From: Coprobacillaceae bacterium
GTDB taxonomy: Bacteria; Bacillota_I; Bacilli_A; Erysipelotrichales; Coprobacillaceae
Assembly (NCBI GenBank): GCA_963675515.1
Contig: OY776328.1
Span: 900,001-932,000 of the forward strand
Length of the DNA: 32,000 nt
Reading direction: 5' to 3'
Program-made: the position numbers and the translations under genes
Part shown: piece by piece, positions 1-32,000 of the stretch
Position numbering within the stretch: the stretch's first letter is position 1
How the letters are laid out: each line of letters starts with the position of its first letter
The notes under the pieces: model-generated
What the model was told of the DNA's origin: nothing
The model's input: the letters and a program-made list of their open reading frames with translations, nothing else
Database searches by the model: none

Positions 1-1
1 T

Positions 2-466
2 TGTGCCATCGTACTCGCTCCAATCGACAGGAATTACTACAATTACATCGAGCTGCCGTATTTTGACAAATGGTGCGTGCTGATGCGCAAGGACGACCCG
101 TTGGCCAGTTTCGATCTGATTGCCCACGACCAGCTGGAAGGACTGCCGCTAGCCATTCCCAACCGCAAGGAAGTTAAGGACACTTTCAATGAATGGATGG
201 GCAGGGATGTATCGGAGCAGTTCAAGGTGGAATTCGACGTCAACTCCAATCTTGGCTTGCTTGTAAAAGAGGGCTTCTGTTATGGAATATCAATTGAAGG
301 CGCAGCCCGGACGATTGTCGGTGAGGATCTGACATACCGCCTGCTCGAACCGGAAATATCGTCCCAGGCATTTTTGATCTGGAAAAAATCTGTCAAGACA
401 TCCCAGGCTCTGGAAAAGTTTCTTGAAAGCGTCAATGAGATAATCAGTAAAATGGACACCAAATAA
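2..466 (+). CDS. LysR-family transcriptional regulator, C-terminal substrate-binding part (5' end lies outside the window)
   Basis: The frame is open from base 2 to the TAA at 464-466. The sequence (PLAIPNRKEV...LIWKK...ALEKFLESV) resembles the C-terminal co-inducer domain of LysR-type regulators. No HTH is visible because the N-terminus is truncated by the window edge. Confidence 0.55.
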   Translation, partial: CAIVLAPIDRNYYNYIELPYFDKWCVLMRKDDPLASFDLIAHDQLEGLPLAIPNRKEVKDTFNEWMGRDVSEQFKVEFDVNSNLGLLVKEGFCYGISIEGAARTIVGEDLTYRLLEPEISSQAFLIWKKSVKTSQALEKFLESVNEIISKMDTK

Positions 467-488
467 GAATTTCAGTATCATCATAAGT

Positions 489-523
489 AAAAAGACCCGT
501 CAAAATTTGTGACGGGTCTTTTA
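489..523. terminator. Bidirectional rho-independent terminator between convergent genes
   Basis: Stem GACCCGTC (494-501) pairs with GACGGGTC (511-518). An A-run lies on the left and a T-run on the right. It sits between the stop codons of the LysR fragment and the minus-strand AKR gene. Confidence 0.6.
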
Positions 524-539
524 TATCTTTACTTGATGA

Positions 540-1634
540 TTATTCGAATGTGGCAGCCACATCTTTGAGCAATTTGATGATCGGCAGTTTCTGCGGGCAG
601 ATGTTCTCGCATTGGCCACACTCGATGCAATCTGACGCGTTGCCTTTGCCTTTGGTATGGACCCCATAGTAATAGCTGCTGTTCCAGTCGTTGAAGACCT
701 TCTTGTCGTTGTAGCAGCCAAACAAGTCGGGAATCGAGATGTTCATCGGGCAGCCATCGACACAGTAGCGACAGGCAGTGCAGTCGATCCGGTCGAGCGA
801 CTCGAGAATTTCACGGACTTTTACCACCGCTTCGTGTTCCTCATCGGTGAATGGTTTGAAATCCTTCATGAAGCTGATATTGTCATTCATCTGTTCGATG
901 GTGCTCATGCCCGAAAGAACCTTGTAGACCCCTTCGAATGAAGCCGCAAATCTTAATGCATAGCTGGCATAGCTTGCGTTTGGATCTAGTTTGTCGAATA
1001 CCGCCTTGGCAGTCTCAGGCAGGTTGACCAGTCCGCCACCCTTGATCGGTTCCATTATCAATATCGGTTTTCCGTGCTTGCGGCAGATGTCGTAGGCTTT
1101 TTTACTTTGGACACTCGGATTATTGATGTCCATGTAGTTGAACTGGATCTGGACAATTTCGATTTCCGGATGTTCGGTCAATATCATATCCAGGACATCG
1201 GAAGTATCATGGAAAGAGATTCCGACGTGCTTGATTTTTCCTTCGGATTTTAGTTCCTGGGCGATTTCATAGGCCCGGTGCTTTTTGAAATGTTCATAGT
1301 TGTGGCGATCCTGGGCATGCATCAGGTAGTAGTCGAAATACTCCACTCCGGTGTCTTTTAGCTGCTGCATGAAAAATGGCCGGATAGCCTCTTCGCTGTT
1401 GAAGTAGCTGACGGTCAGCTTGTCGGTAAGAATGAATGAGTCGCGGGGATAACGGGCCACCAGGCAGTCCTTAAGGGCGAGTTCGCTTTTCCCGTTGATA
1501 TAGCCATGGGCCGTGTCGAAATAATTGAACCCGGCATCCATGTAGGTATCAATCATTAAATTGAACTGTTCGTAATCCACTTCGCCGTTTTTCATGGGCA
1601 GGCGCATGCACCCAAATCCGAATTTGTCTACCAT
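540..1634 (-). CDS. Aldo/keto reductase fused to a C-terminal 2x[4Fe-4S] ferredoxin-type domain
   Basis: 364-aa ORF with RBS GAGGAG upstream of the ATG. The N-terminal AKR fold shows (FGCMRLP, FDTAHGY, HVGISFH). The C-terminus has two CxxCxxCxxxCP motifs (CTACRYCVDGCP and CIECGQCENICP). Confidence 0.85.
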   Translation of the reverse strand: MVDKFGFGCMRLPMKNGEVDYEQFNLMIDTYMDAGFNYFDTAHGYINGKSELALKDCLVARYPRDSFILTDKLTVSYFNSEEAIRPFFMQQLKDTGVEYFDYYLMHAQDRHNYEHFKKHRAYEIAQELKSEGKIKHVGISFHDTSDVLDMILTEHPEIEIVQIQFNYMDINNPSVQSKKAYDICRKHGKPILIMEPIKGGGLVNLPETAKAVFDKLDPNASYASYALRFAASFEGVYKVLSGMSTIEQMNDNISFMKDFKPFTDEEHEAVVKVREILESLDRIDCTACRYCVDGCPMNISIPDLFGCYNDKKVFNDWNSSYYYGVHTKGKGNASDCIECGQCENICPQKLPIIKLLKDVAATFE

Positions 1635-1924
1635 TTGAATCTCCTCTTTTTCTTTAATCTAGTTGTTTTTCGCAATTTTGTTTACGCAAGTCAATACATT
1701 AATGCTAGCGGACATCCAATGCATATTAGTTTAATACAAAATCAAAAATTGCCTCTGGATTGAAGTCCCAGGGTATTAAAAAATATCGATTGTTTCAATT
1801 ACCAACTTCATCGTTATGTATGCAATTATATGGTTGGATATCCCGCATTAATAGGGCTATAATTAGGTTAAGGTACCATTTTGAAATATGATGGTCATTT
1901 TGCACCTTTAAAACCTCTATATTG

Positions 1925-1955
1925 ATTATAATTGATGGAGTTAACTCCATGTCAA
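1925..1955 (-). promoter_or_regulatory. MerR-type promoter P1 (minus strand): consensus -35/-10 with a 19-bp spacer holding a perfect 16-bp palindrome
   Basis: The minus strand reads TTGACA (1955-1950), a 19-nt spacer, then TATAAT (1930-1925). The palindrome ATGGAGTTAACTCCAT (1935-1950) starts at the last base of the -35. It points toward the AKR-ferredoxin gene. Confidence 0.6.
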
Positions 1956-2024
1956 CGTTAAATTGAATGTAACGTAATAATATTTTCTTTGCAAAAAATA
2001 ATTCAAAAAAGTCATTGAAACCAT

Positions 2025-2055
2025 TTGACATGGAGTCGACTCCATTTGTTAAGCT
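2025..2055 (+). promoter_or_regulatory. MerR-type promoter P2 (plus strand): 19-bp spacer with a perfect 16-bp palindrome
   Basis: TTGACA (2025-2030), a 19-nt spacer, then TAAGCT (2050-2055). The palindrome ATGGAGTCGACTCCAT (2030-2045) sits in the same register as in P1. It precedes the SDR-MerR-AKR operon. Confidence 0.6.
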
Positions 2056-2112
2056 TGGATTGTGAAGTTTATTTATAACGCTAGAATCATAAATGAAATG
2101 GAGACAAGGAAT

Positions 2113-2934
2113 ATGGAAAACAAAGAAGTTGTCGTGCTTACCGGAGCCGGTTCTATTGGGCTGGCTATTGTTCGAAGAATCGGGGTGGGCAAACACATTG
2201 TAGTTGCCGATTTGAATCTGGAAAACGCCAAAGCTGTATCTCAAACACTTTATGACTCCGGCTACAATAGCACTCCGGCGACAGTCGATATATCATCACG
2301 CAGGTCGATATTGGATCTGATAGAAACGGCAAAACAATATGGAAAAATCACCCGATTCGTCAACGCGGCGGGGGTTTCCCCATCGCAGGCACCGATCGAA
2401 GTAATCCTGAAAATCGATCTATACGGCAGTGCCGTATTACTTGAGGAATTCGGCAAGGTGATCGAACCGGGCGGAACAGGTGTCATCATTTCTTCAATGT
2501 CCGGATATCGCTTAGGTGTACTTGAACAGGTCCAAAGTGACCAGCTGGCAACCACCCCGACTGAAGAATTGTTGAGTCTGCCTTTTTTACAGGTTGAAAA
2601 TGTAAAAGATACTCTTCACGCCTACCAGTTATCCAAACGCTGCAACGGTTTGAGAGTGATGGCCGAAGCGGTCAAATGGGGCCAAAAAGGAGCCCAGATC
2701 AATTCCATCAGTCCGGGCATCATCATCACGCCTCTGGCCAATGACGAACTAAACGGCCCGCGGGGTGCCGGATACAAAGCGATGATGGAAAACTGTCCAG
2801 CTAAAAGAGCCGGGACTCCCGATGAAGTGGCGGCTTTGGCTGATCTGATCATGGGTGAGCATGGCGGGTTTATCACCGGCAGTGACTTTTTGATTGACGG
2901 TGGTGTTACGGCCAACTACTGGTATGGTAAATAG
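2113..2934 (+). CDS. Short-chain dehydrogenase/reductase (SDR) family oxidoreductase
   Basis: I moved the start to the ATG at 2113 (MENKEVVVLTGAGSIGLAI), which has a GGAG RBS about 10 nt upstream. The track start at 2062 overlaps the promoter. TGAGSIG Rossmann motif, YQLSK catalytic Y-x-x-x-K, and PGIIITP. Confidence 0.85.
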   Translation: MENKEVVVLTGAGSIGLAIVRRIGVGKHIVVADLNLENAKAVSQTLYDSGYNSTPATVDISSRRSILDLIETAKQYGKITRFVNAAGVSPSQAPIEVILKIDLYGSAVLLEEFGKVIEPGGTGVIISSMSGYRLGVLEQVQSDQLATTPTEELLSLPFLQVENVKDTLHAYQLSKRCNGLRVMAEAVKWGQKGAQINSISPGIIITPLANDELNGPRGAGYKAMMENCPAKRAGTPDEVAALADLIMGEHGGFITGSDFLIDGGVTANYWYGK

Positions 2935-2963
2935 AATGGATATAATATACGAGGAGCAAATAA

Positions 2964-3353
2964 ATGCAGATATCGCAAGTTGCAATTAAATACGACCTGT
3001 CAATTGATACGATTCGCTTCTATGAAAAAGCTGGGCTGATTGATCCGGTCGCCAAGAATGACAGCGGCCGCAAGGTATATCAGGAAAAGGAAATGCGTCG
3101 AATCAATTTCATCAAGTGCATGCGCCAGGCTGGAATGAGCATCGAGAACATCAAGATATATGTCGACCTCTTCCATGAAGGTCTGGATACCATTCCTGAG
3201 CGCAAAAGCATACTGGAAAACCAACTGCAAAAGCTTATGATCCAGCAAGACGAGCTGGATACCCAGATTAATTTCCTGCAGGACAAGATTGCCAATTACG
3301 AGCAGACTCTCGTCAAAAGGGAAAAGGCCCGCAAGGAAATCGAAAACATCTGA
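2964..3353 (+). CDS. MerR-family transcriptional regulator
   Basis: 129 aa with RBS GAGGAG. It has the N-terminal MerR HTH (IKYDLSIDTIRFYEKAGLI) and a C-terminal coiled-coil dimerisation helix. It lies between two reductase genes and downstream of the MerR-type promoters. Confidence 0.9.
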   Translation: MQISQVAIKYDLSIDTIRFYEKAGLIDPVAKNDSGRKVYQEKEMRRINFIKCMRQAGMSIENIKIYVDLFHEGLDTIPERKSILENQLQKLMIQQDELDTQINFLQDKIANYEQTLVKREKARKEIENI

Positions 3354-3381
3354 TTAACGAAATCAACCAAGGAGAATACAA

Positions 3382-4350
3382 ATGGAATATGTGAATTTAG
3401 GCAATACCGGATTGAAAGTGTCAAGGTTATGTGTCGGCTGCATGGGCTTTGGCGTAATGGATAATGGAGGCATCCCCGGCAAGACAGGAGAGGCGGAAGC
3501 CCGGGAAATAATCAAATATGCCATCGACCAGGGCATCAACTTTTTTGATACGGCCAACTATTATTCGATGGGGGTCAGCGAGGAGATCCTTGGACGGGCC
3601 ATCAGAGATTTTGGCAACAGGGACGAAGTGGTTATTGCAACCAAACTGTACTATCCGATGCATGGAGGGGCCAACGCCAAGGGACTTTCAAGAAAGGCCA
3701 TCTTCACTGAAGTCGAAAATTCTTTAAAAAGACTGCAAATGGACTATGTCGACCTTTACATCATCCACCGGATCGACTACACGACCCCGCTTGAAGAAGT
3801 TATGGGAGCTTTGAACGACCTGGTGCGCATGGGCAAGGTAAGATACATCGGGGCAAGCAGCATGTACGCCTGGCAGTTTGTCAAGGCCAATGCGATTGCC
3901 AGACAGAATGGCTGGGCCCAGTTCATCTCGATGCAGGACACCTACAATCTGGTCTACCGCGAAGAGGAAAAAGAAATGTATCCGATGTGCATCGACCAGA
4001 AAATCGCAATCACTCCTTATTCGCCAGTTGCCCATGGCGTCCTGGTCAAACCTCATGATGCCCCCCGGACTGATGGCATTGTTAAGCTGCAAAATGATTA
4101 TGTCCTGGAACACGACCGGGAAATTGTGCGCAGGGTCGAAGAACTAGCCCAAAAGATGGGAATATCCAAATCCCAGTTGGCTTTGGCTTGGATGTTGAAC
4201 AAGCCCCATATCACAGCGCCGCTGGTAGGGAGCTCGAAAGTCGGCTACCTTGAAGAAGCCATCAAGGCGCTGGATATCAAACTGACCAAGGAAGAAATGA
4301 ACTACCTTGAAGACCCGTACGTTCCCCATACCCAATACGGGTTCCGCTAA
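3382..4350 (+). CDS. Aldo/keto reductase (AKR11/YhdN-like type)
   Basis: 322 aa with RBS AAGGAG. Motifs: GCMGFG, NFFDTANYY, DLYIIHRID, GKVRYIGASS. Confidence 0.9.
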   Translation: MEYVNLGNTGLKVSRLCVGCMGFGVMDNGGIPGKTGEAEAREIIKYAIDQGINFFDTANYYSMGVSEEILGRAIRDFGNRDEVVIATKLYYPMHGGANAKGLSRKAIFTEVENSLKRLQMDYVDLYIIHRIDYTTPLEEVMGALNDLVRMGKVRYIGASSMYAWQFVKANAIARQNGWAQFISMQDTYNLVYREEEKEMYPMCIDQKIAITPYSPVAHGVLVKPHDAPRTDGIVKLQNDYVLEHDREIVRRVEELAQKMGISKSQLALAWMLNKPHITAPLVGSSKVGYLEEAIKALDIKLTKEEMNYLEDPYVPHTQYGFR

Positions 4351-4375
4351 GGTTGTGATCAACTGAATATCGAAG

Positions 4376-4423
4376 AAAAAACCTGACTCTTGATTGATGC
4401 AAAATCAAAAGTCAGGTTCTTTT
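4376..4423. terminator. Bidirectional rho-independent terminator
   Basis: A long hairpin pairs AACCTGACT (4380-4388) with AGTCAGGTT (4410-4418). An A-run lies 5' and TTTT lies 3'. It sits between the convergent AKR and AraC genes. Confidence 0.65.
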
Positions 4424-4425
4424 AT

Positions 4426-5412
4426 CTAATCGAATTTGTCGCGGTATTCCTGCGGGGTGCATCCGGCATACTCTTTGAAACGGCTGTAGAATGATGTCAG
4501 ATTGTTGATCCCGACCGTCTGGGCGATTTCATAGATTGGCAGGGATTTGTTGTGGAGCAGGATCGAGGCTTTCTTCATCCGCTCGGTGTTTACTAGCTGC
4601 TTGAAGGTCTGGCCGAAATGCCCCTTGATAAGCTTGCTGGCATAAGTAGGGTCGTATCCCAAAGCCTGACACATCGATTTGAGATTTCCTTGGATGAAGT
4701 TGGTCTGGATATAGGAAGATATGTCTTCCATCAGCTCGTCATTGCGGCCGTGGACAAAATCAAGATTGGTGTCATACTGGAATTTCCTGAACAGCTGGGT
4801 AATCAGGATCATGATGAAGTTGTCGATCAGCTCGTCCGAACAGACGCTCGGATCGAAATGTTCGCAAAGGATGTTGTCGATGCAGTCCTTGGTCAGTTCG
4901 TCGTTGCCAGTCTTGAAGACAAGATAATGGATATGGCTGTTCTGGTTGTTCATCAGCTCATGCATGAATTTCGACTTGTGGTGGTCGCTTGGCAGATGGT
5001 TGATGAATCGTTTAGAGAAATAATTTTCTCCAAGGATGATGTTGATGCCAAGGTCCTCATCCTGGGTTTTTTCGACGCTGTGGGGGACGTGGCGGTCGAA
5101 AATGATCAAATCGCCTTCACTCAGAGTGATCGTGCTTTCATCTACATTTATTGATAGTGAGCCGCTGTATACATAGGTCATGACGATGTAGTGGAAGATG
5201 TGCATCGGGGTGAACGACGCCCGACGGGGATGTAAAGCGATTATGTGTTCCCGTCCGGAAAACTCCCGGTCATGATTGAAAACGTAAAGAAAATCGCCTT
5301 TATATGGTACTTTATCGAATTTCTCATCGAAGTGCTCGAGGACCTCTTCATCGCTGGCGCTCTGGAATGTGCTATTGTCTTTAAGTTTTATCGCTAGTTC
5401 TTGTTTGTTCAT
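4426..5412 (-). CDS. AraC-family transcriptional regulator (cupin sensor plus C-terminal HTH)
   Basis: 328 aa with RBS AAGGAGG. The C-terminal AraC HTH shows (IYEIAQTVGINNLTSFYSRFKEYAGCTPQEYR). It is divergent from the PTS EIIC/GH78 genes. Confidence 0.85.
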   Translation of the reverse strand: MNKQELAIKLKDNSTFQSASDEEVLEHFDEKFDKVPYKGDFLYVFNHDREFSGREHIIALHPRRASFTPMHIFHYIVMTYVYSGSLSINVDESTITLSEGDLIIFDRHVPHSVEKTQDEDLGINIILGENYFSKRFINHLPSDHHKSKFMHELMNNQNSHIHYLVFKTGNDELTKDCIDNILCEHFDPSVCSDELIDNFIMILITQLFRKFQYDTNLDFVHGRNDELMEDISSYIQTNFIQGNLKSMCQALGYDPTYASKLIKGHFGQTFKQLVNTERMKKASILLHNKSLPIYEIAQTVGINNLTSFYSRFKEYAGCTPQEYRDKFD

Positions 5413-5491
5413 AAGGCCTCCTTTTCCATTATACCAATATTTTCAATTTTTGATAGTCATAAAAACTTTTATTGACATTGTTTCTTTGTTG

Positions 5492-5505
5492 TGAAACCGG
5501 TTATA
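5492..5505 (+). promoter_or_regulatory. Candidate cre (CcpA) catabolite-responsive element overlapping a TATAAT box
   Basis: TGAAACCGGTTATA matches the cre consensus TGWAANCGNTNWCA at all defined positions but one. It overlaps TATAAT (5502-5507) upstream of the EIIC gene. Confidence 0.35.
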
Positions 5506-5596
5506 ATAACAGTGTAATCAAAACAGGCCGAGCATTACAACAGTTTTCGAAAACCAGAATTGAAAAACTCAAAACAAAATATTAGGAGAGAATATT

Positions 5597-6913
5597 ATGA
5601 AAGACAATCAATTTCTTGAATCCCTTCAGGAAAAATTAGCTGGCTTCTCTGGGAAGATCAGCTCTAACCCTTATATCTTGGCAATCCGTGATGGGATGTT
5701 GGCATACATGCCATTCACATTCATCGCATCAATCTTCCTGATCGTTGCCTTTCCCCCAATTCAGGCAATCACTGATCTGATCACGAGCATCGTAGGCGTT
5801 GAATACGGTGTCTGGATGGGTAAATTATTATTAGTAGCAAGCGTTACCTTGGATGTCAGCGGTTTGCTTGTTGCAATCTCACTGTCAAAAAGTTTGGCAG
5901 CGAAGTTGGAAGTGGCGGAAATGCCAGTCATCCTTACTTCAGTAGTATCATTCCTGTTATTGACTCCACAAATGGCAACTGAAGCCGGAGATGCAATCCA
6001 AGTAGCCAAAATCGGTTCGGAAGCATTGTTCTTGGCGATGGTTGTTTCAATGCTGACAACTAGAATATACAAATTCATCGACAGCAAGAACCTTAAAATC
6101 AAGATGCCTGATGCGGTACCACCTGCAGTATCGGCACCATTCGAATCAATCATTCCTTCATTCATCATCGTCTTCTTGTTCTGGGCATTGCGCCTGATCC
6201 TAGAAGGATTCTTCGATTCTTCGGCTTTGGTAATGATCAACAGTACATTGGGTATGCCAATCAAAATGTTGGGTGGATCATTATTCGGGGTTGTAATCGC
6301 TAAAATTTTCGAACAGCTGTTATGGTTCTTCGGAATCCATGGAGGTTCGATCGTATCAGGTGTAATGACACCAGTATTCCAAGTATTGGAAGATGCAAAC
6401 AAAGCCGCTTCAATCGCTGGACAACCTTTGCCAAATATCATCTGTAACTCATTCTTCACTCACTTTGCCGGTATCGGTATCGTCGGTTCGGTAGTAGCTT
6501 TAATTATTGTGGCAAAATCAAAACGCTACAAGGAAATGGGTAAAATCGCCGGAGTTCCTTACCTGTTCAATATCGGTGAACCTGCGTTGTTCGGTATCCC
6601 ATTGATGCTTAATGTCACTTTCTTCATTCCGTTCGTATTCACTTGCGCTATTTCTGCGGTACTTGCATACTTGGCATTCGCATCAGGTATCGTTCCGATT
6701 CCAACTGGTTTGGTACAGTTGCCATGGACAACTCCACCAGTAATCAGTGGTTACCTGGTTACCGGAAGTATCATGGGTGGGGCATTGCAATTGTTCCTGA
6801 TTGCGGTTTCTACAATCATCTGGATTCCATTCATCAGAGTTGAATACAAAAAACTGGTTCGTGAAGAAGCAGGTCTGCCTTTAGAAGAGGAAGTGTCAAA
6901 AGTAGAAGCGTAA
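5597..6913 (+). CDS. PTS sugar transporter subunit EIIC (lactose/cellobiose family)
   Basis: 438-aa polytopic membrane protein with RBS AGGAGAG. The N-terminus is typical of EIIC type 3 (NPYILAIRDGM) and there is an internal FGIHGG motif. No EIIA or EIIB gene is in the window. Confidence 0.85.
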   Translation: MKDNQFLESLQEKLAGFSGKISSNPYILAIRDGMLAYMPFTFIASIFLIVAFPPIQAITDLITSIVGVEYGVWMGKLLLVASVTLDVSGLLVAISLSKSLAAKLEVAEMPVILTSVVSFLLLTPQMATEAGDAIQVAKIGSEALFLAMVVSMLTTRIYKFIDSKNLKIKMPDAVPPAVSAPFESIIPSFIIVFLFWALRLILEGFFDSSALVMINSTLGMPIKMLGGSLFGVVIAKIFEQLLWFFGIHGGSIVSGVMTPVFQVLEDANKAASIAGQPLPNIICNSFFTHFAGIGIVGSVVALIIVAKSKRYKEMGKIAGVPYLFNIGEPALFGIPLMLNVTFFIPFVFTCAISAVLAYLAFASGIVPIPTGLVQLPWTTPPVISGYLVTGSIMGGALQLFLIAVSTIIWIPFIRVEYKKLVREEAGLPLEEEVSKVEA

Positions 6914-6939
6914 GCTTCTGCTTTTGATTAAACAGTATT

Positions 6940-9204
6940 ATGGTTTTAAGCAAAGATAATTTGTTTCGTGGCAGTTGGATTTATGGCAATGATTTTGATT
7001 ATGGCCTTGATGATGCTGGCTACTATCAAAACAATCATAATACAGTCCTGAAAAAAGAATTCGAAGTTGAAAGCTTCAAGGAAGCCAACTTATATATCGC
7101 CGCACTGGGATATTACATCCTGAAAATCAACGGCAAAAGAGTTGGGGACTATGAATTGAATTCTGATTGGACGGACTATCAAAAAATCGTATATTATGAT
7201 GACTATGACATCTCCAGTTACCTAAAAGACGGAACGAACTATCTTGAAATTGAATTGGGTAACGGGATGTATAATCCATCACCATTGAAACTTTTTGGAA
7301 AATACAATCTGCGTGAAAGACTGGCTGAAGTGGGAACACCTAAAATCATCTGTGATATCGAGGTTGATGGTAAAATCGTTCTTTGTTCAAACAGTTCATG
7401 GGAATATGTCAATGGCCAGTTCCTGTTCAACAACCTTTATCTAGGTGAAACAGTTGATTTAAATTACCATGACCCAATCAAAAAGCAGGTCAGCACAATT
7501 GATGATAGACGCAATTACCAGCCAAGTTTCATTCCCAAAATTCGGCGAATCAAGGCAGTGAAGGACTATGAGCTGAGCCAAACTGAAAATGGGCTGCTTG
7601 TTGATTTCCATGAAATGATTTCGGGATTCGTCAAGATCAGCTTCAAGTCTAAAAAAGGCAATGAAATCACCATCAGATACAGCGAATTGAAAACCGGCGA
7701 TAAGCTGGAGTTTGAATCAAGCTATGCCGGAAGTGTCGGAATGGTCATTGAAGGTAACAATATCACCGGCGGTCCCGGAGCGCCTGAAAAGGGAATCCAG
7801 ACCGACCTGATCATCGCCAGTGAAGGCGTCAACGAGTTTGAAAACAAGTTCACTTATCATTCATTCCGGTATGCTCTGATTGAAGGGCTTGTAGCTGATG
7901 ATATCATTTCACTGGAAGCCATCTATGTCCACACGGAACTGGAATTCACCGGCGAAGTGAAATCGGACAGCGAATATTACAATGATCTTTACGATGCGGC
8001 CATCCGAACCAAACTCAACAACGTTCACAGCGTGTTCGAGGACTGTGCGCGGGAGAGGCTCGGTTATGGTGGGGATATAGTCGCCTTGGCCGTGTCGAAT
8101 CTTTACGCCTTCGATGTCAATGCCATGTTCAAAAAGACGATAATCGACTTCCGGGTCGAGCAGACTGAAAACGGTGGCATGCCCGAAACCGCACCTTTCA
8201 TGGGAATCGGCTCGAATGGGACAGCCTATGGGGAAGGCCCGCTGCTTTGGCAGTTCGTCTATCCTTACTTGATTGTCAAGAACTATCAGTTCTATGGCGA
8301 TAGAGAAACACTAGCCAATGAGTATCCATATTACTGTAAGCTGGTAGACTACCTGCTGAGCTTTGATCTTGATGAGCTGGCAACCCGTTGCCTTGGCGAT
8401 CACGGCAGTGTTCTGACGGCTGGAAGTTTCAAAACTTCCACACCGGACAAGCTGTTCACCGGGTATTGTTCAGTCCTGATGTTTGTCGAATACCTGATCA
8501 AAATGCAGAATATCCTGGAAATCGACTCACATGAATATCAGGTGAAATACGACGGGATCAAAGATGCGATCACCGCTAAGTTCCAAAACAGCGACGGTTC
8601 TTTTGGCGCTGCGACCCAGACAGCATATGCCTTTGCGATCGAAGCAAAACTAGGCGAAACTGACAATCTGGTCAATCAACTTGTCGCAAAAATCGAAACA
8701 GATGATTATGTGATCAATGCCGGAATTTTCGGAATGGCCTTCATCTATGACATCCTCAACAAGCACCATTTCGATGAAGTGATCGAACAATGGCTCAACC
8801 GGGAAGAAGCACCGTCATTCAAGAATATGCTTGCCAAGGGGAGCAAGATTCTTGAGGAGCAGTTCTTCAACAAATACTCATCATACAACCATGCGATGTT
8901 CTCGAGCTATGTCCAATGGTATTACCAGGGACTAGGCGGAATCCGGGTTGAAGATGACGCCATTGGGTGTGACAGCATGTCAATCTGCCCGTATTTTTCA
9001 AAGCTGATTGACAGTTATGAATGCACTTTTGAATCACTAAAGGGTACCGTAATAGTTAAATGGCAAAGAACCGGGGACAATGTCGAATGCACAATTTGTC
9101 TGCCTGAAGGGCTGGACAATTGCCAGATAAATATCGGCTCAAGATATGAGGTCGTAGAGGAATCCCACAGCACCACCAGACATACATATGTAGTAAAGAA
9201 TTGA
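6940..9204 (+). CDS. Alpha-L-rhamnosidase, GH78 family (no signal peptide, predicted cytoplasmic)
   Basis: 754 aa. The GH78 N-terminal domain signature shows (LKKEFEV...ANLYIAALGYYILKINGKRVGDYELNSDWTDYQKIVYYDDYDIS...GNGMY). The catalytic-domain motif is FEDCARERLGYGGD. The RBS is weak, so the start is less certain. Confidence 0.8.
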   Translation: MVLSKDNLFRGSWIYGNDFDYGLDDAGYYQNNHNTVLKKEFEVESFKEANLYIAALGYYILKINGKRVGDYELNSDWTDYQKIVYYDDYDISSYLKDGTNYLEIELGNGMYNPSPLKLFGKYNLRERLAEVGTPKIICDIEVDGKIVLCSNSSWEYVNGQFLFNNLYLGETVDLNYHDPIKKQVSTIDDRRNYQPSFIPKIRRIKAVKDYELSQTENGLLVDFHEMISGFVKISFKSKKGNEITIRYSELKTGDKLEFESSYAGSVGMVIEGNNITGGPGAPEKGIQTDLIIASEGVNEFENKFTYHSFRYALIEGLVADDIISLEAIYVHTELEFTGEVKSDSEYYNDLYDAAIRTKLNNVHSVFEDCARERLGYGGDIVALAVSNLYAFDVNAMFKKTIIDFRVEQTENGGMPETAPFMGIGSNGTAYGEGPLLWQFVYPYLIVKNYQFYGDRETLANEYPYYCKLVDYLLSFDLDELATRCLGDHGSVLTAGSFKTSTPDKLFTGYCSVLMFVEYLIKMQNILEIDSHEYQVKYDGIKDAITAKFQNSDGSFGAATQTAYAFAIEAKLGETDNLVNQLVAKIETDDYVINAGIFGMAFIYDILNKHHFDEVIEQWLNREEAPSFKNMLAKGSKILEEQFFNKYSSYNHAMFSSYVQWYYQGLGGIRVEDDAIGCDSMSICPYFSKLIDSYECTFESLKGTVIVKWQRTGDNVECTICLPEGLDNCQINIGSRYEVVEESHSTTRHTYVVKN

Positions 9205-9276
9205 TAACAAACAAATGAAAAGATAACCTGGTTATCTTTTCATTTACCCAAAAATACATGAATTGAGGAAGAGAAA

Positions 9277-11118
9277 ATGAGAAAGAAGTTAATAACAACT
9301 GCAGTATCATCATTGATGGTGGCTTCACTGTTGTCTATGAACACGGTGAATGCTGCTGTCAATATTTTTTCACCAGCCAATGTAAGCGGTACTACGGCGA
9401 GCTATAAAGCCAGTGCGGCCGGATTCAAATCAATCTACAGCGACTTGCTGAGCCCGACATACTATATCTTTGCGGGAGCCAAAACAGACCAACAGGCCAA
9501 CGAACTGATCGATGAACTAGGTATGATGGCCAATATCGAACAATGGGCCAGTGACGTGAATGTCATTTCTCCATTGAATGGCACTGACTACACCCAGGAA
9601 GATCTGGACGCCTTCATCAATTCGGTGGGAATCGCGAAAAACGTCAAGGTTATCGGAATCGATACAGGGGCTACTTTCGTAAACAATTTCGTCAGCCAGA
9701 ACTGCTATTTCGTTGCCGGGATAATGGTTTACGGCGGTGAAATGAGCGAAGGTCTCGACTACAATGTGGCGGTGCCTGCTTATCTGAGTGGCCAAAGCGA
9801 AACGGCAGTCAACTATTACAAACAAGCCAATGGAACCGACTCAAGTCAAAGCAATGAAGGCTATGAACTTGACATGAACAAGGCGAACCCACTTCAACAG
9901 GTGGGAATCGCCAGCGGTGAAGAGACTTTAGCTCAGGCCTTTGCGAATGCCTGGGATGCGGTTTTCTCGAGAAACTACCGTCATCATATCTCAACGACTG
10001 AATTCTACAATATGCCGGTTACCGGTGTGAATTTCGTCGGCAGCGTCCTGGAAAACGCCTTCGAACCTTATACATTGGTGGAAATACCGGTATTCGATGA
10101 GTTGGGGATCACGTACAACCAGATGTTCGACCAGCCGGTTTCAAATATGCCAGGAGCCTACACCTGGTTCGAATATCTGCCAGAAGCTACCTTGACAGGT
10201 GCCGATGAATCGGTTCCTTTGGTTGTGACGCTTCATGGCAATCAAAATGATCCTCGCCTTCAAGGTGATGCCTCTCGCTGGGTTGAACTGGCGGCTCAGG
10301 AAAATTTCATGGTCGTTTCGCCTGAATATCAAGACAAGAGCGAAAACAACTTCTTTGGCGGGGATGGTCTTGGTGATGAAGGGTTGTACAACCTGATCAA
10401 GGATCTTGAAGTGAAGTATCCGCAAATCGACCCATCAAGAATTTACGTTACCGGTCTTTCTCAAGGTGGGGCCAAATCTTCTCTGCTTGGAATCAAATAC
10501 AGCGATGTTTTCGCTGCGGTCGGAGTGGTTTCGGGAGTAAATGTCTATAATGACGAAATCCAAAGTCTCGTGGCCGACTACCAAGGCAACCAGACTGCGT
10601 ACCTTTACATGTGCGGGGATCACGATTTCTTCCAGATGATTCCTGTCGACGGGTCAAGTACTCATGGCTTGAGCGAACTTACCGATGGCGGAGCCAATAT
10701 CTGGCAAATGGATCCTAACACTCATATCTATCCAGCATTACAGGCTTATCAAAAAATCAACGGCCTGGAAGTTACTGAGATGGACATGGCAGCCAACAGC
10801 TATTATGGTATGGCTCTAGACAACTGGCATGATGAAACATTGGGAGACAAAACAATGCATGTTGGAAGCCTGTCAAACGACAAAGGCGTAGTTATGCAGT
10901 TGGCAGCTGTGGAAAATCTTGCCCACTGGAACTATAAACCACAAGCGGCATATATCTGGGATTTCTTCAACAATTATGAAAGAGACATGGCAACAGGTGA
11001 ATTGGTGCTTGTCAAAGATGACAGCAATTCAATCAGTCCATTCGTCATTGTCGGAGGAATAGCGGTGATCGGTGTGGCAATCTACATCGTCATCAGAAAA
11101 GGAAAAAAAGCTGAATAG
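9277..11118 (+). CDS. Secreted, membrane-anchored alpha/beta-hydrolase esterase (PHB-depolymerase/feruloyl-esterase-like)
   Basis: 613 aa with RBS GAGGAAG. The signal peptide ends VNA/A. Nucleophile elbow GLSQGG, and an upstream LVVTLHGNQND oxyanion-type segment. The C-terminus has a TM helix plus a RKGKKAE tail with no LPXTG motif. Confidence 0.6.
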   Translation: MRKKLITTAVSSLMVASLLSMNTVNAAVNIFSPANVSGTTASYKASAAGFKSIYSDLLSPTYYIFAGAKTDQQANELIDELGMMANIEQWASDVNVISPLNGTDYTQEDLDAFINSVGIAKNVKVIGIDTGATFVNNFVSQNCYFVAGIMVYGGEMSEGLDYNVAVPAYLSGQSETAVNYYKQANGTDSSQSNEGYELDMNKANPLQQVGIASGEETLAQAFANAWDAVFSRNYRHHISTTEFYNMPVTGVNFVGSVLENAFEPYTLVEIPVFDELGITYNQMFDQPVSNMPGAYTWFEYLPEATLTGADESVPLVVTLHGNQNDPRLQGDASRWVELAAQENFMVVSPEYQDKSENNFFGGDGLGDEGLYNLIKDLEVKYPQIDPSRIYVTGLSQGGAKSSLLGIKYSDVFAAVGVVSGVNVYNDEIQSLVADYQGNQTAYLYMCGDHDFFQMIPVDGSSTHGLSELTDGGANIWQMDPNTHIYPALQAYQKINGLEVTEMDMAANSYYGMALDNWHDETLGDKTMHVGSLSNDKGVVMQLAAVENLAHWNYKPQAAYIWDFFNNYERDMATGELVLVKDDSNSISPFVIVGGIAVIGVAIYIVIRKGKKAE

Positions 11119-11151
11119 TTAAATAAAAGGCAAATCACATACCTGAAAATC

Positions 11152-11187
11152 AAAACCCGTGTTCAACTTCGATTGAGCATGGGTTTT
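11152..11187 (+). terminator. Rho-independent terminator after the esterase gene
   Basis: AAAACCCGTGTTCAA pairs with TTGAGCATGGGTTTT (G-U pairs allowed), with TTTT at the 3' end of the stem. Confidence 0.55.
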
Positions 11188-11253
11188 AAATTTGTCTTTG
11201 CCACCAAGTGTGATATAATGCGATTATAAAGCAGTTATGAAAGAGGTGGCAGC

Positions 11254-12225
11254 ATGATTTCACAAGATATCCTGGAGAAACTTATCTGTTTTACCGATGA
11301 GGAGATTGACAATCTCAATAAAAAAAACACTATCGACTACAGCATCTTCGAAAGCACACATTCAAATGTCATTGATGCCGGCAAGATTCTTGAAAACGGG
11401 GCCCAGCTGGCCATCCGCAAGCACGCCCGGTTCATGGAATATCCCAAACACCGCCATAACTATCTCGAGTTGATGTATGTGTACAGCGGCAAGATGACCC
11501 ATCATATTGAAAACAAAGCAATCGTCATCAACCAGGGCGAACTGCTGCTTCTCAACCAGAATATCGAGCATTCGATCGAGTATTGCAACGAGGATGACAT
11601 CATCTTCAATTTCATCATCAAACCGGATTTTCTGGAGTTTTTGGCCACTATGATCGAGGATGAAAACGAGATCAACCAGTTCATCTTCAATGCGCTATAT
11701 TCAAGTGCCAACAACGGTGAATACCTGGTCTTCAAGGTAGCTGAGATAGAAAAGATCCAGGAAGATGTCGAGTCGATCATAACAGCGCTCTACCAGGGAG
11801 GAACGACAACCTTGACCCTCAAGCTGCTTGTCGGCCTGCTTTTAAGCGATCTGATGTATTATCCCGAGACAATCGAAACCTACAGCTCCAATAGTTTTGA
11901 TCTGATAGTTCTTAGCGGCATCTACAAATACATCGAAACCAACTTCCAGAATGCCTCGCTTGGTGAACTTTCCAAGAAGATAAACCAGCCCGACTACAAG
12001 ATTTGCAAGATTGTCAAGAAAATGACAGGCAAGACGTTCAAGGCGCTTGTTCAGGACGTCCGGCTCAACAAGGCGGCTAGTCTGCTCAGGACTACCAATT
12101 TGCCGGTTTCGTCAATAATCAATGAGGTCGGTTATGACAATATGACTTACTTCTATCGGATTTTTGGCGATAAATTCAAACAAAAACCGAATGAATACCG
12201 AATCGGGAGTGAACCTAACAAGTGA
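11254..12225 (+). CDS. AraC-family transcriptional regulator (RhaR/RhaS-like by context)
   Basis: 323 aa with RBS AGAGGTGG. It has a cupin-type N-terminus (HRHNYLELMYVYSG) and an AraC HTH C-terminus (SIINEVGYDNMTYFYRIFGDKFKQKPNEYR). It lies directly upstream of rhaBAD. Confidence 0.8.
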   Translation: MISQDILEKLICFTDEEIDNLNKKNTIDYSIFESTHSNVIDAGKILENGAQLAIRKHARFMEYPKHRHNYLELMYVYSGKMTHHIENKAIVINQGELLLLNQNIEHSIEYCNEDDIIFNFIIKPDFLEFLATMIEDENEINQFIFNALYSSANNGEYLVFKVAEIEKIQEDVESIITALYQGGTTTLTLKLLVGLLLSDLMYYPETIETYSSNSFDLIVLSGIYKYIETNFQNASLGELSKKINQPDYKICKIVKKMTGKTFKALVQDVRLNKAASLLRTTNLPVSSIINEVGYDNMTYFYRIFGDKFKQKPNEYRIGSEPNK

Positions 12226-12263
12226 ACAAAATGATCTGACTGCAAATCAGGTTAATAAATAAG

Positions 12264-12300
12264 ACAACCCAGGACATTACAAAATGGGTTGTTTTTTTTT
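12264..12300 (+). terminator. Rho-independent terminator (stem plus T9) abutting the rhaB RBS
   Basis: ACAACCC (12264-12270) pairs with GGGTTGT (12286-12292), followed by a run of nine T. It lies inside the 5' extension of the track ORF 12284, which argues for the rhaB start at 12323. Confidence 0.6.
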
Positions 12301-12322
12301 ATACTTATTACGAGGTGAGAAA

Positions 12323-13723
12323 ATGAATTATTATCTGGCAATCGATATAGGTGCATCCAGCGGTCGGCATATCTTGTGCAGCATGCAAGATGGCAAACTG
12401 GTCCTGGAAGAGGTATATCGGTTCAACAACAATGTAGTTAAAAAAGAAGGTCACTATCATTGGGATATCGACAATCTCTTTGATCAGATCAAAACAGGTT
12501 TGAAGGAATGCAAGAAAGTCAACAAGATCCCCAAGACAATGGCAATCGACACCTGGGCGGTTGATTATGCCCTGCTTGATCAAAGCGGCCAACCTTTAAA
12601 CGGGGTTTACGCCTATCGGGATTCCCGAAACGATAACGGTGTTAAAACCATTCAAAGCAAGATCACTCCAGAAAAGTTGTATGGAATGACCGGGCTCCAG
12701 TTCCAAAAGTTCAACACCATCTATCAGCTGTCAAGTGAAGATGAAAAGGCCAGAAGGGAAGCATGCGATTTCCTAATGGTTCCCGACTATCTCAACTATC
12801 TCCTTACCGGAGAAAAAGCAAACGAGTACACCAACATGTCAACGACCCAGTTGCTCGACATCAAGACCAATCAGCTTGATGAAAATCTCGTATCCCTGAC
12901 GGGATTCAATCCGGCAATGTTCAAAAAAATGGTGATGCCTGGGACCAAACTTGGATGTTTCTTAGAGGAGGTTCGCCAAGAAGTCGGTTTTGACTGTGAA
13001 GTTGTCGTTCCGGCAACCCACGATACCGGCAGCGCCTATATGGCGTCAATCGAAGACAACAGCATCATCCTTTCATCGGGAACCTGGTCGCTGCTGGGAA
13101 TCGAGAGCGAAGAGGCGATTGTCAATGAAGCGGCCCGCTTGGCCAACTTCACTAACGAGGGTGGCTACAATTATCGCTACCGGTTCTTGAAAAACATCAT
13201 GGGGCTCTGGATCATCCAGGAAGTCGCCCGCGAGTACCATGGCGAATACGGTTTTGGCCAGCTGGTCGAGATGGCAAGACAAGAACCGTTTGAAGGGACA
13301 TTCGATGTCAATGATGACCGTTTCCTGAAGCCGGAAAACATGATTGAAGAAATCATTGCCTATTTCAAGGAACGTGACCAGAGCTACCCAAAAACAGCAG
13401 GTGAAATCGCCTACTGTGTCTACAACTCCCTGGCGCACTGCTACAAAGAGGCTATCGCGGAATTGGAAGAGATTACCGAGAAGAAGTATGATCGTATCAA
13501 TATCATCGGCGGAGGTTGCCAGAATATCCTGCTTAACGAGATGATCGCAGCCACCTGCAAAAAGAGAGTTGTGGCGGGTCCGATCGAGGCAACGGCATTG
13601 GGCAATATCCTATCACAGCTAATCAGTGACGGTGTGGTCAGCTCGCTGGAGCAAGGTCGCCAGCTGATTCGTGATTCATTTGAAATTAAAACATACTGGA
13701 GGAGAATACAAGATGGATTTTGA
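12323..13723 (+). CDS. rhaB: Rhamnulokinase
   Basis: Start moved to [15 protein letters not shown] with RBS GAGGTGAG. It has the FGGY-kinase fold ([27 protein letters not shown]). It lies in the order rhaB-rhaA-rhaD. Confidence 0.9.
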
Positions 13724-14969
13724 AAAAAGATATCAAGAAGCAAAAGAAGTATATGCGACTTTAGGCATCGATGTCGATGGAGCATTGGAAAAATTGGACA
13801 ATTTCCCAATTTCAATGCACTGCTGGCAAGGTGACGACGTAGTAGGATTTGACGGGGCTGGGGCTCTTAGCGGGGGAATCCAGACAACTGGAAACTACCC
13901 AGGTAAAGCGACAACTCCAGAGCAGTTGATGGCGGACATCGACAAGGTTCTTTCACTGACACCAGGGAAAAAACACCGAATCAACCTCCATGCCTGCTAC
14001 GCGATCTTCGCTGAAGGTGAATGGGCTGACCGTGACCAACTTGAACCAAAACATTTCCAGGCTTGGGTTGACTATGCAAAGGAAAGAGGTTTGGGACTGG
14101 ATTTCAATCCGACTATCTTCTCCCATCCTAAAGCTACAGGTTTGACTCTGTCATCACCGGATAAAGAAATCCGTGATTTCTGGATCAAACACAGCCAGGC
14201 TTGTATCCGTATCAGCGAATACTTTGCGACTGAACTGGGTACACCTTGTCTAATGAACATATGGATACCTGATGGTTTGAAGGATATCCCAGGTGACCGC
14301 ATGGCGCCAAGAAGAAGATTCAAGGAATCATTGGATGAAATCCTGGCAATCGACTATGACAAGGAAAAAGTTCTTGTTTGCTTGGAATCGAAGGTTTTTG
14401 GAATCGGGATGGAATCATATACTGTAGGTTCGTCTGAGTTCACATTGAGCTATGCCAAGACAGCGGGAATTACTCCGTTGATGGATAACGGTCACTATCA
14501 TCCAACTGAAGTAGTATCCGACAAACTTTCGGCAATGCTGCTGTTTAATGACAAAGTGGCGCTTCACGTGACACGTCCGGTTCGCTGGGACAGTGACCAC
14601 GTAGTCCTTTTCGATGATGAAACAAAAGAAATTGCCAAAGAAATCGTCAGAAACGATGCGATGGAGAGAGTTCTTGTCGGGCTTGACTTCTTCGACGCAA
14701 GCATCAACCGGATCTCGGCTTGGACAGTTGGGATGCACAACATGCAAAAAGCGATGCTCAATGCCTTGTTGACGCCACATGCGCAACTGTCAAAACTGCA
14801 AGATGAAGGAAACTTCACGAAAATCATGGCAATCCAGGAAGAGTTGAAGACTTATCCATTTGGTGATGTATGGAACTATTACATGGCCAAAAACAACCTG
14901 CCATCATATCTTGACTGGTTCAAAGAGATTGAAAAATATGAAACTGAAGTATTATCAAAAAGGGGATAA
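13713..14969 (+). CDS. rhaA: L-rhamnose isomerase
   Basis: Start moved to [12 protein letters not shown] with RBS GGAGGAG. It overlaps the rhaB 3' end by 11 nt. The conserved segment [14 protein letters not shown] is typical of RhaA. Confidence 0.9.
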
Positions 14970-14973
14970 CAGA

Positions 14974-15801
14974 ATGAATATATTGGAATTGGAATTTATC
15001 AAAGGATTCATCCGCATGTGCGACGATGGGTTCAACCAAGGTTGGCATGAACGTAATGGGGGTAACCTGACATACCGCATCAAAGACGAAGAGATCGCTC
15101 AGGCAACAAGCATGCTTGACGAATCTAAGGAATGGGTGGCTATCGGTACCGAGGTCCCATCATTGGCTGGGGAATATTTCCTGGTTACCGGTTCGGGAAA
15201 ATATTTCCGCAACGTGGCTCTTGCTCCTCAAACAAATATCGCAATCATCAAAATTGATGAAACCGGAACAAAATATCAGATCCAATGGGGTCTTGTCGAT
15301 GGCGGGAAACCGACTAGCGAGTTGCCATCACATTTGATGAACCATGCGGTCAAAAAAGCGGCATCAGATGGTAAACACCGCGTAATCTACCATGCCCACA
15401 CGACCAATGTGATCGCTCTTACTTTCGTATTGCCTTTACGTGATGAAGTGTTCACTCGGGAACTTTGGGAAATGGCGACGGAATGTCCGGTTGTCTTCCC
15501 TGGGGGAATCGGGATGGTGCCTTGGATGGTGCCTGGAGGAAAAGCAATCGCTGTGGCTACCTCAAAACTGATGGAAAAATATGATGTGGCAATCTGGGCT
15601 CATCATGGAATGTTCTGTTCAGGGGAGGATTTCGATCTGACTTTCGGTCTGATGCATACGGTTGAAAAGTCAGCGGAAATCCTGGTGAAAGTCCTGGCGA
15701 TCCAACCAACCAAGCTCCAAACAATCCAAGCCGATGAGTTCCGTGAATTGGCTCGTGATTTCAATGTCAACTTGCCTGAAGAATTTTTATTCGAAAAATA
15801 A
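14974..15801 (+). CDS. rhaD: Rhamnulose-1-phosphate aldolase (class II aldolase)
   Basis: Start moved to MNILELEFIKGF with RBS AAAGGGG, 5 nt after the rhaA stop. Motifs: GWHERNGGNLTYR, HAHTTN, WAHHGMF. Confidence 0.9.
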   Translation: MNILELEFIKGFIRMCDDGFNQGWHERNGGNLTYRIKDEEIAQATSMLDESKEWVAIGTEVPSLAGEYFLVTGSGKYFRNVALAPQTNIAIIKIDETGTKYQIQWGLVDGGKPTSELPSHLMNHAVKKAASDGKHRVIYHAHTTNVIALTFVLPLRDEVFTRELWEMATECPVVFPGGIGMVPWMVPGGKAIAVATSKLMEKYDVAIWAHHGMFCSGEDFDLTFGLMHTVEKSAEILVKVLAIQPTKLQTIQADEFRELARDFNVNLPEEFLFEK

Positions 15802-15815
15802 GAGGGAGAAGCAAA

Positions 15816-16973
15816 ATGTCAAAAAGATTTATCTTAAATGAAACAAGCTACCATGGAAGCGGAGCAATCAAGGAGATTGTGAGTGAGGCAGTTTCCCGCC
15901 AATTCAAAAAAGCCCTTATCGTAACTGACAAGGACCTGGTGAAATTCCAGGTAGTCAAAAAAGTGACTGACCTTTTGGATGAAGCAGGACTTGCTTATGA
16001 GATTTTCGACGAGGTAATGGCTAATCCGACTATCGAACTGGTTACCAATGGAGTAGCAGCCTTCAAACAAAGCGGGGCGGACTACATGATCGCCATCGGT
16101 GGCGGATCACCTCAGGACGCAGCAAAAGCGATCGGAATCATCATCAACAATCCGGAATTCGCCGATGTGAGATCTTTGGAAGGTGTCGCACCGACCAAAA
16201 ACAAATGCGTTCCAATCATCGCCGTGGCAACTACAGCCGGAACCGCAGCTGAAACGACAATCAATTATGTCATCACTGACGTCCAAAACAAACGCAAATT
16301 CGTCTGCGTCGATGTCCATGACATCCCAGTAGTGGCGATTGTTGATCCGGACATGATGGCTTCGATGCCAAAAGGACTTACTGCAGCTACTGGTCTTGAT
16401 GCCTTGACTCATGCGATTGAAGGCTATACGACTCTAGGTGCGTGGGAACTGGCTGATACTCTTAACCTTAAAGCGATCGAACTGATTGCCAGAAGCTTGG
16501 AAGCTGCCTGCCAGAACGATTCTAAAGGTCGTGAGGACATGGCTTTGGGTCAATATATGACCGGAATGGCTTTCTCGAACGTGGGACTAGGTGTAGTCCA
16601 TGGTATGGCTCATCCGCTAAGCGCATTTTATGACACGCCTCATGGTATCGCCAATGCTGTGTTGCTTCCTTACGTGATGGAGTACAACAAAGACTTCACT
16701 GGAGCGAAATTCAAGGAAATCGCCAAAGCGATGGGTGTAAGTGGTGTCGAAGCCATGAGCGAAGCTGAATACAAGCAAGCCGCTATCGATGCGGTTGTCA
16801 CCCTGTCTAAAAACTGTGGAATTCCTCAGACCTTGAAGGAAATCGGTGTCAAGGAAGAAGACCTTGAAGCCTTGACTGCAGCGGCCATGGCCGATGTGTG
16901 TACCGGTGGGAATCCTCGTCCTTGCCAAAGCGATGAGATCCTGGCATTATACAATACAGCATATAGCGGATAA
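15816..16973 (+). CDS. fucO: Lactaldehyde reductase / L-1,2-propanediol oxidoreductase (iron-containing ADH)
   Basis: 385 aa with RBS AGGGAGAAG. Fe-ADH motifs: GGGSPQDAAKA and GVVHGMAHPLSAFYDTPHG. Its position after rhaD fits reduction of the L-lactaldehyde released by RhaD. Confidence 0.85.
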   Translation: MSKRFILNETSYHGSGAIKEIVSEAVSRQFKKALIVTDKDLVKFQVVKKVTDLLDEAGLAYEIFDEVMANPTIELVTNGVAAFKQSGADYMIAIGGGSPQDAAKAIGIIINNPEFADVRSLEGVAPTKNKCVPIIAVATTAGTAAETTINYVITDVQNKRKFVCVDVHDIPVVAIVDPDMMASMPKGLTAATGLDALTHAIEGYTTLGAWELADTLNLKAIELIARSLEAACQNDSKGREDMALGQYMTGMAFSNVGLGVVHGMAHPLSAFYDTPHGIANAVLLPYVMEYNKDFTGAKFKEIAKAMGVSGVEAMSEAEYKQAAIDAVVTLSKNCGIPQTLKEIGVKEEDLEALTAAAMADVCTGGNPRPCQSDEILALYNTAYSG

Positions 16974-17098
16974 TTTCTGCCAAAATTGTCCAAACCTTCC
17001 ATTATAATTTAATCATTCGCAACTAATCCATTATCAATTTTATAACACTAATCCAATAATATAAGACCGTGCCAAGTGCACGGTCTTTTCATTTGGGA
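16479..17098 (+). repeat. Left copy of the ~620-bp direct repeat (intact fucO 3' end, 3' UTR and terminator)
   Basis: Collinear with 26290-26906 from GAACTGATTG to CACGGTCTTT. My hand comparison gives roughly 45 mismatches or indels in about 620 nt. An extra 9-mer, TTAACCTTA, is shared at 16462 and 26262. Confidence 0.85.
17063..17089 (+). terminator. fucO rho-independent terminator
   Basis: AAGACCGTGC-CAAG-TGCACGGTCTTTT: a GC-rich stem followed by a T-run. Confidence 0.7.
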
Positions 17099-17229
17099 AT
17101 TATTCACTAAGTGTCAATCCATCGTACAAAATCCAGATAAGGTAAGCCTGTTTGTTTAAATAAGCATATATGATTATCAAGTGAGCCGGTCAATTGGCGG
17201 AATCCAATTATCTCCTTGTCAATAACTTG

Positions 17230-17274
17230 TTGATGTCAAGTATACTTGATATCAATAAGTTTCTTCGGTATGAT
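17230..17274 (+). promoter_or_regulatory. Sigma-A-type promoter overlapped by a 26-bp palindromic operator
   Basis: The palindrome TTGATGTCAAGTATACTTGATATCAA (17230-17255) has 24 of 26 positions symmetric. The -35 TTGATA (17246-17251), a 17-nt spacer, and the -10 TATGAT (17269-17274) lie upstream of the 99-aa ORF. Confidence 0.4.
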
Positions 17275-17313
17275 TAAAGAGGTTAATTAATTTACATTAG
17301 GAGGAATAATTGA

Positions 17314-17613
17314 ATGTTTAGTCACATGGATGAAATTGAATTATTACAATATCTAAAAGCTGTCAGAATAACATATTACTTCACGTTGACGTTAGAAGTA
17401 ATTGCTTTCATATATTCTATACCCTGTTTAAACGAGTACTCAAATTTGATATTGCTCTTTATTTTGTCGCAACGTCTTCTTGTTACCATTGTTGTTGAAT
17501 ATTACAAAGTAAAGGCAGGTAAGAAAATGAGTAAAATACGTTTTGTCGCTGGTTGCATATTGATGATTGCTATAATGTTATTAATAATAAAATTGTCCTT
17601 AGTTCCCGGGTAG
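17314..17613 (+). CDS. Hypothetical small membrane protein (about 3 TM segments)
   Basis: 99 aa with a very good RBS (AGGAGG, 8 nt from the ATG). It has hydrophobic segments and a lysine-rich loop. I recognise no family. Confidence 0.5.
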   Translation: MFSHMDEIELLQYLKAVRITYYFTLTLEVIAFIYSIPCLNEYSNLILLFILSQRLLVTIVVEYYKVKAGKKMSKIRFVAGCILMIAIMLLIIKLSLVPG

Positions 17614-17970
17614 CTTTTCTAACCACATCTCAGGTTTTCGGTATCCTGACCGGGCATTCAATACCAAATGCTTTGTAGCAATCATTCGCCTTCTTGAAAG
17701 CTTCTTGAGTGATTGGCTCATATTTTTATCCTCGCTATCATGTCTAAATGATACGCTAAGAGGATGAAAAAGTTAAGGAAAACAGCAATTTTAGAAGGCA
17801 CAAAACACCCTTCTATCGCAACTTTAATTTAGGATAAAACCGAGTAAAAAGTTTACCTAAGTCATGTGGTCATTCAAAAACAACATTCTAAATATTAATC
17901 TTTCAATCTAAATAGACAGAGAATCTGTGAATTAACACGTTACATTTCCATTTTAGAAATAATATTCCTA

Positions 17971-18064
17971 GTTGATGTTGTTGGTGCGAATATTATGATT
18001 TTCGTGCTCATCTGTGGATTTAAAAGAGCTTTTTTGCTTTAATTTTATTATACCAACTGAGAGG
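17971..18064 (+). promoter_or_regulatory. Paralogue of the agrD-like promoter with candidate LytTR direct repeats
   Basis: It aligns without gaps to 31633-31726, about 71 of 94 identical by hand count. Direct repeats TTGGTGC (17981-17987) and TTCGTGC (18001-18007) are 20 bp apart. The -10-like box is TATACC (18049-18054), followed by a GAGAGGGGAG RBS-like run. Confidence 0.45.
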
Positions 18065-18090
18065 GGAGAGTGGTGGAGTAATCAAAAACC

Positions 18091-18258
18091 ATGTTAATGT
18101 TTGAAGTATATTTACTTGTTTCGGCATTTGTTTCATTAATTCTTAAAATGTCACGAGTAATTCCTAGAAAAAATATACTTATTATAGATAAAATGGTATT
18201 GAAATGGCCTGTAGCATTCATTACAGTTGCCTTGAGGATATATATTCACAACAGGTGA
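18091..18258 (+). CDS. Hypothetical 55-aa two-helix hydrophobic peptide downstream of the LytTR-box paralogue
   Basis: ATG at 18091 to TGA at 18256-18258 (MLMFEVYLLVSAFVSLILKMSRVIPRKNILIIDKMVLKWPVAFITVALRIYIHNR). It lacks a well-spaced RBS and overlaps a minus-strand track ORF. The call is weak. Confidence 0.25.
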   Translation: MLMFEVYLLVSAFVSLILKMSRVIPRKNILIIDKMVLKWPVAFITVALRIYIHNR

Positions 18259-18687
18259 ATATATATATTTACTTGGATGGTTGATTATTTTGGACTTTGT
18301 GGACATTATTATGTGTTTCAAAAAATCAAATAAATAATAGTACACGCCAAATAGAGCGTTGGGCCATTCGTGTAGTACGATATCGATAAAATCATTGGCA
18401 CGTAAAAAGGAATACCGCAACTTCTATTTCTGTTTTGGTATTCCTTGTTTCAGTTCTTTGATTTCCTTGCAGGTTTACTGCCGCAAATGTGTTGGCAATA
18501 CTTCATGGTAAGGAAGTAGTTTCTTAATTCTTCTTTATTTTCAGGATCGTTATTCGGTAGTCGCGCTAGAATCCATGATTGAAGAATAAAACACGCACAC
18601 ACCAAACATATTAAAAAAATGAATCTGAAATTATCGAATTCATTTATAGTTGTTTACTAAAATTTAGAAATCAATAGATTTAAAGTG

Positions 18688-18716
18688 TCGACATGAGTTA
18701 ATTTGAGTATTATACT
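18688..18716 (+). promoter_or_regulatory. Sigma-A-type promoter upstream of the small membrane protein and bacteriocin genes
   Basis: TCGACA (18688-18693), a 17-nt spacer, then TATACT (18711-18716). Confidence 0.45.
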
Positions 18717-18812
18717 ACGTAAAGAGTAGCTAACTGAGGTTTAATTGATTATTAGCTGCCTATCTGCTGCATCTAAACGATAAATATTAAATATGTAATT
18801 TAAGAAAGTAAA

Positions 18813-19028
18813 ATGAGGATTCGAATTTTGAAAATTATTATTATGCATTTGCCATTCGTTCTATTTATAATTACTGCGATATTTTTAAGAATAATTAATG
18901 TACCTTTAGTTTATAAGGCTATATTAATTGTGGCGGTAATTATTTACGGTGTGTTTTTTACAAAAAAATCTAGGAGTTATTTTCAAGACATGCTCTCTGG
19001 CAGCAACGTAAATGAGAACAGGAAATAG
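18813..19028 (+). CDS. Small cationic two-TM membrane protein; candidate circular-bacteriocin immunity protein
   Basis: 71 aa with two hydrophobic helices and a basic tail (KKSRSYF...NENRK). It lies immediately upstream of the bacteriocin gene. Size and character match the small immunity proteins of circular bacteriocin clusters. The assignment rests on context only. Confidence 0.45.
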   Translation: MRIRILKIIIMHLPFVLFIITAIFLRIINVPLVYKAILIVAVIIYGVFFTKKSRSYFQDMLSGSNVNENRK

Positions 19029-19134
19029 ATTTATAGAGGGGTTAAAATTATTTCCAATTTGGCCGTTCTATTCTACATTATCATCAAGTTGATGAAGTTA
19101 TAGATATATATAATTAGAAAGGGGGGTGAATCAA

Positions 19135-19368
19135 ATGGGAGCATTGTTATTTTTAGTCGCTGGAACATTAGGGGTCAGCACAACTATTGCAACATCGGTT
19201 GTTAGCATTGTATTGACAGGGTCAACTATTATCACTATTATTTTGGCACTTACTACAATCCTTTCTGCTGGTGCAGATGCAATTTTGACAATGGGATGGA
19301 CAGCTTTCGTTACAACAATTAAGACTATTGCTCAAAAGCAAGGTATTAAATATGCTGTGGCCTGGTAA
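19135..19368 (+). CDS. Circular bacteriocin precursor, circularin A/uberolysin-like (77 aa: ~7-aa leader plus ~70-aa core)
   Basis: The ATG at 19135 lies 8 nt after the RBS AAAGGGGGG. The track start at 19126 is a GTG inside the RBS. The sequence is MGALLFL/VAGTLGVSTTIATSVVSIVLTGSTIITIILALTTILSAGADAILTMGWTAFVTTIKTIAQKQGIKYAVAW. It aligns along its whole length with my recollection of circularin A (MFL/VAGALGVQT...LMTIGWATFKATVQKLAKQSMARAIAY). The C-terminus resembles AS-48 (...AVIAW). DUF95 and ABC ATPase genes lie downstream. Confidence 0.8.
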   Translation: MGALLFLVAGTLGVSTTIATSVVSIVLTGSTIITIILALTTILSAGADAILTMGWTAFVTTIKTIAQKQGIKYAVAW

Positions 19369-19436
19369 CTATTCCAAAAAATCAATAGTCGAATGGCGTG
19401 TGCTACACGCTTTCGGCTATTTTAATTATAATAAAG

Positions 19437-21114
19437 GGTAGTGTCAAATTCGTTATGGAAAAACAGTGATTTTTTCATAATAGAGTTTCGTGTTCGTTTT
19501 GTCGGTAATACCTAAGCGCTTCTTCCATGAGGATGTTCCACTTGTTTGGCATGTTATGAGTTTTCTTCAAACAATCCAATTCAACTGGTGGCTTGTATCC
19601 CAGGGAGGTGTGATTTCTTAGGAAATTGAAATATGTTGTGAACAGACACATGAAATCATTTGCGCCATCCAATGAGTTGAAGCCATTTTTGATCGCGTAG
19701 GTTTCTCCAAATGTTCTATTCAAACGCTCTATTATTTGTTTGGCAGGGCGATGTTCTTTTGATACAGGATCATCATTCGTAAGTCCAATTACTTGAGTCA
19801 CTTTAAAAAATACTCTTTTGATTTGAAAATACTGTTGAGCGGCTTTATATATCGGATTTCCGTCAACAACGATCTCAAAGTCAGTCGGTAACTTTTTGAA
19901 TTTTCTCATGACTGAATAAAAGGCATTTATAGCCGCAAAGGTATCTCTTTTCATGAAAATTCGATACGAAGTTATTATTTTTTTCCTAACATCGCACATG
20001 AAAAATACATAGGCTTTTTTTCCTAAAACTTTGACGTATGTTTCGTCTCCACAATGATACGAGTTCAAATCGTGCTTGTAGTTATCCATCCACGGAAATA
20101 GGAGATGGCTGGCTGCCTGAGCGTAGTTAGCTATTGTTTGATGGGATATTTTGATATCGTGAATCTCGTATAAAACCAAAGCGGTTTTTCTAAGAGACAG
20201 GCCATAATTAACGTAATACGTCAACGCTAGGCCTAAAACATGCTTAGAATTGTGGATTCTGGAGAGATCAACTTTTGATGGTGCTATTTTCAGCTGGATG
20301 CTTTCAAGTTTTTCGATTGAAGCATCGAAGACGCGGGTTATGTAGTGAAGCGAGAATTTAGAAGGATTTACCTTGTATTTCTTTTTATCTTCTTTTGTTA
20401 GTTTCTTCAACTCACTCTTATAGTGAGAACATCTAGAGTTTTGACATTTATAGACATCAAAACCATCACGTGATTTGATCAACGTCAACTTGCGGCCGCA
20501 GTGAGGACACTTGCGGATCAATTGTTGCGAATAACTCTTATTAAGTGAGAAAGTCGTATCACAAACTTTGCACTTAACTTGGGATTTCTTGATTCCGTTG
20601 TTGAAAGTCAGGTATTCATGAGTGGCGCCGCAATGTGGGCAAACAGTATCTTCAGATGGATAGTCTTTGCCTTCATGTCTAAACACCGGTTTCAAAGGTC
20701 GTTTATGTTTGGATTCATACTCATCCCTGGCCTGTTGAAATGGGATGGGGATTAATTGCGGTTCAATAACAGGAAGCGGATGCATTTTGAAACGACGATA
20801 TGGTTCACTCTTACTTGAATCCGTACCATCACTGGGAAGATGCTTTAGCAGGAAACACTCAAATTTGTACAAAAATCTACGAATGATATTTAAAAAATTG
20901 ATTATTAATGATATAATTTTGACCATGGTAACAGTCCTCCTTATTGTGGTTTAGACACTTACAATTATGAGGCTGTTACCTTTTTTTGTAAACAAAATGG
21001 TCAAATTATAGGGTGAAATCCGGGGGAATTTACCTAAATATATAAAAAACCAAGGTAGAATGCGGTTTTCCAGTTAATTATGGTTGTAAATAACTAACTG
21101 GTTTTGACACTACC
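19437..21114 (-). mobile_element. IS6-family-like insertion sequence (long form with Zn-finger N-terminal extension), 1678 bp
   Basis: Perfect 12-bp terminal inverted repeats GGTAGTGTCAAA sit at 19437-19448 and, as complement, at 21103-21114. An 8-bp target duplication TAATAAAG lies at 19429-19436 and 21115-21122. There is a single transposase ORF. Confidence 0.8.
19475..20926 (-). CDS. IS6-family-like DDE transposase with N-terminal zinc-ribbon region
   Basis: 483 aa with RBS AAGGAGG. CxxC pairs: CPHCG...CKVCD and CPHCG...C. The DDE core resembles IS26/IS257-type transposases (GDETYVKVLGKKAYVFFMCD, VVDGNPIY, QIIERLNRTF). Confidence 0.85.
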   Translation of the reverse strand: MVKIISLIINFLNIIRRFLYKFECFLLKHLPSDGTDSSKSEPYRRFKMHPLPVIEPQLIPIPFQQARDEYESKHKRPLKPVFRHEGKDYPSEDTVCPHCGATHEYLTFNNGIKKSQVKCKVCDTTFSLNKSYSQQLIRKCPHCGRKLTLIKSRDGFDVYKCQNSRCSHYKSELKKLTKEDKKKYKVNPSKFSLHYITRVFDASIEKLESIQLKIAPSKVDLSRIHNSKHVLGLALTYYVNYGLSLRKTALVLYEIHDIKISHQTIANYAQAASHLLFPWMDNYKHDLNSYHCGDETYVKVLGKKAYVFFMCDVRKKIITSYRIFMKRDTFAAINAFYSVMRKFKKLPTDFEIVVDGNPIYKAAQQYFQIKRVFFKVTQVIGLTNDDPVSKEHRPAKQIIERLNRTFGETYAIKNGFNSLDGANDFMCLFTTYFNFLRNHTSLGYKPPVELDCLKKTHNMPNKWNILMEEALRYYRQNEHETLL

Positions 21115-21137
21115 TAATAAAGGTAGGTACATTTATT

Positions 21138-22259
21138 ATGAAAATTACTAATTATGTTAAAATGATATGTTTATTTTATAAAAACATATCACTTGAGAAA
21201 ATATCATTTATAGCAAGGAAAATGAAAAGTGATAATCCATTTAGAATGCATTTAATTTGTGAATCATTGAAACTGTTTAGTTCAATTTTGATGATTATCT
21301 TGTTATATAATAATGTATATAGTTATAACACAAATCTATTTGTTTCCATTTTATTGTTAATTTACCTTGTACAAAATTTGTTGATGCTTGTGGGTCCCTG
21401 GAAGATAATAAGAAAGAGATTCAAATATAGTTACTTACGGATGACTGCTTCCGGAGATTGTATGTATCTCCGAAAAGTTATTGTGCTTAACTTTTTTGTT
21501 GAATATTTATTATCACTTCCAATGAATTTGCCTATTTTGATTGGACTTATAGTCACAGCCAATTTGTTTGCGGTGCTGTTAGCCATAAATATTAGTGCGT
21601 TATCATTTCTTTTCTACATAATCAGACATTCTCAAAAGATGTTGAGAAAAGGACCAATGGCTACAATAATGTTTTTTGTTTCACGTATGTGCACATTTTC
21701 AATAGGTTACTTATTTGCATTTATATTATCAAGATTGGTCTTAATATCTAGATCTGGAATAAAAGAATTTGGTTTGTCCGTAATGTACGTTTCATGGGTG
21801 GATAGTATAATTAACGATTCTTTGTTTTCCATAACAAAATATTTTCGTAATATATTATTAAACGTCGATTACTATCTAGTAAACGACTATCGAATTATTA
21901 GTTTTCTATTAATATTGATATTATTTTTCGTATTTATTTCGTTAATGATTTTGAAACGTATTTCTAAAGAAATCATACAAATAACATACAAATTACCAAA
22001 TTGCTATATTAACTCATTAAGTAAATTTGAAAATAAACATGAAATTGATAATCCGTTTTTGTTCAAAGATCTGTGCATTTTCATTGATAAAACAAGGAAA
22101 CTTGAGTACAGTCCAATGGAGTTCCTATTTACGAATGAGCTGTTCTTTTTTATAGGGATAAATATAGTATTTTTACCACTAATCAATAATTATTTTATCT
22201 TTGCGTTTTTATTTGTTTTTGAACTTTTTTTCTTAATTGACCACCAAATACATCCTTAA
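21138..22259 (+). pseudogene. N-terminal part of the IS-disrupted large polytopic membrane protein (CirB/As-48B-like maturation protein)
   Basis: Multi-TM ORF. Its last 9 codons and the stop at 22257-22259 are read from the left end of an IS. Native sequence ends at the TSD at 22224-22231. Confidence 0.7.
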
Positions 22260-22289
22260 ATCTAATAATGATTTACACACCGTTTTTCC

Positions 22290-23433
22290 GGCTATGTTAG
22301 CCCAAAGCAATGCTTTCATAGATGAAGCCTGTTCCAATATAATTTTCTCGCCTAAAATCACAATGGCATTGATAAATATCCACAAAATAATCATGGACGT
22401 CTCTAGCTCTTGTTTCAATCATGTATGCTATGTACGCCAGATATTCATTAAGGTATTTAGAAGATATCCCATTGTGTTTTTTCATATACTTTTCAATTTG
22501 AGAATGCACGTAATTGACGTGATTTATGTGGTAGATTCCTCGCTTTGCCTTGCTTTTTGCTGGAAACGCATAATGGTCGATTTTCAGACTCTCACTTAAT
22601 CTTCGATATACGAATAATCCATCCGTACAAAGCGTTGTTGCTTTTTGAAGGTGTTTCAGATATACAGCGGTTGTCGTTTCGTTATCAAGCGTTGTCGATC
22701 CGATCTTAGCGACCTTGAGTAATATATGGCCGTTCCTGTCAACCGCGCTTGCTATTTGTACGGCATCGGTTATATTTTGATCTTTCTTGTCTCTACGGTT
22801 ACCTTTTCGTCCTCTTTTATAGGGCTTCCTGGGTAATGGTTTTGCCGCCTGTTTACTGTGATTCCCGGAATAACTGATGTTTACGCTCATTTCATCTAAT
22901 TCCACAATCCCGCTAAGCTCAACGTTTTCCATCCTGTGAGCTAGCGCGTTCAATATTTTATGGCGCATGAAAAAACTGCATTTTAACGACACTCCTGCAT
23001 ATTTGGCACAGTCCCTCAAATCTTCGTCATGGCTCATTATTATCAGATACTTAAGCCAGGTTATATAAGAAAGTTTGGTATTCTCCAAAATTGTACCAAC
23101 ATACGGAGTAAAAGTTTTACCGCAATCAATGCATCTAAAACGTTGTGTTTTGTTTTTGTAGTGGCCATCTCGTTTAATATGATGGTGACCGCAACGAGGG
23201 CACGAAATTGAATCGTTGTGTTTGGCTTCTAATGCATCCACAAGGATCTTGGTGTAATCATTTAGAAGTTGACGGTCCTGAATGAAAACAATTAGGGCGT
23301 TTAAATCATCGCTGTTTAAAGTATCCAGTTCATTCTTAATTTTTTCTAATTCCATGGTTATCCCACCTCTTCTCTATTATACACCTAATTCTACAGGAAA
23401 AGTCGATAAACATCTTTATGGGCTAACATAGCC
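22290..23433 (-). mobile_element. IS1595-family-like element A (1144 bp), nested 50 bp inside the left end of element B
   Basis: 14-bp perfect inverted repeats are GGCTATGTTAGCCC (22290-22303) and GGGCTAACATAGCC (23420-23433). The 8-bp target duplication GTTTTTCC lies at 22282-22289 and 23434-23441. Confidence 0.8.
22297..23355 (-). CDS. IS1595-family transposase (zinc ribbon plus ISXO2-like DDE domain)
   Basis: 352 aa with RBS AGAGGTGGG. Zinc ribbon: CPRCGHHHIKRDG...FRCIDCGKTF. It has an ELDEMSV acidic motif. The stop codon lies in the terminal repeat. Confidence 0.85.
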   Translation of the reverse strand: MELEKIKNELDTLNSDDLNALIVFIQDRQLLNDYTKILVDALEAKHNDSISCPRCGHHHIKRDGHYKNKTQRFRCIDCGKTFTPYVGTILENTKLSYITWLKYLIIMSHDEDLRDCAKYAGVSLKCSFFMRHKILNALAHRMENVELSGIVELDEMSVNISYSGNHSKQAAKPLPRKPYKRGRKGNRRDKKDQNITDAVQIASAVDRNGHILLKVAKIGSTTLDNETTTAVYLKHLQKATTLCTDGLFVYRRLSESLKIDHYAFPAKSKAKRGIYHINHVNYVHSQIEKYMKKHNGISSKYLNEYLAYIAYMIETRARDVHDYFVDIYQCHCDFRRENYIGTGFIYESIALG

Positions 23434-23511
23434 GTTTTTCCGCCTTCTAAATTCTTGGTTTTTAGTGATTAGACTTCATCACTTTGGTATGATATTACCG
23501 AGGTGATATCA

Positions 23512-24483
23512 ATGGCAATAAAACTAAAACCGAAGAAAGATTCTTTAATAACTCTTACTAGAAAATATGCTAATGACAATGATGAATGTGTGAAGTTCTT
23601 CTTCACTATCAAGTGGCCTGAAGGGTTCTACTGTGAAAAGTGCGGTTGTACGCATTACTACTTCATTGAAAGTAGAAAAGCTTATCAATGCAAGGAATGC
23701 AAACATCAGCACTATCTGCTAGCAGGTACCATATTCCAGGACACCAAGCTCGAACTTTACAAACTGATCTTAGGCATGTATATTTTCTTTACCTCCAATA
23801 AAGGTGTTTCAGCAATAGAACTCGCAAGTGAACTCGACGTCAATTACAAAACAGCCTTACTTCTTGCCAGAAAATGTCGAATTTTGATGGCTCAAAGCTG
23901 TAGTGAAAAGATGCTCGATAGCTTGTTTTATGAAGCTGACGTCGCATATATTGGATCCAAGAGCAAAGAGAAGAATCGTCAAGGTTGTGCTACAGAGCAA
24001 CAGCCTTTTTTGGTCGTACTTTCGACGGATGCAGAAAATCATTACCCAAAATACATCAAACTTCACCCTATTCCAACCGACAATCAAATCCAGGTAAAAA
24101 ATGTCATCTCGAAGAGCATCAAACTATCAAAGGATCGAAAACTGAATACCGATGGCAAAACTACATTTAACAAAATTGAGGATGAGATTGAGTTGTGTAA
24201 GGAAAAGATCATTTACAAAGAGGATGATCATCGCTTGTATTGGATTAACACTTTGATTGGTGATATCAAAAACAATATCACTGGAATATATCATGGCGTA
24301 GCAAAGCGGGATCTGCCTTTATTCCTAAATGAGCAGGAGTGGCGCTTCAACCACCGTTATACAGGTGCTTATTTCATGGATAAAATAAGAAAATATCTGC
24401 TACTTTCATCGCCGATGCCAAAAAGAAAAATCGTAACGGTTCTTAACTTAGCAGAATCATATTTTTCAAGTACATGTATCTGA
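23512..24483 (+). CDS. IS1595-family transposase of element B
   Basis: The likely start is the ATG at 23512, 6 nt after GAGGTG. The track start at 23503 is the GTG inside that RBS. N-terminal motif: FFFTIKWPEGFYCEKCGCTHYY...YQCKECKHQH...AGTIFQDTKL. It has an EADVAYIG motif. The stop lies inside the right inverted repeat. Confidence 0.8.
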   Translation: MAIKLKPKKDSLITLTRKYANDNDECVKFFFTIKWPEGFYCEKCGCTHYYFIESRKAYQCKECKHQHYLLAGTIFQDTKLELYKLILGMYIFFTSNKGVSAIELASELDVNYKTALLLARKCRILMAQSCSEKMLDSLFYEADVAYIGSKSKEKNRQGCATEQQPFLVVLSTDAENHYPKYIKLHPIPTDNQIQVKNVISKSIKLSKDRKLNTDGKTTFNKIEDEIELCKEKIIYKEDDHRLYWINTLIGDIKNNITGIYHGVAKRDLPLFLNEQEWRFNHRYTGAYFMDKIRKYLLLSSPMPKRKIVTVLNLAESYFSSTCI

Positions 24484-24503
24484 TGGTCAATTAAGCTTTT
24501 TTT

Positions 24504-25107
24504 TATAATTGTAGGAAATTTAAGAATTGTAACATATAGATTTGATGAAGTGTTTAGATTTAGAAGCGATATCGATAAATGGAAAATAATTTACTTGTCG
24601 GGCACTAGAGGAACATATCAGGTCTTGTTTTCAAAATATTATTTGTTGAAGCACCTTGCCAAAATCCCTTGTTTATTTACTTGTTTTGTGTTATTTGTAA
24701 TGTTTTCTGGCTATATGTCAATATATGCTACCATTCTTATTCTAGATATTGCGATCGTCATTGCACTCTTTAGCGATATAGTTAAATGGATACTGAGAAC
24801 AGATTACGATTTTTATTGTATAATTATTAAAAACAAGTACGCAGTTAATGAGGTCTCGATTGAGGATTATTTGGGTTATAATCTGGTATCCAATGCAAAT
24901 AAAACGGTACATAGGTTGTTTTTGTTTGTTACATTTTTTATTTTAATATTATGTTCGTTTTTGAAGTTAATTTCAGGATGGCAATGGGTTATATTTTATG
25001 TTACATATTTAATTGTTTTCGTGATCGATATAAAAGCAAATTCTATGTACTATCCTACGGATAAAATAATTAAAATTGGAAGGAGAGAATTGAATGAGCA
25101 GAATTAA
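24504..25107 (+). pseudogene. C-terminal part of the IS-disrupted CirB/As-48B-like membrane protein
   Basis: The frame is open from the right target duplication. The track ORF 24550-25107 merely starts at an internal GTG. Joining 22231 to 24504 keeps the frame (see findings). Confidence 0.7.
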
Positions 25108-25621
25108 TAGAATAATATCCGGGCATGTCAAATACTTATGTATTTCTATATCTGTTTATATTTTAGGGATAATTTTTGGAATGATTATTTCAGCTGATAC
25201 GAAATTGACTATCAATCCAACTAGTATGCAATTTGTTGAAACATTTGTCCACAATGAAATAATCGGGTTAGGTTTGGTTGTTTTTGGAATTGTAACGTTT
25301 GGATTTTTCAATACTATTTTCCTGGCATACAATGGGTTTTCATTGGGTTTGATAATAATTGGCGTATACAATCAATATGGTATAAGTCCATTGATTTCTG
25401 GTGTTGCCCCACATGCTCTAATTGAAACTTTTGCCATAACAATGTCATGTACGCTAGGATATGAGTCGTTGCGCCTTGTAAAGATGGTAAAAAATAATTT
25501 AGATTCGGATATAAAGGGAAAAATTTATATAAGTGATTTTATAATATTACTAATATCCACTAGTTTGCTATATGTTGTCGGGGCATTCATAGAATCATCA
25601 TTCTCAAATGTAATAATATAA
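25094..25621 (+). CDS. DUF95/SpoIIM-family membrane protein (As-48C/CirC-like)
   Basis: 175 aa with about 4 TM segments and RBS GGAGAG. It overlaps the upstream gene by 14 nt. The conserved PH-x-x-x-E motif (APHALIETFAIT) is typical of SpoIIM/DUF95 proteins found in circular bacteriocin clusters. Confidence 0.7.
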   Translation: MSRINRIISGHVKYLCISISVYILGIIFGMIISADTKLTINPTSMQFVETFVHNEIIGLGLVVFGIVTFGFFNTIFLAYNGFSLGLIIIGVYNQYGISPLISGVAPHALIETFAITMSCTLGYESLRLVKMVKNNLDSDIKGKIYISDFIILLISTSLLYVVGAFIESSFSNVII

Positions 25622-25634
25622 AGGGGGCAAGAAA

Positions 25635-26264
25635 ATGAATGATGTAGTACTTGATATAAAAGAGTTATCATATAGTTATGACGGGAAAAAATTTATCTTA
25701 AAAAATATAAACTTTTTCATTAGAGAAGGAGAGGTGGTAAAACTTAGTGGACCTAACGGGGTTGGCAAATCGACATTTCTTAATATAGTTTCAGGTCTAA
25801 TTGATGATTCCAATTTAGAATATACTGCGGAATTTCAAAATGAGGAGATAATATTTGAAAATATGCGTTCTAGAATATCTTTTGTACTGGATACACCAGA
25901 ATTATTCGATCAACTTACTGGATCTGAAAACATTAAAATGTACAGCTTACTGTTTGAGTGTGATGATGCATATTTTGATAGAGTTCTGGACTGGTGCAAT
26001 AAATATCGTATAATAGATTTTTTAAGCCGTCCGGTAGAAGAGTATTCCTTGGGTACTCGACATAAATTGTTCTTAGCGATACTCATATCGAGAAAAGTTG
26101 ATCTTATTCTTTTAGATGAGCCTTTCAATGCTTTGGATGATTCTAGTAGAAAATACCTTGTTGGGCATATTAATTCTTGTAGAGACTCTTCGTTCATCAT
26201 TGTTTCACATCTTAATCAACCTGGTCTGAAATTGGATAGGGATTTTGAAATGAAATTATATTAA
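25635..26264 (+). CDS. ABC transporter ATP-binding protein (As-48D/CirD-like)
   Basis: 209 aa with RBS AAGGGGG. Walker A: GPNGVGKST. Degenerate signature: YSLGTRHKL. Walker B: LILLDEPFNALD. No cognate permease gene is adjacent. Confidence 0.85.
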   Translation: MNDVVLDIKELSYSYDGKKFILKNINFFIREGEVVKLSGPNGVGKSTFLNIVSGLIDDSNLEYTAEFQNEEIIFENMRSRISFVLDTPELFDQLTGSENIKMYSLLFECDDAYFDRVLDWCNKYRIIDFLSRPVEEYSLGTRHKLFLAILISRKVDLILLDEPFNALDDSSRKYLVGHINSCRDSSFIIVSHLNQPGLKLDRDFEMKLY

Positions 26265-26289
26265 CCTTAGTTCCTAGTCGGCTTTTCTT

Positions 26290-26783
26290 GAACTGATTGT
26301 CAGAAGCTTGGAAGCGGCCTGCCAGAACGATCCTAAGGGTCATGAAGACATGGCTTTGGGTCAATACATGACCAGAATGGCTTTCTCGAACGTGGTACTT
26401 GGTGTGGTCCATGGGGTGGCTCATCCACTAAGCGCATTTATGACACGCCTCATGGCATCGCCGATGCCGTGTTGATTCCTTACGTGATGGAGTACAACAA
26501 AGACTTCACCGGAGCAAAATTCAAGGAAATCGCCAAAGCGATGGGTGTAAGTGGTGTCGAAGCCATGAGCGAAGCTGAGTACAAGCAAGCCGCTATCGAT
26601 GCGGTTGTCACCCTTTCTAAAAACTGTGGAATTCCTTAGACCTTGAAGGAAATCGGTGTCAAGGAAGAAGACCTTGAAGCCTTGATTGAAGCTGCCATGG
26701 CCGATGTGTGCACCGGTGGGAATCCTCGTCCTTGCCAAGGCGACGAGATCCTGGCATTATACAAAACAGCATATAACGGATAA
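26290..26783 (+). pseudogene. Decayed duplicate of the fucO 3' end (last ~165 codons)
   Basis: Collinear with 16479-16973. It has a 1-nt deletion in the T-run at ~26437-26439 (GCATTTATGAC versus GCATTTTATGAC). It has an in-frame TAG at 26637-26639 (CAG in the intact copy). Several substitutions are non-synonymous. There is no 5' part and no start codon. Confidence 0.85.
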
Positions 26784-26906
26784 TTTCTGCCAAAATTGTT
26801 CGAACCTTCCAATATAATTTAATCATTTGCAACTAATCCATTATCTATTTTATAACACTAATCCTATAATATAAGACCGTGCCCTTGGCACGGTCTTTAA
26901 TTTGAA
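26290..26906 (+). repeat. Right copy of the ~620-bp direct repeat (fucO remnant, 3' UTR and terminator copy)
   Basis: See the left copy at 16479-17098. The terminator copy AAGACCGTGCCCTTGGCACGGTCTTT lies at 26873-26898. Confidence 0.85.
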
Positions 26907-27024
26907 AAATCGTTATTCAGATAATGTGACTTGCTGAAACTGGTCTTGGTTTCCTAGTTATTGCTCCAATAATCTCATGTTCATTTTGAAATATGAATAT
27001 TGTGATTGGTTTTCTAAAATTCTA

Positions 27025-27591
27025 TCAGGATTGTTCCGGTTTACTTGGTAATAATACCGAATTCAATATTATTGCCGATATCGATAAAAAAGATCCGGTA
27101 GCGGCGTAGCTAGTATATCCGCTTTTTACGGATGATAAAATCAAGATCGTTATAGTATTCAGCGAATACAAAATAAGTTTATTTCGAAGATCATTTCTCT
27201 CAAAAGTCCTTTTCCAAGGATTAATATTTATCAGCACAAATATTGAAAGAAATAGAAAGTACCCCAGGACATAGATCATAATTGAAGGCATAATGGAACT
27301 TAATAACATCCCAATTGACCAAATAATAATACCTAATAAGTAGCATCCAAAAGGTGTTTTGGAATGATACCCGGCATTGTTGGTCCTGAAGACAAGAAAA
27401 CACGATAGCATTATCAGGGATTCCAAAAATCTGCCGCTAAGTATCGAAATGATTAAATAACTAATGGAATTTAACGCAAATAATATTATAGCGGATAAAG
27501 CATATTCTATTTGCTGCATTTTGAATGCGTCATCAATGCAATTTTTTTGGCAAATTTTACGTGAAAGACGTGAAACAAATACGTGCAGCAT
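27025..27591 (-). CDS. agrB: AgrB-family AIP-processing membrane peptidase
   Basis: 188-aa polytopic protein. The motif FRTNNAGYHSKTPFGCY places a His and a Cys 7 residues apart, as in S. aureus AgrB (RRHAHGAHAPSSFWCY). Its ATG lies 1 nt after the kinase stop, with the GAGGTG RBS inside the kinase 3' end. Confidence 0.8.
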   Translation of the reverse strand: MLHVFVSRLSRKICQKNCIDDAFKMQQIEYALSAIILFALNSISYLIISILSGRFLESLIMLSCFLVFRTNNAGYHSKTPFGCYLLGIIIWSIGMLLSSIMPSIMIYVLGYFLFLSIFVLININPWKRTFERNDLRNKLILYSLNTITILILSSVKSGYTSYAATGSFLSISAIILNSVLLPSKPEQS

Positions 27592-27592
27592 T

Positions 27593-28861
27593 TTACACCT
27601 CAGTATTATAAATATAAATATTAATGTCTTGATGGGTTACCGCCGGGATTAGGATGGTAACTTTAAATGTTGCCTCCGTATAACTGACATCAATCATGCC
27701 ATCGTATTTTTTTACTATTCTTCTGATGTTTTTCAAACCGTAACCGTGATTAGCGCCACCCTTTCGTGAAAGGATTTTAGAATCACTTAAAATGATTTTT
27801 CCGTCAAATGTGTTCTCACAAATTATTCTAATCATTTTGTTTGGAAGTAGAGCTATTGATATACGAACCCTTTTATTCTCTGTGGTTTGAGCAGCTTCTA
27901 AAGCATTGGAAGTAATATTTCCAAATAATGAACACAAATCAAAATTATCGATGTGAGAAATGTCCGGAACTTCTAACTCGATATCGAGTGAAACGCCCAA
28001 TAAATTACTTTTACTGATAAAGTCACTTATTGTAGAGTCAAGGTAGATGTTTCCTGTATTCACAACGATAATTTTGTTGTCCATTTCCAATCCGATATTA
28101 TTGATATATTCTTCCAATTGAGTATATGACTTATTCGAGACAAGATGGCCAAGCGTGTTGAGGTGGAATTTTACGTCATGCTTCCATGATTTAAGGTGGT
28201 TGTATGATTTGATTGTTTTGTCATAAAGTTCGGTTCTGAGTTCATTCTCTTTAAGCAATAGGTCGATACTGTATTTTCTCGTTAAGTTTGTAATTAGTAT
28301 TCTTGTTTGAACAAATGAGATTAAATTGACTGCAAAAAGGGAGACAGTAATGACCAACAAATACAGATTATCTGAATTAAACTCTAAATAATGTCTTAAT
28401 ATAAATACCATGGATAAAACTGAAGCCAGTGGCACTACCATATATAAATAAACGTATCTTTCATTATTATCAAGATTGTTTGAATAAGAACCTCTGTTCA
28501 TTTGAAGAGAGATAAGAAACATCAGTATAAATATTATTGTTCTTGTAATAATCATCAGCAGTAATCTGATGAACTCTTCTCCCATCAGCTGCTGGACATC
28601 AATGCTTGAAAACGATGTTACCAGTGATATGGTAATCAATTCGACCAGGTTAAATATCAAAAAAGCAACAACTGGAACTAAAAATTTAAATAGAAAGCGC
28701 CCGCTGTAAAAAATCAGTGAATATAAGATATAAATTAGAAATACCAGCATTACTGCGCTTGAATTGTATTTTTGAATGGTAAACACAGTTAAAATTGCAG
28801 ATATAAAAATGAAAATTGCTGCGTTGATATAACGCATTGGAAGTTCTTTATTTACTAGCAT
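27593..28861 (-). CDS. agrC: AgrC-like (HPK10-type) membrane sensor histidine kinase
   Basis: 422 aa with about 6 N-terminal TM helices. H-box: WKHDVKFHLNTL. N-box: GNITSNALEAA. G-box: NHGYGLKNI. The RBS at 28861 is poor, so the start is uncertain (the alternative is the MRYIN Met). Confidence 0.8.
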   Translation of the reverse strand: MLVNKELPMRYINAAIFIFISAILTVFTIQKYNSSAVMLVFLIYILYSLIFYSGRFLFKFLVPVVAFLIFNLVELITISLVTSFSSIDVQQLMGEEFIRLLLMIITRTIIFILMFLISLQMNRGSYSNNLDNNERYVYLYMVVPLASVLSMVFILRHYLEFNSDNLYLLVITVSLFAVNLISFVQTRILITNLTRKYSIDLLLKENELRTELYDKTIKSYNHLKSWKHDVKFHLNTLGHLVSNKSYTQLEEYINNIGLEMDNKIIVVNTGNIYLDSTISDFISKSNLLGVSLDIELEVPDISHIDNFDLCSLFGNITSNALEAAQTTENKRVRISIALLPNKMIRIICENTFDGKIILSDSKILSRKGGANHGYGLKNIRRIVKKYDGMIDVSYTEATFKVTILIPAVTHQDINIYIYNTEV

Positions 28862-28978
28862 TGAATCAATAAAAAACAGGACGAGAAAGACATCTACTAA
28901 ACCCCCTGTGTTAGGATAGTTGTCGTATAGAACGTTTTAGATTATACTTAGTAAAAAGTATACCAAGGAGACCTAGCC

Positions 28979-29455
28979 ATGACCAAAACTTATACGACAG
29001 AAGAAAAAATCAAGATCATCAGTGAGGTTGAACCACCACTTAACAAGACGGTTGTTCAGATTGCTGAAGAAACCGGCATCAAGACGACTACACTATATTC
29101 TTGGAAAAGAAGATACCTCAAAAATCATTCAGTTTCTAAAATCAAAGAACGCTACAACAAGGAACAACGTTTCCATTTCATCGCTGAATCCGCTCCCCTC
29201 AGTGAACATGAGCTCGGTGAATATTGCCGCAAAAAAGGGATTCATCCTGATGAGTTGGTTAAGTGGAAGAAGGAATTCCTAAGCCCTGAAACCAAGTCCG
29301 ATTCTCTAAAAGATGACCTGCAAGCCGAACGGCAAAAGCGCAAAGAGCTGGAAAAACAATTGCGCCGCAAGGAAAAGGCATTAGCCGAGGCAGCTGCATT
29401 ACTGGTTCTTGAAAAAAAGCTCCAGGCAATTTGGGACGACAACGAGGAAGATTAA
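28979..29455 (+). CDS. IS3-family transposase OrfA (HTH plus leucine-zipper region)
   Basis: 158 aa with RBS AAGGAG. HTH: VVQIAEETGIKTTTLYSWKRRY. It has a coiled-coil C-terminus. The A7G slippery site lies near the 3' end. Confidence 0.85.
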   Translation: MTKTYTTEEKIKIISEVEPPLNKTVVQIAEETGIKTTTLYSWKRRYLKNHSVSKIKERYNKEQRFHFIAESAPLSEHELGEYCRKKGIHPDELVKWKKEFLSPETKSDSLKDDLQAERQKRKELEKQLRRKEKALAEAAALLVLEKKLQAIWDDNEED

Positions 29456-30507
29456 CGACTCTCAAATTGCGCAAAGAAATCGTTACGTTAATCAAAGAAG
29501 CGAACGCCAATGGTGCCCGCTTGATCCCGGCATGCAAGGTGGCAGGGATTTCGAAACGGACGTATGAAAGATGGACTCAAGAAGACAATATTTCCACTGA
29601 TAGGCGTAAAGAACCACGGCTAAATCCTCCAAAGAATAAGCTCAGCAATGAAGAACGCGAAGCTATAATGAGAATAGTTAACAGTCCTGATTATAGGCAA
29701 TTGACACCGGCTGAGATTGTTCCGTTACTGGCTGACAAAGGTATCTATATTGCTTCAGAATCAACCATCTACCGTCTATTAAGAGAGTTGAAACAATTGA
29801 AACATCGCGGCCGTACAGCCCCGAAGCACCACAGACAAGCCACCACCCATATTGCAATCAAACCGAACCAAGTTTGGAGTTGGGACATCACTTGGTTGCA
29901 CCGCAAGGATATCCGAGGAGTTTATTACAAGCTATACATGATAATGGACATCTTCAGCCGCAAAATTGTCGGGTACGAAGTATGGGAGACGGAAAACGCT
30001 GAATATTCCGCAATCCTGATGCAACGCACACTTTTAAGCGAACGAATCAATGGCGAACCGCTGGTCTTGCACTCCGATAACGGTGGTCCGATGAAGGCAG
30101 CTACATTTCTGGGGATGCTCGAGAATCTTGGTGTGCAAAGCTCATTTTCTAGACCGCGGGTAAGCAACGATAATCCATATTCTGAATCGTTGTTTAAGAC
30201 ATTTAAATATATGCCAAAATACCCCACAAGCGGTTTTGAATCACTCACACACGCTAGAAGCTGGGTCAATGAATTTGTACAATGGTACAACGAAATTCAC
30301 TTACACAGCGGAATCAAATACGTGACACCCGCCAGTCGCCATCGAGGGGAAGATGCTGCGATACTGCAAAAAAGGAAAGAAGTTTATGCTGAAGCTAAAA
30401 TGAAAAACCCTGAACGATGGAGTGGATCAGCCAGAGACTGGTCCTGGATTGAAGCAGTTGCCCTAAATCCGACAAAAGAAAGTGAATTATTGATCAACGA
30501 AGTTTAA
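29431..30507 (+). CDS. IS3-family transposase OrfB (rve DDE integrase core), expressed as an OrfAB fusion by -1 frameshifting
   Basis: It lies in frame -1 relative to orfA. DDE core: WSWDITW, LHSDNGGPM, NPYSESLFKTFK. Confidence 0.85.
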   Translation: MGRQRGRLTTLKLRKEIVTLIKEANANGARLIPACKVAGISKRTYERWTQEDNISTDRRKEPRLNPPKNKLSNEEREAIMRIVNSPDYRQLTPAEIVPLLADKGIYIASESTIYRLLRELKQLKHRGRTAPKHHRQATTHIAIKPNQVWSWDITWLHRKDIRGVYYKLYMIMDIFSRKIVGYEVWETENAEYSAILMQRTLLSERINGEPLVLHSDNGGPMKAATFLGMLENLGVQSSFSRPRVSNDNPYSESLFKTFKYMPKYPTSGFESLTHARSWVNEFVQWYNEIHLHSGIKYVTPASRHRGEDAAILQKRKEVYAEAKMKNPERWSGSARDWSWIEAVALNPTKESELLINEV

Positions 30508-30610
30508 CAAGCGCAACTCAAGAATTTGCATAATTAATATGAAAAAAATGCGTCAACTATATTGACAAATACCGTAAATTGATAATAATCTCAGACATTA
30601 AATACATGTG

Positions 30611-31318
30611 CTATCCTCCAAAAAATTTCAAAAACAGATTTTGTACATCTTTCATTTTTGATCTCCCTACCGGAATTGAGTCTCCGTTAGAAATTTGAAC
30701 ATACTGACTTTTAAACGAAGCCACATAGTTCAAATTTACAATGTATGACCTATGTATTCTAAACATATCATGGTCAATCAACAAATCTTCAATTTTTGAA
30801 ATTGGAATATTGATTTGCTTTTCTTCTTCTATCATATGAAATATGCAATTATGTTTATCTGACTCAACATACATAATGGATTTTGTATCTATCGTATAGT
30901 AACCGTTTGATGCGTCTAAACGAATTAATCTGTCGATGTTTTTTTGAAGAGAATTAGCAATCTGATCTAATGTTTTATTTAATCTAGTCTGGTTGACGGG
31001 CTTTACAATATAATCCAGCGCAGACACCTCATATCCATTGATTGCAAACTGGCTGTGTGAAGTAATAAAACATATTATGATATTCTTATTGTTTTTCCTG
31101 AGCTCTTTAGCAAATTCAATACCGGAAATTTCAGGAATTTCTATATCGAGTAGTGCCACATCGCAGTCCATTGCTTCTCCAGGAATCATGTATGATACTT
31201 TATTGGTAACGGTAAATTCTACAATGTTATTTGTGTTTTTTGCCCAATTGTCGATATATCCAATTAAAATGTCCCGGTCTATTTTAGAATCTTCAGCGAT
31301 GAAAAAACTAATGTTCAT
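30611..31318 (-). CDS. agrA: LytTR-family response regulator (AgrA-like)
   Basis: Start moved to MNISFFIAEDSK with RBS GAGAGGGG. The track start at 31447 adds 43 implausible residues. The receiver domain has DVALLDIEIP, and the C-terminal LytTR domain has IMYVESDKHNCIF...FRIHRSYIVNL. Confidence 0.85.
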   Translation of the reverse strand: MNISFFIAEDSKIDRDILIGYIDNWAKNTNNIVEFTVTNKVSYMIPGEAMDCDVALLDIEIPEISGIEFAKELRKNNKNIIICFITSHSQFAINGYEVSALDYIVKPVNQTRLNKTLDQIANSLQKNIDRLIRLDASNGYYTIDTKSIMYVESDKHNCIFHMIEEEKQINIPISKIEDLLIDHDMFRIHRSYIVNLNYVASFKSQYVQISNGDSIPVGRSKMKDVQNLFLKFFGG

Positions 31319-31632
31319 GTAATTATCCCCTCTCTCATTTTGTTTCAATTCTACATGATTGTAACATATATTTTGCAGTTTGTATAATTGTTCCGAACAT
31401 AAATCCGTCAATATAAAGGATACAGGAGAGTATTTTTGTATAAACATAATACATTACTTAATTAATCATCAAATACAGGTGAGCACGGTATTGGATTATT
31501 GTCGATTTTGAAAAATCACCAAATGTCGCGCATTTTGGATGTAGTAATATTTCTTCGTTACTGACTATGAACTCCAAGATGTATCTGTTGGCTAATTAAG
31601 AAACATTATTTTTTTGTTCAATTATTTTCTTT

Positions 31633-31726
31633 GGTGTTGTTGTTGGTGCAAAAATTTTGCTTTTCATGCTCAATAGTGGAATCTAAAGAAATTTGATGTT
31701 TAAAATTAATTATACTAAATGAGAGG
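31633..31726 (+). promoter_or_regulatory. agrD-like promoter with candidate LytTR direct repeats
   Basis: Direct repeats TTGGTGC (31643-31649) and TTCATGC (31663-31669) are 20 bp apart. The -10 box TATACT lies at 31711-31716 with no good -35, which suggests activator dependence. RBS GAGAGGAG follows. It is paralogous to 17971-18064. Confidence 0.45.
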
Positions 31727-31736
31727 AGATAATCGA

Positions 31737-31856
31737 ATGGAATCAAAAAAAGTTGTGAAATTTTTGATAAAAATATCACAGGCTGCTAGCGACATAACTT
31801 GCTGGGGTGCATTTTTTCAACCTGATGCGCCAAAACGAAAATTTATTTCAAAATAA
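31737..31856 (+). CDS. agrD: AgrD-like autoinducing-peptide precursor (39 aa, below the ORF-track size cut-off)
   Basis: The peptide is MESKKVVKFLIKISQAASDITCWGAFFQPDAPKRKFISK, with RBS GAGAGGAG 7-8 nt upstream. It has an amphipathic basic N-terminus. A single Cys is followed by 4 residues (CWGAF). The tail is aromatic-Q-P-x-x-P, comparable to L. plantarum LamD (CVGIW/FETKIPDE) and Listeria AgrD (CFMFV/YEPKSP) as I recall them. Confidence 0.65.
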   Translation: MESKKVVKFLIKISQAASDITCWGAFFQPDAPKRKFISK

Positions 31857-32000
31857 GTGGGATCTATAAATGATTATTTGAATGACCATATTACACAGGC
31901 TGCAATTCTATGGGGTTGCGAAAATACGGTAACTGATATGAAATGACTAATTTGTTGGATTATTAAGCGGCTAAATTTAGAAATTTCACAACCAAAATCC

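Follow-up and report, generated by a model that had tools for sequence, protein, structure and literature searches.

The 32-kb window (the whole stretch of DNA analysed) carries a direct repeat of the 3' end of fucO on either side of an AT-rich circular-bacteriocin island. We consider this repeat, with a probability of about 60%, to be the scar of a homology-anchored acquisition of the island, with the fucO 3' end as homology arm and without a dedicated recombinase. The most likely route would be a single crossover of a circularised fragment that carried a truncated fucO arm. Together, the repeat and the island are an ordinary, if clear, trace of gene exchange at a hotspot that varies among strains, and the duplicated fucO anchor inside the hotspot records the order in which modules were added.

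The fucO repeat and the island between its copies

The features of this region are as follows (window coordinates and strand; L numbers denote the sequences compared).

15816–16973, + strand: fucO, lactaldehyde reductase, 385 aa, intact (Pfam Fe-ADH and ADH_Fe_C, both full length)
16479–17088, + strand: left repeat copy, fucO codons 222–385, 3' UTR and terminator hairpin 17063–17087 (repeat search, alignments)
17089–17147, + strand: post-terminator segment 'a' (window 17092–17147 against L081 11276–11329, 89%)
17148–26289, + strand: island body, made up of an AT-rich circular-bacteriocin cluster, relics and IS copies, in place of 216 bp of L081
17314–17613, + strand: orf99, small membrane protein without a family match (first 178 bp and upstream DNA common to L084)
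17879–18064, + strand: agr intergenic relic of foreign allelic type, comprising the agrD promoter and ribosome-binding site (L085 2353–2536, 92%)
19126–19368, + strand: circular bacteriocin precursor, circularin A/uberolysin family (PF09221, 1.7e-17; TIGR03651, 71 bits, cutoff 30.7)
19475–20926, − strand: IS6-like DDE transposase with zinc ribbons, separating the precursor gene from the B gene
21138–22231, + strand: large membrane 'B' maturation gene, N-terminal part (residues 4–352 of the intact 571-aa L086 homologue = 21141–22199)
22232–24495, no strand assigned: nested IS1595-family insertion splitting the B gene (inner element 22289–23434)
24496–25107, + strand: split B gene, C-terminal part (L086 B residues 357–549 = 24484–25062, in a different reading frame)
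25094–25621, + strand: SpoIIM/DUF95-type membrane protein of the bacteriocin cluster (PF01944, 2.1e-18; 57% identical to the L086 homologue)
25635–26264, + strand: ABC ATPase of the bacteriocin cluster (stop codon 25 bp before the fucO-fragment junction)
26290–26897, + strand: right repeat copy, displaced fucO 3' pseudogene fragment with UTR and hairpin 26873–26897, directly adjoining the agr flank (alignments)

The fucO gene is the final gene of a rhaB-rhaA-rhaD-fucO block, and its product is 95–98% identical to P0001–P0004. The left copy completes this intact gene, as originally proposed. The repeat comprises the last 164–165 codons of fucO, the 3' UTR and the terminator hairpin, and was the sole direct-repeat pair that a seeded repeat search found in the window (16479–16628/26290–26439 at 91% and 16627–16926/26437–26736 at 96%). 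In a global alignment of the copies, 573 of 620 columns were identical (92.4%; 93.7% in the coding and 87.8% in the non-coding part), in agreement with the hand count of about 90–93% in the first-pass annotation, and this similarity is far beyond chance. The extents given there (16479–17098 and 26290–26906) described a real repeat but took in 8–10 bases of flank at the end, as homology stops at the foot of the hairpin (17087/17088 on the left and 26897/26898 on the right). Both copies retain the hairpin; a terminator scan misses that of the right copy because its T-tract is interrupted by the junction. Neither boundary of the repeat has an IS element.

The right copy had been described as frameshifted, with a premature TAG and many non-synonymous changes, and relative to the left copy it does carry a 1-bp deletion (at left-copy position 16626), a CAG to TAG change (at 16827) and 14 non-synonymous codon differences, along with 17 synonymous ones. 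The copies differ at 49 sites. At 23 of these, mostly third codon positions, the right-copy state occurs in the intact fucO of other strains (10 private to the left copy and 13 shared); the remaining 26 are unique to the right copy. This pattern upholds the earlier view that the divergence speaks against a recent simple tandem duplication. The private coding changes of the right copy (15, of which 14 are substitutions, with the frameshift and the TAG among the 15) are spread 7:4:4 over the codon positions, as neutral decay gives. The right copy is a once distinct, functional allele that decayed later.

Between the copies (17099–26289) lie 9,191 bp at 33.4% GC (30.4% without the IS copies), matching the AT-rich bacteriocin segment of 9.2 kb first described; the GC content is 45–48% in the neighbouring core and 30–36% in the hotspot content. 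Segment 'a' is not specific to the island because it is common to island-free L081 and to L084. No match to orf99 was found in Pfam or NCBIfam. The agr relic has no agrD or response-regulator gene attached and is only 73% identical to the window's own copy at 31620–31749. The bacteriocin precursor matches enterocin NKR-5-3B (6.5e-6) and AS-48, and its closest relative among 1.84 billion representatives is 65% identical; outside the window's own genome, no relative of the cluster ATPase exceeds 55% identity.

The island is decaying, with three IS copies inside it and its maturation gene split. The transposases in the segment are of the DDE type only, one of them IS6-like (scoring under the NCBIfam IS6 cutoff) and two of the IS1595 family; the outer IS1595-family element has 22-nt inverted repeats and an 8-bp target duplication (CTTTTTTT). 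The first reading had noted only IS transposases and no integrase or recombinase between the repeats, and this held when ORFs of at least 50 aa were profiled: none encoded an integrase, a tyrosine or serine recombinase, or a fragment of one. The related intact cluster in L086 has no integrase either.

The strain-variable site downstream of fucO

The position immediately after the fucO terminator is a hotspot whose content differs among strains. In L081 (FucO 98% identical) the fucO terminator is followed by the same agr-like flank as in the window, with neither bacteriocin genes nor a second fucO fragment, and in L082 and L083 rpiR stands 54 bp after fucO, the island and the agr module both being absent. 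L084 has the order fucO, terminator, 'a' and orf99 (window 11626–17491 matches L084 25–5890), and it is the one contig of the four strain contigs compared that has the left end of the island. In all compared strains the breakpoints sit at the foot of the terminator hairpin. Two earlier suggestions gain from these alleles: that the bracketed segment is an island polymorphic among strains (from L081), and that modules accreted in tandem at one hotspot (from L082 and L083). L081's equivalent 7.7-kb module contained no third fucO remnant. The proposed search for empty-site alleles succeeded in part. L081 is island-free and has the same agr flank, but it is not a clean excision product, because it retains the 59 bp of 'a' (17089–17147) as well as 216 bp that the window lacks; window 17148–26897 stands where L081 has 11330–11545.

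The agr-like flank to the right of the island contains the following features.

27025–28861, − strand: agrB (27025–27591) and GHKL histidine kinase (27593–28861) (window 26898–28900 against L081 11546–13549, 93.7%)
28901–30574, + strand: IS3-family element that L081 lacks (3-bp overlap where it inserted)
30611–31447, − strand: LytTR response regulator of the agr-like locus (95.5% identical to L081)
31737–31856, + strand: AgrD-like peptide gene (MESKKVVKFLIKISQAASDITCWGAFFQPDAPKRKFISK), divergent from the response regulator (counterpart a 35-aa gene in L081)

The IS3 insertion has cost the GHKL kinase its first ~10 codons (422 aa in the window versus 445 aa in L081).

This population undergoes active homologous exchange. 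The identity of the window to its relatives varies from 84.7% to 99.3% in 300-bp steps, and L082 and L083, which are 99.6% identical overall, differ at 13 sites in the repeat-aligned segment, all inside 187 bp starting at the 5' boundary of the repeat.

Origin of the duplication

In a homology-anchored acquisition, the donor would have carried, in this order, fucO, its terminator, 'a', orf99 and the bacteriocin cluster, an arrangement that L084 shares at least at the left end; L084 is a weak proxy for the donor because it breaks off 344 bp into the island. A circle would have formed from a fragment reaching from mid-fucO (codon ~221) to 25 bp beyond the ABC-ATPase gene, and would have entered, by one RecA-type crossover, the fucO 3' end of a recipient whose fucO stood directly before the agr-like locus. 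The crossover would double the 610-bp arm, placing one copy on each side of the island; the upstream copy would stay in a functional fucO, and the downstream copy, promoterless and without the 5' part, would then decay. We infer the circular intermediate and the assignment of donor and recipient strains. The arrangement is present in one genome only; a donor with the complete island was not found among the relatives searched, and a recipient type with the terminator joined straight to the agr flank was not seen, L081 having 274 bp there.

The inner junction (26289/26290) falls at an arbitrary mid-fucO point, as a truncated homology arm would give. Of the two routes in the first-pass annotation, homologous recombination fits this mid-gene junction, whereas an integrating element with a replacement 3' end is disfavoured by the lack of a recombinase and the inexact L081 site. 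A close variant of the favoured route is homology-facilitated illegitimate recombination, in which a linear donor would have been anchored farther upstream and its far end joined illegitimately within the recipient fucO, giving an identical topology.

The haplotypes speak slightly more for a reciprocal crossover within the repeat than for such a one-sided illegitimate join. In the 3' third, agr-bearing L081 sides with the right copy 9:1 and L084, which has the island left end, sides with the left copy 6:5; in the 5' third L084 sides with the right copy 8:1. These allele matches form the reciprocal-hybrid pattern predicted by a single crossover (Fisher p = 0.04–0.07, with 9–14 sites per segment). 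In the central 210 bp (16666–16875) the copies are 2.4% different, versus ~10% on each side and 3–10% for other strain pairs in the same tract, which also holds the longest identical run between the copies (62 bp) and is a candidate for the crossover tract. The population being mosaic, similar patterns could also arise from subsequent gene conversion between the copies or from allelic replacement.

A rearrangement in situ is unlikely. The island would already have lain 3' of fucO, a local illegitimate duplication or transposition would have copied the fucO end to its far side, and the copies would then have diverged, one of them being overwritten later by allelic exchange. The private changes of the copies are indeed similar in size (14 substitutions in 495 bp on the right and 7 changes at 165 third positions on the left), and frequent homologous exchange could have swapped either copy later. 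However, an extra, unexplained duplication would be required, the import of a second allele would still be needed to account for the 13 sites with both states in other strains, the link of the right copy's 3' part to the L081-type haplotype accompanying the agr flank would go unexplained, and IS elements are absent from both repeat boundaries.

We regard it as quite unlikely that an element with its own replacement end was targeted to the fucO 3' end by site-specific integration and lost its integrase later, during the decay of the island. The topology would be the same (an intact gene followed by the cargo and then by the displaced gene end), and loss of the integrase gene is plausible because the island is old and degraded. 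Against this stand the absence of any recombinase or fragment of one from the segment, the integrase-free cluster in L086, and the 59 bp inside the supposed element that L081 keeps together with its 216 extra bp. In addition, the near-identical central tract and the hybrid haplotypes would be unexpected from a core-site crossover at the repeat edge.

It is improbable that the island body and a fucO 3' fragment, from a donor with a cluster-disrupted fucO, replaced 216 bp of an L081-like chromosome by double illegitimate insertion, with no role for fucO homology. This would account exactly for the difference from L081, but it would require three non-homologous joins rather than one and would leave the central tract common to both copies without a reason; moreover, the junction between 'a' and the island body is common to L084 and thus predates any window-specific event. 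Highly improbable is an assembly artefact, in which the fucO-downstream alleles of two co-existing strains would have been lined up in tandem when a chromosome was assembled from a metagenome: although the window's proteins occur at 100% identity in one 2.88-Mb contig only, the closest named relative is a metagenome-assembled genome and differing alleles of the locus co-exist in public data, the private coding changes, neutral spread, frameshift and stop mark the right copy as a long-standing pseudogene and not a working second-strain fucO, and the join at 26289/26290 has no sequence similarity able to mislead an assembler.

Comparison with known systems

When a non-replicating plasmid with a lacZ-end segment inserted in E. 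coli, the event was in most cases a single crossover of a circle whose arm had been shortened, and the lacZ-end insertions produced gene-end duplications of 109–950 bp (PMC3240628). As in such Campbell-type insertion-duplication (PMC3240628), a directly duplicated gene 3' end of a few hundred bp here flanks foreign DNA, one boundary lies at an arbitrary point of the gene, the upstream gene copy is intact and a dedicated recombinase is not involved. The event here differs from the plasmid insertions in having happened naturally, in the chromosome of a gut-type Bacillota; its arms show 7.6% divergence, the downstream copy has already decayed, and the circular intermediate is reconstructed rather than observed.

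At Rhs and T6SS effector-immunity loci, homology-facilitated illegitimate recombination ('C-terminal / sequential displacement'), when repeated, builds arrays at one locus (PMC5361080, with references therein to Jackson et al. 2009, Prudhomme et al. 2002 and de Vries & Wackernagel 2002). Similarly, the homology anchor in the window is in a conserved upstream gene, with the cargo beside it and the resident 3' end orphaned downstream. By contrast, a metabolic gene with no relation to the cargo serves as anchor here, and only a single displaced end can be seen.

From work of Hill, Gray and Brody in 1989 and of A. Campbell's laboratory, e14 and phage 21 are said to integrate into icd with an element-borne replacement 3' end. 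Both carry an integrase gene, recombine at a short core and have exact empty sites. The fucO arrangement resembles them in that the imported end would complete the gene, the original 3' end would be the pseudogene fragment beyond the insert and the copies differ mainly at synonymous sites; it differs in having no integrase, a repeat about four times longer and an island-free allele that is not an exact empty site.

Oliveira and colleagues reportedly described, in Nat Commun in 2017, integration hotspots between core genes that are filled by homologous recombination in their flanks. The fucO-rpiR interval is similar to these in holding differing modules by strain and in being AT-rich, IS-bearing and mostly without integrases, and is unlike them in that one flanking anchor is itself duplicated within the hotspot.

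The duplicated 3' end of fucO

When the whole window was searched for repeats with a seeded method, only one pair of long direct repeats emerged, aligning in two blocks.

Direct-repeat blocks of the fucO 3' end (left copy / right copy)
16479–16628 / 26290–26439: repeat block 1, 91% identity
16627–16926 / 26437–26736: repeat block 2, 96% identity; a 1-bp indel shifts the offset relative to block 1

Global alignment of the left and right copies gave 573 identical columns of 620 (92.4%); the coding part (495 bases) was 93.7% identical, the UTR plus terminator 87.8%. The duplication of the fucO 3' end described in the first-pass annotation is therefore real, as is its left limit; its 3' limit was placed too far out. 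Comparison with relatives showed that homology ends 8–10 bases earlier, at the base of the terminator hairpin (17087/17088 on the left, 26897/26898 on the right), and the copies are 610 and 608 bp long. The repeat starts with ten identical bases (GAACTGATTG), followed by mismatches, and its longest identical run, of 62 bp, is central (16707–16768). The left copy completes an intact FucO of 385 residues. The right copy carries a 1-bp deletion and a CAG>TAG change, and differs from the left at 14 non-synonymous and 17 synonymous codons. The hairpin is intact in both copies, with the T-tract of the right one lost to the junction, such that it is no longer called as a terminator. The direct repeat is the 3' end of the target gene, with the intact gene on one side, as in insertions of the e14/icd type.

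Between the copies are 9,191 bp of AT-rich DNA (33.4% GC; core, 45–48%). This segment is a gene cluster for a circular bacteriocin of the circularin A/uberolysin family. The product of its precursor gene (19126–19368) scored 63.8 bits against PF09221 (cutoff 23.6) and 71.4 bits against TIGR03651 (cutoff 30.7), and comparison with PDB entries showed likeness to enterocin NKR-5-3B and AS-48.

FucO itself (15816–16973) had 75–79% protein identity to homologues from Akkermansia and from MAGs labelled Alphaproteobacteria (loci L002–L044), and its match to Holdemanella or Breznakia was about as close. The distribution of these homologues suggests that fucO has spread widely by horizontal transfer across phyla.

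The fucO–rpiR interval in related strains

Four FucO homologues with 95–98% identity were obtained from a large protein database and their contigs (L081–L084) compared with the window. In the species-representative collection the closest among the matches listed was a Coprobacillaceae MAG (FucO 87%), which was syntenic over the rha–fucO block and not downstream of it.

In L082 and L083, rpiR starts 54 bp past the fucO terminator and is followed by an old-yellow-enzyme gene. In L081, the fucO terminator leads into an agrB–kinase–regulator locus as in the window (94–95% DNA identity), and the rpiR and old-yellow-enzyme genes are 7.7 kb further on. In L084, the 403 bp past the terminator match island positions 17089–17491 at ~97%, after which the contig breaks off. 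The island is polymorphic among these relatives, being absent from L081, L082 and L083 and represented by its left end in L084. Since every strain comparison placed the breakpoint where the terminator hairpin ends on its 3' side, the fucO–rpiR interval is a strain-variable hotspot filled with AT-rich modules. Two such modules follow one another in the window hotspot, separated by the extra fucO end.

These comparisons largely agree with the initial reading of an island at an accretion hotspot. The third fucO fragment that it predicted further to the right was not found in the equivalent module of L081, which also had no bacteriocin genes, second fucO fragment or IS3-family element. An island-free allele, as that reading anticipated, thus exists; the exact join of fucO to the right flank does not occur in it. 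The agr flank, which abuts the right copy in the window, is reached in L081 only after 274 bp, comprising 59 bp homologous to window 17089–17147 (segment a, just past the left terminator) and then 216 bp with no counterpart in the window or any compared locus. L081 is not an exact empty site or the product of a precise excision.

The full arrangement was found only in the window's own genome, with 100% matches to the cluster ATPase and agrB in one 2.88-Mb contig only. Neither the donor strain nor the exact recipient type was found among the compared strains, and two metagenome scans, with the AgrB protein and with a pattern of 38 nt taken from the lineage-specific fucO 3' UTR, were empty.

Two contigs from sample SRR11702756, L084 and L085 (the latter with a related agr region), end in ~30 bp of unrelated sequence (5891–5921 and 5269–5298, respectively). 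The unrelated tail begins inside orf99 in L084 and 11 bp past agrB in L085. Between those two points the hotspot of this strain may contain other DNA, perhaps a repeat at which the assembly broke. The 31-bp foreign tail of L084 had no match in the window and so is not an end of the window's IS copies.

Contigs L082 and L083 are 99.6% identical overall. In the segment aligned with the repeat they have 13 differing sites, all within 187 bp equivalent to window 16479–16665, and no differences in the remaining 433 bp. We interpret the 187-bp stretch as a probable short recombination patch starting at the 5' boundary of the repeat.

The left side of the rha–fucO block also appears to be strain-variable. 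Upstream of rhaB, window 1–12240 and L081 1–6425 are non-homologous, with rhamnosidase and epimerase genes in L081 and an AraC-type regulator in the window, which L082–L084 resemble.

Origin of the two copies and probable acquisition of the island

To establish the history of the two copies, the 49 sites at which they differ were polarised with the four relatives. Changes private to the right copy accounted for 26 sites; the 15 coding ones were spread 7:4:4 over codon positions 1:2:3 and included the frameshift and the stop, a pattern that looks like neutral decay. Ten sites were private to the left copy, and seven of the nine coding ones were third positions, as would be expected of evolution under selection. 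At the other 13, both states were found in the working genes of other strains, with third positions in seven of eight coding sites. This pattern indicates that the right copy is another allele of the population, functional at first and later silenced, rather than a duplicate of the left copy that decayed. A plain codon-position count (18 of 31 differences at third positions) failed to separate these two histories; it was polarisation that did so, and the codon-position pattern of private changes offers a way to tell imported allelic differences from later decay. The argument already made from copy divergence against a recent tandem duplication is strengthened by these sites, which show the right copy to be a separate allele with 26 private changes. 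Its private neutral divergence, 2.8%, suggests that the event was old, and the later IS damage is consistent with that age. A duplication in situ, followed by allelic replacement of one of the copies, is an unlikely alternative explanation of the repeat.

In Pfam and NCBIfam scans covering ten principal and eight smaller ORFs of the island (40–120 residues for the latter), no tyrosine or serine recombinase was identified. The sole recombination-type hits in these 18 ORFs were DDE transposases, one IS6-like and two of the IS1595 family, consistent with the first-pass annotation having seen no integrase between the repeats. The inner junction (26289/26290) is at approximately codon 221 of fucO, 25 bp past the stop of the ABC-ATPase gene, an arbitrary point with a non-homologous join to the cargo. 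The lack of a recombinase, the arbitrary inner junction and the lack of a clean excision product therefore disfavour site-specific integration. An element that brought its own integrase and lost it afterwards is accordingly quite improbable, as it is opposed by the same junction, by the scans and by L081. The two mechanisms put forward initially thus fared differently: homologous recombination is in keeping with the arbitrary mid-gene junction, whereas an integrating element carrying a replacement 3' end is not supported, there being no recombinase and no clean empty site.

The IS copies are all internal to the island (19.4–21.0 kb and 22.2–24.5 kb), and none is present at the island boundaries at 17099/17148 or 26289. 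Because neither boundary has an IS, we rejected an origin as a composite transposon or an IS6 translocatable unit. Insertion of the island and a fucO fragment together by two illegitimate joins is very unlikely, as the junction of segment a with the island is common to L084. An assembly artefact is also very unlikely, since substitutions in the right copy are distributed as in a pseudogene of long standing.

The scar is best explained by an acquisition anchored by homology in fucO, and homologous recombination accounts for it better than an integrase does. The truncated arm has an arbitrary end and a non-homologous junction with the cargo, and the cargo lies inside the arm duplication, both of which are features of Campbell-type insertion-duplication. 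In the central 210 bp (16666–16875), where the 62-bp identical run lies, the copies differ by 2.4%, compared with ~10% on either side and 3–10% in this tract between other strain pairs. Informative sites in the 5' third sided 8:1 with the right copy for L084, the strain with the island left end; in the 3' third, L084 favoured the left copy by 6:5, and L081, the strain with the agr flank, favoured the right copy by 9:1. The haplotype test gave p = 0.04–0.07, based on few sites in a visibly mosaic population. The low-divergence central tract and, tentatively, the haplotype matches point to a crossover inside the repeat.

Under the Campbell-type route, a circle composed of the truncated fucO arm, segment a and the bacteriocin cluster would have crossed over once with the fucO of the recipient, producing reciprocal-hybrid copies. 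The expected recipient type would have had the fucO terminator joined directly to AATTTGAAAAA. Because the statistics are weak and the population is mosaic, we regard this route as the favoured one, with homology-facilitated illegitimate recombination as a close variant. There is a direct experimental precedent for the Campbell outcome, in which circles with shortened arms and single crossovers produced lacZ-end duplications of 109–950 bp (PMC3240628).

The logic of a displaced 3' end is known at Rhs and T6SS effector-immunity arrays (PMC5361080). The fucO case is similar, but the gene is a housekeeping sugar-utilisation gene, which extends this logic to such a gene and to an uncultured gut-type Bacillota lineage. 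We consider this to be no new mechanism but a further case of a known scar type, delivering a cluster that probably no longer functions. It is nevertheless a clean natural example of accessory modules stacking at one chromosomal hotspot without an integrase. The sequence of additions can also be read from the displaced fucO end: the agr locus was the earliest, the bacteriocin island then entered between it and fucO, and the IS insertions came afterwards.

A more speculative proposal, which we regard as unlikely, is that a cassette lacking an integrase uses the fucO arm as its functional "attachment site". A RecA crossover between the two copies, 92% identical, would free a circle of arm, segment a and cluster that could re-enter any strain in the population via the fucO 3' end. 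If this were true, the end of a conserved metabolic gene would be a portable homology handle spreading quorum-sensing-linked bacteriocin modules between strains.

State of the bacteriocin cluster and the agr-like locus

The cluster genes for the SpoIIM/DUF95 membrane protein and the ABC ATPase are both intact. The large membrane B gene (21138–25107) is split, as judged against the intact 571-residue homologue of a related circular-bacteriocin cluster (L086), by the following elements.

IS1595-family elements in the B gene
22232–24495: outer element, inside the B gene, with 22-nt inverted repeats and an 8-bp target duplication (CTTTTTTT)
22289–23434: inner element, nested in the outer one

A third element, IS6-like, sits between the precursor gene and the B gene. 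With the B gene broken, the full set of intact accessory genes (B, DUF95/SpoIIM and ABC ATPase) is not present. The island is already decaying, and the mature bacteriocin is probably no longer made by the cluster.

The precursor had 17 matches at E ≤ 1e-3 among 1.84 billion representative proteins, the best of them 65% identical. Its C-terminus is KYAVAW, compared with KYAAAW in enterocin NKR-5-3B. It appears to be a rare, undescribed member of its family.

Within the island, a 186-bp stretch (17879–18064) is a relic of an agr intergenic region, with the agrD promoter and ribosome-binding site and without an attached agrD or regulator gene. It had 92% identity to the L085 copy versus 73% to the window's own copy at 31620–31749. 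The relic is oriented toward the bacteriocin genes, and the related L086 cluster also adjoins LytTR and kinase genes. Based on this orientation, quorum sensing may at one time have controlled the bacteriocin cluster.

To the right of the right copy, the minus strand encodes AgrB (PF04647), a histidine kinase (PF14501) and a LytTR regulator (PF00072 and PF04397). A gene for a 39-residue AgrD-like peptide (31737–31856) is divergent from that of the response regulator and not beside agrB, with counterparts in L081 (14554–14661) and L085 (~2220–2342, minus strand). The peptide was assigned by its conserved motif, without a profile model: TCWGAF(F/Y)QPD is kept in the 35–39-residue peptides of the window, L081 and L085, and the flanking residues vary. 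These features identify the right flank as an agr-like quorum-sensing locus with AgrB, a GHKL kinase, a LytTR regulator and a Cys-containing AgrD-like peptide. Truncation of agrD by the island insertion was considered and rejected, as no agrD was seen on inspection of the DNA from agrB to the right copy, and the gene is on the other side of the locus.

An IS3-family element (28901–30574), not present in L081, interrupts the histidine-kinase gene ~10 codons in, and the join shows an overlap of 3 bp. Quorum sensing through the window's locus is probably impaired. The contig that carries the window's agrB also encodes, outside the window, a second AgrB paralogue (P0130; 67% identical), which suggests that the organism has at least two agr-like systems.

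What the first reader, a model, noticed from the sequence alone, without database searches (positions are those of the whole stretch)
17971..18064. Paralogous copy of the agrD-like promoter inside the bacteriocin segment
The 94 nt upstream of the AgrD-like gene (31633-31726) and 17971-18064 align without gaps, about 71 of 94 identical by hand. Both direct repeats are conserved (TTGGTGC and TTC[G/A]TGC, 20 bp apart). The -10 box (TATAC[C/T]) and the GAGAGG RBS are conserved too.

The similarity continues into the first codons: ATGGAATCAAAAAAAG versus GTGGAGTAATCAAAAACC. In the island copy a TAA interrupts the frame after two codons, so no second propeptide is encoded.

Direct repeats with ~2 helical turns of spacing are the known recognition mode of LytTR regulators. 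So a regulator-responsive promoter may sit about 1.1 kb upstream of the circular bacteriocin gene. Peptide-pheromone control is classic for linear class II bacteriocins. To my knowledge it is not an established feature of circular ones.
Basis: partly seen in the sequence, partly recalled or inferred. Interest (0 to 1): 0.7.

Follow-up and report, generated by a model that had tools for sequence, protein, structure and literature searches.

The report
Orphan agrD-type promoter in bacteriocin island
A real but diverged second copy of a quorum-sensing (agrD) promoter sits inside a horizontally acquired circular-bacteriocin island, yet it looks like a relic followed by junk DNA, and both the sensor kinase and the bacteriocin machinery are broken by insertion sequences, so control of the bacteriocin by the pheromone system is only a possibility.

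Summary
17971-18064 and 31633-31726 share 71/94 bases ungapped (z = 10; next best register 47). A gapped alignment extends this to 17958-18104 vs 31620-31767 (107/150, E 2e-20). The block TGTTGTTGGTGC-N8-TGNTTTTCRTGC occurs only at these two sites. It is invariant in the orthologous agrD promoters of two other genomes (L024, L025).

The island copy is as far from the resident promoter (76%) as the L025 orthologue is. It is therefore a third lineage that arrived with the 9.2-kb low-GC island, not a recent duplication. L024 shows the empty site.

Homology stops about 10 codons into agrD. What follows is GTG-GAG-TAA, an orphan 55-aa ORF, and an antisense gene remnant with a hairpin. The bacteriocin operon, 750 bp downstream, has its own sigma-70-like promoter.

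The system is decayed in this strain. The sensor kinase is split by IS3 at codon 11. The ~553-aa bacteriocin membrane protein is split by two IS1595-like elements.

Verdict: a genuine LytTR-type promoter copy, most likely a relic or orphan regulon site. Pheromone control of the circular bacteriocin is plausible as an ancestral state but is not shown. The closest homologous operon (L018) has its own LytTR-like 21-bp-period repeats next to its -35.

The parts
17958..18104 (+). Island copy of the agrD promoter plus the first ~10 codons of agrD (full extent of the homology)
   Evidence: blastn 107/150, E 2e-20 vs 31620-31767. 77% and 75% identical to the agrD promoters of L024 and L025.
17976..17987 (+). 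Half-site 1, TGTTGTTGGTGC (putative LytTR regulator site)
   Evidence: Invariant in all four promoters. Pattern unique to the two sites.
17996..18007 (+). Half-site 2, TGATTTTCGTGC, 20 bp after half-site 1
   Evidence: TTTTC.TGC is invariant in all four promoters.
18049..18054 (+). -10-like hexamer TATACC (TATACT in the resident copy, 31711-31716)
   Evidence: TTATA is invariant in the alignment. No full sigma-70 consensus with a -35 was found here, as expected for an activator-dependent promoter.
18059..18064 (+). Shine-Dalgarno-like GAGAGG
   Evidence: Conserved in all four sequences.
18073..18081 (+). Degenerate agrD start GTG GAG TAA (in-frame stop)
   Evidence: Sequence read directly. Gapped alignment to ATG GAA TCA.
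18091..18258 (+). Orphan 55-aa hydrophobic ORF, in the old agrD frame; its first ~5 codons still align with agrD codons 6-10
   Evidence: ORF list. No Pfam or NCBIfam hit. Only itself found among 1.84e9 representatives.
18324..18519 (-). Remnant of the 3' end of an unknown gene (in-frame stop and frameshift) with its hairpin-U5 terminator (18407-18446)
   Evidence: Shared with L025 2920-3095. Hairpin -17.1 kcal/mol on the + strand and -14.8 on the - strand.
18688..18716 (+). Sigma-70-like promoter (TCGACA-17-TATACT) proximal to the bacteriocin operon
   Evidence: 10/12 match. No TTSRTGC pair nearby.
18813..19028 (+). 71-aa membrane protein, first gene of the bacteriocin operon
   Evidence: 35% identical to the 61-aa protein that precedes the closest bacteriocin homologue in L018.
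19126..19368 (+). Circular bacteriocin precursor (uberolysin/circularin A family)
   Evidence: PF09221 1.7e-17. TIGR03651 5.7e-20.
21138..25107 (+). Bacteriocin membrane (maturation/immunity) protein gene, split into 373-aa and 185-aa halves by two IS1595-like elements (22297-23355, 23503-24483)
   Evidence: The halves match residues 1-372 and 381-551 of the intact 553-aa L023 protein. IS1595 domains found.
17148..26289 (.). Low-GC (about 27-38%) island flanked by 610-bp direct repeats (16479-17088 and 26290-26898, 93% identical) of the adh 3' end
   Evidence: Self-blast. GC profile. Absent from L024. Left junction present in L028.
31620..31767 (+). Resident agrD promoter and start of agrD (half-sites 31638-31649 and 31658-31669; agrD 31737-31856)
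   Evidence: TIGR04223 AgrD 3.9e-6. 91% identical to L024.
30611..31318 (-). LytTR response regulator (235 aa from M44 of the longest ORF)
   Evidence: PF04397 and PF00072. 97% identical to P0006.
27593..30610 (-). AgrC-type histidine kinase gene interrupted after codon 11 by an IS3-family element (28901-30574)
   Evidence: PF14501. Junctions compared with the intact 445-aa L024 gene.
27025..27591 (-). AgrB
   Evidence: PF04647 7.8e-20.

Best explanation
17958-18104 is a diverged homologue of the promoter and 5' end of agrD. It comes from a distinctive agr-like module in which a regulator-kinase-AgrB operon is transcribed divergently from agrD, and agrD is followed by variable 'cargo' genes. 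The segment entered this genome on the 9.2-kb low-GC circular-bacteriocin island. That island integrated at the 3' end of the fucO-like alcohol dehydrogenase gene, directly beside the resident agr module. The copy keeps the two half-sites that are invariant across the family (TGTTGTTGGTGC and TGNTTTTCRTGC, 20-bp period), the -10-like element and the SD. A LytTR regulator of this subfamily could therefore still bind it and start transcription near 18060; candidates are the resident one, or the 62%-identical paralogue encoded elsewhere in the genome. What it now drives is a dead agrD start, an orphan 55-aa ORF and decayed DNA. I read it as a relic of a donor agrD locus whose downstream cargo was the bacteriocin operon, surviving as an orphan or decoy regulon site. 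At most it adds read-through transcription to an operon that has its own promoter. Shown: the homology, the conservation of the motifs, the island origin, and the decay of the downstream sequence and of both systems. Inferred: regulator binding, promoter activity, and the ancestral promoter-agrD-bacteriocin unit.
For: - Homology statistics.
- The motif is unique to the two sites and invariant in four promoters from three genomes.
- The island agrees with the orthologue-invariant columns at 59/76 positions, against 17/31 at variable ones (p = 0.03).
- Pairwise identities are island-resident 76%, island-L024 77% and island-L025 68%, against resident-L025 76%. This indicates an old, separate lineage.
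- The island is bounded by 93%-identical repeats, is low in GC, is absent in L024 where adh abuts agrB, and is present at 97% identity in L028 where the core is 94%.
- Homology ends abruptly at 18104. No similarity to agrD, to its cargo genes or to the agr genes follows.
- The 55-aa ORF is an orphan.
- An antisense gene remnant with a terminator is shared with the L025 agr neighbourhood.
- The cargo downstream of agrD differs in all three genomes, which fits a variable cargo slot under this promoter.
- A proximal sigma-70-like promoter lies at 18688-18716.
- IS elements disrupt the kinase and the bacteriocin membrane protein.
Against: - Retention of every family-invariant block at 76% overall identity suggests that selection for regulator binding persisted. 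This favours a still-functional site over a dead relic.
- No terminator meeting the scan's criteria lies between 18064 and 19368 on the + strand, so read-through into the bacteriocin operon cannot be excluded.
- The ancestral 'promoter-agrD-bacteriocin' arrangement was not observed in any retrieved locus.
- The source genome itself, including the locus of the second regulator, could not be read.
Confidence: 0.55

Rival explanations
1. The copy is a working pheromone-responsive promoter. Through the LytTR regulator, it places the circular bacteriocin operon (18813-19368 and beyond) under agr-type quorum-sensing control by read-through transcription.
For: - The binding half-sites, the -10 and the SD are all intact.
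- It has the same orientation as the operon, and no canonical + strand terminator lies between them.
- The regulator is encoded 12.5 kb away and a paralogue exists in the genome.
- The closest homologous bacteriocin operon (L018-L021) has significant 21-bp-period direct repeats 3 nt upstream of its -35. LytTR-type control of this bacteriocin clade is therefore plausible in general.
- Reviews note HK/RR genes near several circular bacteriocin clusters (PMC6131525).
Against: - 750 bp of non-coding or decayed sequence intervenes. It includes a -17 kcal/mol hairpin followed by a partial U tract.
- The operon has its own promoter-like site and no half-site pair near it.
- In this strain the kinase is split at codon 11 and the essential membrane protein gene is split by IS elements. 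The circuit cannot deliver bacteriocin here.
- No related locus with this promoter next to a bacteriocin operon was found in genome or metagenome scans.
Confidence: 0.2
2. The promoter was captured to express a new small membrane peptide, the 55-aa ORF at 18091-18258. The peptide would be a quorum-regulated gene in its own right, for example an immunity or accessory peptide.
For: - The ORF is in the ancestral agrD frame.
- It starts 12 nt after a GGAG.
- It is hydrophobic with two TM-like segments.
- It was called as a gene in the source genome's annotation.
Against: - It has no homologue anywhere and no family hit.
- It is short and AT-rich, and it is overlapped by equally long antisense ORFs.
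- The surrounding region shows pseudogene debris.
Confidence: 0.1
3. The copy arose by recent duplication or gene conversion of the resident agrD promoter within this genome.
For: The two copies are on the same strand and in the same 14-kb neighbourhood.
Against: - Identity is only 76%, equal to the distance to the L025 orthologue, while the resident promoter is 94% identical to L024.
- The copy lies inside a foreign low-GC island that L024 lacks.
Confidence: 0.05
4. The similarity is a chance resemblance between AT-rich intergenic sequences.
For: Both regions are AT-rich.
Against: z = 10 against 63,574 alternative registers. E 2e-20. 0 matches to the motif in 100 dinucleotide shuffles.
Confidence: 0.01

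Closest known systems
AgrA-dependent P2/P3 promoters of the Staphylococcus aureus agr locus (LytTR regulator bound to paired direct repeats; established knowledge; PMC5600425 listed)
   Same: - A LytTR response regulator gene lies next to a divergent intergenic region.
- Two half-sites about two helical turns apart sit upstream of a promoter that lacks a good -35.
- The regulated promoter drives the signalling-peptide side of the circuit.
- More than one promoter in the genome carries the site.
   Different: - The half-sites are TGTTGTTGGTGC / TGNTTTTCRTGC, not ACAGTTAAG.
- The period is 20 bp rather than 21-22 bp.
- The gene order is regulator-kinase-AgrB, divergent from agrD, rather than agrBDCA.
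- No RNAIII-like effector is evident.
- Binding is untested.
Pheromone-regulated promoters of linear class II bacteriocins (pln, spp, blp, sil; LytTR regulators with 9-10 bp direct repeats next to the -35; PMC4517551, PMC2766830)
   Same: The concept is a peptide pheromone, a kinase and a LytTR regulator that activate bacteriocin operons through repeated promoter copies scattered in the locus. The L018 relative shows exactly this geometry.
   Different: - The pheromone here is an AgrD/AgrB-type cyclic peptide rather than a double-glycine peptide.
- The bacteriocin is circular.
- The promoter copy is 750 bp from the operon, with debris in between.
fsr (agr-like) system of Enterococcus faecalis, whose FsrA regulator also activates the ef1097 bacteriocin-precursor promoter (own knowledge, not checked here)
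   Same: An agr-type system with a LytTR regulator has a second target promoter linked to an antimicrobial peptide.
   Different: - The target there is a linear peptide and the link has been shown experimentally.
- Here the target would be a circular bacteriocin and nothing is shown.
- The repeat sequences differ.
Circular bacteriocin gene clusters of the uberolysin/circularin A/carnocyclin family (PMC6131525)
   Same: The precursor, a large multi-pass membrane protein, a SpoIIM/DUF95 protein, an ABC ATPase and a small upstream membrane protein are all present.
   Different: - The cluster is IS-riddled: one IS6/IS240-like element and two IS1595-like elements.
- It carries an agrD-type promoter relic upstream.
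- Published clusters have no identified pheromone.

Membership tests
LytTR/AgrA-type activator-dependent promoter | Two similar half-sites in direct orientation about two helical turns apart | tested here: met
   TGTTGTTGGTGC and TGATTTTCGTGC share 9/12 bases with a 20-bp period. The self-similarity alone is not significant, and the period is 20 bp rather than the usual 21.
LytTR/AgrA-type activator-dependent promoter | Half-sites conserved among homologous promoters while the flanks drift | tested here: met
   Both blocks are invariant in 4 sequences at 68-79% overall identity between lineages.
LytTR/AgrA-type activator-dependent promoter | Sites lie upstream of a promoter with a -10 but a poor or absent -35 | tested here: inconclusive
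   TATAC[C/T] lies 41 nt after half-site 2. The consensus scan finds no full sigma-70 promoter at either copy. The TSS is unknown, and the island hexamer lacks the final T.
LytTR/AgrA-type activator-dependent promoter | A cognate LytTR regulator is encoded in the genome | tested here: met
   PF04397 and PF00072 at 30611-31318. A second paralogue, P0009, is on the same contig.
LytTR/AgrA-type activator-dependent promoter | Regulator binding and pheromone-dependent transcription | not testable with these tools
   This needs EMSA or footprinting and TSS mapping.
agr-type quorum-sensing locus (resident module 27025-31856) | AgrB, AgrD, a GHKL_5 kinase and a LytTR regulator are present | tested here: met
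   PF04647, TIGR04223, PF14501 and PF04397.
agr-type quorum-sensing locus (resident module 27025-31856) | agrBDCA operon order | tested here: not met
   The order is regulator-kinase-agrB on one strand and agrD alone on the other. L024 and L025 show the same order.
agr-type quorum-sensing locus (resident module 27025-31856) | All four genes intact | tested here: not met
   The kinase is split by IS3 after codon 11.
AgrD propeptide (for the sequence after the island promoter) | An open frame with the AgrD HMM signature and a Cys/Ser ring residue followed by an acidic/Pro tail | tested here: not met
   A stop occurs after GTG GAG. The 55-aa ORF has no TIGR04223 hit and no Cys. DNA homology ends at 18104.
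Circular bacteriocin cluster, uberolysin/circularin A family | A PF09221/TIGR03651 precursor with a large membrane protein, a SpoIIM protein and an ABC ATPase | tested here: met
   However, the membrane protein gene is interrupted, so production is doubtful.

The most novel reading that the evidence does not exclude
Circular bacteriocins of this clade are, or ancestrally were, cargo of agr-type thiolactone-pheromone circuits. In the island's donor, the agrD promoter transcribed agrD and then the circular bacteriocin operon. After transfer next to a related resident agr module, the retained half-sites let the resident LytTR regulator cross-activate the incoming operon. The independent LytTR-like 21-bp-period repeats abutting the -35 of the closest homologous operon (L018) would be a second example. 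Together these would make pheromone control a recurrent feature of circular bacteriocins, which has so far gone undocumented.
Probability: 0.22. Interest if true: 0.6.

Novelty: new member of a known kind. Interest (0 to 1): 0.35.

Why it matters
Regulation of circular bacteriocins is described as largely unknown, and no cognate pheromone has been identified (PMC6131525). A regulator-binding promoter of an AgrD/AgrB-type system physically joined to a circular bacteriocin island gives a concrete, testable candidate link. It also gives a defined DNA motif and a predicted AIP (ring CWGAF) to test it with. In addition, it illustrates how quorum-sensing regulons may grow or shrink by horizontal transfer of promoter-plus-cargo units next to a compatible resident regulator. 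In this particular strain the biology is probably extinct, because both the kinase and the maturation gene are IS-disrupted. The value is therefore as a lead, not as a demonstrated new regulatory mode.

Tried and rejected
- **Exact-protein look-ups.** Look-ups of the window's own proteins (bacteriocin precursor in two start variants, adh, P0001, P0009) found no retrievable contig. The source genome, the second regulator's locus and a genome-wide motif count were therefore out of reach.
- **Genome scan.** The genome-contig scan with GTTGGTGC-N11-TTTCRTGCTC returned 17 hits. All are chance matches in unrelated, mostly high-GC genomes, with 21-37/94 identity including the pattern bases.
- **Metagenome scan.** The metagenome-contig scan with the 21-base family-invariant pattern returned one chance hit in coding DNA.
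- **Plasmid searches.** Searches with the island's left part and with two IS elements found nothing.
- **Rfam.** No known RNA family occurs anywhere in the window.
- **55-aa ORF as a diverged AgrD.** Rejected: no HMM hit, no Cys, and an abrupt end of the DNA homology.
- **Hidden remnants.** tblastn and tblastx found no remnants of agrB, the kinase, the regulator or the L024/L025 cargo genes in 17089-18812.
- **More half-site pairs.** Relaxed searches found no further pairs near the bacteriocin operon or the regulator operon (one search gave background-level hits only).
- **Organism.** The RhaA search only narrows it to an unnamed Bacillota lineage. The nearest named relatives are 79-86% identical (Clostridium spp., Longibaculum, Coprobacillus).
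- **L028.** This other strain carries the island, but its contig ends at the equivalent of 17491, before the promoter copy.

Full report
**1. Observation**

I slid the agrD-side stretch over every register of both strands. This gave a background of 25.4 +/- 4.5 identities with a maximum of 47, so the island match stands 10 sd out.

Gapped blastn extends the homology to 17958-18104 vs 31620-31767 (107/150, E 2e-20). That covers about 12 nt further upstream and about 10 codons into agrD. A self-comparison of the whole window finds only one other internal non-palindromic repeat, the 610-bp adh duplication.

TTGGTGC-N13-TTCRTGC occurs only at 17981 and 31643, with none expected by chance. The longer block TGTTGTTGGTGC-N8-TGNTTTTCRTGC has no third match even with three mismatches.

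**2. Context**

- **Core region.** Bases 1-16973 are a ~45% GC core region with a rhamnose-utilisation cluster that ends in a Fe-alcohol dehydrogenase gene.
- **Island.** A 610-bp direct repeat (16479-17088 and 26290-26898, 93% identical) covers the adh 3' end plus its terminator. It brackets a ~30% GC island.
- **Island contents.** In order, the island holds:
  - a 99-aa membrane protein gene;
  - the promoter copy;
  - a 71-aa membrane protein gene;
  - a circular bacteriocin precursor (PF09221 1.7e-17; TIGR03651 5.7e-20);
  - an IS6/IS240-like element;
  - a large membrane-protein gene;
  - a SpoIIM-family gene;
  - an ABC ATPase gene.
- **Split membrane-protein gene.** Its 373-aa and 185-aa halves match residues 1-372 and 381-551 of an intact 553-aa homologue (L023). 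Two IS1595-like elements separate the halves.
- **agr-like module.** Directly after the right repeat comes a low-GC agr-like module. AgrB (PF04647), a GHKL_5 histidine kinase and a LytTR response regulator are on the minus strand. AgrD (TIGR04223...DITCWGAFFQP...) is divergent on the plus strand.
- **Split kinase.** An IS3-family element (28901-30574) is inserted after codon 11 of the kinase. This is shown by comparison with the intact 445-aa gene of L024.

**3. Relatives**

- **L024.** The regulator's closest relative (P0006, 97%) lies on L024, whose core is 95.6% identical to the window. There adh directly abuts agrB, so L024 is the empty site for the island.
- **L025.** This locus (regulator 82% identical) has the same module in a different genome, again with IS damage.
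- **Module architecture.** In both loci, agrD (same CWGAF core) is divergent from the regulator and is followed by unrelated 'cargo'. L024 has a 256-aa secreted protein, a 73-aa membrane protein and a 90-aa protein. L025 has a 340-aa protein and a 151-aa lipoprotein. The 144 bp after agrD in the window match neither. The module therefore looks like a conserved promoter-agrD unit with a variable cargo slot.
- **L028.** This is another strain with the island's left junction at the same site. The island part is 97% identical while the core is 94%. The contig ends before the promoter copy.
- **Second regulator.** A second regulator of the same subfamily (P0009, 62% identical, LytTR domain well conserved) is on the same 2,881,239-bp contig as the window's bacteriocin. 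Its locus could not be retrieved.

**4. The promoter family**

I aligned the island copy with the three agrD promoters: window, L024 and L025. TGTTGTTGGTGC, TTTTC.TGC, TTATA and the GAGG of the SD are invariant.

Pairwise identities over the 94 columns:

| Pair | Identity |
|---|---|
| island - window | 76% |
| island - L024 | 77% |
| island - L025 | 68% |
| window - L025 | 76% |
| L024 - L025 | 79% |
| window - L024 | 94% |

The island copy is thus a third, old lineage of the family. It is not a recent duplicate of the resident promoter.

The island copy agrees with the resident promoter at 59/76 columns that are invariant among the three orthologues, against 17/31 variable columns (Fisher p = 0.03). 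This is modest evidence that it has been held to the same functional constraints.

The two half-sites resemble each other only moderately (8-9 of 12), and this is not exceptional in shuffles. 'Direct repeats bound by a LytTR dimer' is therefore an inference from three things: conservation, the roughly two-turn spacing, and the adjacent regulator gene. It is not a demonstrated fact. Neither copy has a full sigma-70 consensus, which fits activator dependence.

**5. What lies downstream of the island copy**

- Homology to agrD stops at 18104.
- The old start is GTG GAG TAA.
- A 55-aa hydrophobic ORF (18091-18258) continues in the same frame. It has no Cys and no family hit. In an exhaustive search of 1.84e9 representatives its only credible match is itself; the one other listed hit had no aligned stretch.
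- Bases 18324-18519 carry, on the minus strand, the C-terminal remnant of an unknown gene with an in-frame stop and a frameshift. Its hairpin-U5 terminator is at 18407-18446.
- The same remnant occurs a few kb downstream of agrD in L025. This is a further hint that the island's left part derives from an agr-type neighbourhood.
- On the plus strand the hairpin is stable (-17.1 kcal/mol) and is followed by GUUUCAGUUCUUUG. It does not meet the terminator scan's criteria.
- A good sigma-70-like promoter (TCGACA-17-TATACT, 18688-18716) sits about 100 nt before the 71-aa gene. No half-site pair is near it.

**6. Interpretation**

I commit to the following reading. The copy is the promoter-plus-5'-agrD relic of a related agr module, and it travelled with the island. 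It probably still offers a binding site for the resident regulator or the paralogous one. It is not demonstrably the bacteriocin's promoter.

The most economical history is this. In the donor, the circular bacteriocin operon occupied the cargo slot downstream of agrD. The donor was a relative, since its adh fragment is 91-93% identical. agrD and the intervening DNA then decayed.

In the present strain the circuit cannot work as a bacteriocin switch. The kinase is split, so the regulator is uncoupled from the signal, and AgrB and the kinase are uncoupled from the operon promoter. The bacteriocin membrane protein is also split.

It gains indirect support from the closest homologue of the bacteriocin (P0002, 83%; L018-L021). 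That operon is preceded by 14-nt direct repeats, CGTTTACGGGGTTA / CGTTCAGGGGGTTA, with a 21-bp period. They lie 3 nt upstream of TTGAAA-17-TG-TATTTT, and only 10 of 1000 shuffles reach this similarity. This is the canonical geometry of LytTR-regulated bacteriocin promoters, with a different recognition sequence.

**7. Comparison with what is known**

The element works like AgrA-dependent promoters, and like the multiple pheromone-responsive promoters of linear class II bacteriocin loci. It differs in four ways:

- the half-site sequence;
- the 20-bp period;
- the unusual module order (regulator-kinase-agrB divergent from agrD plus cargo);
- its attachment to a circular bacteriocin island.

A 2018 review states that regulation of circular bacteriocin production is largely unknown. 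[quoted passage not shown] Pneumocyclicin is flanked by an XRE-type regulator (PMC4517551). Full-text searches for 'circular bacteriocin' with LytTR or AgrD found no report of such a link. These searches cover open-access papers only.

**8. Verdict**

The feature is a new member of a known kind: a LytTR-type pheromone-responsive promoter, here as an island-borne orphan copy. Its interest is moderate-to-low in its present decayed state. It nonetheless gives a testable lead towards pheromone control of circular bacteriocins.

Noticed in passing
L018:971-1037 (also L019-L021): The closest homologue of the window's circular bacteriocin operon is preceded by 14-nt direct repeats, CGTTTACGGGGTTA / CGTTCAGGGGGTTA, with a 21-bp period. 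They lie 3 nt upstream of a TTGAAA-17-TG-TATTTT promoter. This is canonical LytTR-type geometry with a different recognition sequence. The contigs are too short to show a regulator.
   Followed up: partly
window 28901-30574 (kinase 27593-28861 plus its 11-codon stub near 30575-30610): An IS3-family element is inserted after codon 11 of the AgrC-type kinase gene. L025 carries an IS3-type insertion in its kinase too. The quorum-sensing module therefore seems prone to IS inactivation.
   Followed up: yes
window 19475-20926, 22297-23355, 23503-24483: Three IS elements (one IS6/IS240-like and two IS1595-like) lie inside the bacteriocin cluster. The two IS1595-like copies split the ~553-aa membrane protein gene into 373-aa and 185-aa ORFs.
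   Followed up: yes
window 16479-17088 and 26290-26898: A 610-bp direct repeat (93% identical) of the adh 3' end plus terminator flanks the island. The left copy is 95.6% identical to the empty-site relative L024, and the right copy is 91% identical and frameshifted. About 217 bp present in L024 between adh and agrB (L024 12745-12962) are missing from the window.
   Followed up: partly
window 18324-18519 (minus strand) and L025:2920-3095: These share the remnant of the 3' end of an unknown gene (...LLPYxxxLPxxLRQLTxKEIKELKxGIPxQK*) plus its hairpin-U terminator. In the window it carries an in-frame stop and a frameshift. The gene family was not identified.
   Followed up: partly
source genome, outside the window (protein P0009): A second LytTR regulator, 62% identical to the window's and with a well conserved DNA-binding domain, is on the same 2.88-Mb contig. 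This implies a second agr-like system that might be the island promoter's true partner. Its locus could not be retrieved.
   Followed up: partly
L024:7627-9486 and L025:6337-7979; window 31857-32000: The genes downstream of agrD are unrelated in the three genomes. They comprise secreted 256-aa and 340-aa proteins, a 73-aa membrane protein and a 151-aa lipoprotein, none with a Pfam family. This suggests a variable cargo slot under the agrD promoter.
   Followed up: partly
window 17224-17261: A 38-bp near-perfect palindrome (AACTTGTTGATGTCAAGTATACTTGATATCAATAAGTT) overlaps the promoter-like site (17246-17274) of the 99-aa membrane protein gene at the island's left end. It looks like an operator and is conserved in L028.
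   Followed up: no
window 30611-31447: The longest ORF of the regulator (278 aa) is probably over-extended. Homologues are 235 aa and start at the MNISFF... methionine (31318).
   Followed up: yes

Follow-up and report, generated by a model that had tools for sequence, protein, structure and literature searches.

Insertion sequences interrupt a probable thermocin 458-like circular bacteriocin cluster in a Coprobacillaceae genome

Does a compact locus in the genome of a gut Coprobacillaceae bacterium encode a complete circular bacteriocin system, and can that system still work? The window analyzed here (32,000 nucleotides of contig OY776328.1, assembly GCA_963675515.1) contains, at 18688-26264, what an earlier note had read as a full circular bacteriocin gene set broken by three insertion sequences (IS). 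Minimal clusters of this class comprise five to seven genes, with described roles for B, C, D and the immunity gene (PMC10028692, PMC6131525), and the gene for a SpoIIM/DUF95 membrane protein is required in them (PMC6131525). We consider it highly probable (about 0.88) that the locus is a compact operon, orfI-A-B-C-D, whose product is a subgroup-I head-to-tail cyclized bacteriocin in the circularin A/uberolysin family that is nearest to thermocin 458, and that this operon was recently inactivated by IS and is situated on a horizontally acquired insert. As such, it is a tidy but ordinary case of a well-known family.

RESULTS

Gene content and the predicted peptide

The locus holds five genes in the order orfI (a small cationic membrane protein), A, B, C and D, all at the positions first proposed for them (Table 1).

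Table 1. Features of the cluster and its borders, in window coordinates
Feature	Coordinates	Strand	Evidence or description
Left repeat copy	16479-17093	+	3' end of an intact lactaldehyde reductase-like gene plus terminator; bounds the low-GC insert
Promoter-like site	18688-18716	+	TCGACA-17-TATACT upstream of the operon; consensus scan, 10/12 match
orfI, candidate immunity protein	18813-19028	+	71 aa, pI 10.7, charge ~+7.6, two hydrophobic helices
A, circular bacteriocin precursor	19135-19368	+	77 aa; PF09221 and TIGR03651, both above curated cut-offs
Stem-loop 3' of A, candidate terminator/attenuator	19384-19421	+	17-bp stem, then UUUAAUU
IS-a, in the A-B spacer	19437-21114	-	1678 bp; 12-bp terminal inverted repeats GGTAGTGTCAAA; 8-bp target duplication TAATAAAG (19429-19436 and 21115-21122)
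B, 5' part	21138-22231	+	codons 1-364 plus 2 nt
IS-b, IS1595 family, splits B at codon 365	22232-24495	+	1112 bp excluding IS-c; transposase at 23512-24483; inverted repeats of 22 nt (91% complementary); 8-bp target duplication CTTTTTTT (22224-22231 and 24496-24503)
IS-c, different IS1595-family element, inserted into the left end of IS-b	22290-23433	-	1144 bp; transposase 22297-23355; ~26-nt inverted repeats; 8-bp target duplication GTTTTTCC (22282-22289 and 23434-23441)
B, 3' part	24504-25107	+	joined to the 5' part, 565-aa B
C, SpoIIM/DUF95 membrane protein	25094-25621	+	175 aa; PF01944, 67.3 bits (cut-off 26.9)
D, ABC ATPase	25635-26264	+	209 aa, full length; PF00005, 82.8 bits
Right repeat copy	26290-26897	+	5'-truncated, frameshifted gene fragment plus terminator; starts 25 bp past the D stop codon

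The class assignment is carried by A, which reaches 63.8 bits against PF09221 (cut-off 23.6) and 71.4 bits against TIGR03651 (cut-off 30.7), covering model positions 1-73 of 73. The GTG codon at 19126 sits within the ribosome-binding site AAAGGGGGG, and the likely start is the ATG at 19135, which gives the 77-aa form that is on record in public data; an exact look-up of this form retrieved no contig for it. Its product is predicted to consist of a 7-aa leader (MGALLFL) and a 70-aa core (VAGTLGV...KYAVAW) that is 65.7% identical to the core of thermocin 458 (sequence from the supplement of PMC7132975) and 38.6% identical to that of circularin A, with V1-A2...W70 aligned to V1-A2...W70 of the former and V1-A2...Y69 of the latter. 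The hydrophobic N terminus and aromatic C terminus required at the ligation site are both present; in circularin A, Val1, Ala2 and Tyr69 accept conservative changes only, and F-2 of the leader is important (PMC10028692). For the predicted 70-residue ring, we calculate an average mass of ~7091 Da in the circular form.

Upstream of A, OrfI matches no Pfam or NCBIfam family. Homologues lie directly upstream of A in five metagenomic loci (L004-L008; 38 to 41% identical) and in an Anoxybacillus plasmid (30% identical), and the small, cationic and hydrophobic character of the protein, together with its retention beside A in relatives, fits a dedicated immunity protein, making orfI the candidate immunity gene of the cluster. 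The promoter-like site at 18688 is no more than a 10/12 match to the consensus and is not significant alone, the region giving 54 such matches against a shuffle expectation of 38 +/- 6, a modest excess.

With respect to the A-B spacer, a GCGTGT/ACACGC hairpin had been described after A as weak. The hairpin exists but is not weak, being the tip of the longer stem-loop listed in Table 1, which folds at -20.5 kcal/mol (z = -4.9), with none of 200 shuffles folding as well. Strong hairpins also occur in the A-B spacer of L001, L002, L003 and L005.

C begins 14 nt before B ends, and the DUF95 assignment suggested for C passed its PF01944 check; C is 55% identical to its counterparts in L005-L008. 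In D, the signature motif reads YSLG instead of LSGGQ. The possibility that the insert boundary had truncated D was dismissed, since residues 1-206 of its 209 align, at 50% identity, to the 209-aa D of L005. D and B represent the ABC ATPase and the large membrane protein that the class requires for maturation and export. As reported before, there is no ABC permease and no second transporter in the window. Rfam gave no match across the whole window, and a search for an AgrD-like ORF downstream of the AgrB gene found none.

Insertion sequences and the reconstruction of B

Each of the three IS is flanked by a perfect 8-bp target duplication, which bears out the intact duplications described earlier; 8 bp is the usual length for the IS1595 family. 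IS-a separates A from B with its transposase gene antisense. The 483-aa DDE transposase (19475-20926, minus strand) has an N-terminal zinc-ribbon extension and is twice the usual length; it reaches 34 bits against PF13610 DDE_Tnp_IS240 (cut-off 27) and 82.8 bits against the IS6 model NF033587, below the cut-off of 125, so that IS-a is best described as IS6-like. The transposases of IS-b and IS-c pass NF033547 (cut-off 75) with 111.1 and 134.6 bits, respectively, and are only 24% identical to each other, over the zinc ribbon. Since IS-c lies inside IS-b, the cluster itself was hit two times, not three: the count of three elements stands, the count of three breaks does not. IS-b entered B first and IS-c then entered IS-b, with IS-a inserted independently. 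A composite transposon was rejected, because the three IS differ in kind and do not bracket the cluster.

Removal of IS-b restores B. The two parts join to exactly 565 aa with no stop, the alignment to six IS-free B proteins is gap free across the junction, and every invariant and near-invariant residue of the family is kept. Residues 2-565 are 38% identical to the 571-aa B of L005 (E = 4e-126), and rebuilt B matches over its full length a protein cluster (representative P0024; E = 2.8e-47) whose members include Geobacillus stearothermophilus and G. kaustophilus proteins. Homology extends to the B proteins of the Geobacillus, Alicyclobacillus and Anoxybacillus clusters.

The family is small: of 1.84 billion proteins searched, 23 representatives reach E <= 1e-3, and B is matched by no Pfam or NCBIfam model. 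An AlphaFold2 model of B is all-helical and polytopic (pLDDT 85.9, pTM 0.80), and a Foldseek search of this model against the PDB returned nothing below E = 1, with a best TM-score of 0.22/0.39 for the ABC-2 permease NosY. The relationship to As-48B (pPD1 BacB) is marginal: hhalign with a 21-sequence B profile gave E = 0.014 and a probability of 3.2%, collinear over 282-423 versus 286-424, and tblastn of B against AS-48-type plasmids gave no match. Species-representative genome contigs, a set without the source genome or a close relative, yielded 28 pattern matches to rebuilt B, none of which was confirmed; a word-indexed protein search returned the window's own 373-aa fragment alone, and, with the B alignment as query, metagenome contigs gave relatives at 24 to 25% identity only and viral contigs gave nothing.

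Relatives and known systems

The order (small ORF)-A-B-C-D recurs without IS in metagenomic loci L001, L002 and L004-L008, in Alicyclobacillus kakegawensis (L003) and in an Anoxybacillus plasmid (L089), the latter being the one related cluster in the plasmid collection. IS-free relatives therefore keep both the gene order and the structural gene, and homology places the membrane proteins and the ATPase in circular bacteriocin systems rather than unrelated ones: A, C and D fall in such a system and B matches Geobacillus B, which upholds the original reading of the gene set. The search for an IS-free allele succeeded in part, with relatives of the same order but none of the same lineage, the nearest being 80% identical in A.

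These nearest loci, L004-L008 (ENA assemblies ERZ272792xx), share the identical gene order and the hairpin after A with our cluster, at identities of 80% for A, 38% for orfI, 38% for B, 55% for C and 50% for D. Unlike ours, they are free of IS and lie elsewhere in the chromosome, past the ATP synthase operon on its downstream side, and they are followed by a LytTR regulator, a histidine kinase, a second regulator, a YidC-like protein and an ABC-2 permease/ATPase pair, all absent here.

Thermocin 458 of Geobacillus stearothermophilus DSM 458, listed among the confirmed circular bacteriocins (PMC7132975), likewise has a 70-residue core that starts with VAGTLGVS and ends with A(I/V)AW, although one third of the core residues differ. 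The 539-aa "hypothetical" Geobacillus B is a clear homologue of rebuilt B, yet only 23% identical, and the host is a thermophilic member of the Bacillaceae, whereas ours is a mesophilic gut member of the Erysipelotrichales with an IS-disrupted cluster.

Circularin A of Clostridium beijerinckii (cirABCDE) belongs to the same HMM family, TIGR03651 being named for circularin A/uberolysin, and comprises the same components (precursor, large membrane protein, DUF95 protein, ATPase and small immunity protein) in a minimal set without a separate permease. Its leader also ends in F-L, and its core also starts with V-A and ends in an aromatic residue; the core has 69 residues rather than 70, the leader has 3 rather than 7, and the small membrane protein gene follows D instead of preceding A. 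The AS-48/Bac21 system (Enterococcus faecalis pPD1, NZ_KT290268.1) shares the order A-B-C...D, a B of the same size and position (556 aa), a related C (E = 1e-5) and a D that is 30% identical (E = 1e-25), with YSTG against our YSLG, an unusual YSxG in both. It differs in its long leader, an immunity gene after D and the extra EFGH transporter, none of which occurs here.

The low-GC insert and its borders

The low-GC insert that carries the whole cluster measures 9.2 kb and is flanked on either side by a copy of a 615-bp direct repeat; the right copy is decayed, with 6.5% divergence plus a frameshift and a stop codon. Base composition indicates that the insert is horizontally acquired, because GC is 29.5% in the cluster and 45% in the adjacent rhamnose operon. 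We also observe a 24-nt motif at both 17597 and 26265. The DNA at 17.6-18.7 kb is ORF-poor and unassignable; stop-to-stop fragments of 17.0-18.8 kb matched no Pfam family, and plasmid blastn of that region found nothing.

DISCUSSION

We infer the production, cyclization, immunity and transcript structure of this cluster, all by way of characterized relatives. In the intact ancestor, a single promoter would have driven orfI and A, and the strong hairpin after A would have let no more than a fraction of the transcripts read through into B-C-D. Cutting the MGALLFL leader, joining Val1 to Trp70 and exporting the 70-residue ring would have been the task of the membrane proteins B and C together with the ATPase D, while the small cationic OrfI may have guarded the producer. 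The genes of the minimal cluster (as-48ABCC1DD1, cirABCDE and others) are reported indispensable in characterized systems (PMC6131525), and by analogy, since B is essential there, the present strain should be a non-producer.

The view that the cluster was recently inactivated rather than degraded is supported by the perfect target duplications, the seamless restoration of B, the full-length C and D, and the presence in the same genome of IS-a transposase variants that are 98.3 to 99.8% identical. With all other parts intact, the knock-out is, as judged from these sequences, evolutionarily recent. That nothing else is broken is read against relatives that are 80% identical in A and 38% in B, since the search turned up no IS-free allele from this same lineage.

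The insertions may instead have been selected, with immunity to the bacteriocin of neighbors kept and the cost of production dropped, a state that precise IS excision might reverse. The terminator-like hairpin precedes both hits, which leave orfI, A and the upstream region untouched, close relatives of the peptide occur in metagenomes, so that producers may co-occur, and immunity retained after loss of production has been discussed for such clusters (PMC7132975). However, orfI is only a candidate immunity gene, no other part of the cluster offers a target nearly as large as B, and where active IS copies abound in a genome, as here, two or three insertions fit chance equally well, so that we regard selection as unlikely, though the best of the alternatives. 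More speculative, and in our judgment rather doubtful, is a version in which a selected and possibly reversible "immune cheater" switch, with the costly B-C-D machinery uncoupled and broken but promoter, orfI, A and hairpin preserved, sits on an integrase-less 9.2-kb module recombining into the 3' end of the lactaldehyde reductase gene; insertion there would account for both the 615-bp repeat and the 24-nt motif.

Long-standing decay into a pseudogene cluster would fit the decayed right-hand repeat, the unassignable DNA upstream of the operon and the time needed for one IS to be hit by another. It is hard to reconcile with full-length orfI, A, C and D, a restored B that is free of frameshifts and stops and retains all conserved residues, and perfect duplications at all three IS, and we hold it to be quite improbable. 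Still less credible is a cluster that functions at present, with B supplied in trans or working as two fragments: each of the two fragments, of 373 and 160 aa, is called as an ORF, and the IS-b transposase gene points towards the 3' part of B, C and D and could drive them, but the break falls inside a conserved helical region beside the invariant R372 and F378, a search of 1.84 billion cluster representatives for B-like proteins from this genome returned the two fragments and no other, and the minimal-cluster genes are indispensable in the characterized systems cited above. The idea of no bacteriocin system at all, that is, a SpoIIM/ABC membrane module beside a chance hydrophobic small ORF, may appeal to generic SpoIIM and ABC ATPase domains and a B without a family, but is effectively refuted by an A that clears the curated cut-offs for two independent circular bacteriocin models by a wide margin, by homology to IS-free loci and by five-gene synteny conserved across four phyla-level GC backgrounds.

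Under the preferred reading of a recently IS-inactivated operon, the significance of the finding is modest. For genome mining, the locus is a caution, because neither Pfam nor NCBIfam has a model for B, which here appears as two separate "hypothetical" ORFs, so that rules based on cluster completeness would misjudge it. The confident predicted fold of B, with no solved counterpart, underlines that the cyclization machinery is still a structural blank. The cluster would further represent a clean, dated case of bacteriocin production lost via IS expansion. Finally, it adds a new predicted thermocin 458-like circular bacteriocin from a gut Erysipelotrichales lineage, an order for which no paper on such a peptide was identified in the literature searched, and the peptide may be resurrected from exact coordinates.

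Gene content and predicted peptide

The plus strand holds five genes between 18688 and 26264, here called orfI, A, B, C and D, and three transposase genes break up the set. Profile scans place A (80-aa form) among the circular bacteriocins, with 63.8 bits against PF09221 (curated cut-off, 23.6) and 71.4 bits against the circularin A/uberolysin model TIGR03651 (curated cut-off, 30.7). The DUF95 assignment that an earlier note on this DNA had put forward for C is borne out by a PF01944 (SpoIIM/DUF95) score of 67.3 bits (curated cut-off, 26.9), and D matches the ABC ATPase model PF00005 with 82.8 bits. That note had read the locus as a circular-bacteriocin gene set broken by insertion sequences (IS), and we find the observation real and the interpretation correct, with the parts list and homologies drawn from sequence. 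B is split, A is parted from B-C-D, and everything else is intact; orfI is the candidate gene for the immunity protein of the cluster. The B/C overlap of 14 nt and the C-D spacer of 13 nt are suggestive of translational coupling, a common arrangement in circular-bacteriocin clusters (PMC7132975).

Features of the cluster, the insertion sequences and the flanking DNA (window coordinates; TIR, terminal inverted repeat; IR, inverted repeat; TD, target duplication)
Feature	Position	Strand	Description
Lactaldehyde reductase-like gene	15816-16973		last gene of rhamnose-utilisation operon
Direct repeat, left copy	16479-17093		gene 3' end and terminator
Palindrome	17224-17261		38 bp, near-perfect
99-aa ORF	17314-17613		membrane protein
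24-nt motif, left copy	17597-17620		CCTTAGTTCC..G..GCTTTTCT
AT-rich region	17600-18700		about 1.1 kb
orfI, 71-aa ORF	18813-19028	+	no family match in profile scans
A, 80/77-aa ORF	19126 or 19135 to 19368	+	PF09221, TIGR03651
Stem-loop	19384-19421		17-bp stem
IS-a	19437-21114		1678 bp; TIR 12 bp, GGTAGTGTCAAA; 8-bp TD TAATAAAG
IS-a transposase gene	19475-20926	-	
Promoter-like site	21104-21133		TTGACA/TACATT
B 5' fragment, 373-aa ORF	21138-22259	+	no family match in profile scans
IS-b	22232-24495		1112 bp without its guest; IR 22 nt; 8-bp TD CTTTTTTT
IS-c	22290-23433		1144 bp; IR about 26 nt; 8-bp TD GTTTTTCC
IS-c transposase gene	22297-23355	-	
IS-b transposase gene	23503-24483	+	
B 3' fragment, 185-aa ORF	24550-25107	+	no family match in profile scans
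C, 175-aa ORF	25094-25621	+	PF01944
D, 209-aa ORF	25635-26264	+	PF00005
24-nt motif, right copy	26265-26288		direct orientation to left copy
Direct repeat, right copy	26290-26897		5'-truncated gene fragment
agr-like module	27025-31447	-	convergent with cluster
AgrB	27025-27591	-	agr-like module
GHKL histidine kinase	27593-28861	-	agr-like module
IS3-family element	about 28909-30567	-	between agr-like genes; orfA 28979-29455, orfB 29431-30507
LytTR response regulator	30611-31447	-	agr-like module

Translation of A likely starts at ATG 19135 rather than at GTG 19126, since the GTG falls within the AAAGGGGGG ribosome-binding site and the resulting 77-aa form is the one recorded in public data. 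Alignment of the precursor with the sequences in the supplement of PMC7132975 delimits a predicted 70-residue core, VAGTLGVSTTIATSVVSIVLTGSTIITIILALTTILSAGADAILTMGWTAFVTTIKTIAQKQGIKYAVAW, preceded by the predicted leader MGALLFL, which shares its F-L end with that of circularin A (MFL). The core shares 65.7% identity with thermocin 458, likewise of 70 residues, and 38.6% with circularin A. It begins with V-A and ends with an aromatic residue, positions at which circularin A tolerates only conservative substitution (PMC10028692). Its calculated pI is 9.5 and its circular average mass about 7091 Da, by a procedure that, applied to thermocin 458, returns its published mass of 6933 Da.

Insertion sequences and reconstruction of B

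Three IS with target duplications are present, as described earlier, and each duplication is of 8 bp; the cluster itself, however, was hit directly only twice, in the A-B spacer (IS-a) and in the interior of B (IS-b). Both flanks and the target duplication of IS-c are IS-b sequence, which shows IS-c to be a nested insertion: it occupies the left end of IS-b, where it separates the inverted repeat from the transposase gene of that element. Read from this arrangement, IS-b is the earlier insertion and IS-c the later one. Both elements pass the IS1595 model (111 bits for IS-b and 135 bits for IS-c; cut-off, 75), and their transposases are unrelated apart from the zinc ribbon. We call IS-a IS6-like, since its transposase has a DDE domain of the IS240/IS6 type, with a zinc-ribbon extension at the N-terminus, but scores 82.8 bits against the curated IS6 model, below the cut-off of 125. 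Further IS-a transposase variants (98.3 to 99.8% identical) and IS-c variants (about 97% identical) occur in the same 2.88-Mb genome, and the elements are active now or were so recently. IS-c relatives are also found in Erysipelotrichaceae MAGs.

IS-a lies 15 nt 3' of a hairpin that follows A and about 23 nt 5' of the B start codon. Its right inverted repeat carries an outward-facing TTGACA, with TACATT 18 nt further on, a promoter-like hybrid site (10/12) just 5' of the B start codon.

Joining 21138-22231 to 24504-25107, with IS-b and one duplication copy removed, restores a 1698-nt ORF of 565 aa, the very length predicted in the earlier note. Residues 2 to 565 align with the 571-aa B of the IS-free relative L005 (38% identity, E = 4e-126), and the junction (...FVFELFF|IIVGNLR...) is free of gaps and adjoins the invariant R372 and F378 in a seven-sequence alignment. 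In a 21-sequence family alignment, rebuilt B retains every invariant residue (G212, E334, K409) and every near-invariant one. Searched exhaustively with HMMER, 1.84 billion cluster representatives yielded only 23 relatives at E ≤ 1e-3, among them the two fragments from the window; this genome contributed no intact paralogue. One relative, at E = 2.8e-47, represents a cluster in which both Geobacillus stearothermophilus and G. kaustophilus have a 539-aa "hypothetical protein". The AlphaFold2 model of B is all-helical (pLDDT, 85.9; pTM, 0.80), with no significant match among solved structures.

IS-free relatives and the AS-48 cluster

Relatives of A are few: besides the self-hit (100%), we observe a metagenomic group at 83% and three sequences at 59 to 67%, one of them in Alicyclobacillus kakegawensis. 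Gene order is the same on all relatives' contigs (L001 to L008 and L089), and none of these carries an IS inside the cluster. The metagenomic loci L004 to L008 encode a 61-aa ORF, A, B (571 aa), C (175 aa) and D (204 to 209 aa), with identities to the window proteins of 38% (orfI), 80% (A), 37 to 38% (B), 55% (C) and 50% (D). L001, from a high-GC actinobacterium, has two small ORFs, A, B (564 aa), C and D, then recF; L002 has A, B (553 aa), C and D; the Alicyclobacillus locus (L003) has A, B (549 aa), C and D; and a plasmid of Anoxybacillus amylolyticus (L089) has a 57-aa ORF followed by A, B, C and D. The comparison proposed earlier thus yields relatives that share the gene order, A included; an IS-free allele from the lineage of the window itself was not found among genome representatives, JGI metagenomes, viral contigs and a 15-billion-protein collection.

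The lack of an ABC permease, pointed out previously, is typical of the subfamily, as in cirABCDE, and none of the relatives (L001 to L008, L089) has a permease adjoining D. Directly past D, L004 to L008 (e.g., L005 13376-18940) carry a 31-aa ORF, two LytTR regulators, a histidine kinase, a YidC-like insertase and an ABC-2 permease/ATPase pair, which may form a regulated accessory module for immunity and export; the window has no such module.

In direct comparison with the AS-48/Bac21 cluster of pPD1, D shares 30% identity with BacD/As-48D (E = 1e-25), and C matches its counterpart weakly (E = 1e-5). The signature motif, canonically LSGGQ, is YSLG in D and YSTG in BacD/As-48D (pPD1 cluster L090, 11365-12024), and YSxG may characterise the D ATPases of circular-bacteriocin clusters. 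The description of B as As-48B-like finds support in size, position and topology, whereas at the sequence level the B-family profile gives only a marginal, though collinear, match to BacB/As-48B, at E = 0.014 and a probability of 3%.

Hairpin downstream of A

The hairpin GCGTGT/ACACGC, called weak in the earlier note, is a 6-bp stem at the tip of a 17-bp stem-loop of −20.5 kcal/mol (shuffle mean, −8.6; z = −4.9; 0/200 shuffles as stable) with UUUAAUU directly 3', which a simple terminator scan overlooked because the T-run is short. Since A-B spacer hairpins of equal strength occur in L005, L002, L003 and L001 (z = −3.5 to −7.0), a structured element 3' of the structural gene is conserved in the subfamily. 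It would fit either the attenuation suggested before or 3'-end stabilisation of the transcript.

Insert and genomic surroundings

The rhamnose-utilisation operon upstream of the cluster lies in a region syntenic with a Coprobacillaceae MAG (about 75% nucleotide identity). This synteny, together with the IS-c relatives in Erysipelotrichaceae MAGs, places the host in the Erysipelotrichales. A 615-bp direct repeat of its lactaldehyde reductase-like gene end brackets 9.2 kb; the two copies are 91 to 96% identical and differ at 32/495 coding positions. The intact gene ends within the left copy, and the right copy has a 1-bp deletion (frameshift) and a TAG stop. GC content is about 30% between the copies versus 45% in the rhamnose operon, and the cluster therefore sits on an acquired insert, with which no integrase is visible. 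The insert boundary lies 25 bp past the D stop codon and leaves D untruncated, as D is full length relative to that of L004 to L008. A 24-nt motif (0 matches expected by chance), whose right copy lies between the D stop codon and the gene-fragment repeat, is possibly an att-like site or what remains of an element end.

Near the left end, a palindrome precedes a strong ribosome-binding site and the 99-aa ORF, which terminates at the left 24-nt motif and has no family match and no counterpart in related clusters. The adjoining AT-rich region holds only short broken ORFs, mainly on the minus strand, has no Pfam or plasmid match and probably represents insert cargo that has decayed. On the other side of the cluster lies an agr-like quorum-sensing module, at which no AgrD-like ORF was found; its LytTR and kinase genes are distant (25% identity) from those past D in the IS-free relatives.

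Present state and significance

In characterised relatives, the cirBCD-type proteins serve maturation and secretion, immunity comes from a small cationic hydrophobic protein, and 5 to 7 genes are both necessary and sufficient (PMC10028692, PMC6131525). An ancestor would have produced a 70-residue cyclic peptide, with OrfI conferring immunity on the producer; the present strain would be a non-producer, possibly still expressing orfI-A. About one fifth of circular-bacteriocin clusters are linked to mobile elements and about a quarter seem incomplete (PMC7132975). By its predicted sequence, the peptide is a new member of a well-known type of system, 66% identical to the nearest named peptide. Its cluster was inactivated in textbook fashion. 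The locus is of low to moderate importance, its practical value being a peptide open to resurrection and a well-defined natural knock-out.

Follow-up and report, generated by a model that had tools for sequence, protein, structure and literature searches.

Circular bacteriocins, of which only about 20 have been confirmed experimentally, are wanted as stable, protease-resistant antimicrobials. Two described members of the class frame the comparison made here: thermocin 458, from the thermophilic bacillus Geobacillus stearothermophilus DSM 458, and circularin A, whose structural gene is followed by genes for a large membrane protein, a DUF95 protein and an ATPase, and whose cluster also contains cirE. 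According to a review, a SpoIIM/DUF95 gene is present in every circular bacteriocin cluster (PMC6131525). The immunity proteins of these systems are small, cationic and hydrophobic, and when biosynthetic genes of garvicin ML are knocked out, nothing beyond precursor and linear peptide is formed (PMC6131525). Mutagenesis of circularin A has provided rules for maturation: the leader Phe at position -2 is important for efficient biosynthesis, positions +1 and +2 must be small hydrophobic residues, and an aromatic C-terminal residue is required (PMC10028692). Circularin A can be produced heterologously in L. lactis NZ9000 from two plasmids (PMC9726714, PMC10905743). The stretch of DNA analysed here, 32 kb in length and referred to below as the window, very probably carries the structural gene of a subgroup-i, thermocin-458-like circular bacteriocin in a cluster broken by insertion sequences (IS), the mature cyclic peptide most likely being unproduced.

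The predicted precursor gene comprises the following elements:

19120-19129, plus strand: ribosome-binding site (Shine-Dalgarno) AGGGGGGTGA, with a 5-nt spacer to the ATG, by direct reading of the sequence
19135..19368, plus strand: precursor ORF of 77 codons plus stop (ATG at 19135, TAA at 19366-19368)
19135..19155, plus strand: predicted leader MGALLFL, 7 aa, from alignment to mature peptides of experimentally known N-terminus
19156..19368, plus strand: predicted core V8..W77, 70 aa, with stop codon, from TIGR03651, PF09221, alignments and predicted fold

The translation of 19135..19368 is MGALLFLVAGTLGVSTTIATSVVSIVLTGSTIITIILALTTILSAGADAILTMGWTAFVTTIKTIAQKQGIKYAVAW (77 aa). In the mechanical list of ORFs this frame opened at a GTG at 19126, but that codon falls within the Shine-Dalgarno sequence, and the ATG at 19135 is therefore the preferred start. 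No convincing sigma-70 promoter was detected in the 106 nt that immediately precede the ORF; a promoter-like site at 18688-18716, in front of a 71-aa ORF that precedes the precursor gene, may drive its expression instead. Relative to its three nearest homologous genes, the precursor gene is 75% identical in nucleotide sequence and 82-84% identical in protein sequence, and dN/dS is 0.07-0.08 with a saturated dS of ~1.6, values that clearly point to purifying selection at the protein level. Both this ratio and the family profiles speak against a chance reading frame, and the ORF is not regarded as one.

Two curated profile models recognise the precursor at roughly two to three times their cutoffs. 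One is NCBIfam TIGR03651, titled 'circular bacteriocin, circularin A/uberolysin family' (71.6 bits with a cutoff at 30.7, E 5e-20; the full profile, positions 1-73), and the other is Pfam PF09221 (Bacteriocin_IId; 64 bits with a cutoff at 23.6, E 1.5e-17; again the full profile, positions 1-67). A search of PDB sequences produced end-to-end alignments with enterocin NKR-5-3B (2MP8, E 6e-6) and AS-48 (1E68/4RGD), in which residue 3 of both mature chains lies opposite precursor residue 10. This register points to Val8 as the mature N-terminus, and the resulting core would have a computed cyclic mass of 7091.35 Da (average) or 7086.995 Da (monoisotopic). The junction placed in this way is of the same type as that of circularin A, MFL/VAGALGV... 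(PMC10905743 Table 1), and occupies the same position as MSLLAL/VAGTLGV... in Geobacillus homologues. With F(-2)L(-1)/V1 A2 ... A69 W70, the window peptide agrees with all of the circularin A maturation rules, and it shares with its homologues the motifs VAGTLGV, LTGST, GW and a C-terminal A-x-A-W. The cleavage site, cyclisation and activity of the peptide are predicted from this family likeness.

A preliminary description of this DNA had read the 77-aa ORF, preceded by a strong ribosome-binding site, as the precursor of a head-to-tail cyclised, circularin A-like bacteriocin, made up of the leader MGALLFL and a core of ~70 aa, and had proposed a profile search against the circular bacteriocin families. 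The Shine-Dalgarno sequence 5 nt before the ATG, the passing scores with both models, the alignment to known mature N-termini that places the start at V8, the predicted fold and the gene neighbourhood all agree with that reading. The likenesses that it named to circularin A (the FL/VAG junction and the central MGW/IGW block) and, at the C-terminus, to AS-48 (...AVIAW) and carnocyclin A (...AKQGIKK...) are borne out by the reference sequences, and its estimate of ~40% identity to circularin A was close to the measured 27/70. The ORF is classed as an uncharacterised new member of the known circularin A/uberolysin family, within subgroup i and a thermocin-458-like branch.

Global core identities were calculated against a reference set of 26 sequences, made up of 22 literature references and four metagenomic homologue cores; the reference sequences were taken from Vezina et al. 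2020 (PMC7132975, supplement 1) and from PMC10905743 (Table 1). The identities to the window core are:

Metagenomic homologue P0002: 84%
Thermocin 458 (G. stearothermophilus DSM 458): 65.7% (46/70, gapless)
Caldicellulosiruptor sequence: 55%
Circularin A: 38.6% (27/70)
NKR-5-3B: 37%
Carnocyclin A: 30%
AS-48: 26%
Butyrivibriocin AR10 (subgroup ii): 22%, in a forced global alignment with a score of 3

By core identity (65.7% versus 38.6%), the closest described relative is thermocin 458 rather than circularin A. Like the window peptide, thermocin 458 has a 70-aa core with the identical N-terminus VAGTLGVS, carries LTGST, DAIL, GW and AW motifs, is preceded by a short leader (MSLLAL, compared with MGALLFL here), and has a low net charge (+1, compared with +2). 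One third of the residues differ between the two cores, mainly in helices 4-5, and the window peptide lacks Glu and Arg and contains more Thr and Ile. Set against thermocin 458 and its thermophilic host, the window cluster is disrupted by IS elements and belongs to a gut-type Erysipelotrichaceae bacterium. No described circular bacteriocin from the Erysipelotrichaceae was found in the searched literature, and the window peptide diverges by 34% from the nearest one described in any host.

Circularin A is recognised by the same family model as the window peptide and shares with it the FL/VAG junction, the central (M/I)GW block, the aromatic C-terminus and the order of the genes from the structural gene to the ATPase. 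The two cores differ in length by one residue, the leader has 7 aa in the window peptide and 3 aa in circularin A, and the net charge is +2 as opposed to +4. Moreover, the window has no cirE-like gene after the ATPase gene and has a small cationic ORF upstream of the precursor instead. NKR-5-3B and AS-48, which align with the window peptide from end to end, close with ...A-A-W or ...I-A-W; the former is 6 residues shorter than the window core, whereas the latter is much more cationic (10 Lys/Arg versus 3) and less hydrophobic. Nearest of all are the metagenomic homologues P0002 and P0007-P0009 (loci L007-L011), with 84% core identity and a 7-aa leader of the form M-x-x-LLFL, as in the window.

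The exact peptide sequence occurs in one record, an NCBI/ENA genome of 2.88 Mb. A profile search returned 51 relatives, many of them labelled 'uberolysin/carnocyclin family circular bacteriocin', and an exhaustive search of 1.84 billion cluster representatives returned 16 at E<=1e-3, the best being 65% identical. Neither the peptide nor the motifs of its clade were found in any paper of the searched literature by full-text search; the supplements of Xin et al. 2020 gave no match to the peptide, and in Vezina et al. 2020 thermocin 458 was the only match.

The predicted structure of the peptide is consistent with its family assignment. AlphaFold2, supplied with a 41-sequence alignment, modelled the 70-aa core with a pLDDT of 87.3 and a pTM of 0.75, as five helices spanning residues 9-20, 25-33, 40-46, 48-62 and 64-69. 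In a Foldseek search of the PDB, the top four matches to this model are all circular bacteriocins: NKR-5-3B (2mp8; TM 0.70/0.75, rmsd 2.4 Å), the G13K/L40K variant of AS-48 (4rgd; TM 0.72 over 70/70 columns, rmsd 2.7 Å), carnocyclin A (2kjf) and AS-48 (1e68). The Foldseek E-values are weak, as expected for a 70-residue core, and no other fold ranks close to these four. Because the model superposes without gaps on AS-48, whose ends are covalently joined, the termini of the window core are probably close together. The chain was also folded in circularly permuted form, opening at core residue 36 and with W70 joined to V1, as a single sequence without an alignment (pLDDT 81.8). In this permutant model an unbroken helix (residues 29-40) spans the W70-V1 junction, and the block pLDDT there is ~93. 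The far end of this model is poorly defined, the last helix being of low confidence, and the permutant is therefore only supportive of adjacent termini. A prediction of the fold had been suggested in the preliminary description as a check for a saposin-like bundle with neighbouring ends; the five-helix, saposin-like model, with its apparently adjacent termini and its best PDB matches among circular bacteriocins, is in line with that expectation.

The core contains 3 Lys (K55, K61 and K65) and 1 Asp, with no Arg, Glu or His, for a net charge of +2; its Thr and Ile together make up 35.7% of residues, the highest value in the 26-sequence reference set; its pI, calculated without free termini as for a cyclic chain, is ~10.4; and its GRAVY is 1.18. 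A net charge of +2 is low for an active subgroup-i peptide. Low charge is common to the relatives, with values of +1 for thermocin 458, +1 for the Caldicellulosiruptor peptide, and -1 to +3 for the metagenomic homologues. The basic patch of subgroup i comprises residues 52-65 (PMC7132975), and all three lysines of the window core lie within this stretch; the pI likewise accords with the basic value of ~10 used to define the subgroup. Subgroup i is further marked by a short leader and a core of 58-70 aa, a range that takes in the 70 residues of the window core. Subgroup ii, the gassericin A and butyrivibriocin AR10 type, has a core of ~58 aa and an acidic-to-neutral pI, from which the window peptide departs in both length and pI.

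The earlier remark that the core is Thr/Ile-rich and weakly cationic, with 3 Lys and 1 Asp, agrees with this count. The accompanying suggestion that the peptide falls between the two physicochemical subgroups found no support, given the cyclic pI of ~10.4, the fact that both family models describe subgroup i, and the identity of 22% to AR10. A bridge between subgroups i and ii was thus ruled out by pI, length and homology, and by the same three measures the peptide is an ordinary low-charge member of subgroup i, one that extends the low-charge end of that subgroup. A broader interpretation, which seems rather unlikely, is that the window peptide and its 84%-identical metagenomic relatives constitute a gut-associated, nearly uncharged, Thr/Ile-rich branch of thermocin-458-like peptides whose membrane targeting would be less electrostatic than that of the AS-48 type, proceeding, for instance, through a specific receptor or by purely hydrophobic insertion.

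The precursor gene is surrounded by genes that probably correspond to the immunity and maturation functions of a circular bacteriocin cluster:

18813..19028, plus strand: candidate immunity protein, 71 aa, hydrophobic and strongly cationic, with two predicted TM segments and 10 Lys/Arg versus 2 Asp/Glu
19384..19421, plus strand: hairpin and U-rich tract just 3' of the precursor stop (RNA fold -20.5 kcal/mol, z -6.3, 0/200 shuffles as good)
21138..22231, plus strand: large membrane protein (B gene, CirB-like maturation/export component), 5' part, codons 1 to ~364, by homology to the L008 571-aa protein
24504..25107, plus strand: large membrane protein (B gene), 3' part, by homology to the L008 571-aa protein
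25094..25621, plus strand: SpoIIM/DUF95 membrane protein, 175 aa, intact (PF01944, 67.3 bits)
25635..26264, plus strand: ABC transporter ATP-binding protein, 209 aa, intact (PF00005, 82.8 bits)

In the intact relatives at L007-L011, the order is a 61-aa ORF, the precursor, a 571-aa membrane protein, a 175-aa SpoIIM/DUF95 protein and a 209-aa ABC ATPase, and the window contains homologues of these first five genes in the same order. At L008 the corresponding place upstream of the precursor is taken by the 61-aa ORF, with which the 71-aa ORF of the window shares 38% identity (E 9e-15). The two parts of the B gene match successive portions of the L008 571-aa protein, with 35% identity between 21138..22259 and residues 4-371, and 43% identity between 24550..25107 and residues 379-566. 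The SpoIIM/DUF95 protein is 55% identical over its full length to its L008 homologue, and the ABC ATPase is 50% identical. All of the required types of gene (SpoIIM/DUF95, large membrane protein, ABC ATPase and small immunity candidate) are therefore found in the window and are syntenic with those of the intact relatives.

The metagenomic clusters also differ from that of the window. They are intact and continue with genes for LytTR regulators, a histidine kinase, YidC and a second ABC transporter, all of which are missing from the window. Their maturation proteins are only 35-55% identical to those of the window, and they sit beside the atp operon, a genomic site unlike the one occupied here.

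Given its size, charge and hydrophobicity, which resemble those of described immunity proteins, the 71-aa cationic membrane protein is likely the immunity factor. A 71-aa ORF found upstream at another locus, L005, had no detectable relation to it. A 31-aa ORF that follows the ATPase gene at L009-L011 was considered as a CirE-like immunity peptide and rejected, being hydrophilic and apparently spurious. PADLOC searches with the unannotated membrane proteins gave no match. The hairpin at 19384..19421, which has a counterpart of different sequence in the same position at L008, is probably a terminator or attenuator between the structural gene and the maturation genes. A strict consensus scan of 18500-21300 reported no terminator, and an Rfam scan of the whole window produced no match.

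Three IS elements interrupt this arrangement:

19437..21114, minus strand: IS6-like element of 1678 bp, in the intergenic spacer that separates the precursor and B genes, with a 483-aa transposase at 19475..20926
22232..24495, plus strand: outer IS1595-family element, inside the B gene, with a transposase at 23503..24483
22290..23433 (transposase 22297..23355, minus strand): inner IS1595-family element, nested in the outer one, with inverted repeats and target duplication

The IS6-like element begins 15 nt after the precursor hairpin. It has perfect 12-nt terminal inverted repeats (GGTAGTGTCAAA) and an 8-bp target duplication, TAATAAAG, at 19429-19436 and 21115-21122, and its transposase matches the NF033587 IS6 model and PF13610. 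The outer IS1595 element is bounded by 22-nt inverted repeats and an 8-bp target duplication (CTTTTTTT), the inner one by 27-nt inverted repeats and an 8-bp target duplication (GTTTTTCC), and the transposases of both pass NF033547. The 8-bp target duplications are thus preserved at all three insertions. When the nested pair is removed in silico together with one copy of the duplication (21138-22231 joined to 24504-25107), a single ORF of 565 aa results that is collinear with the 571-aa protein. Since the target duplications are intact and excision restores this ORF, the inactivation looks like the recent product of simple insertions, and the damage can be reversed exactly. The genes for the precursor, the candidate immunity protein, the SpoIIM protein and the ATPase are themselves intact; the gene set of the cluster is complete in kind and is not functional, because the IS elements interrupt the large membrane-protein gene. 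The need for repair, hinted at in the initial reading of this DNA, can in this way be ascribed to an exactly mapped IS6-like element and nested IS1595 pair.

In an undamaged cluster of this kind, the 77-residue precursor would shed its seven-residue leader, and the ends of the 70-residue core, Val8 and Trp77, would be linked by a peptide bond lying within a helix that thereby becomes continuous. The expected product is a compact, five-helix, saposin-like and very hydrophobic ring of ~7091 Da. Its small lysine patch (core K55, K61 and K65) might dock on anionic membranes, which the ring would then permeabilise. Maturation and export would depend on the large membrane protein, the SpoIIM/DUF95 protein and the ABC ATPase encoded downstream, and immunity would be provided by the cationic membrane protein encoded upstream. 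In the window, the IS6-like element parts the precursor from the maturation genes and the nested IS1595 pair splits the membrane-protein gene. As the SpoIIM/DUF95 gene is universal in such clusters and the loss of a biosynthetic gene leaves precursor or linear forms, the strain is probably unable to make the mature cyclic peptide.

There is a small chance that the strain still makes the circular peptide, either because the halves of the split membrane protein function as distinct polypeptides or because the precursor is processed by another set of circular-bacteriocin machinery encoded elsewhere in the 2.88-Mb genome. The precursor, SpoIIM and ATPase genes are intact, as is the 71-aa ORF, an in-frame GTG start is present in the 3' fragment of the B gene, and the hairpin lies upstream of the IS6-like insertion, so that a short precursor transcript would be unaffected. 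However, the break in the B gene falls near codon 364 of 565, in the hydrophobic run FVFELFF; 1.7 kb of IS on the opposite strand separate the precursor transcription unit from the maturation genes; no second cluster was seen within the 32-kb window; and the garvicin ML knock-outs, with only precursor and linear products (PMC6131525), provide a precedent against production. A silenced circular bacteriocin cluster accounts better for the locus than does an island kept for immunity, in which the linear or unprocessed peptide or the immunity gene is retained for a function of its own, such as protection from the same bacteriocin made by neighbours. That the precursor and the 71-aa ORF are intact while the production genes are broken would fit such a cheater, and recently inactivated clusters have been discussed by Vezina et al. 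(PMC7132975), but target duplications that are still intact and an ORF that can be restored perfectly imply very recent insertions, under which retention of the precursor needs no selective cause, and there is no sign here of activity of the linear form; this explanation is very improbable. The notion that the ORF is merely the gene of some small, hydrophobic membrane protein, or the remnant of a pseudogene in decay, its family likeness being compositional, can draw on the high GRAVY, the 36% Thr+Ile and low complexity that can inflate profile scores, and on a cluster already degenerating, yet it is largely refuted, and very improbable, in view of end-to-end matches that include the specific motifs (VAGTLGV, LTGST, GW and the C-terminal A-x-A-W), a dN/dS of 0.07, the canonical position in a syntenic cluster with the SpoIIM hallmark gene, and fold matches specific to circular bacteriocins.

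For the specialist, the family, fold, leader logic and cluster architecture of this locus are unsurprising, and existing knowledge of the biosynthesis and mode of action of the family is unchanged. The points of interest are modest and lie in the host lineage, the low charge of a core rich in Thr and Ile, and IS damage that can be cleanly reversed. Three insertions with intact duplications amount to a clean, dated case of cluster silencing, and the IS boundaries give an exact recipe for repair with a view to heterologous production. If the proposal of a gut-associated low-charge branch were true, the same reversibility would make the window a ready template for resurrecting the peptide.

The wider context of the cluster suggests how it may have reached this genome. 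The cluster lies in an island of approximately 17090-26290 that is flanked by two copies of a 610-bp direct repeat:

16479..17088, plus strand: left copy, comprising the 3' end of an Fe-alcohol dehydrogenase/fucO-like gene and its terminator, bounding the bacteriocin island
26292..26898, plus strand: right copy, gene fragment only, 93% identical to the left copy

A scan of the GTDB species-representative genomes with the peptide gave no relative, and the representative of this species therefore evidently lacks the bacteriocin island. The assignment of the host to the Erysipelotrichaceae comes from proteins encoded nearby, which fall into 90%-identity clusters with named members in 'Erysipelotrichaceae bacterium' MAGs. 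Exact-sequence contig look-ups with the precursor and the ATPase gave no match, and loci retrieved by way of RhaA, at most 74% identical and from Lachnospiraceae, were uninformative about the host. In three related genomes (L092-L094), collinearity with window positions 1828-17090 is maintained at 88% nucleotide identity; past 17090 the sequences diverge completely, and a radical-SAM/SPASM locus is present instead. Bracketed by repeats, and with the related genomes diverging at 17090, the island is thus accessory and horizontally acquired.

The ~9.2-kb bacteriocin island is flanked on both sides by a direct repeat of 610 bp, and the principal features within and around it are as follows.

16479-17088 and 26292-26898: the two copies of the repeat, comprising the 3′ end of an Fe-alcohol dehydrogenase (fucO-like) gene and its terminator
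17314..17613: predicted membrane protein of 99 aa, in the left part of the island
19475-20926, minus strand: IS6-like transposase, 483 aa
27025..27591, minus strand: AgrB
27593..28861, minus strand: GHKL histidine kinase
28979..29455 and 29431..30507: orfA and orfB of an IS3-family element
30611..31447, minus strand: LytTR response regulator

The repeat copies are 93% identical to each other, a value that exceeds their identity to the homologous region in related genomes (84-85%). Because the copies are thus nearer to one another than to those relatives, the sequence suggests that the island was gained from a close relative through a Campbell-type or recombinational event. In three related Erysipelotrichaceae contigs (L092, L093 and L094), which share 88% identity with the window as far as the alcohol dehydrogenase terminator, the site of the island is occupied by other genes. 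They comprise two ORFs of 72 aa, one of 208 aa, and genes for a radical-SAM/SPASM protein, a nitroreductase and a DUF5131 protein (15770-20972 in L092), and may represent a different RiPP locus at a shared variable site.

Comparison of the window cluster (19135-26264) with the intact cluster of locus L008 (10001-13156) reveals that the maturation proteins are much less conserved than the precursor, with protein identities of 35-55% and 82-84%, respectively. Similarly, dN is 0.12 for the precursor and 0.35-0.44 for SpoIIM and the ATPase, while dS values are similar and saturated. A more distant precursor, P0003 (67% identity, net charge −1), resides in locus L005 (7122-10724). After it comes a single protein of 681 aa that contains a SpoIIM domain and seems to have arisen by fusion of the large membrane protein with the DUF95 protein. 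The adjoining genes include a weak match to TrbC, which suggests a conjugative element.

Within the island, a family search with the 99-aa protein returned no match, and the ~1.2 kb AT-rich stretch that follows its ORF (within 17100-18800) contains no convincing ORF. The IS6-like transposase is unusually long and bears several zinc-ribbon motifs in its N-terminal region. Since it scores 82.8 bits against the NCBIfam IS6 model, under the cutoff of 125, it may belong to a divergent IS6-related group.

Immediately downstream of the cluster in its intact relatives are LytTR/kinase genes. The window contains an agr-like quorum-sensing locus 3′ of the island (27025-31447, minus strand), but its LytTR regulator is only 25% identical to those genes, and an inserted IS3-family element separates it from the kinase. 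Upstream of the island is a rhamnoside and rhamnose utilisation locus (5597-16973), encoding PTS EIIC, a GH78 alpha-L-rhamnosidase, a PHB-depolymerase-family esterase, an AraC regulator, rhamnulokinase, RhaA, an aldolase of class II and the Fe-alcohol dehydrogenase. Among the species-representative genomes searched, the best match to RhaA (74% identity) is found in a Lachnospiraceae genome.

Follow-up and report, generated by a model that had tools for sequence, protein, structure and literature searches.

A divergent agr-type quorum-sensing locus in a Coprobacillaceae genome, with its receptor gene interrupted by an IS3-family element

Introduction

Agr quorum-sensing systems are well studied in pathogens and hardly in gut Erysipelotrichales. 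In the agrBDCA/RNAIII system of Staphylococcus aureus, the processing enzyme AgrB, the signal propeptide AgrD, the receptor kinase AgrC and the regulator AgrA are encoded in a single operon. The agr-type loci agr2 of Clostridioides difficile (agrACDB) and fsrABDC of Enterococcus faecalis have a non-staphylococcal order with the regulator first and agrD beside agrB on the same strand. The C. difficile genes have been described as running in the opposite order to those of S. aureus (PMC3754575). Natural agr-defective variants also occur, as in the MRSA ST239 isolate HC1335, where an IS256 element truncates the AgrC receptor (PMC5174738; see also PMC7891712 and PMC9270034). In three-component systems of the Pln/Blp/Com type, a LytTR regulator acts on one and the same paired-repeat promoter to activate both a pheromone gene and a bacteriocin operon. 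Among the papers listed in our literature searches, none tied agrB to Coprobacillaceae or Erysipelotrichales.

Here, we describe a cyclic-peptide quorum-sensing system of the well-known agr type, though a divergent one, from a gut-type member of the Coprobacillaceae (Erysipelotrichales), encoded within a 32,000-nucleotide stretch of DNA that was analysed as a whole and is called the window below. Taken together, the observations are best explained, with a probability of roughly 80%, by a divergent agr locus whose agrC is broken by an IS3-family element and which is most likely signal-blind, a form of inactivation that is already known.

Results

Domain and profile searches of the window recovered AgrB (PF04647), an AgrC-type kinase (HATPase_c_5), a LytTR regulator (Response_reg and LytTR) and an AgrD propeptide, each passing its family models. 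The genes are arranged with agrD on the plus strand, divergent from agrA-agrC-agrB on the minus strand, and the canonical agrBDCA order is absent. These matches, and the same layout in three related loci (L001, L003 and L006), bear out an earlier reading of the letters alone (the sequence-only reading), which had proposed all four agr functions in a non-agrBDCA order, with the propeptide gene on the opposite strand and diverging from the regulator. It had also placed the agrB start 1 nt past the kinase stop, and the coordinates agree (stop codon 27593-27595, agrB ATG 27591-27589). Because both the gene order and this 1-nt agrC/agrB junction are shared by the three related loci, neither was created by the insertion; the comparison indicates that the order is ancestral to the clade and unrelated to the IS element. 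In two intact relatives, L001 and L006, a polytopic HPK10-type AgrC of 445 aa is uninterrupted and agrC starts 3 to 4 nt past the end of agrA.

The window locus has the same four protein families as S. aureus agr and shares with it the AgrB His/Cys dyad, the HPK10-type polytopic kinase, the LytTR regulator, an AgrD with a cysteine five residues ahead of the cleavage site and a proline-containing follower, and a divergent control region bearing paired repeats. Unlike the single staphylococcal operon, it keeps the signal gene apart from the processing enzyme and on the opposite strand, and no RNAIII-like RNA was matched in the window, where the Rfam scan came back empty, as did a tRNA scan. Protein identity to S. 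aureus is very low, and the scores against the AgrB and AgrA equivalog models fall far under their cutoffs. In contrast to C. difficile agr2 and E. faecalis fsr, agrD here stands apart and points away from agrA, and agrB, coupled to agrC, closes the operon.

Scanning genomes with the AgrC alignment brought up just a Coprobacillaceae MAG (L004, which is locus L002 again) and one LytTR/kinase pair from a Eubacterium MAG, which is unrelated and lacks an AgrB. The AgrB alignment, run against metagenomes, yielded no relatives, and exact look-ups of the window AgrC, the IS orfA product and two paralogues (P0003 and P0043) retrieved no record. The more distant AgrA homologues P0049 and P0052 (32-35% identity) are parts of LytTR systems other than agr, which have soluble kinases and ABC proteins, and are uninformative on the spread of this gene order.

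The regulator gene agrA (30611..31318, minus strand) is intact and encodes a LytTR-family protein of 235 aa (Response_reg 1.7e-15, LytTR 8.6e-18), 97% identical to the agrA product of L006 (P0045). Its ORF spans 30611-31447(-), with the real start at the ATG at 31318. Against the AgrA model NF046049 it reaches 46 bits (4.5e-12) versus an equivalog cutoff of 400, which makes it a distant relative rather than an equivalog. The last gene of the operon, agrB (27025..27591, minus strand), is likewise intact, with its own Shine-Dalgarno (SD) sequence, GAGGTG, and encodes a 188-aa propeptide-processing membrane peptidase (PF04647 7.8e-20; 71.4 bits versus a cutoff of 23). Every sequence of the family alignment has H76 and C83, which give AgrB the catalytic His and Cys of the endopeptidase, and in a pairwise alignment they pair with His77 and Cys84 of what we take to be the S. 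aureus AgrB sequence and its catalytic residues. Searching the PDB with the AgrB sequence brought up no meaningful match. Downstream of agrB the sequence holds very short ORFs only, among them the 8-codon MNMRLLEQ, in keeping with the claim that no agrD follows agrB. A GC-rich hairpin read from the sequence at 26873..26897, also downstream of agrB, is likely a bidirectional terminator; it is duplicated at 17063-17087, where the copy scored terminator-like on both strands. As the generic promoter and terminator scans performed at chance level, such scores serve as leads only.

The signal gene agrD (31737..31856, plus strand) encodes a 39-aa autoinducer propeptide, MESKKVVKFLIKISQAASDITCWGAFFQPDAPKRKFISK, matching TIGR04223 at 26.5 bits versus a cutoff of 19. 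Its ORF covers 31719-31856(+), and the real start is the ATG at 31737, with the ribosome-binding site (RBS) GAGAGGAGA upstream. Orthologues lie at the same position in L001, L003 and L006; the core ITCWGAF[FY]QP is kept in all four loci, and the propeptide signature DITCWGAF/FQPDAPKRK (the slash marking the predicted cut) is conserved in the three relatives. The predicted AIP ring is CWGAF. Its five-residue size is deduced from the Cys+4 rule and from [FYH]QPxxP, the motif that follows the core in clostridial AgrDs and that the QPxxPK follower here resembles.

Between agrA and agrB lies a 1673-bp IS3-family insertion sequence (28902..30574, plus strand), delimited by family models, breakpoints and in-silico excision and oriented antisense to the agrA-agrC-agrB operon. 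The family is identified by the overlapping orfA (28979-29455, plus strand; HTH_Tnp_1 7.8e-17) and orfB (29431-30507, plus strand; rve 1.5e-15) with a slippery site, and by a short target duplication with inverted repeats. The two ORFs match NF033516 at 190.6 bits versus a cutoff of 160, and the A7G frameshift site AAAAAAAG (29412-29419) falls within their overlap (-1 frame). The duplicated target is TAAA, 4 bp at 28898-28901 and 30575-30578; the inverted repeats at its ends match imperfectly, at 75% over 20 nt, and the canonical TG...CA tips do not sit at the exact junctions. Compared with the uninterrupted L006 and L001, the blastn breakpoints 28900 and 30575 map to adjoining, overlapping L006 positions. 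The insertion is recent, because all other ORFs are still intact. Two other relatives carry independent IS damage in the same agr locus.

The element interrupts agrC itself. Immediately beyond it, at 30575..30607 on the minus strand, a 5' fragment holds codons 1-11 (MYLMSEIIINL), with the native ATG 3 nt past the agrA stop and its SD, GGAGG, within the agrA 3' end; this fragment lines up with the start of P0001, of P0003 and of the L003 AgrC. On the other side, a 3' fragment (27593..28897, minus strand) carries codons 12-445 and the stop, including the H-box and the HATPase_c_5 domain (3.7e-19), and its product is 94% identical to the 445-aa P0001. Excising 28902-30574 with one TAAA copy in silico restores a 445-aa agrC ORF. 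The sequence-only reading had correctly seen an IS3 element separating agrA from kinase-agrB but had taken it for an intergenic wedge that left the kinase whole; excision and the relatives place it after agrC codon 11. What had been read as about 86 nt of original spacer is in fact a 3-nt spacer, the first 23 agrC codons and the 4-bp target duplication.

The longest remaining agrC ORF (27593-28861, minus strand; 422 aa) begins at Met24 (28861), and inspection of the upstream sequence revealed no SD for this codon. A native start at Met24 is excluded by the L003 AgrC, in which residue 24 is Ile. The 23-aa N-terminus is also present in the paralogue P0003 (62% identity). By hydropathy, residues 1-27 form a transmembrane-like segment. 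Since the IS interrupts agrC after codon 11, the 422-aa ORF is, on this reconstruction, an N-terminally truncated remnant that lacks the first transmembrane helix (TM1), the native start and the SD; the window holds no intact sensor kinase at this locus, and this copy can most likely no longer sense the signal.

An unlikely alternative to a signal-blind locus is that signalling has been altered rather than lost, with an outward promoter in the IS driving AgrB and a TM1-less AgrC that is either constitutive or still ligand-responsive. Truncating the N-terminal sensor of a histidine kinase can give constitutive activity, the downstream ORFs are intact, agrB has its own SD, and the IS left end contains an extended -10 promoter-like site facing agrC'/agrB (TGGTCA-17-TG-TATACT, 28985->28957, minus strand). 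However, promoter-like matches in the region occur at chance level (24 found versus 22.2 expected), Met24 has no RBS, and the loss of a helix from a set of seven should leave the membrane topology inverted or broken; the destructive IS events in the same locus of two relatives also fit decay better. Considerably less probable is the arrangement first proposed, in which the element lies in the intergenic spacer and an intact 422-aa kinase and AgrB are uncoupled from agrA but work by read-through or IS-derived transcription. That the 422-aa ORF is continuous and keeps all catalytic motifs, that agrB is whole with its own SD, and that the promoter-like site points outward would all suit this arrangement, but the IS flanks encode the conserved first 23 AgrC residues and rejoin in frame, four homologues, including the 62% paralogue, begin 23 codons earlier, and neither the missing Met in L003 nor the missing SD at Met24 fits a native start there. 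Least probable of all is a repeated element misassembled into the chromosome, to which the IS-rich region and the evidently metagenome-assembled source (a long contig of 2.88 Mb) might lend themselves, since the clean 4-bp target-site duplication and flanks that rejoin exactly in frame are the signature of true transposition.

The divergent control region between agrA and agrD spans 31319..31736. Promoter alignments reveal an invariant TGTTGTTGGTGC at 31638-31649, and comparison across loci a paired motif, TTGGTGC-N13-TTCRTGC, at 31643-31669, which we propose as a candidate AgrA box. The motif is invariant across five promoter copies, occurring in the window only at 31643-31669 and 17981-18007 and once each in L001, L003 and L006. 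Classic LytTR sites have a spacing of 21-22 nt; here it is 20 nt start to start, one base under. A repeat-containing agrD promoter had been proposed for this region, and the proposal survives in part: a repeat search of the promoter gave only short two-copy matches, possibly due to chance, and it is the conserved paired motif that emerges from the cross-locus comparison. An insertion of about 148 nt in the agrA-agrD intergenic region (31453-31600) is specific to the window, with no further copy found there or in the related loci retrieved.

The second motif copy lies within a duplicate of the agrD promoter (17879..18090, plus strand), 92% identical to L001 2536-2353, that faces and lies upstream of an IS-riddled circular-bacteriocin island next to agrB. 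This placement suggests a candidate quorum-sensing output promoter. The island is a cluster of the circularin A/uberolysin type, with a precursor of that family alongside a DUF95/SpoIIM membrane protein and an ABC ATPase (TIGR03651, 71.4 bits versus a cutoff of 30.7; PF09221; PF01944; PF00005). Three transposase genes lie inside it, making the integrity of the cluster doubtful.

Discussion

We propose that, ancestrally, agrD had a promoter to itself and diverged from an operon of agrA, agrC and agrB, in which agrC began 3 nt past agrA and agrB 1 nt past agrC. By homology, AgrB would use His76/Cys83 to cleave AgrD behind ...TCWGAF, removing its C-terminal tail and yielding a five-residue CWGAF thiolactone, which a seven-helix, 445-aa AgrC would sense, phosphorylating AgrA. 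AgrA~P would then bind the paired TTGGTGC/TTCRTGC motif and induce agrD, and probably also the duplicated promoter ahead of the circular-bacteriocin island. The same candidate logic operates in Pln/Blp/Com-type systems; there, however, the signals are linear double-glycine peptides exported by ABC transporters, whereas here the signal is of the AgrB/AgrD type, the putative target is a circular bacteriocin of the circularin A/uberolysin type, and the link between them is the duplicated promoter only.

Into this system the 1673-bp element transposed after agrC codon 11, antisense to the operon. The insertion deprives the receptor of its native start, RBS and first transmembrane helix, and separates agrC'/agrB from the agrA promoter by about 1.7 kb of IS DNA in antisense orientation. 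Most likely the locus is now signal-blind and probably also processes less signal, and we infer a loss of function of this agr locus. Some expression of agrB and the truncated kinase from the promoter-like site at the IS end is possible, and read-through or IS-derived transcription could likewise supply agrB. Compared with HC1335, the element is IS3 rather than IS256, the host is a commensal-type Coprobacillaceae MAG, the insertion sits at the extreme 5' end of the gene and, unlike in that case, independent IS insertions are found in related species.

More broadly, the clade shows a conserved alternative operon layout in which the signal gene is uncoupled from its processing enzyme. We tentatively extend this to a doubtful but broader picture, in which the clade's wiring departs from the textbook, the AgrA-responsive promoter standing ahead of the signal gene only; a duplicate of that promoter recruits a horizontally acquired circular-bacteriocin island as its output; and the receptor has been knocked out by IS elements repeatedly and independently (3 of 5 known loci), reflecting selection for signal-blind gut commensals, analogous to agr-defective staphylococci in infection. 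The intact and IS-inactivated alleles form a natural series with which to ask if quorum sensing is lost in commensals as it is in staphylococci. The predicted AIP core CWGAF is open to synthesis and testing, and the promoter-level link to the circular bacteriocin, if true, is a simple, testable regulon. For annotation, the lesson is that the 422-aa kinase needs to be marked as the product of a disrupted gene and should not be listed as intact.

A second agr locus, paralogous and intact, seems to lie on the same chromosome, and its AgrC might cross-activate the AgrA of the window. The proteins of this second locus are AgrA P0048, AgrC P0003 and AgrB P0043.

Organization of the agr-type locus

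The agr-type locus in the window is divergent and has a gene order specific to its clade; an IS3-family element breaks its receptor gene. The sequence-only reading had described a non-canonical agr order with an IS3 insertion in a spacer between regulator and kinase, an observation that proved largely real and an interpretation that needs correction. All of the genes it named are present in the ORF listing and matched by profile searches: AgrB (27025–27591, minus strand, 188 aa; Pfam AgrB, 7.8e-20), a kinase ORF (27593–28861, minus strand, 422 aa; HATPase_c_5, 3.7e-19), a response regulator ORF, agrA, with receiver and LytTR domains (30611–31447, minus strand), and a small AgrD ORF (31719–31856, plus strand; TIGR04223, 26.5 bits, cutoff 19). 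Going by ribosome-binding sites and by gene calls in relatives, agrA truly begins at 31318 and agrD at 31737, with products of 235 and 39 aa. The proposed gene order and the coupling of agrC and agrB hold, the kinase stop and agrB start lying 1 nt apart. The interval from agrB to a downstream hairpin (26873–26897) contains nothing but very short ORFs, none of them AgrD-like. In AgrB the His76/Cys83 dyad is conserved; the kinase shows no variation in its H-box (KHD) or ATP-binding motifs, and four loci keep the AgrD core ITCWGAF[FY]QP.

Close relatives of the kinase, AgrB and AgrA amount to only a handful among 5.8 billion proteins, and we read the contigs for four cases. Synteny comparison showed that two relatives, L006 (Logan SRR23823845, a 140-kb contig with 91–96% nucleotide identity to the window over aligned blocks) and L001 (Logan SRR11702756), have the agrA-agrC-agrB operon unbroken and agrD divergent from it. 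These loci and a third, L003, share the gene order of the window, with agrA and agrC 3 nt apart and agrC and agrB 1 nt apart; judged by this comparison, the layout is ancestral in the clade and independent of the IS. One relative, OY780959.1, is recorded as 'MAG: Coprobacillaceae bacterium', a family within Erysipelotrichales. Non-staphylococcal agr orders are already on record, including agrACDB of C. difficile, described as reversed relative to S. aureus, and the two transcription units of C. acetobutylicum (PMC3754575); a limited literature search found no description of the present layout. Directly 3' of agrD, on the same strand, L001 (1357–2139), L006 (8716–9486) and L003 (4744–5790) each have a gene for a secreted protein (about 256–348 aa) that lacks a Pfam match and may be co-transcribed with agrD there. 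The window stops 144 nt past agrD.

The insertion splits agrC

In L001 and L006 the agrC product is 445 aa long and its ATG lies 3 nt past the agrA stop. The 23 additional N-terminal residues, MYLMSEILINLVDVFLVLFFIDS, are also found in L003 and in a 62%-identical paralogue, P0003. In the window they are encoded in two pieces, codons 1–11 at 30607–30575 and codons 12–23 at 28897–28862, immediately upstream of Met24, the residue that opens the 422-aa ORF. The blastn alignment to L006 breaks at 28900 and 30575, with the L006 coordinates overlapping there by 3 nt, and deleting 28902–30574 plus one TAAA copy in silico regains a 445-aa in-frame ORF. GGAGG stands ahead of the native ATG, within the agrA 3' end. 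Met24 is ruled out as the native start: the preceding TTTTTTATTGATTCA offers no Shine–Dalgarno sequence, residue 24 is Ile in L003, residues 1–27 make up the first of some seven hydrophobic stretches, and the upstream in-frame stop falls inside the IS, with no other start codon between it and Met24. What was read as "~86 nt of original spacer" is thus mostly agrC coding sequence: 69 nt belong to agrC, 3 nt are spacer and 4 bp are the target duplication. The IS interrupts the receptor gene itself.

AgrA and AgrD remain intact in the window. AgrC has lost its native start, ribosome-binding site and first transmembrane segment, and 1.7 kb of antisense IS DNA, including one weak terminator-like hairpin on the minus strand, lies between the agrA promoter and the agrC 3' fragment with agrB. 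The most likely outcome is a signal-blind locus, probably with reduced AgrB expression as well, and we put our confidence in the overall account at roughly 0.8. Some IS-driven expression of the agrC fragment and agrB may occur, though this is a lead only: an extended −10 promoter-like site in the IS left end (TGGTCA-17-TG-TATACT, 28985→28957, minus strand) faces these genes, but the region as a whole has no more promoter-like matches than chance would give. At the opposite end, the promoter-like hexamers TTGACA in the IS and AATAAT in the flank (30562–30589, plus strand) match the consensus at 11 of 12 positions and point antisense into agrA.

The inserted element (28902–30574, 1673 bp) has features typical of the IS3 family, including its antisense placement relative to the agr operon. 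It encodes orfA (28979–29455, plus strand; HTH_Tnp_1) and orfB (29431–30507, plus strand; rve), which overlap in the −1 frame around a AAAAAAAG site (29412–29419), and scores 190.6 bits with NCBIfam transpos_IS3 (cutoff 160); its terminal inverted repeats are imperfect (20 nt, 75%). Its clean TAAA target duplication (28898–28901 and 30575–30578) favours real transposition over misassembly. The insertion is probably recent, as the agr ORFs are otherwise all intact.

Recurrent damage and a probable second locus

Mobile elements disrupt three of the five readable loci. In L003, agrC is interrupted at about codon 193 by a different IS3-family element (L003 6957–9999; transposase 54% identical). 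In a further locus, L002/L004 (L002 9131–11272), agrA is reduced to its 3' part and agrC has lost its N-terminus; these remnants adjoin IS66 genes, and agrB and agrD are missing. The damage in L003 and L002, both related MAGs, represents independent events. A staphylococcal case of the same phenomenon is IS256 in agrC of MRSA HC1335 (PMC5174738). Since IS elements abound throughout these genomes, selection against the receptor is no more than plausible. Paralogues of AgrA (P0048, 62%), AgrC (P0003, 62%, 445 aa) and AgrB (P0043, 67%) are recorded on a 2,881,239-bp contig, as is the window's AgrB, which points to a second, apparently intact agr locus outside the window on the same chromosome. 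Both the agr-type system and its inactivation by an IS are of known kinds, and the modest significance of the locus comes from its layout, host clade, repeated IS damage and possible bacteriocin link.

Predicted signalling and the agrD promoter

By established agr biochemistry, AgrB would cut AgrD after CWGAF and form a thiolactone that AgrC would sense; the Cys of this core lies five residues ahead of the predicted cut. The follower FQPDAP places a Pro at +6 relative to the predicted cleavage site, as does DEVEVP in S. aureus AgrD.

In an alignment, five promoter copies carry TGTTGTTGGTGC without variation upstream of agrD, together with the pair TTGGTGC-N13-TTCRTGC. Motif search located the pair once each in L001, L003 and L006, and in the window only at 31643–31669 and 17981–18007. 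The pair is a candidate AgrA box, with a periodicity of 20 nt that comes near the 21–22 nt of known LytTR sites. Because the intergenic half next to agrA has sigma-70-like hexamers but not the pair, agrACB may be expressed constitutively, with autoinduction limited to agrD. A segment of about 148 nt (31453–31600), absent from L006, L001 and L003, parts the candidate box from the agrA promoter; it has no second copy in the window or the compared loci and no Rfam match.

A bacteriocin island with a duplicated agrD promoter

A low-GC stretch of about 9.1 kb (17148–26289), missing from L006, the closest relative, is inserted between agrB and Fe-ADH, a gene of a rhamnose-utilisation cluster. Direct repeats of 615 nt, 92.9% identical, flank this insertion; they comprise the Fe-ADH 3' end and terminator hairpin (16479–17095 and 26290–26904), and the second Fe-ADH copy (26290–26783) is a frameshifted pseudogene fragment. 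The island encodes a circularin A/uberolysin-type circular bacteriocin precursor (19126–19368; TIGR03651, 71 bits), a SpoIIM/DUF95 protein (25094–25621), an ABC ATPase (25635–26264), an IS6-like transposase (19475–20926) and two IS1595-type transposases (22297–23355 and 23503–24483). Two membrane ORFs with no assigned family (21138–22259 and 24550–25107) could be the two parts of a single gene that the IS1595 copies have divided.

The left part of the island holds a second agrD promoter copy (17879–18090), 92% identical to the L001 allele and about 79% to the window's own. An unrelated hydrophobic ORF of 55 aa (18091–18258) comes next. The copy carries the second candidate AgrA box and a ribosome-binding site and faces the bacteriocin genes. 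Taken by itself, this duplicated promoter suggests, by analogy with LytTR-controlled bacteriocin loci, that the bacteriocin is, or once was, an output of quorum sensing.

Follow-up and report, generated by a model that had tools for sequence, protein, structure and literature searches.

A probable AgrD-family autoinducer precursor gene transcribed divergently from agrA-agrC-agrB in a Coprobacillaceae bacterium whose AgrC-like kinase gene is split by an IS3-family element

The agr-type loci treated as characterised in a 2025 primer are agrBDCA, agrBD plus agrCA, agrD1B1, lamBDCA and fsrBDCA. None of them has a CWGAF ring, and rings of loose similarity are [CVGIW] of Lactiplantibacillus plantarum and DI-[CNGYF] of S. 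lugdunensis (PMC12312760). In a further study from 2025 the models PF04647 and TIGR04223 were used to mine 223,243 RefSeq genomes, which returned about 34,600 AgrD precursors (PMC12180512). Because the models applied below are the same, AgrD calls as such are routine.

Two clostridial systems, agrD1B1 of C. difficile (ANST[CPWII]) and agrBD of C. perfringens ([CLWFT]), share with the precursor described here a single cysteine and a hydrophobic ring of five residues that contains Trp (PMC12312760). Clostridial agr loci often have a gene order that differs from agrBDCA. Yet clostridial agrD adjoins agrB, whereas in the present locus it is divergent from agrA-agrC-agrB and 2.3-4.1 kb away from agrB, and the AgrB found here is far from all others. 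LamD558 of L. plantarum has a five-residue ring of the type C-x-G-x-aromatic derived from a short precursor ([CVGIW]), as does CWGAF, and a LytTR regulator and an HPK10-type kinase are common to the lam locus and ours (PMC12312760). On the other hand, lam is organised as a single operon, lamBDCA, and its ring has another sequence.

The DNA analysed, hereafter called the window, is a stretch of 32,000 nucleotides. On its forward strand an open reading frame at 31737-31856 (ATG at 31737, TAA at 31854-31856) encodes the 39-residue peptide MESKKVVKFLIKISQAASDITCWGAFFQPDAPKRKFISK and was assigned as an agrD-like coding sequence by profile match and conservation. A first-pass annotation, made from the letters alone, had described an unlisted frame of 39 amino acids with a strong ribosome-binding site. 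Frame and site were present as described: the Shine-Dalgarno sequence GAGAGGAGA at 31721-31729 (+), read from the sequence, precedes the ATG by 7-8 nt, and its GAGAGG/GGGAGG core is kept in all related loci. The frame was indeed absent from the track that accompanied the first-pass annotation, but the identical 39-residue sequence has already been called as a protein (P0023 in NCBI and ENA, on a contig of 2,881,239 bp). A second in-frame ATG at 31719 overlaps the Shine-Dalgarno sequence, and in the related locus L003 the codon matching it is CTG, while the codon at the MESK position is TTG. Thus we regard 31737 as the real start.

The three-part layout of AgrD that had been claimed for the peptide also holds. 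It comprises an amphipathic leader, MESKKVVKFLIKISQAASDIT, the predicted ring CWGAF, which begins with the sole cysteine C22 after 21 residues and continues with WGAF, and the tail FQPDAPKRKFISK. Residues 2-17 had a helical hydrophobic moment of 0.51, a value reached by 3.5% of shuffled sequences; the leaders of the relatives yielded 0.40-0.50, reached by 3.7-9.1% of shuffles. Substitutions in the leader are conservative among the relatives (K/N, I/V, F/L). The tails are 9-13 residues long, charged and net basic (+1 to +5) with a conserved QP..PK motif.

The window peptide matched the NCBIfam model TIGR04223, 'AgrD family cyclic lactone autoinducer peptide', with 26.9 bits and an E-value of 3.9e-6 at a curated cut-off of 19 bits, and the four relatives matched it with 31.5-41.7 bits. 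Thus the comparison with AgrD profile HMMs proposed at first pass was positive in 5 of 5 peptides. A Pfam search with the window peptide returned no family at E <= 0.1, the staphylococcal AgrD model PF05931 included. When the six-frame translation of the window was searched with an HMM of the peptide and its relatives, the agrD frame itself was the single match.

Relatives of the peptide were few. A word-index search yielded a single one, P0001, located on L001 (MESKKVVKFLIKISEAASDITCWGAFFQPDEPKKK), and phmmer against 1.84 billion representatives returned P0001 again and, in addition, P0009 (MNSSKLVKTLVKISDISSGITCWGVFYQPKSPKKIKVSR), a paralogue with the ring CWGVF; the loci L003 and L002 encode (M)ESNNIVKFLVKISEIANGITCWGAFYQPDAPKKN and MESNKVVKLLVKVSEIASNITCWGAFYQPKVPKQKYY, respectively. 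Long phmmer matches that covered multiple stretches, obtained with the peptide from the 1.84 billion representatives, were treated as spurious; P0013, which was inspected, has repeated ITCWG and resembles a repeat protein. With tblastn against plasmids the peptide gave chance matches only. Patterns derived from AgrB and a degenerate DNA pattern for TCWGAF(F/Y)QP had no matches in one genome each of 185,579 species and in the JGI metagenomes, and neither CWGAF nor CWGVF occurs in any searchable paper. The lineage carrying this agr-like locus is rare.

Upstream of agrD we found a conserved block, TGTTGTTGGTGCAAAAATTTTGCTTTTCATGCTCAAT, at 31637-31673 (+), about 65-100 nt before the start codon. 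It is near-invariant in four loci while its flanks diverge. Within the block lies an imperfect direct repeat, TTGGTGC / TTTCATGC, of the general form TTGGTGC-N13-TTTCRTGC, and in each of the five copies self-similarity was highest at a shift of 20 nt, as a LytTR regulator's pair of imperfect direct repeats would produce. The pattern TTGGTGC-N5-TTTT-N-CTTTTC-N-TGC occurred once per related locus with 0 matches expected by chance in the window. The direct repeat is a candidate binding site for the LytTR regulator of the locus. A candidate -10 element, TATACT at 31711-31716 (+), reads TTATAC(T/C) in all copies and is accompanied by a poor -35. The proposed agrD promoter was not picked up by a simple sigma-70 scan, which fits the weak -35, and the poor -35 suggests an activator-dependent promoter. 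The promoter that the first-pass annotation had placed at 31633-31726 is reasonable with regard to the conserved block and the candidate -10. The intergenic region between regulator and agrD also contains an insertion of about 140 nt, at about 31450-31590, which is absent from L001, L002 and L003 and had no match in the rest of the window, in the loci or in Rfam.

The partner genes lie on the reverse strand. An AgrA-like response regulator at 30611-31321 (-) combines a receiver (PF00072) and a LytTR domain (PF04397) and matched the NCBIfam models AgrA, LytR and BtsR below their cut-offs. The gene of an AgrC-like kinase is present in two parts. Its first 11 codons (MYLMSEIIINL) at 30575-30607 (-) were located by alignment with the intact 445-residue kinases of L001 and L003, and the remainder at 27593-28901 (-) matched HATPase_c_5 with 69 bits. 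The window kinase is 96% identical to that of L001, an intact form with about 6-8 hydrophobic segments in residues 1-207, similar to the AgrC type. The last gene of the operon, at 27025-27591 (-), encodes an AgrB-like membrane peptidase of 188 residues (PF04647, 71.4 bits at a cut-off of 23) and overlaps the stop codon of the kinase frame. H75 and C82 of AgrB are invariant in four orthologues and, with the same seven-residue spacing, presumably align with the catalytic His and Cys of S. aureus AgrB. Among 5.8 billion proteins only three relatives of this AgrB were found at E <= 1e-5; the AgrB of L003 is 88% and that of L002 62% identical to it, and the PDB contained no sequence relative.

In all four loci, i.e. 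the window, L001, L002 and L003, agrD is divergent from agrA-agrC-agrB. L001 and L003 show this arrangement, agrD on the plus and RR-HK-AgrB on the minus strand, without an insertion sequence, and L002 shows it with a kinase gene split by an IS3 element. The combination of an intact kinase with a LytTR regulator is present in L001 and L003, whereas the window kinase is split. The distance between agrD and agrB, which are on opposite strands, is 4.1 kb in the window and 2.3 kb in the loci without an insertion sequence. The canonical agrBDCA order with agrD directly after agrB is absent from the window locus, and a search in the window for an AgrD-like frame beside agrB found none. Yet gene order varies across the agr family (PMC12312760), so the non-canonical order is compatible with membership.

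The kinase gene starts at 30607, is broken after codon 11 by an IS3-family element at 28902-30574 (+) and resumes at 28901, as mapped against the uninterrupted L001. The element carries HTH_Tnp_1 and rve domains (orfA at 28979-29455, orfB at 29431-30507) and lies between the two copies of a TTTA target duplication (28898-28901 and 30575-30578). Its tblastn matches are annotated as IS3 family transposase, and megablast of the element against plasmids gave 0 matches. It is oriented opposite to the agrA-agrC-agrB operon and cuts off kinase and agrB both from the regulator gene and from the intergenic region upstream of the regulator, where the operon promoter presumably resides. The largest frame left in the kinase remainder, 27593-28861 with 422 residues, begins at the internal Met24 without an obvious ribosome-binding site. 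Because of the opposed IS3 element, this start and the overlap of agrB with the kinase frame, expression of kinase and AgrB in the window genome is doubtful. We infer that the agr circuit of the window copy is probably broken and that agrD is an intact gene in a locus that is likely disabled. Because its kinase gene is broken, this strain may fail to give LC-MS or reporter signals even with a correct assignment of agrD.

The window is not the only damaged copy. Insertion sequences have damaged 3 of the 5 loci of the clade, each at a different position (the window, L002 and L004), while L001 and L003 are intact. In L002 another IS3 element (7618-9194) sits in the middle of the kinase gene at a site that differs from that in the window. 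In L004 an IS66 element (5171-7424) truncates the regulator, the kinase gene carries a frameshift, and neither agrB nor agrD is left.

The agrD promoter region is present a second time, in an L003-like copy at 17880-18078 (+) identified by its conserved block (17981-18007), its ribosome-binding site and the alignment with L003. The block matches the pattern with 2 mismatches, where 0 matches are expected by chance, and of the agrD coding sequence only two codons remain before a stop (GTG GAG TAA). The copy is located about 1 kb upstream of circular-bacteriocin genes and could be a rearrangement fossil or a recruited promoter. A search for a terminator in the DNA that separates the copied promoter from the bacteriocin gene found none. 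Yet a separate sigma-70-like promoter at 18688-18716 makes a link between the copy and the bacteriocin speculative. The bacteriocin precursor at 19126-19368 (+) has 80 residues, matched TIGR03651 (circularin A/uberolysin family) with 71.4 bits at a cut-off of 30.7, and is 61% identical to an annotated uberolysin/carnocyclin bacteriocin from a plasmid of Anoxybacillus amylolyticus.

The low-GC bacteriocin island (cluster at about 18800-26264) furthermore contains genes for a SpoIIM/DUF95 protein (25094-25621) and an ABC ATPase (25635-26264), as well as transposase genes at 19475-20926 (-), 22297-23355 (-) and 23503-24483 (+), of the DDE_Tnp_IS240/rve_3 type and, in two cases, of the IS1595 type. 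Two frames of 373 (21138-22259) and 185 residues (24550-25107) had no family match. Megablast of the island (17-27 kb) against plasmids gave 0 matches. Insertion sequences are very abundant in this part of the genome. At 26300-26783 (+) a frameshifted 3' fragment of a gene for an Fe-dependent alcohol dehydrogenase duplicates the end of the intact gene at 15816-16973 (+), which closes a rhamnose cluster (rhaB, rhaA, rhaD, Fe-ADH). Because the intact Fe-ADH gene directly adjoins agrB in L001, we conclude that about 9.3 kb of low-GC, transposase-rich DNA (17000-26300) were inserted in the window with duplication.

The DNA on the other side of agrD differs as well. In L001 (10252-11022) and L003 (1357-2139, minus strand) agrD is followed by a gene for a protein of 256-260 residues with a signal-peptide-like N-terminus; the two proteins are 48% identical to each other and had no domain match. 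In L002 an unrelated protein of 348 residues with a hydrophobic N-terminus follows (4744-5790, minus strand). The 144 nt after the agrD stop codon of the window (31857-32000) are unrelated to the downstream DNA of L001, L002 and L003 and had no match elsewhere in the window or the loci, and the window AgrD gains a C-terminal FISK extension. The extension and the unrelated 3' DNA suggest a further rearrangement just downstream of agrD.

Taken together, we consider it very probable that the frame at 31737-31856 truly encodes an AgrD-family precursor and belongs to an agr-type quorum-sensing locus, with agrD on its own transcript and divergent from agrA-agrC-agrB. The frame is short, and it lies in an intergenic region with a strongly conserved non-coding block just upstream, as would also be the case if it were no gene but a chance open frame in AT-rich regulatory DNA, in which the conserved element is a promoter or an RNA. 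Yet five independent sequences exceed the curated profile cut-off, and the frame is kept without indels over 34 codons in L001, L002 and L003, while identity among the loci collapses directly after the stop codon. Synonymous changes occurred at the codons for Cys (TGC/TGT), Ala and Gln and outnumber non-synonymous changes per site, with a pairwise dN/dS of 0.14-0.73, although these selection statistics are weak because five peptides are known, four of which are closely related. In addition, the Shine-Dalgarno sequence is conserved, and the window had no match in Rfam; a tRNA scan of it also came back empty. A chance frame is thus highly improbable. Cysteine and reading frame, the features to which the first-pass annotation had pointed in homologues, are conserved together with the ring residues and give no refutation, and its reading of the frame as an AgrD-like propeptide is supported by TIGR04223, the partner genes and conservation. 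A true agrD might still give rise to another mature product, namely a peptide that closes a ring of six residues, CWGAF(F/Y), or one that is linear or rearranged. An aromatic residue (F or Y) invariably follows the predicted ring, and a six-residue [CVLVTL] in C. acetobutylicum and a nine-residue lactone in FsrD are known, but five-residue rings account for most AIPs in the primer's table (PMC12312760). The distance from C22 to the start of the tail at (F/Y)QP is exactly five residues in all five AgrD peptides, and the peptide of a distant system, ...EASGTASWYGSYQPKEPKKL..., has a Ser nucleophile five residues before YQP..PK (ASWYGS/YQPKEPKK); the register is thus constant in 6 of 6 peptides, the distant Ser version included. 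Clostridial and Listeria AgrD tails start at an equivalent H/Y-(Q/E)-P, and the clostridial ones begin H-Q-P-x-x-P-K, which closely resembles the (F/Y)QPxxPK of the present peptides. The register in the relatives and in the distant Ser system supports a five-residue ring CWGAF, in line with the four residues after the cysteine that had been proposed at first pass, and we hold a different product to be improbable. By analogy, the product would be a thiolactone.

An AgrD precursor gene with a CWGAF ring may also be considered in the context of its genome. P0009 is a paralogous AgrD from the same genome as the window, whose ring CWGVF differs from CWGAF by one residue, and P0027, an intact kinase of 445 residues from this genome, is 62% identical to the window kinase; the contig of both has the length, 2,881,239 bp, of that carrying the window's own AgrB and AgrD proteins. 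The two point to a second agr-like system with a signal one ring residue apart. If so, the window agrD might still be signalling in that the paralogous system processes and senses its product, CWGAF acting as a second or interfering signal; agrD, the promoter block and agrB of the window have kept their reading frames intact. On the other hand, no second AgrB from the window genome was found at E <= 1e-5, staphylococcal AgrB and AgrC mostly recognise only partners of their own group (PMC12312760), and the idea is speculative. We consider it unlikely. A bolder version, in which the lineage runs at least two paralogous agr-like circuits (CWGAF and CWGVF) and the copied agrD promoter with its regulator box was recruited upstream of the circular-bacteriocin cluster, appears rather improbable. 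If it were true, a circular bacteriocin (17880-18078, then 19126-19368) would be under AIP quorum control, and insertion sequences would repeatedly knock out the receptor and generate signal-blind variants.

Thus we favor the view that the frame is the agrD of an agr-type locus which in its intact form may operate as follows. The 39-residue propeptide would dock on the membrane via its amphipathic N-terminal helix. AgrB, by way of His75 and Cys82, would cut off the tail after Phe26, and Cys22 would close the five-residue thiolactone C-W-G-A-F. A second protease would trim the leader, with Ile-Thr before the cysteine being invariant; the core shared by the five peptides is ITCWG(A/V)F(F/Y)QP..PK, while leader and tail end vary. 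The multi-pass AgrC-like kinase would sense the exported peptide and phosphorylate the LytTR regulator, which in turn may bind the direct repeat at 31637-31673 and raise transcription of agrD and, in the relatives, also that of the downstream gene for a secreted protein. Processing site, thiolactone, regulator binding and, for the window copy, loss of function are what we infer from the sequences.

The locus adds one uncharacterised AIP sequence (CWGAF, with the sister CWGVF) and an uncommon layout to a heavily mined family. It suggests which peptide is the likely signal in a Firmicute lineage that has been sampled little and provides a clean candidate regulator box, while the strain of the window is probably signal-blind. 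Damage by insertion sequences in 3 of 5 loci recalls staphylococci, in which agr is frequently lost, and could inform the evolution of quorum sensing.

Of the loci compared, L005-L007 (agrA-agrC-agrB-agrD, on conjugative elements) share with the window the RR-HK-AgrB order, the tail motif and the register. Yet their precursor is encoded on the same strand downstream of AgrB and has Ser, i.e. a lactone, instead of Cys, and their kinase is 24% identical. As an observation in its own right, L005-L007 (4286-11326) represent a widespread conjugative-element locus, the kinase of which was present in 317 blocks of the collection. Besides RR, HK and AgrB it encodes a 50-residue Ser-type AgrD-like peptide, a radical SAM enzyme and an ABC exporter with a C39 peptidase, and it may connect a RiPP cluster with an agr-like module.

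The agrBDCA locus of S. aureus (P2/P3) resembles ours in the divergent promoters within one intergenic region, the LytTR regulator with direct repeats and the three-part propeptide, and the His(+7)Cys pair of its AgrB is presumably the same as that of the window AgrB. Loss-of-function variants of agr recur in S. aureus, and damaged loci recur in the clade studied here. On the other hand, agrD of S. aureus is located inside the P2 operon while P3 drives RNAIII; here agrD is on the P3-like side, and in the relatives it is followed by a gene for a secreted protein. The canonical AgrD tail is charged, 14-15 residues long and acidic in S. aureus, and staphylococcal AgrD has a leader of 24-25 residues before the exocyclic residues (PMC12312760); in the window the tail is short and basic, and 21 residues precede the cysteine. 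Taken together, this kind of system is well known, and the locus is mildly unusual among its members in the divergent agrD, the short basic tail, the rare lineage and the receptor gene split by an insertion sequence.
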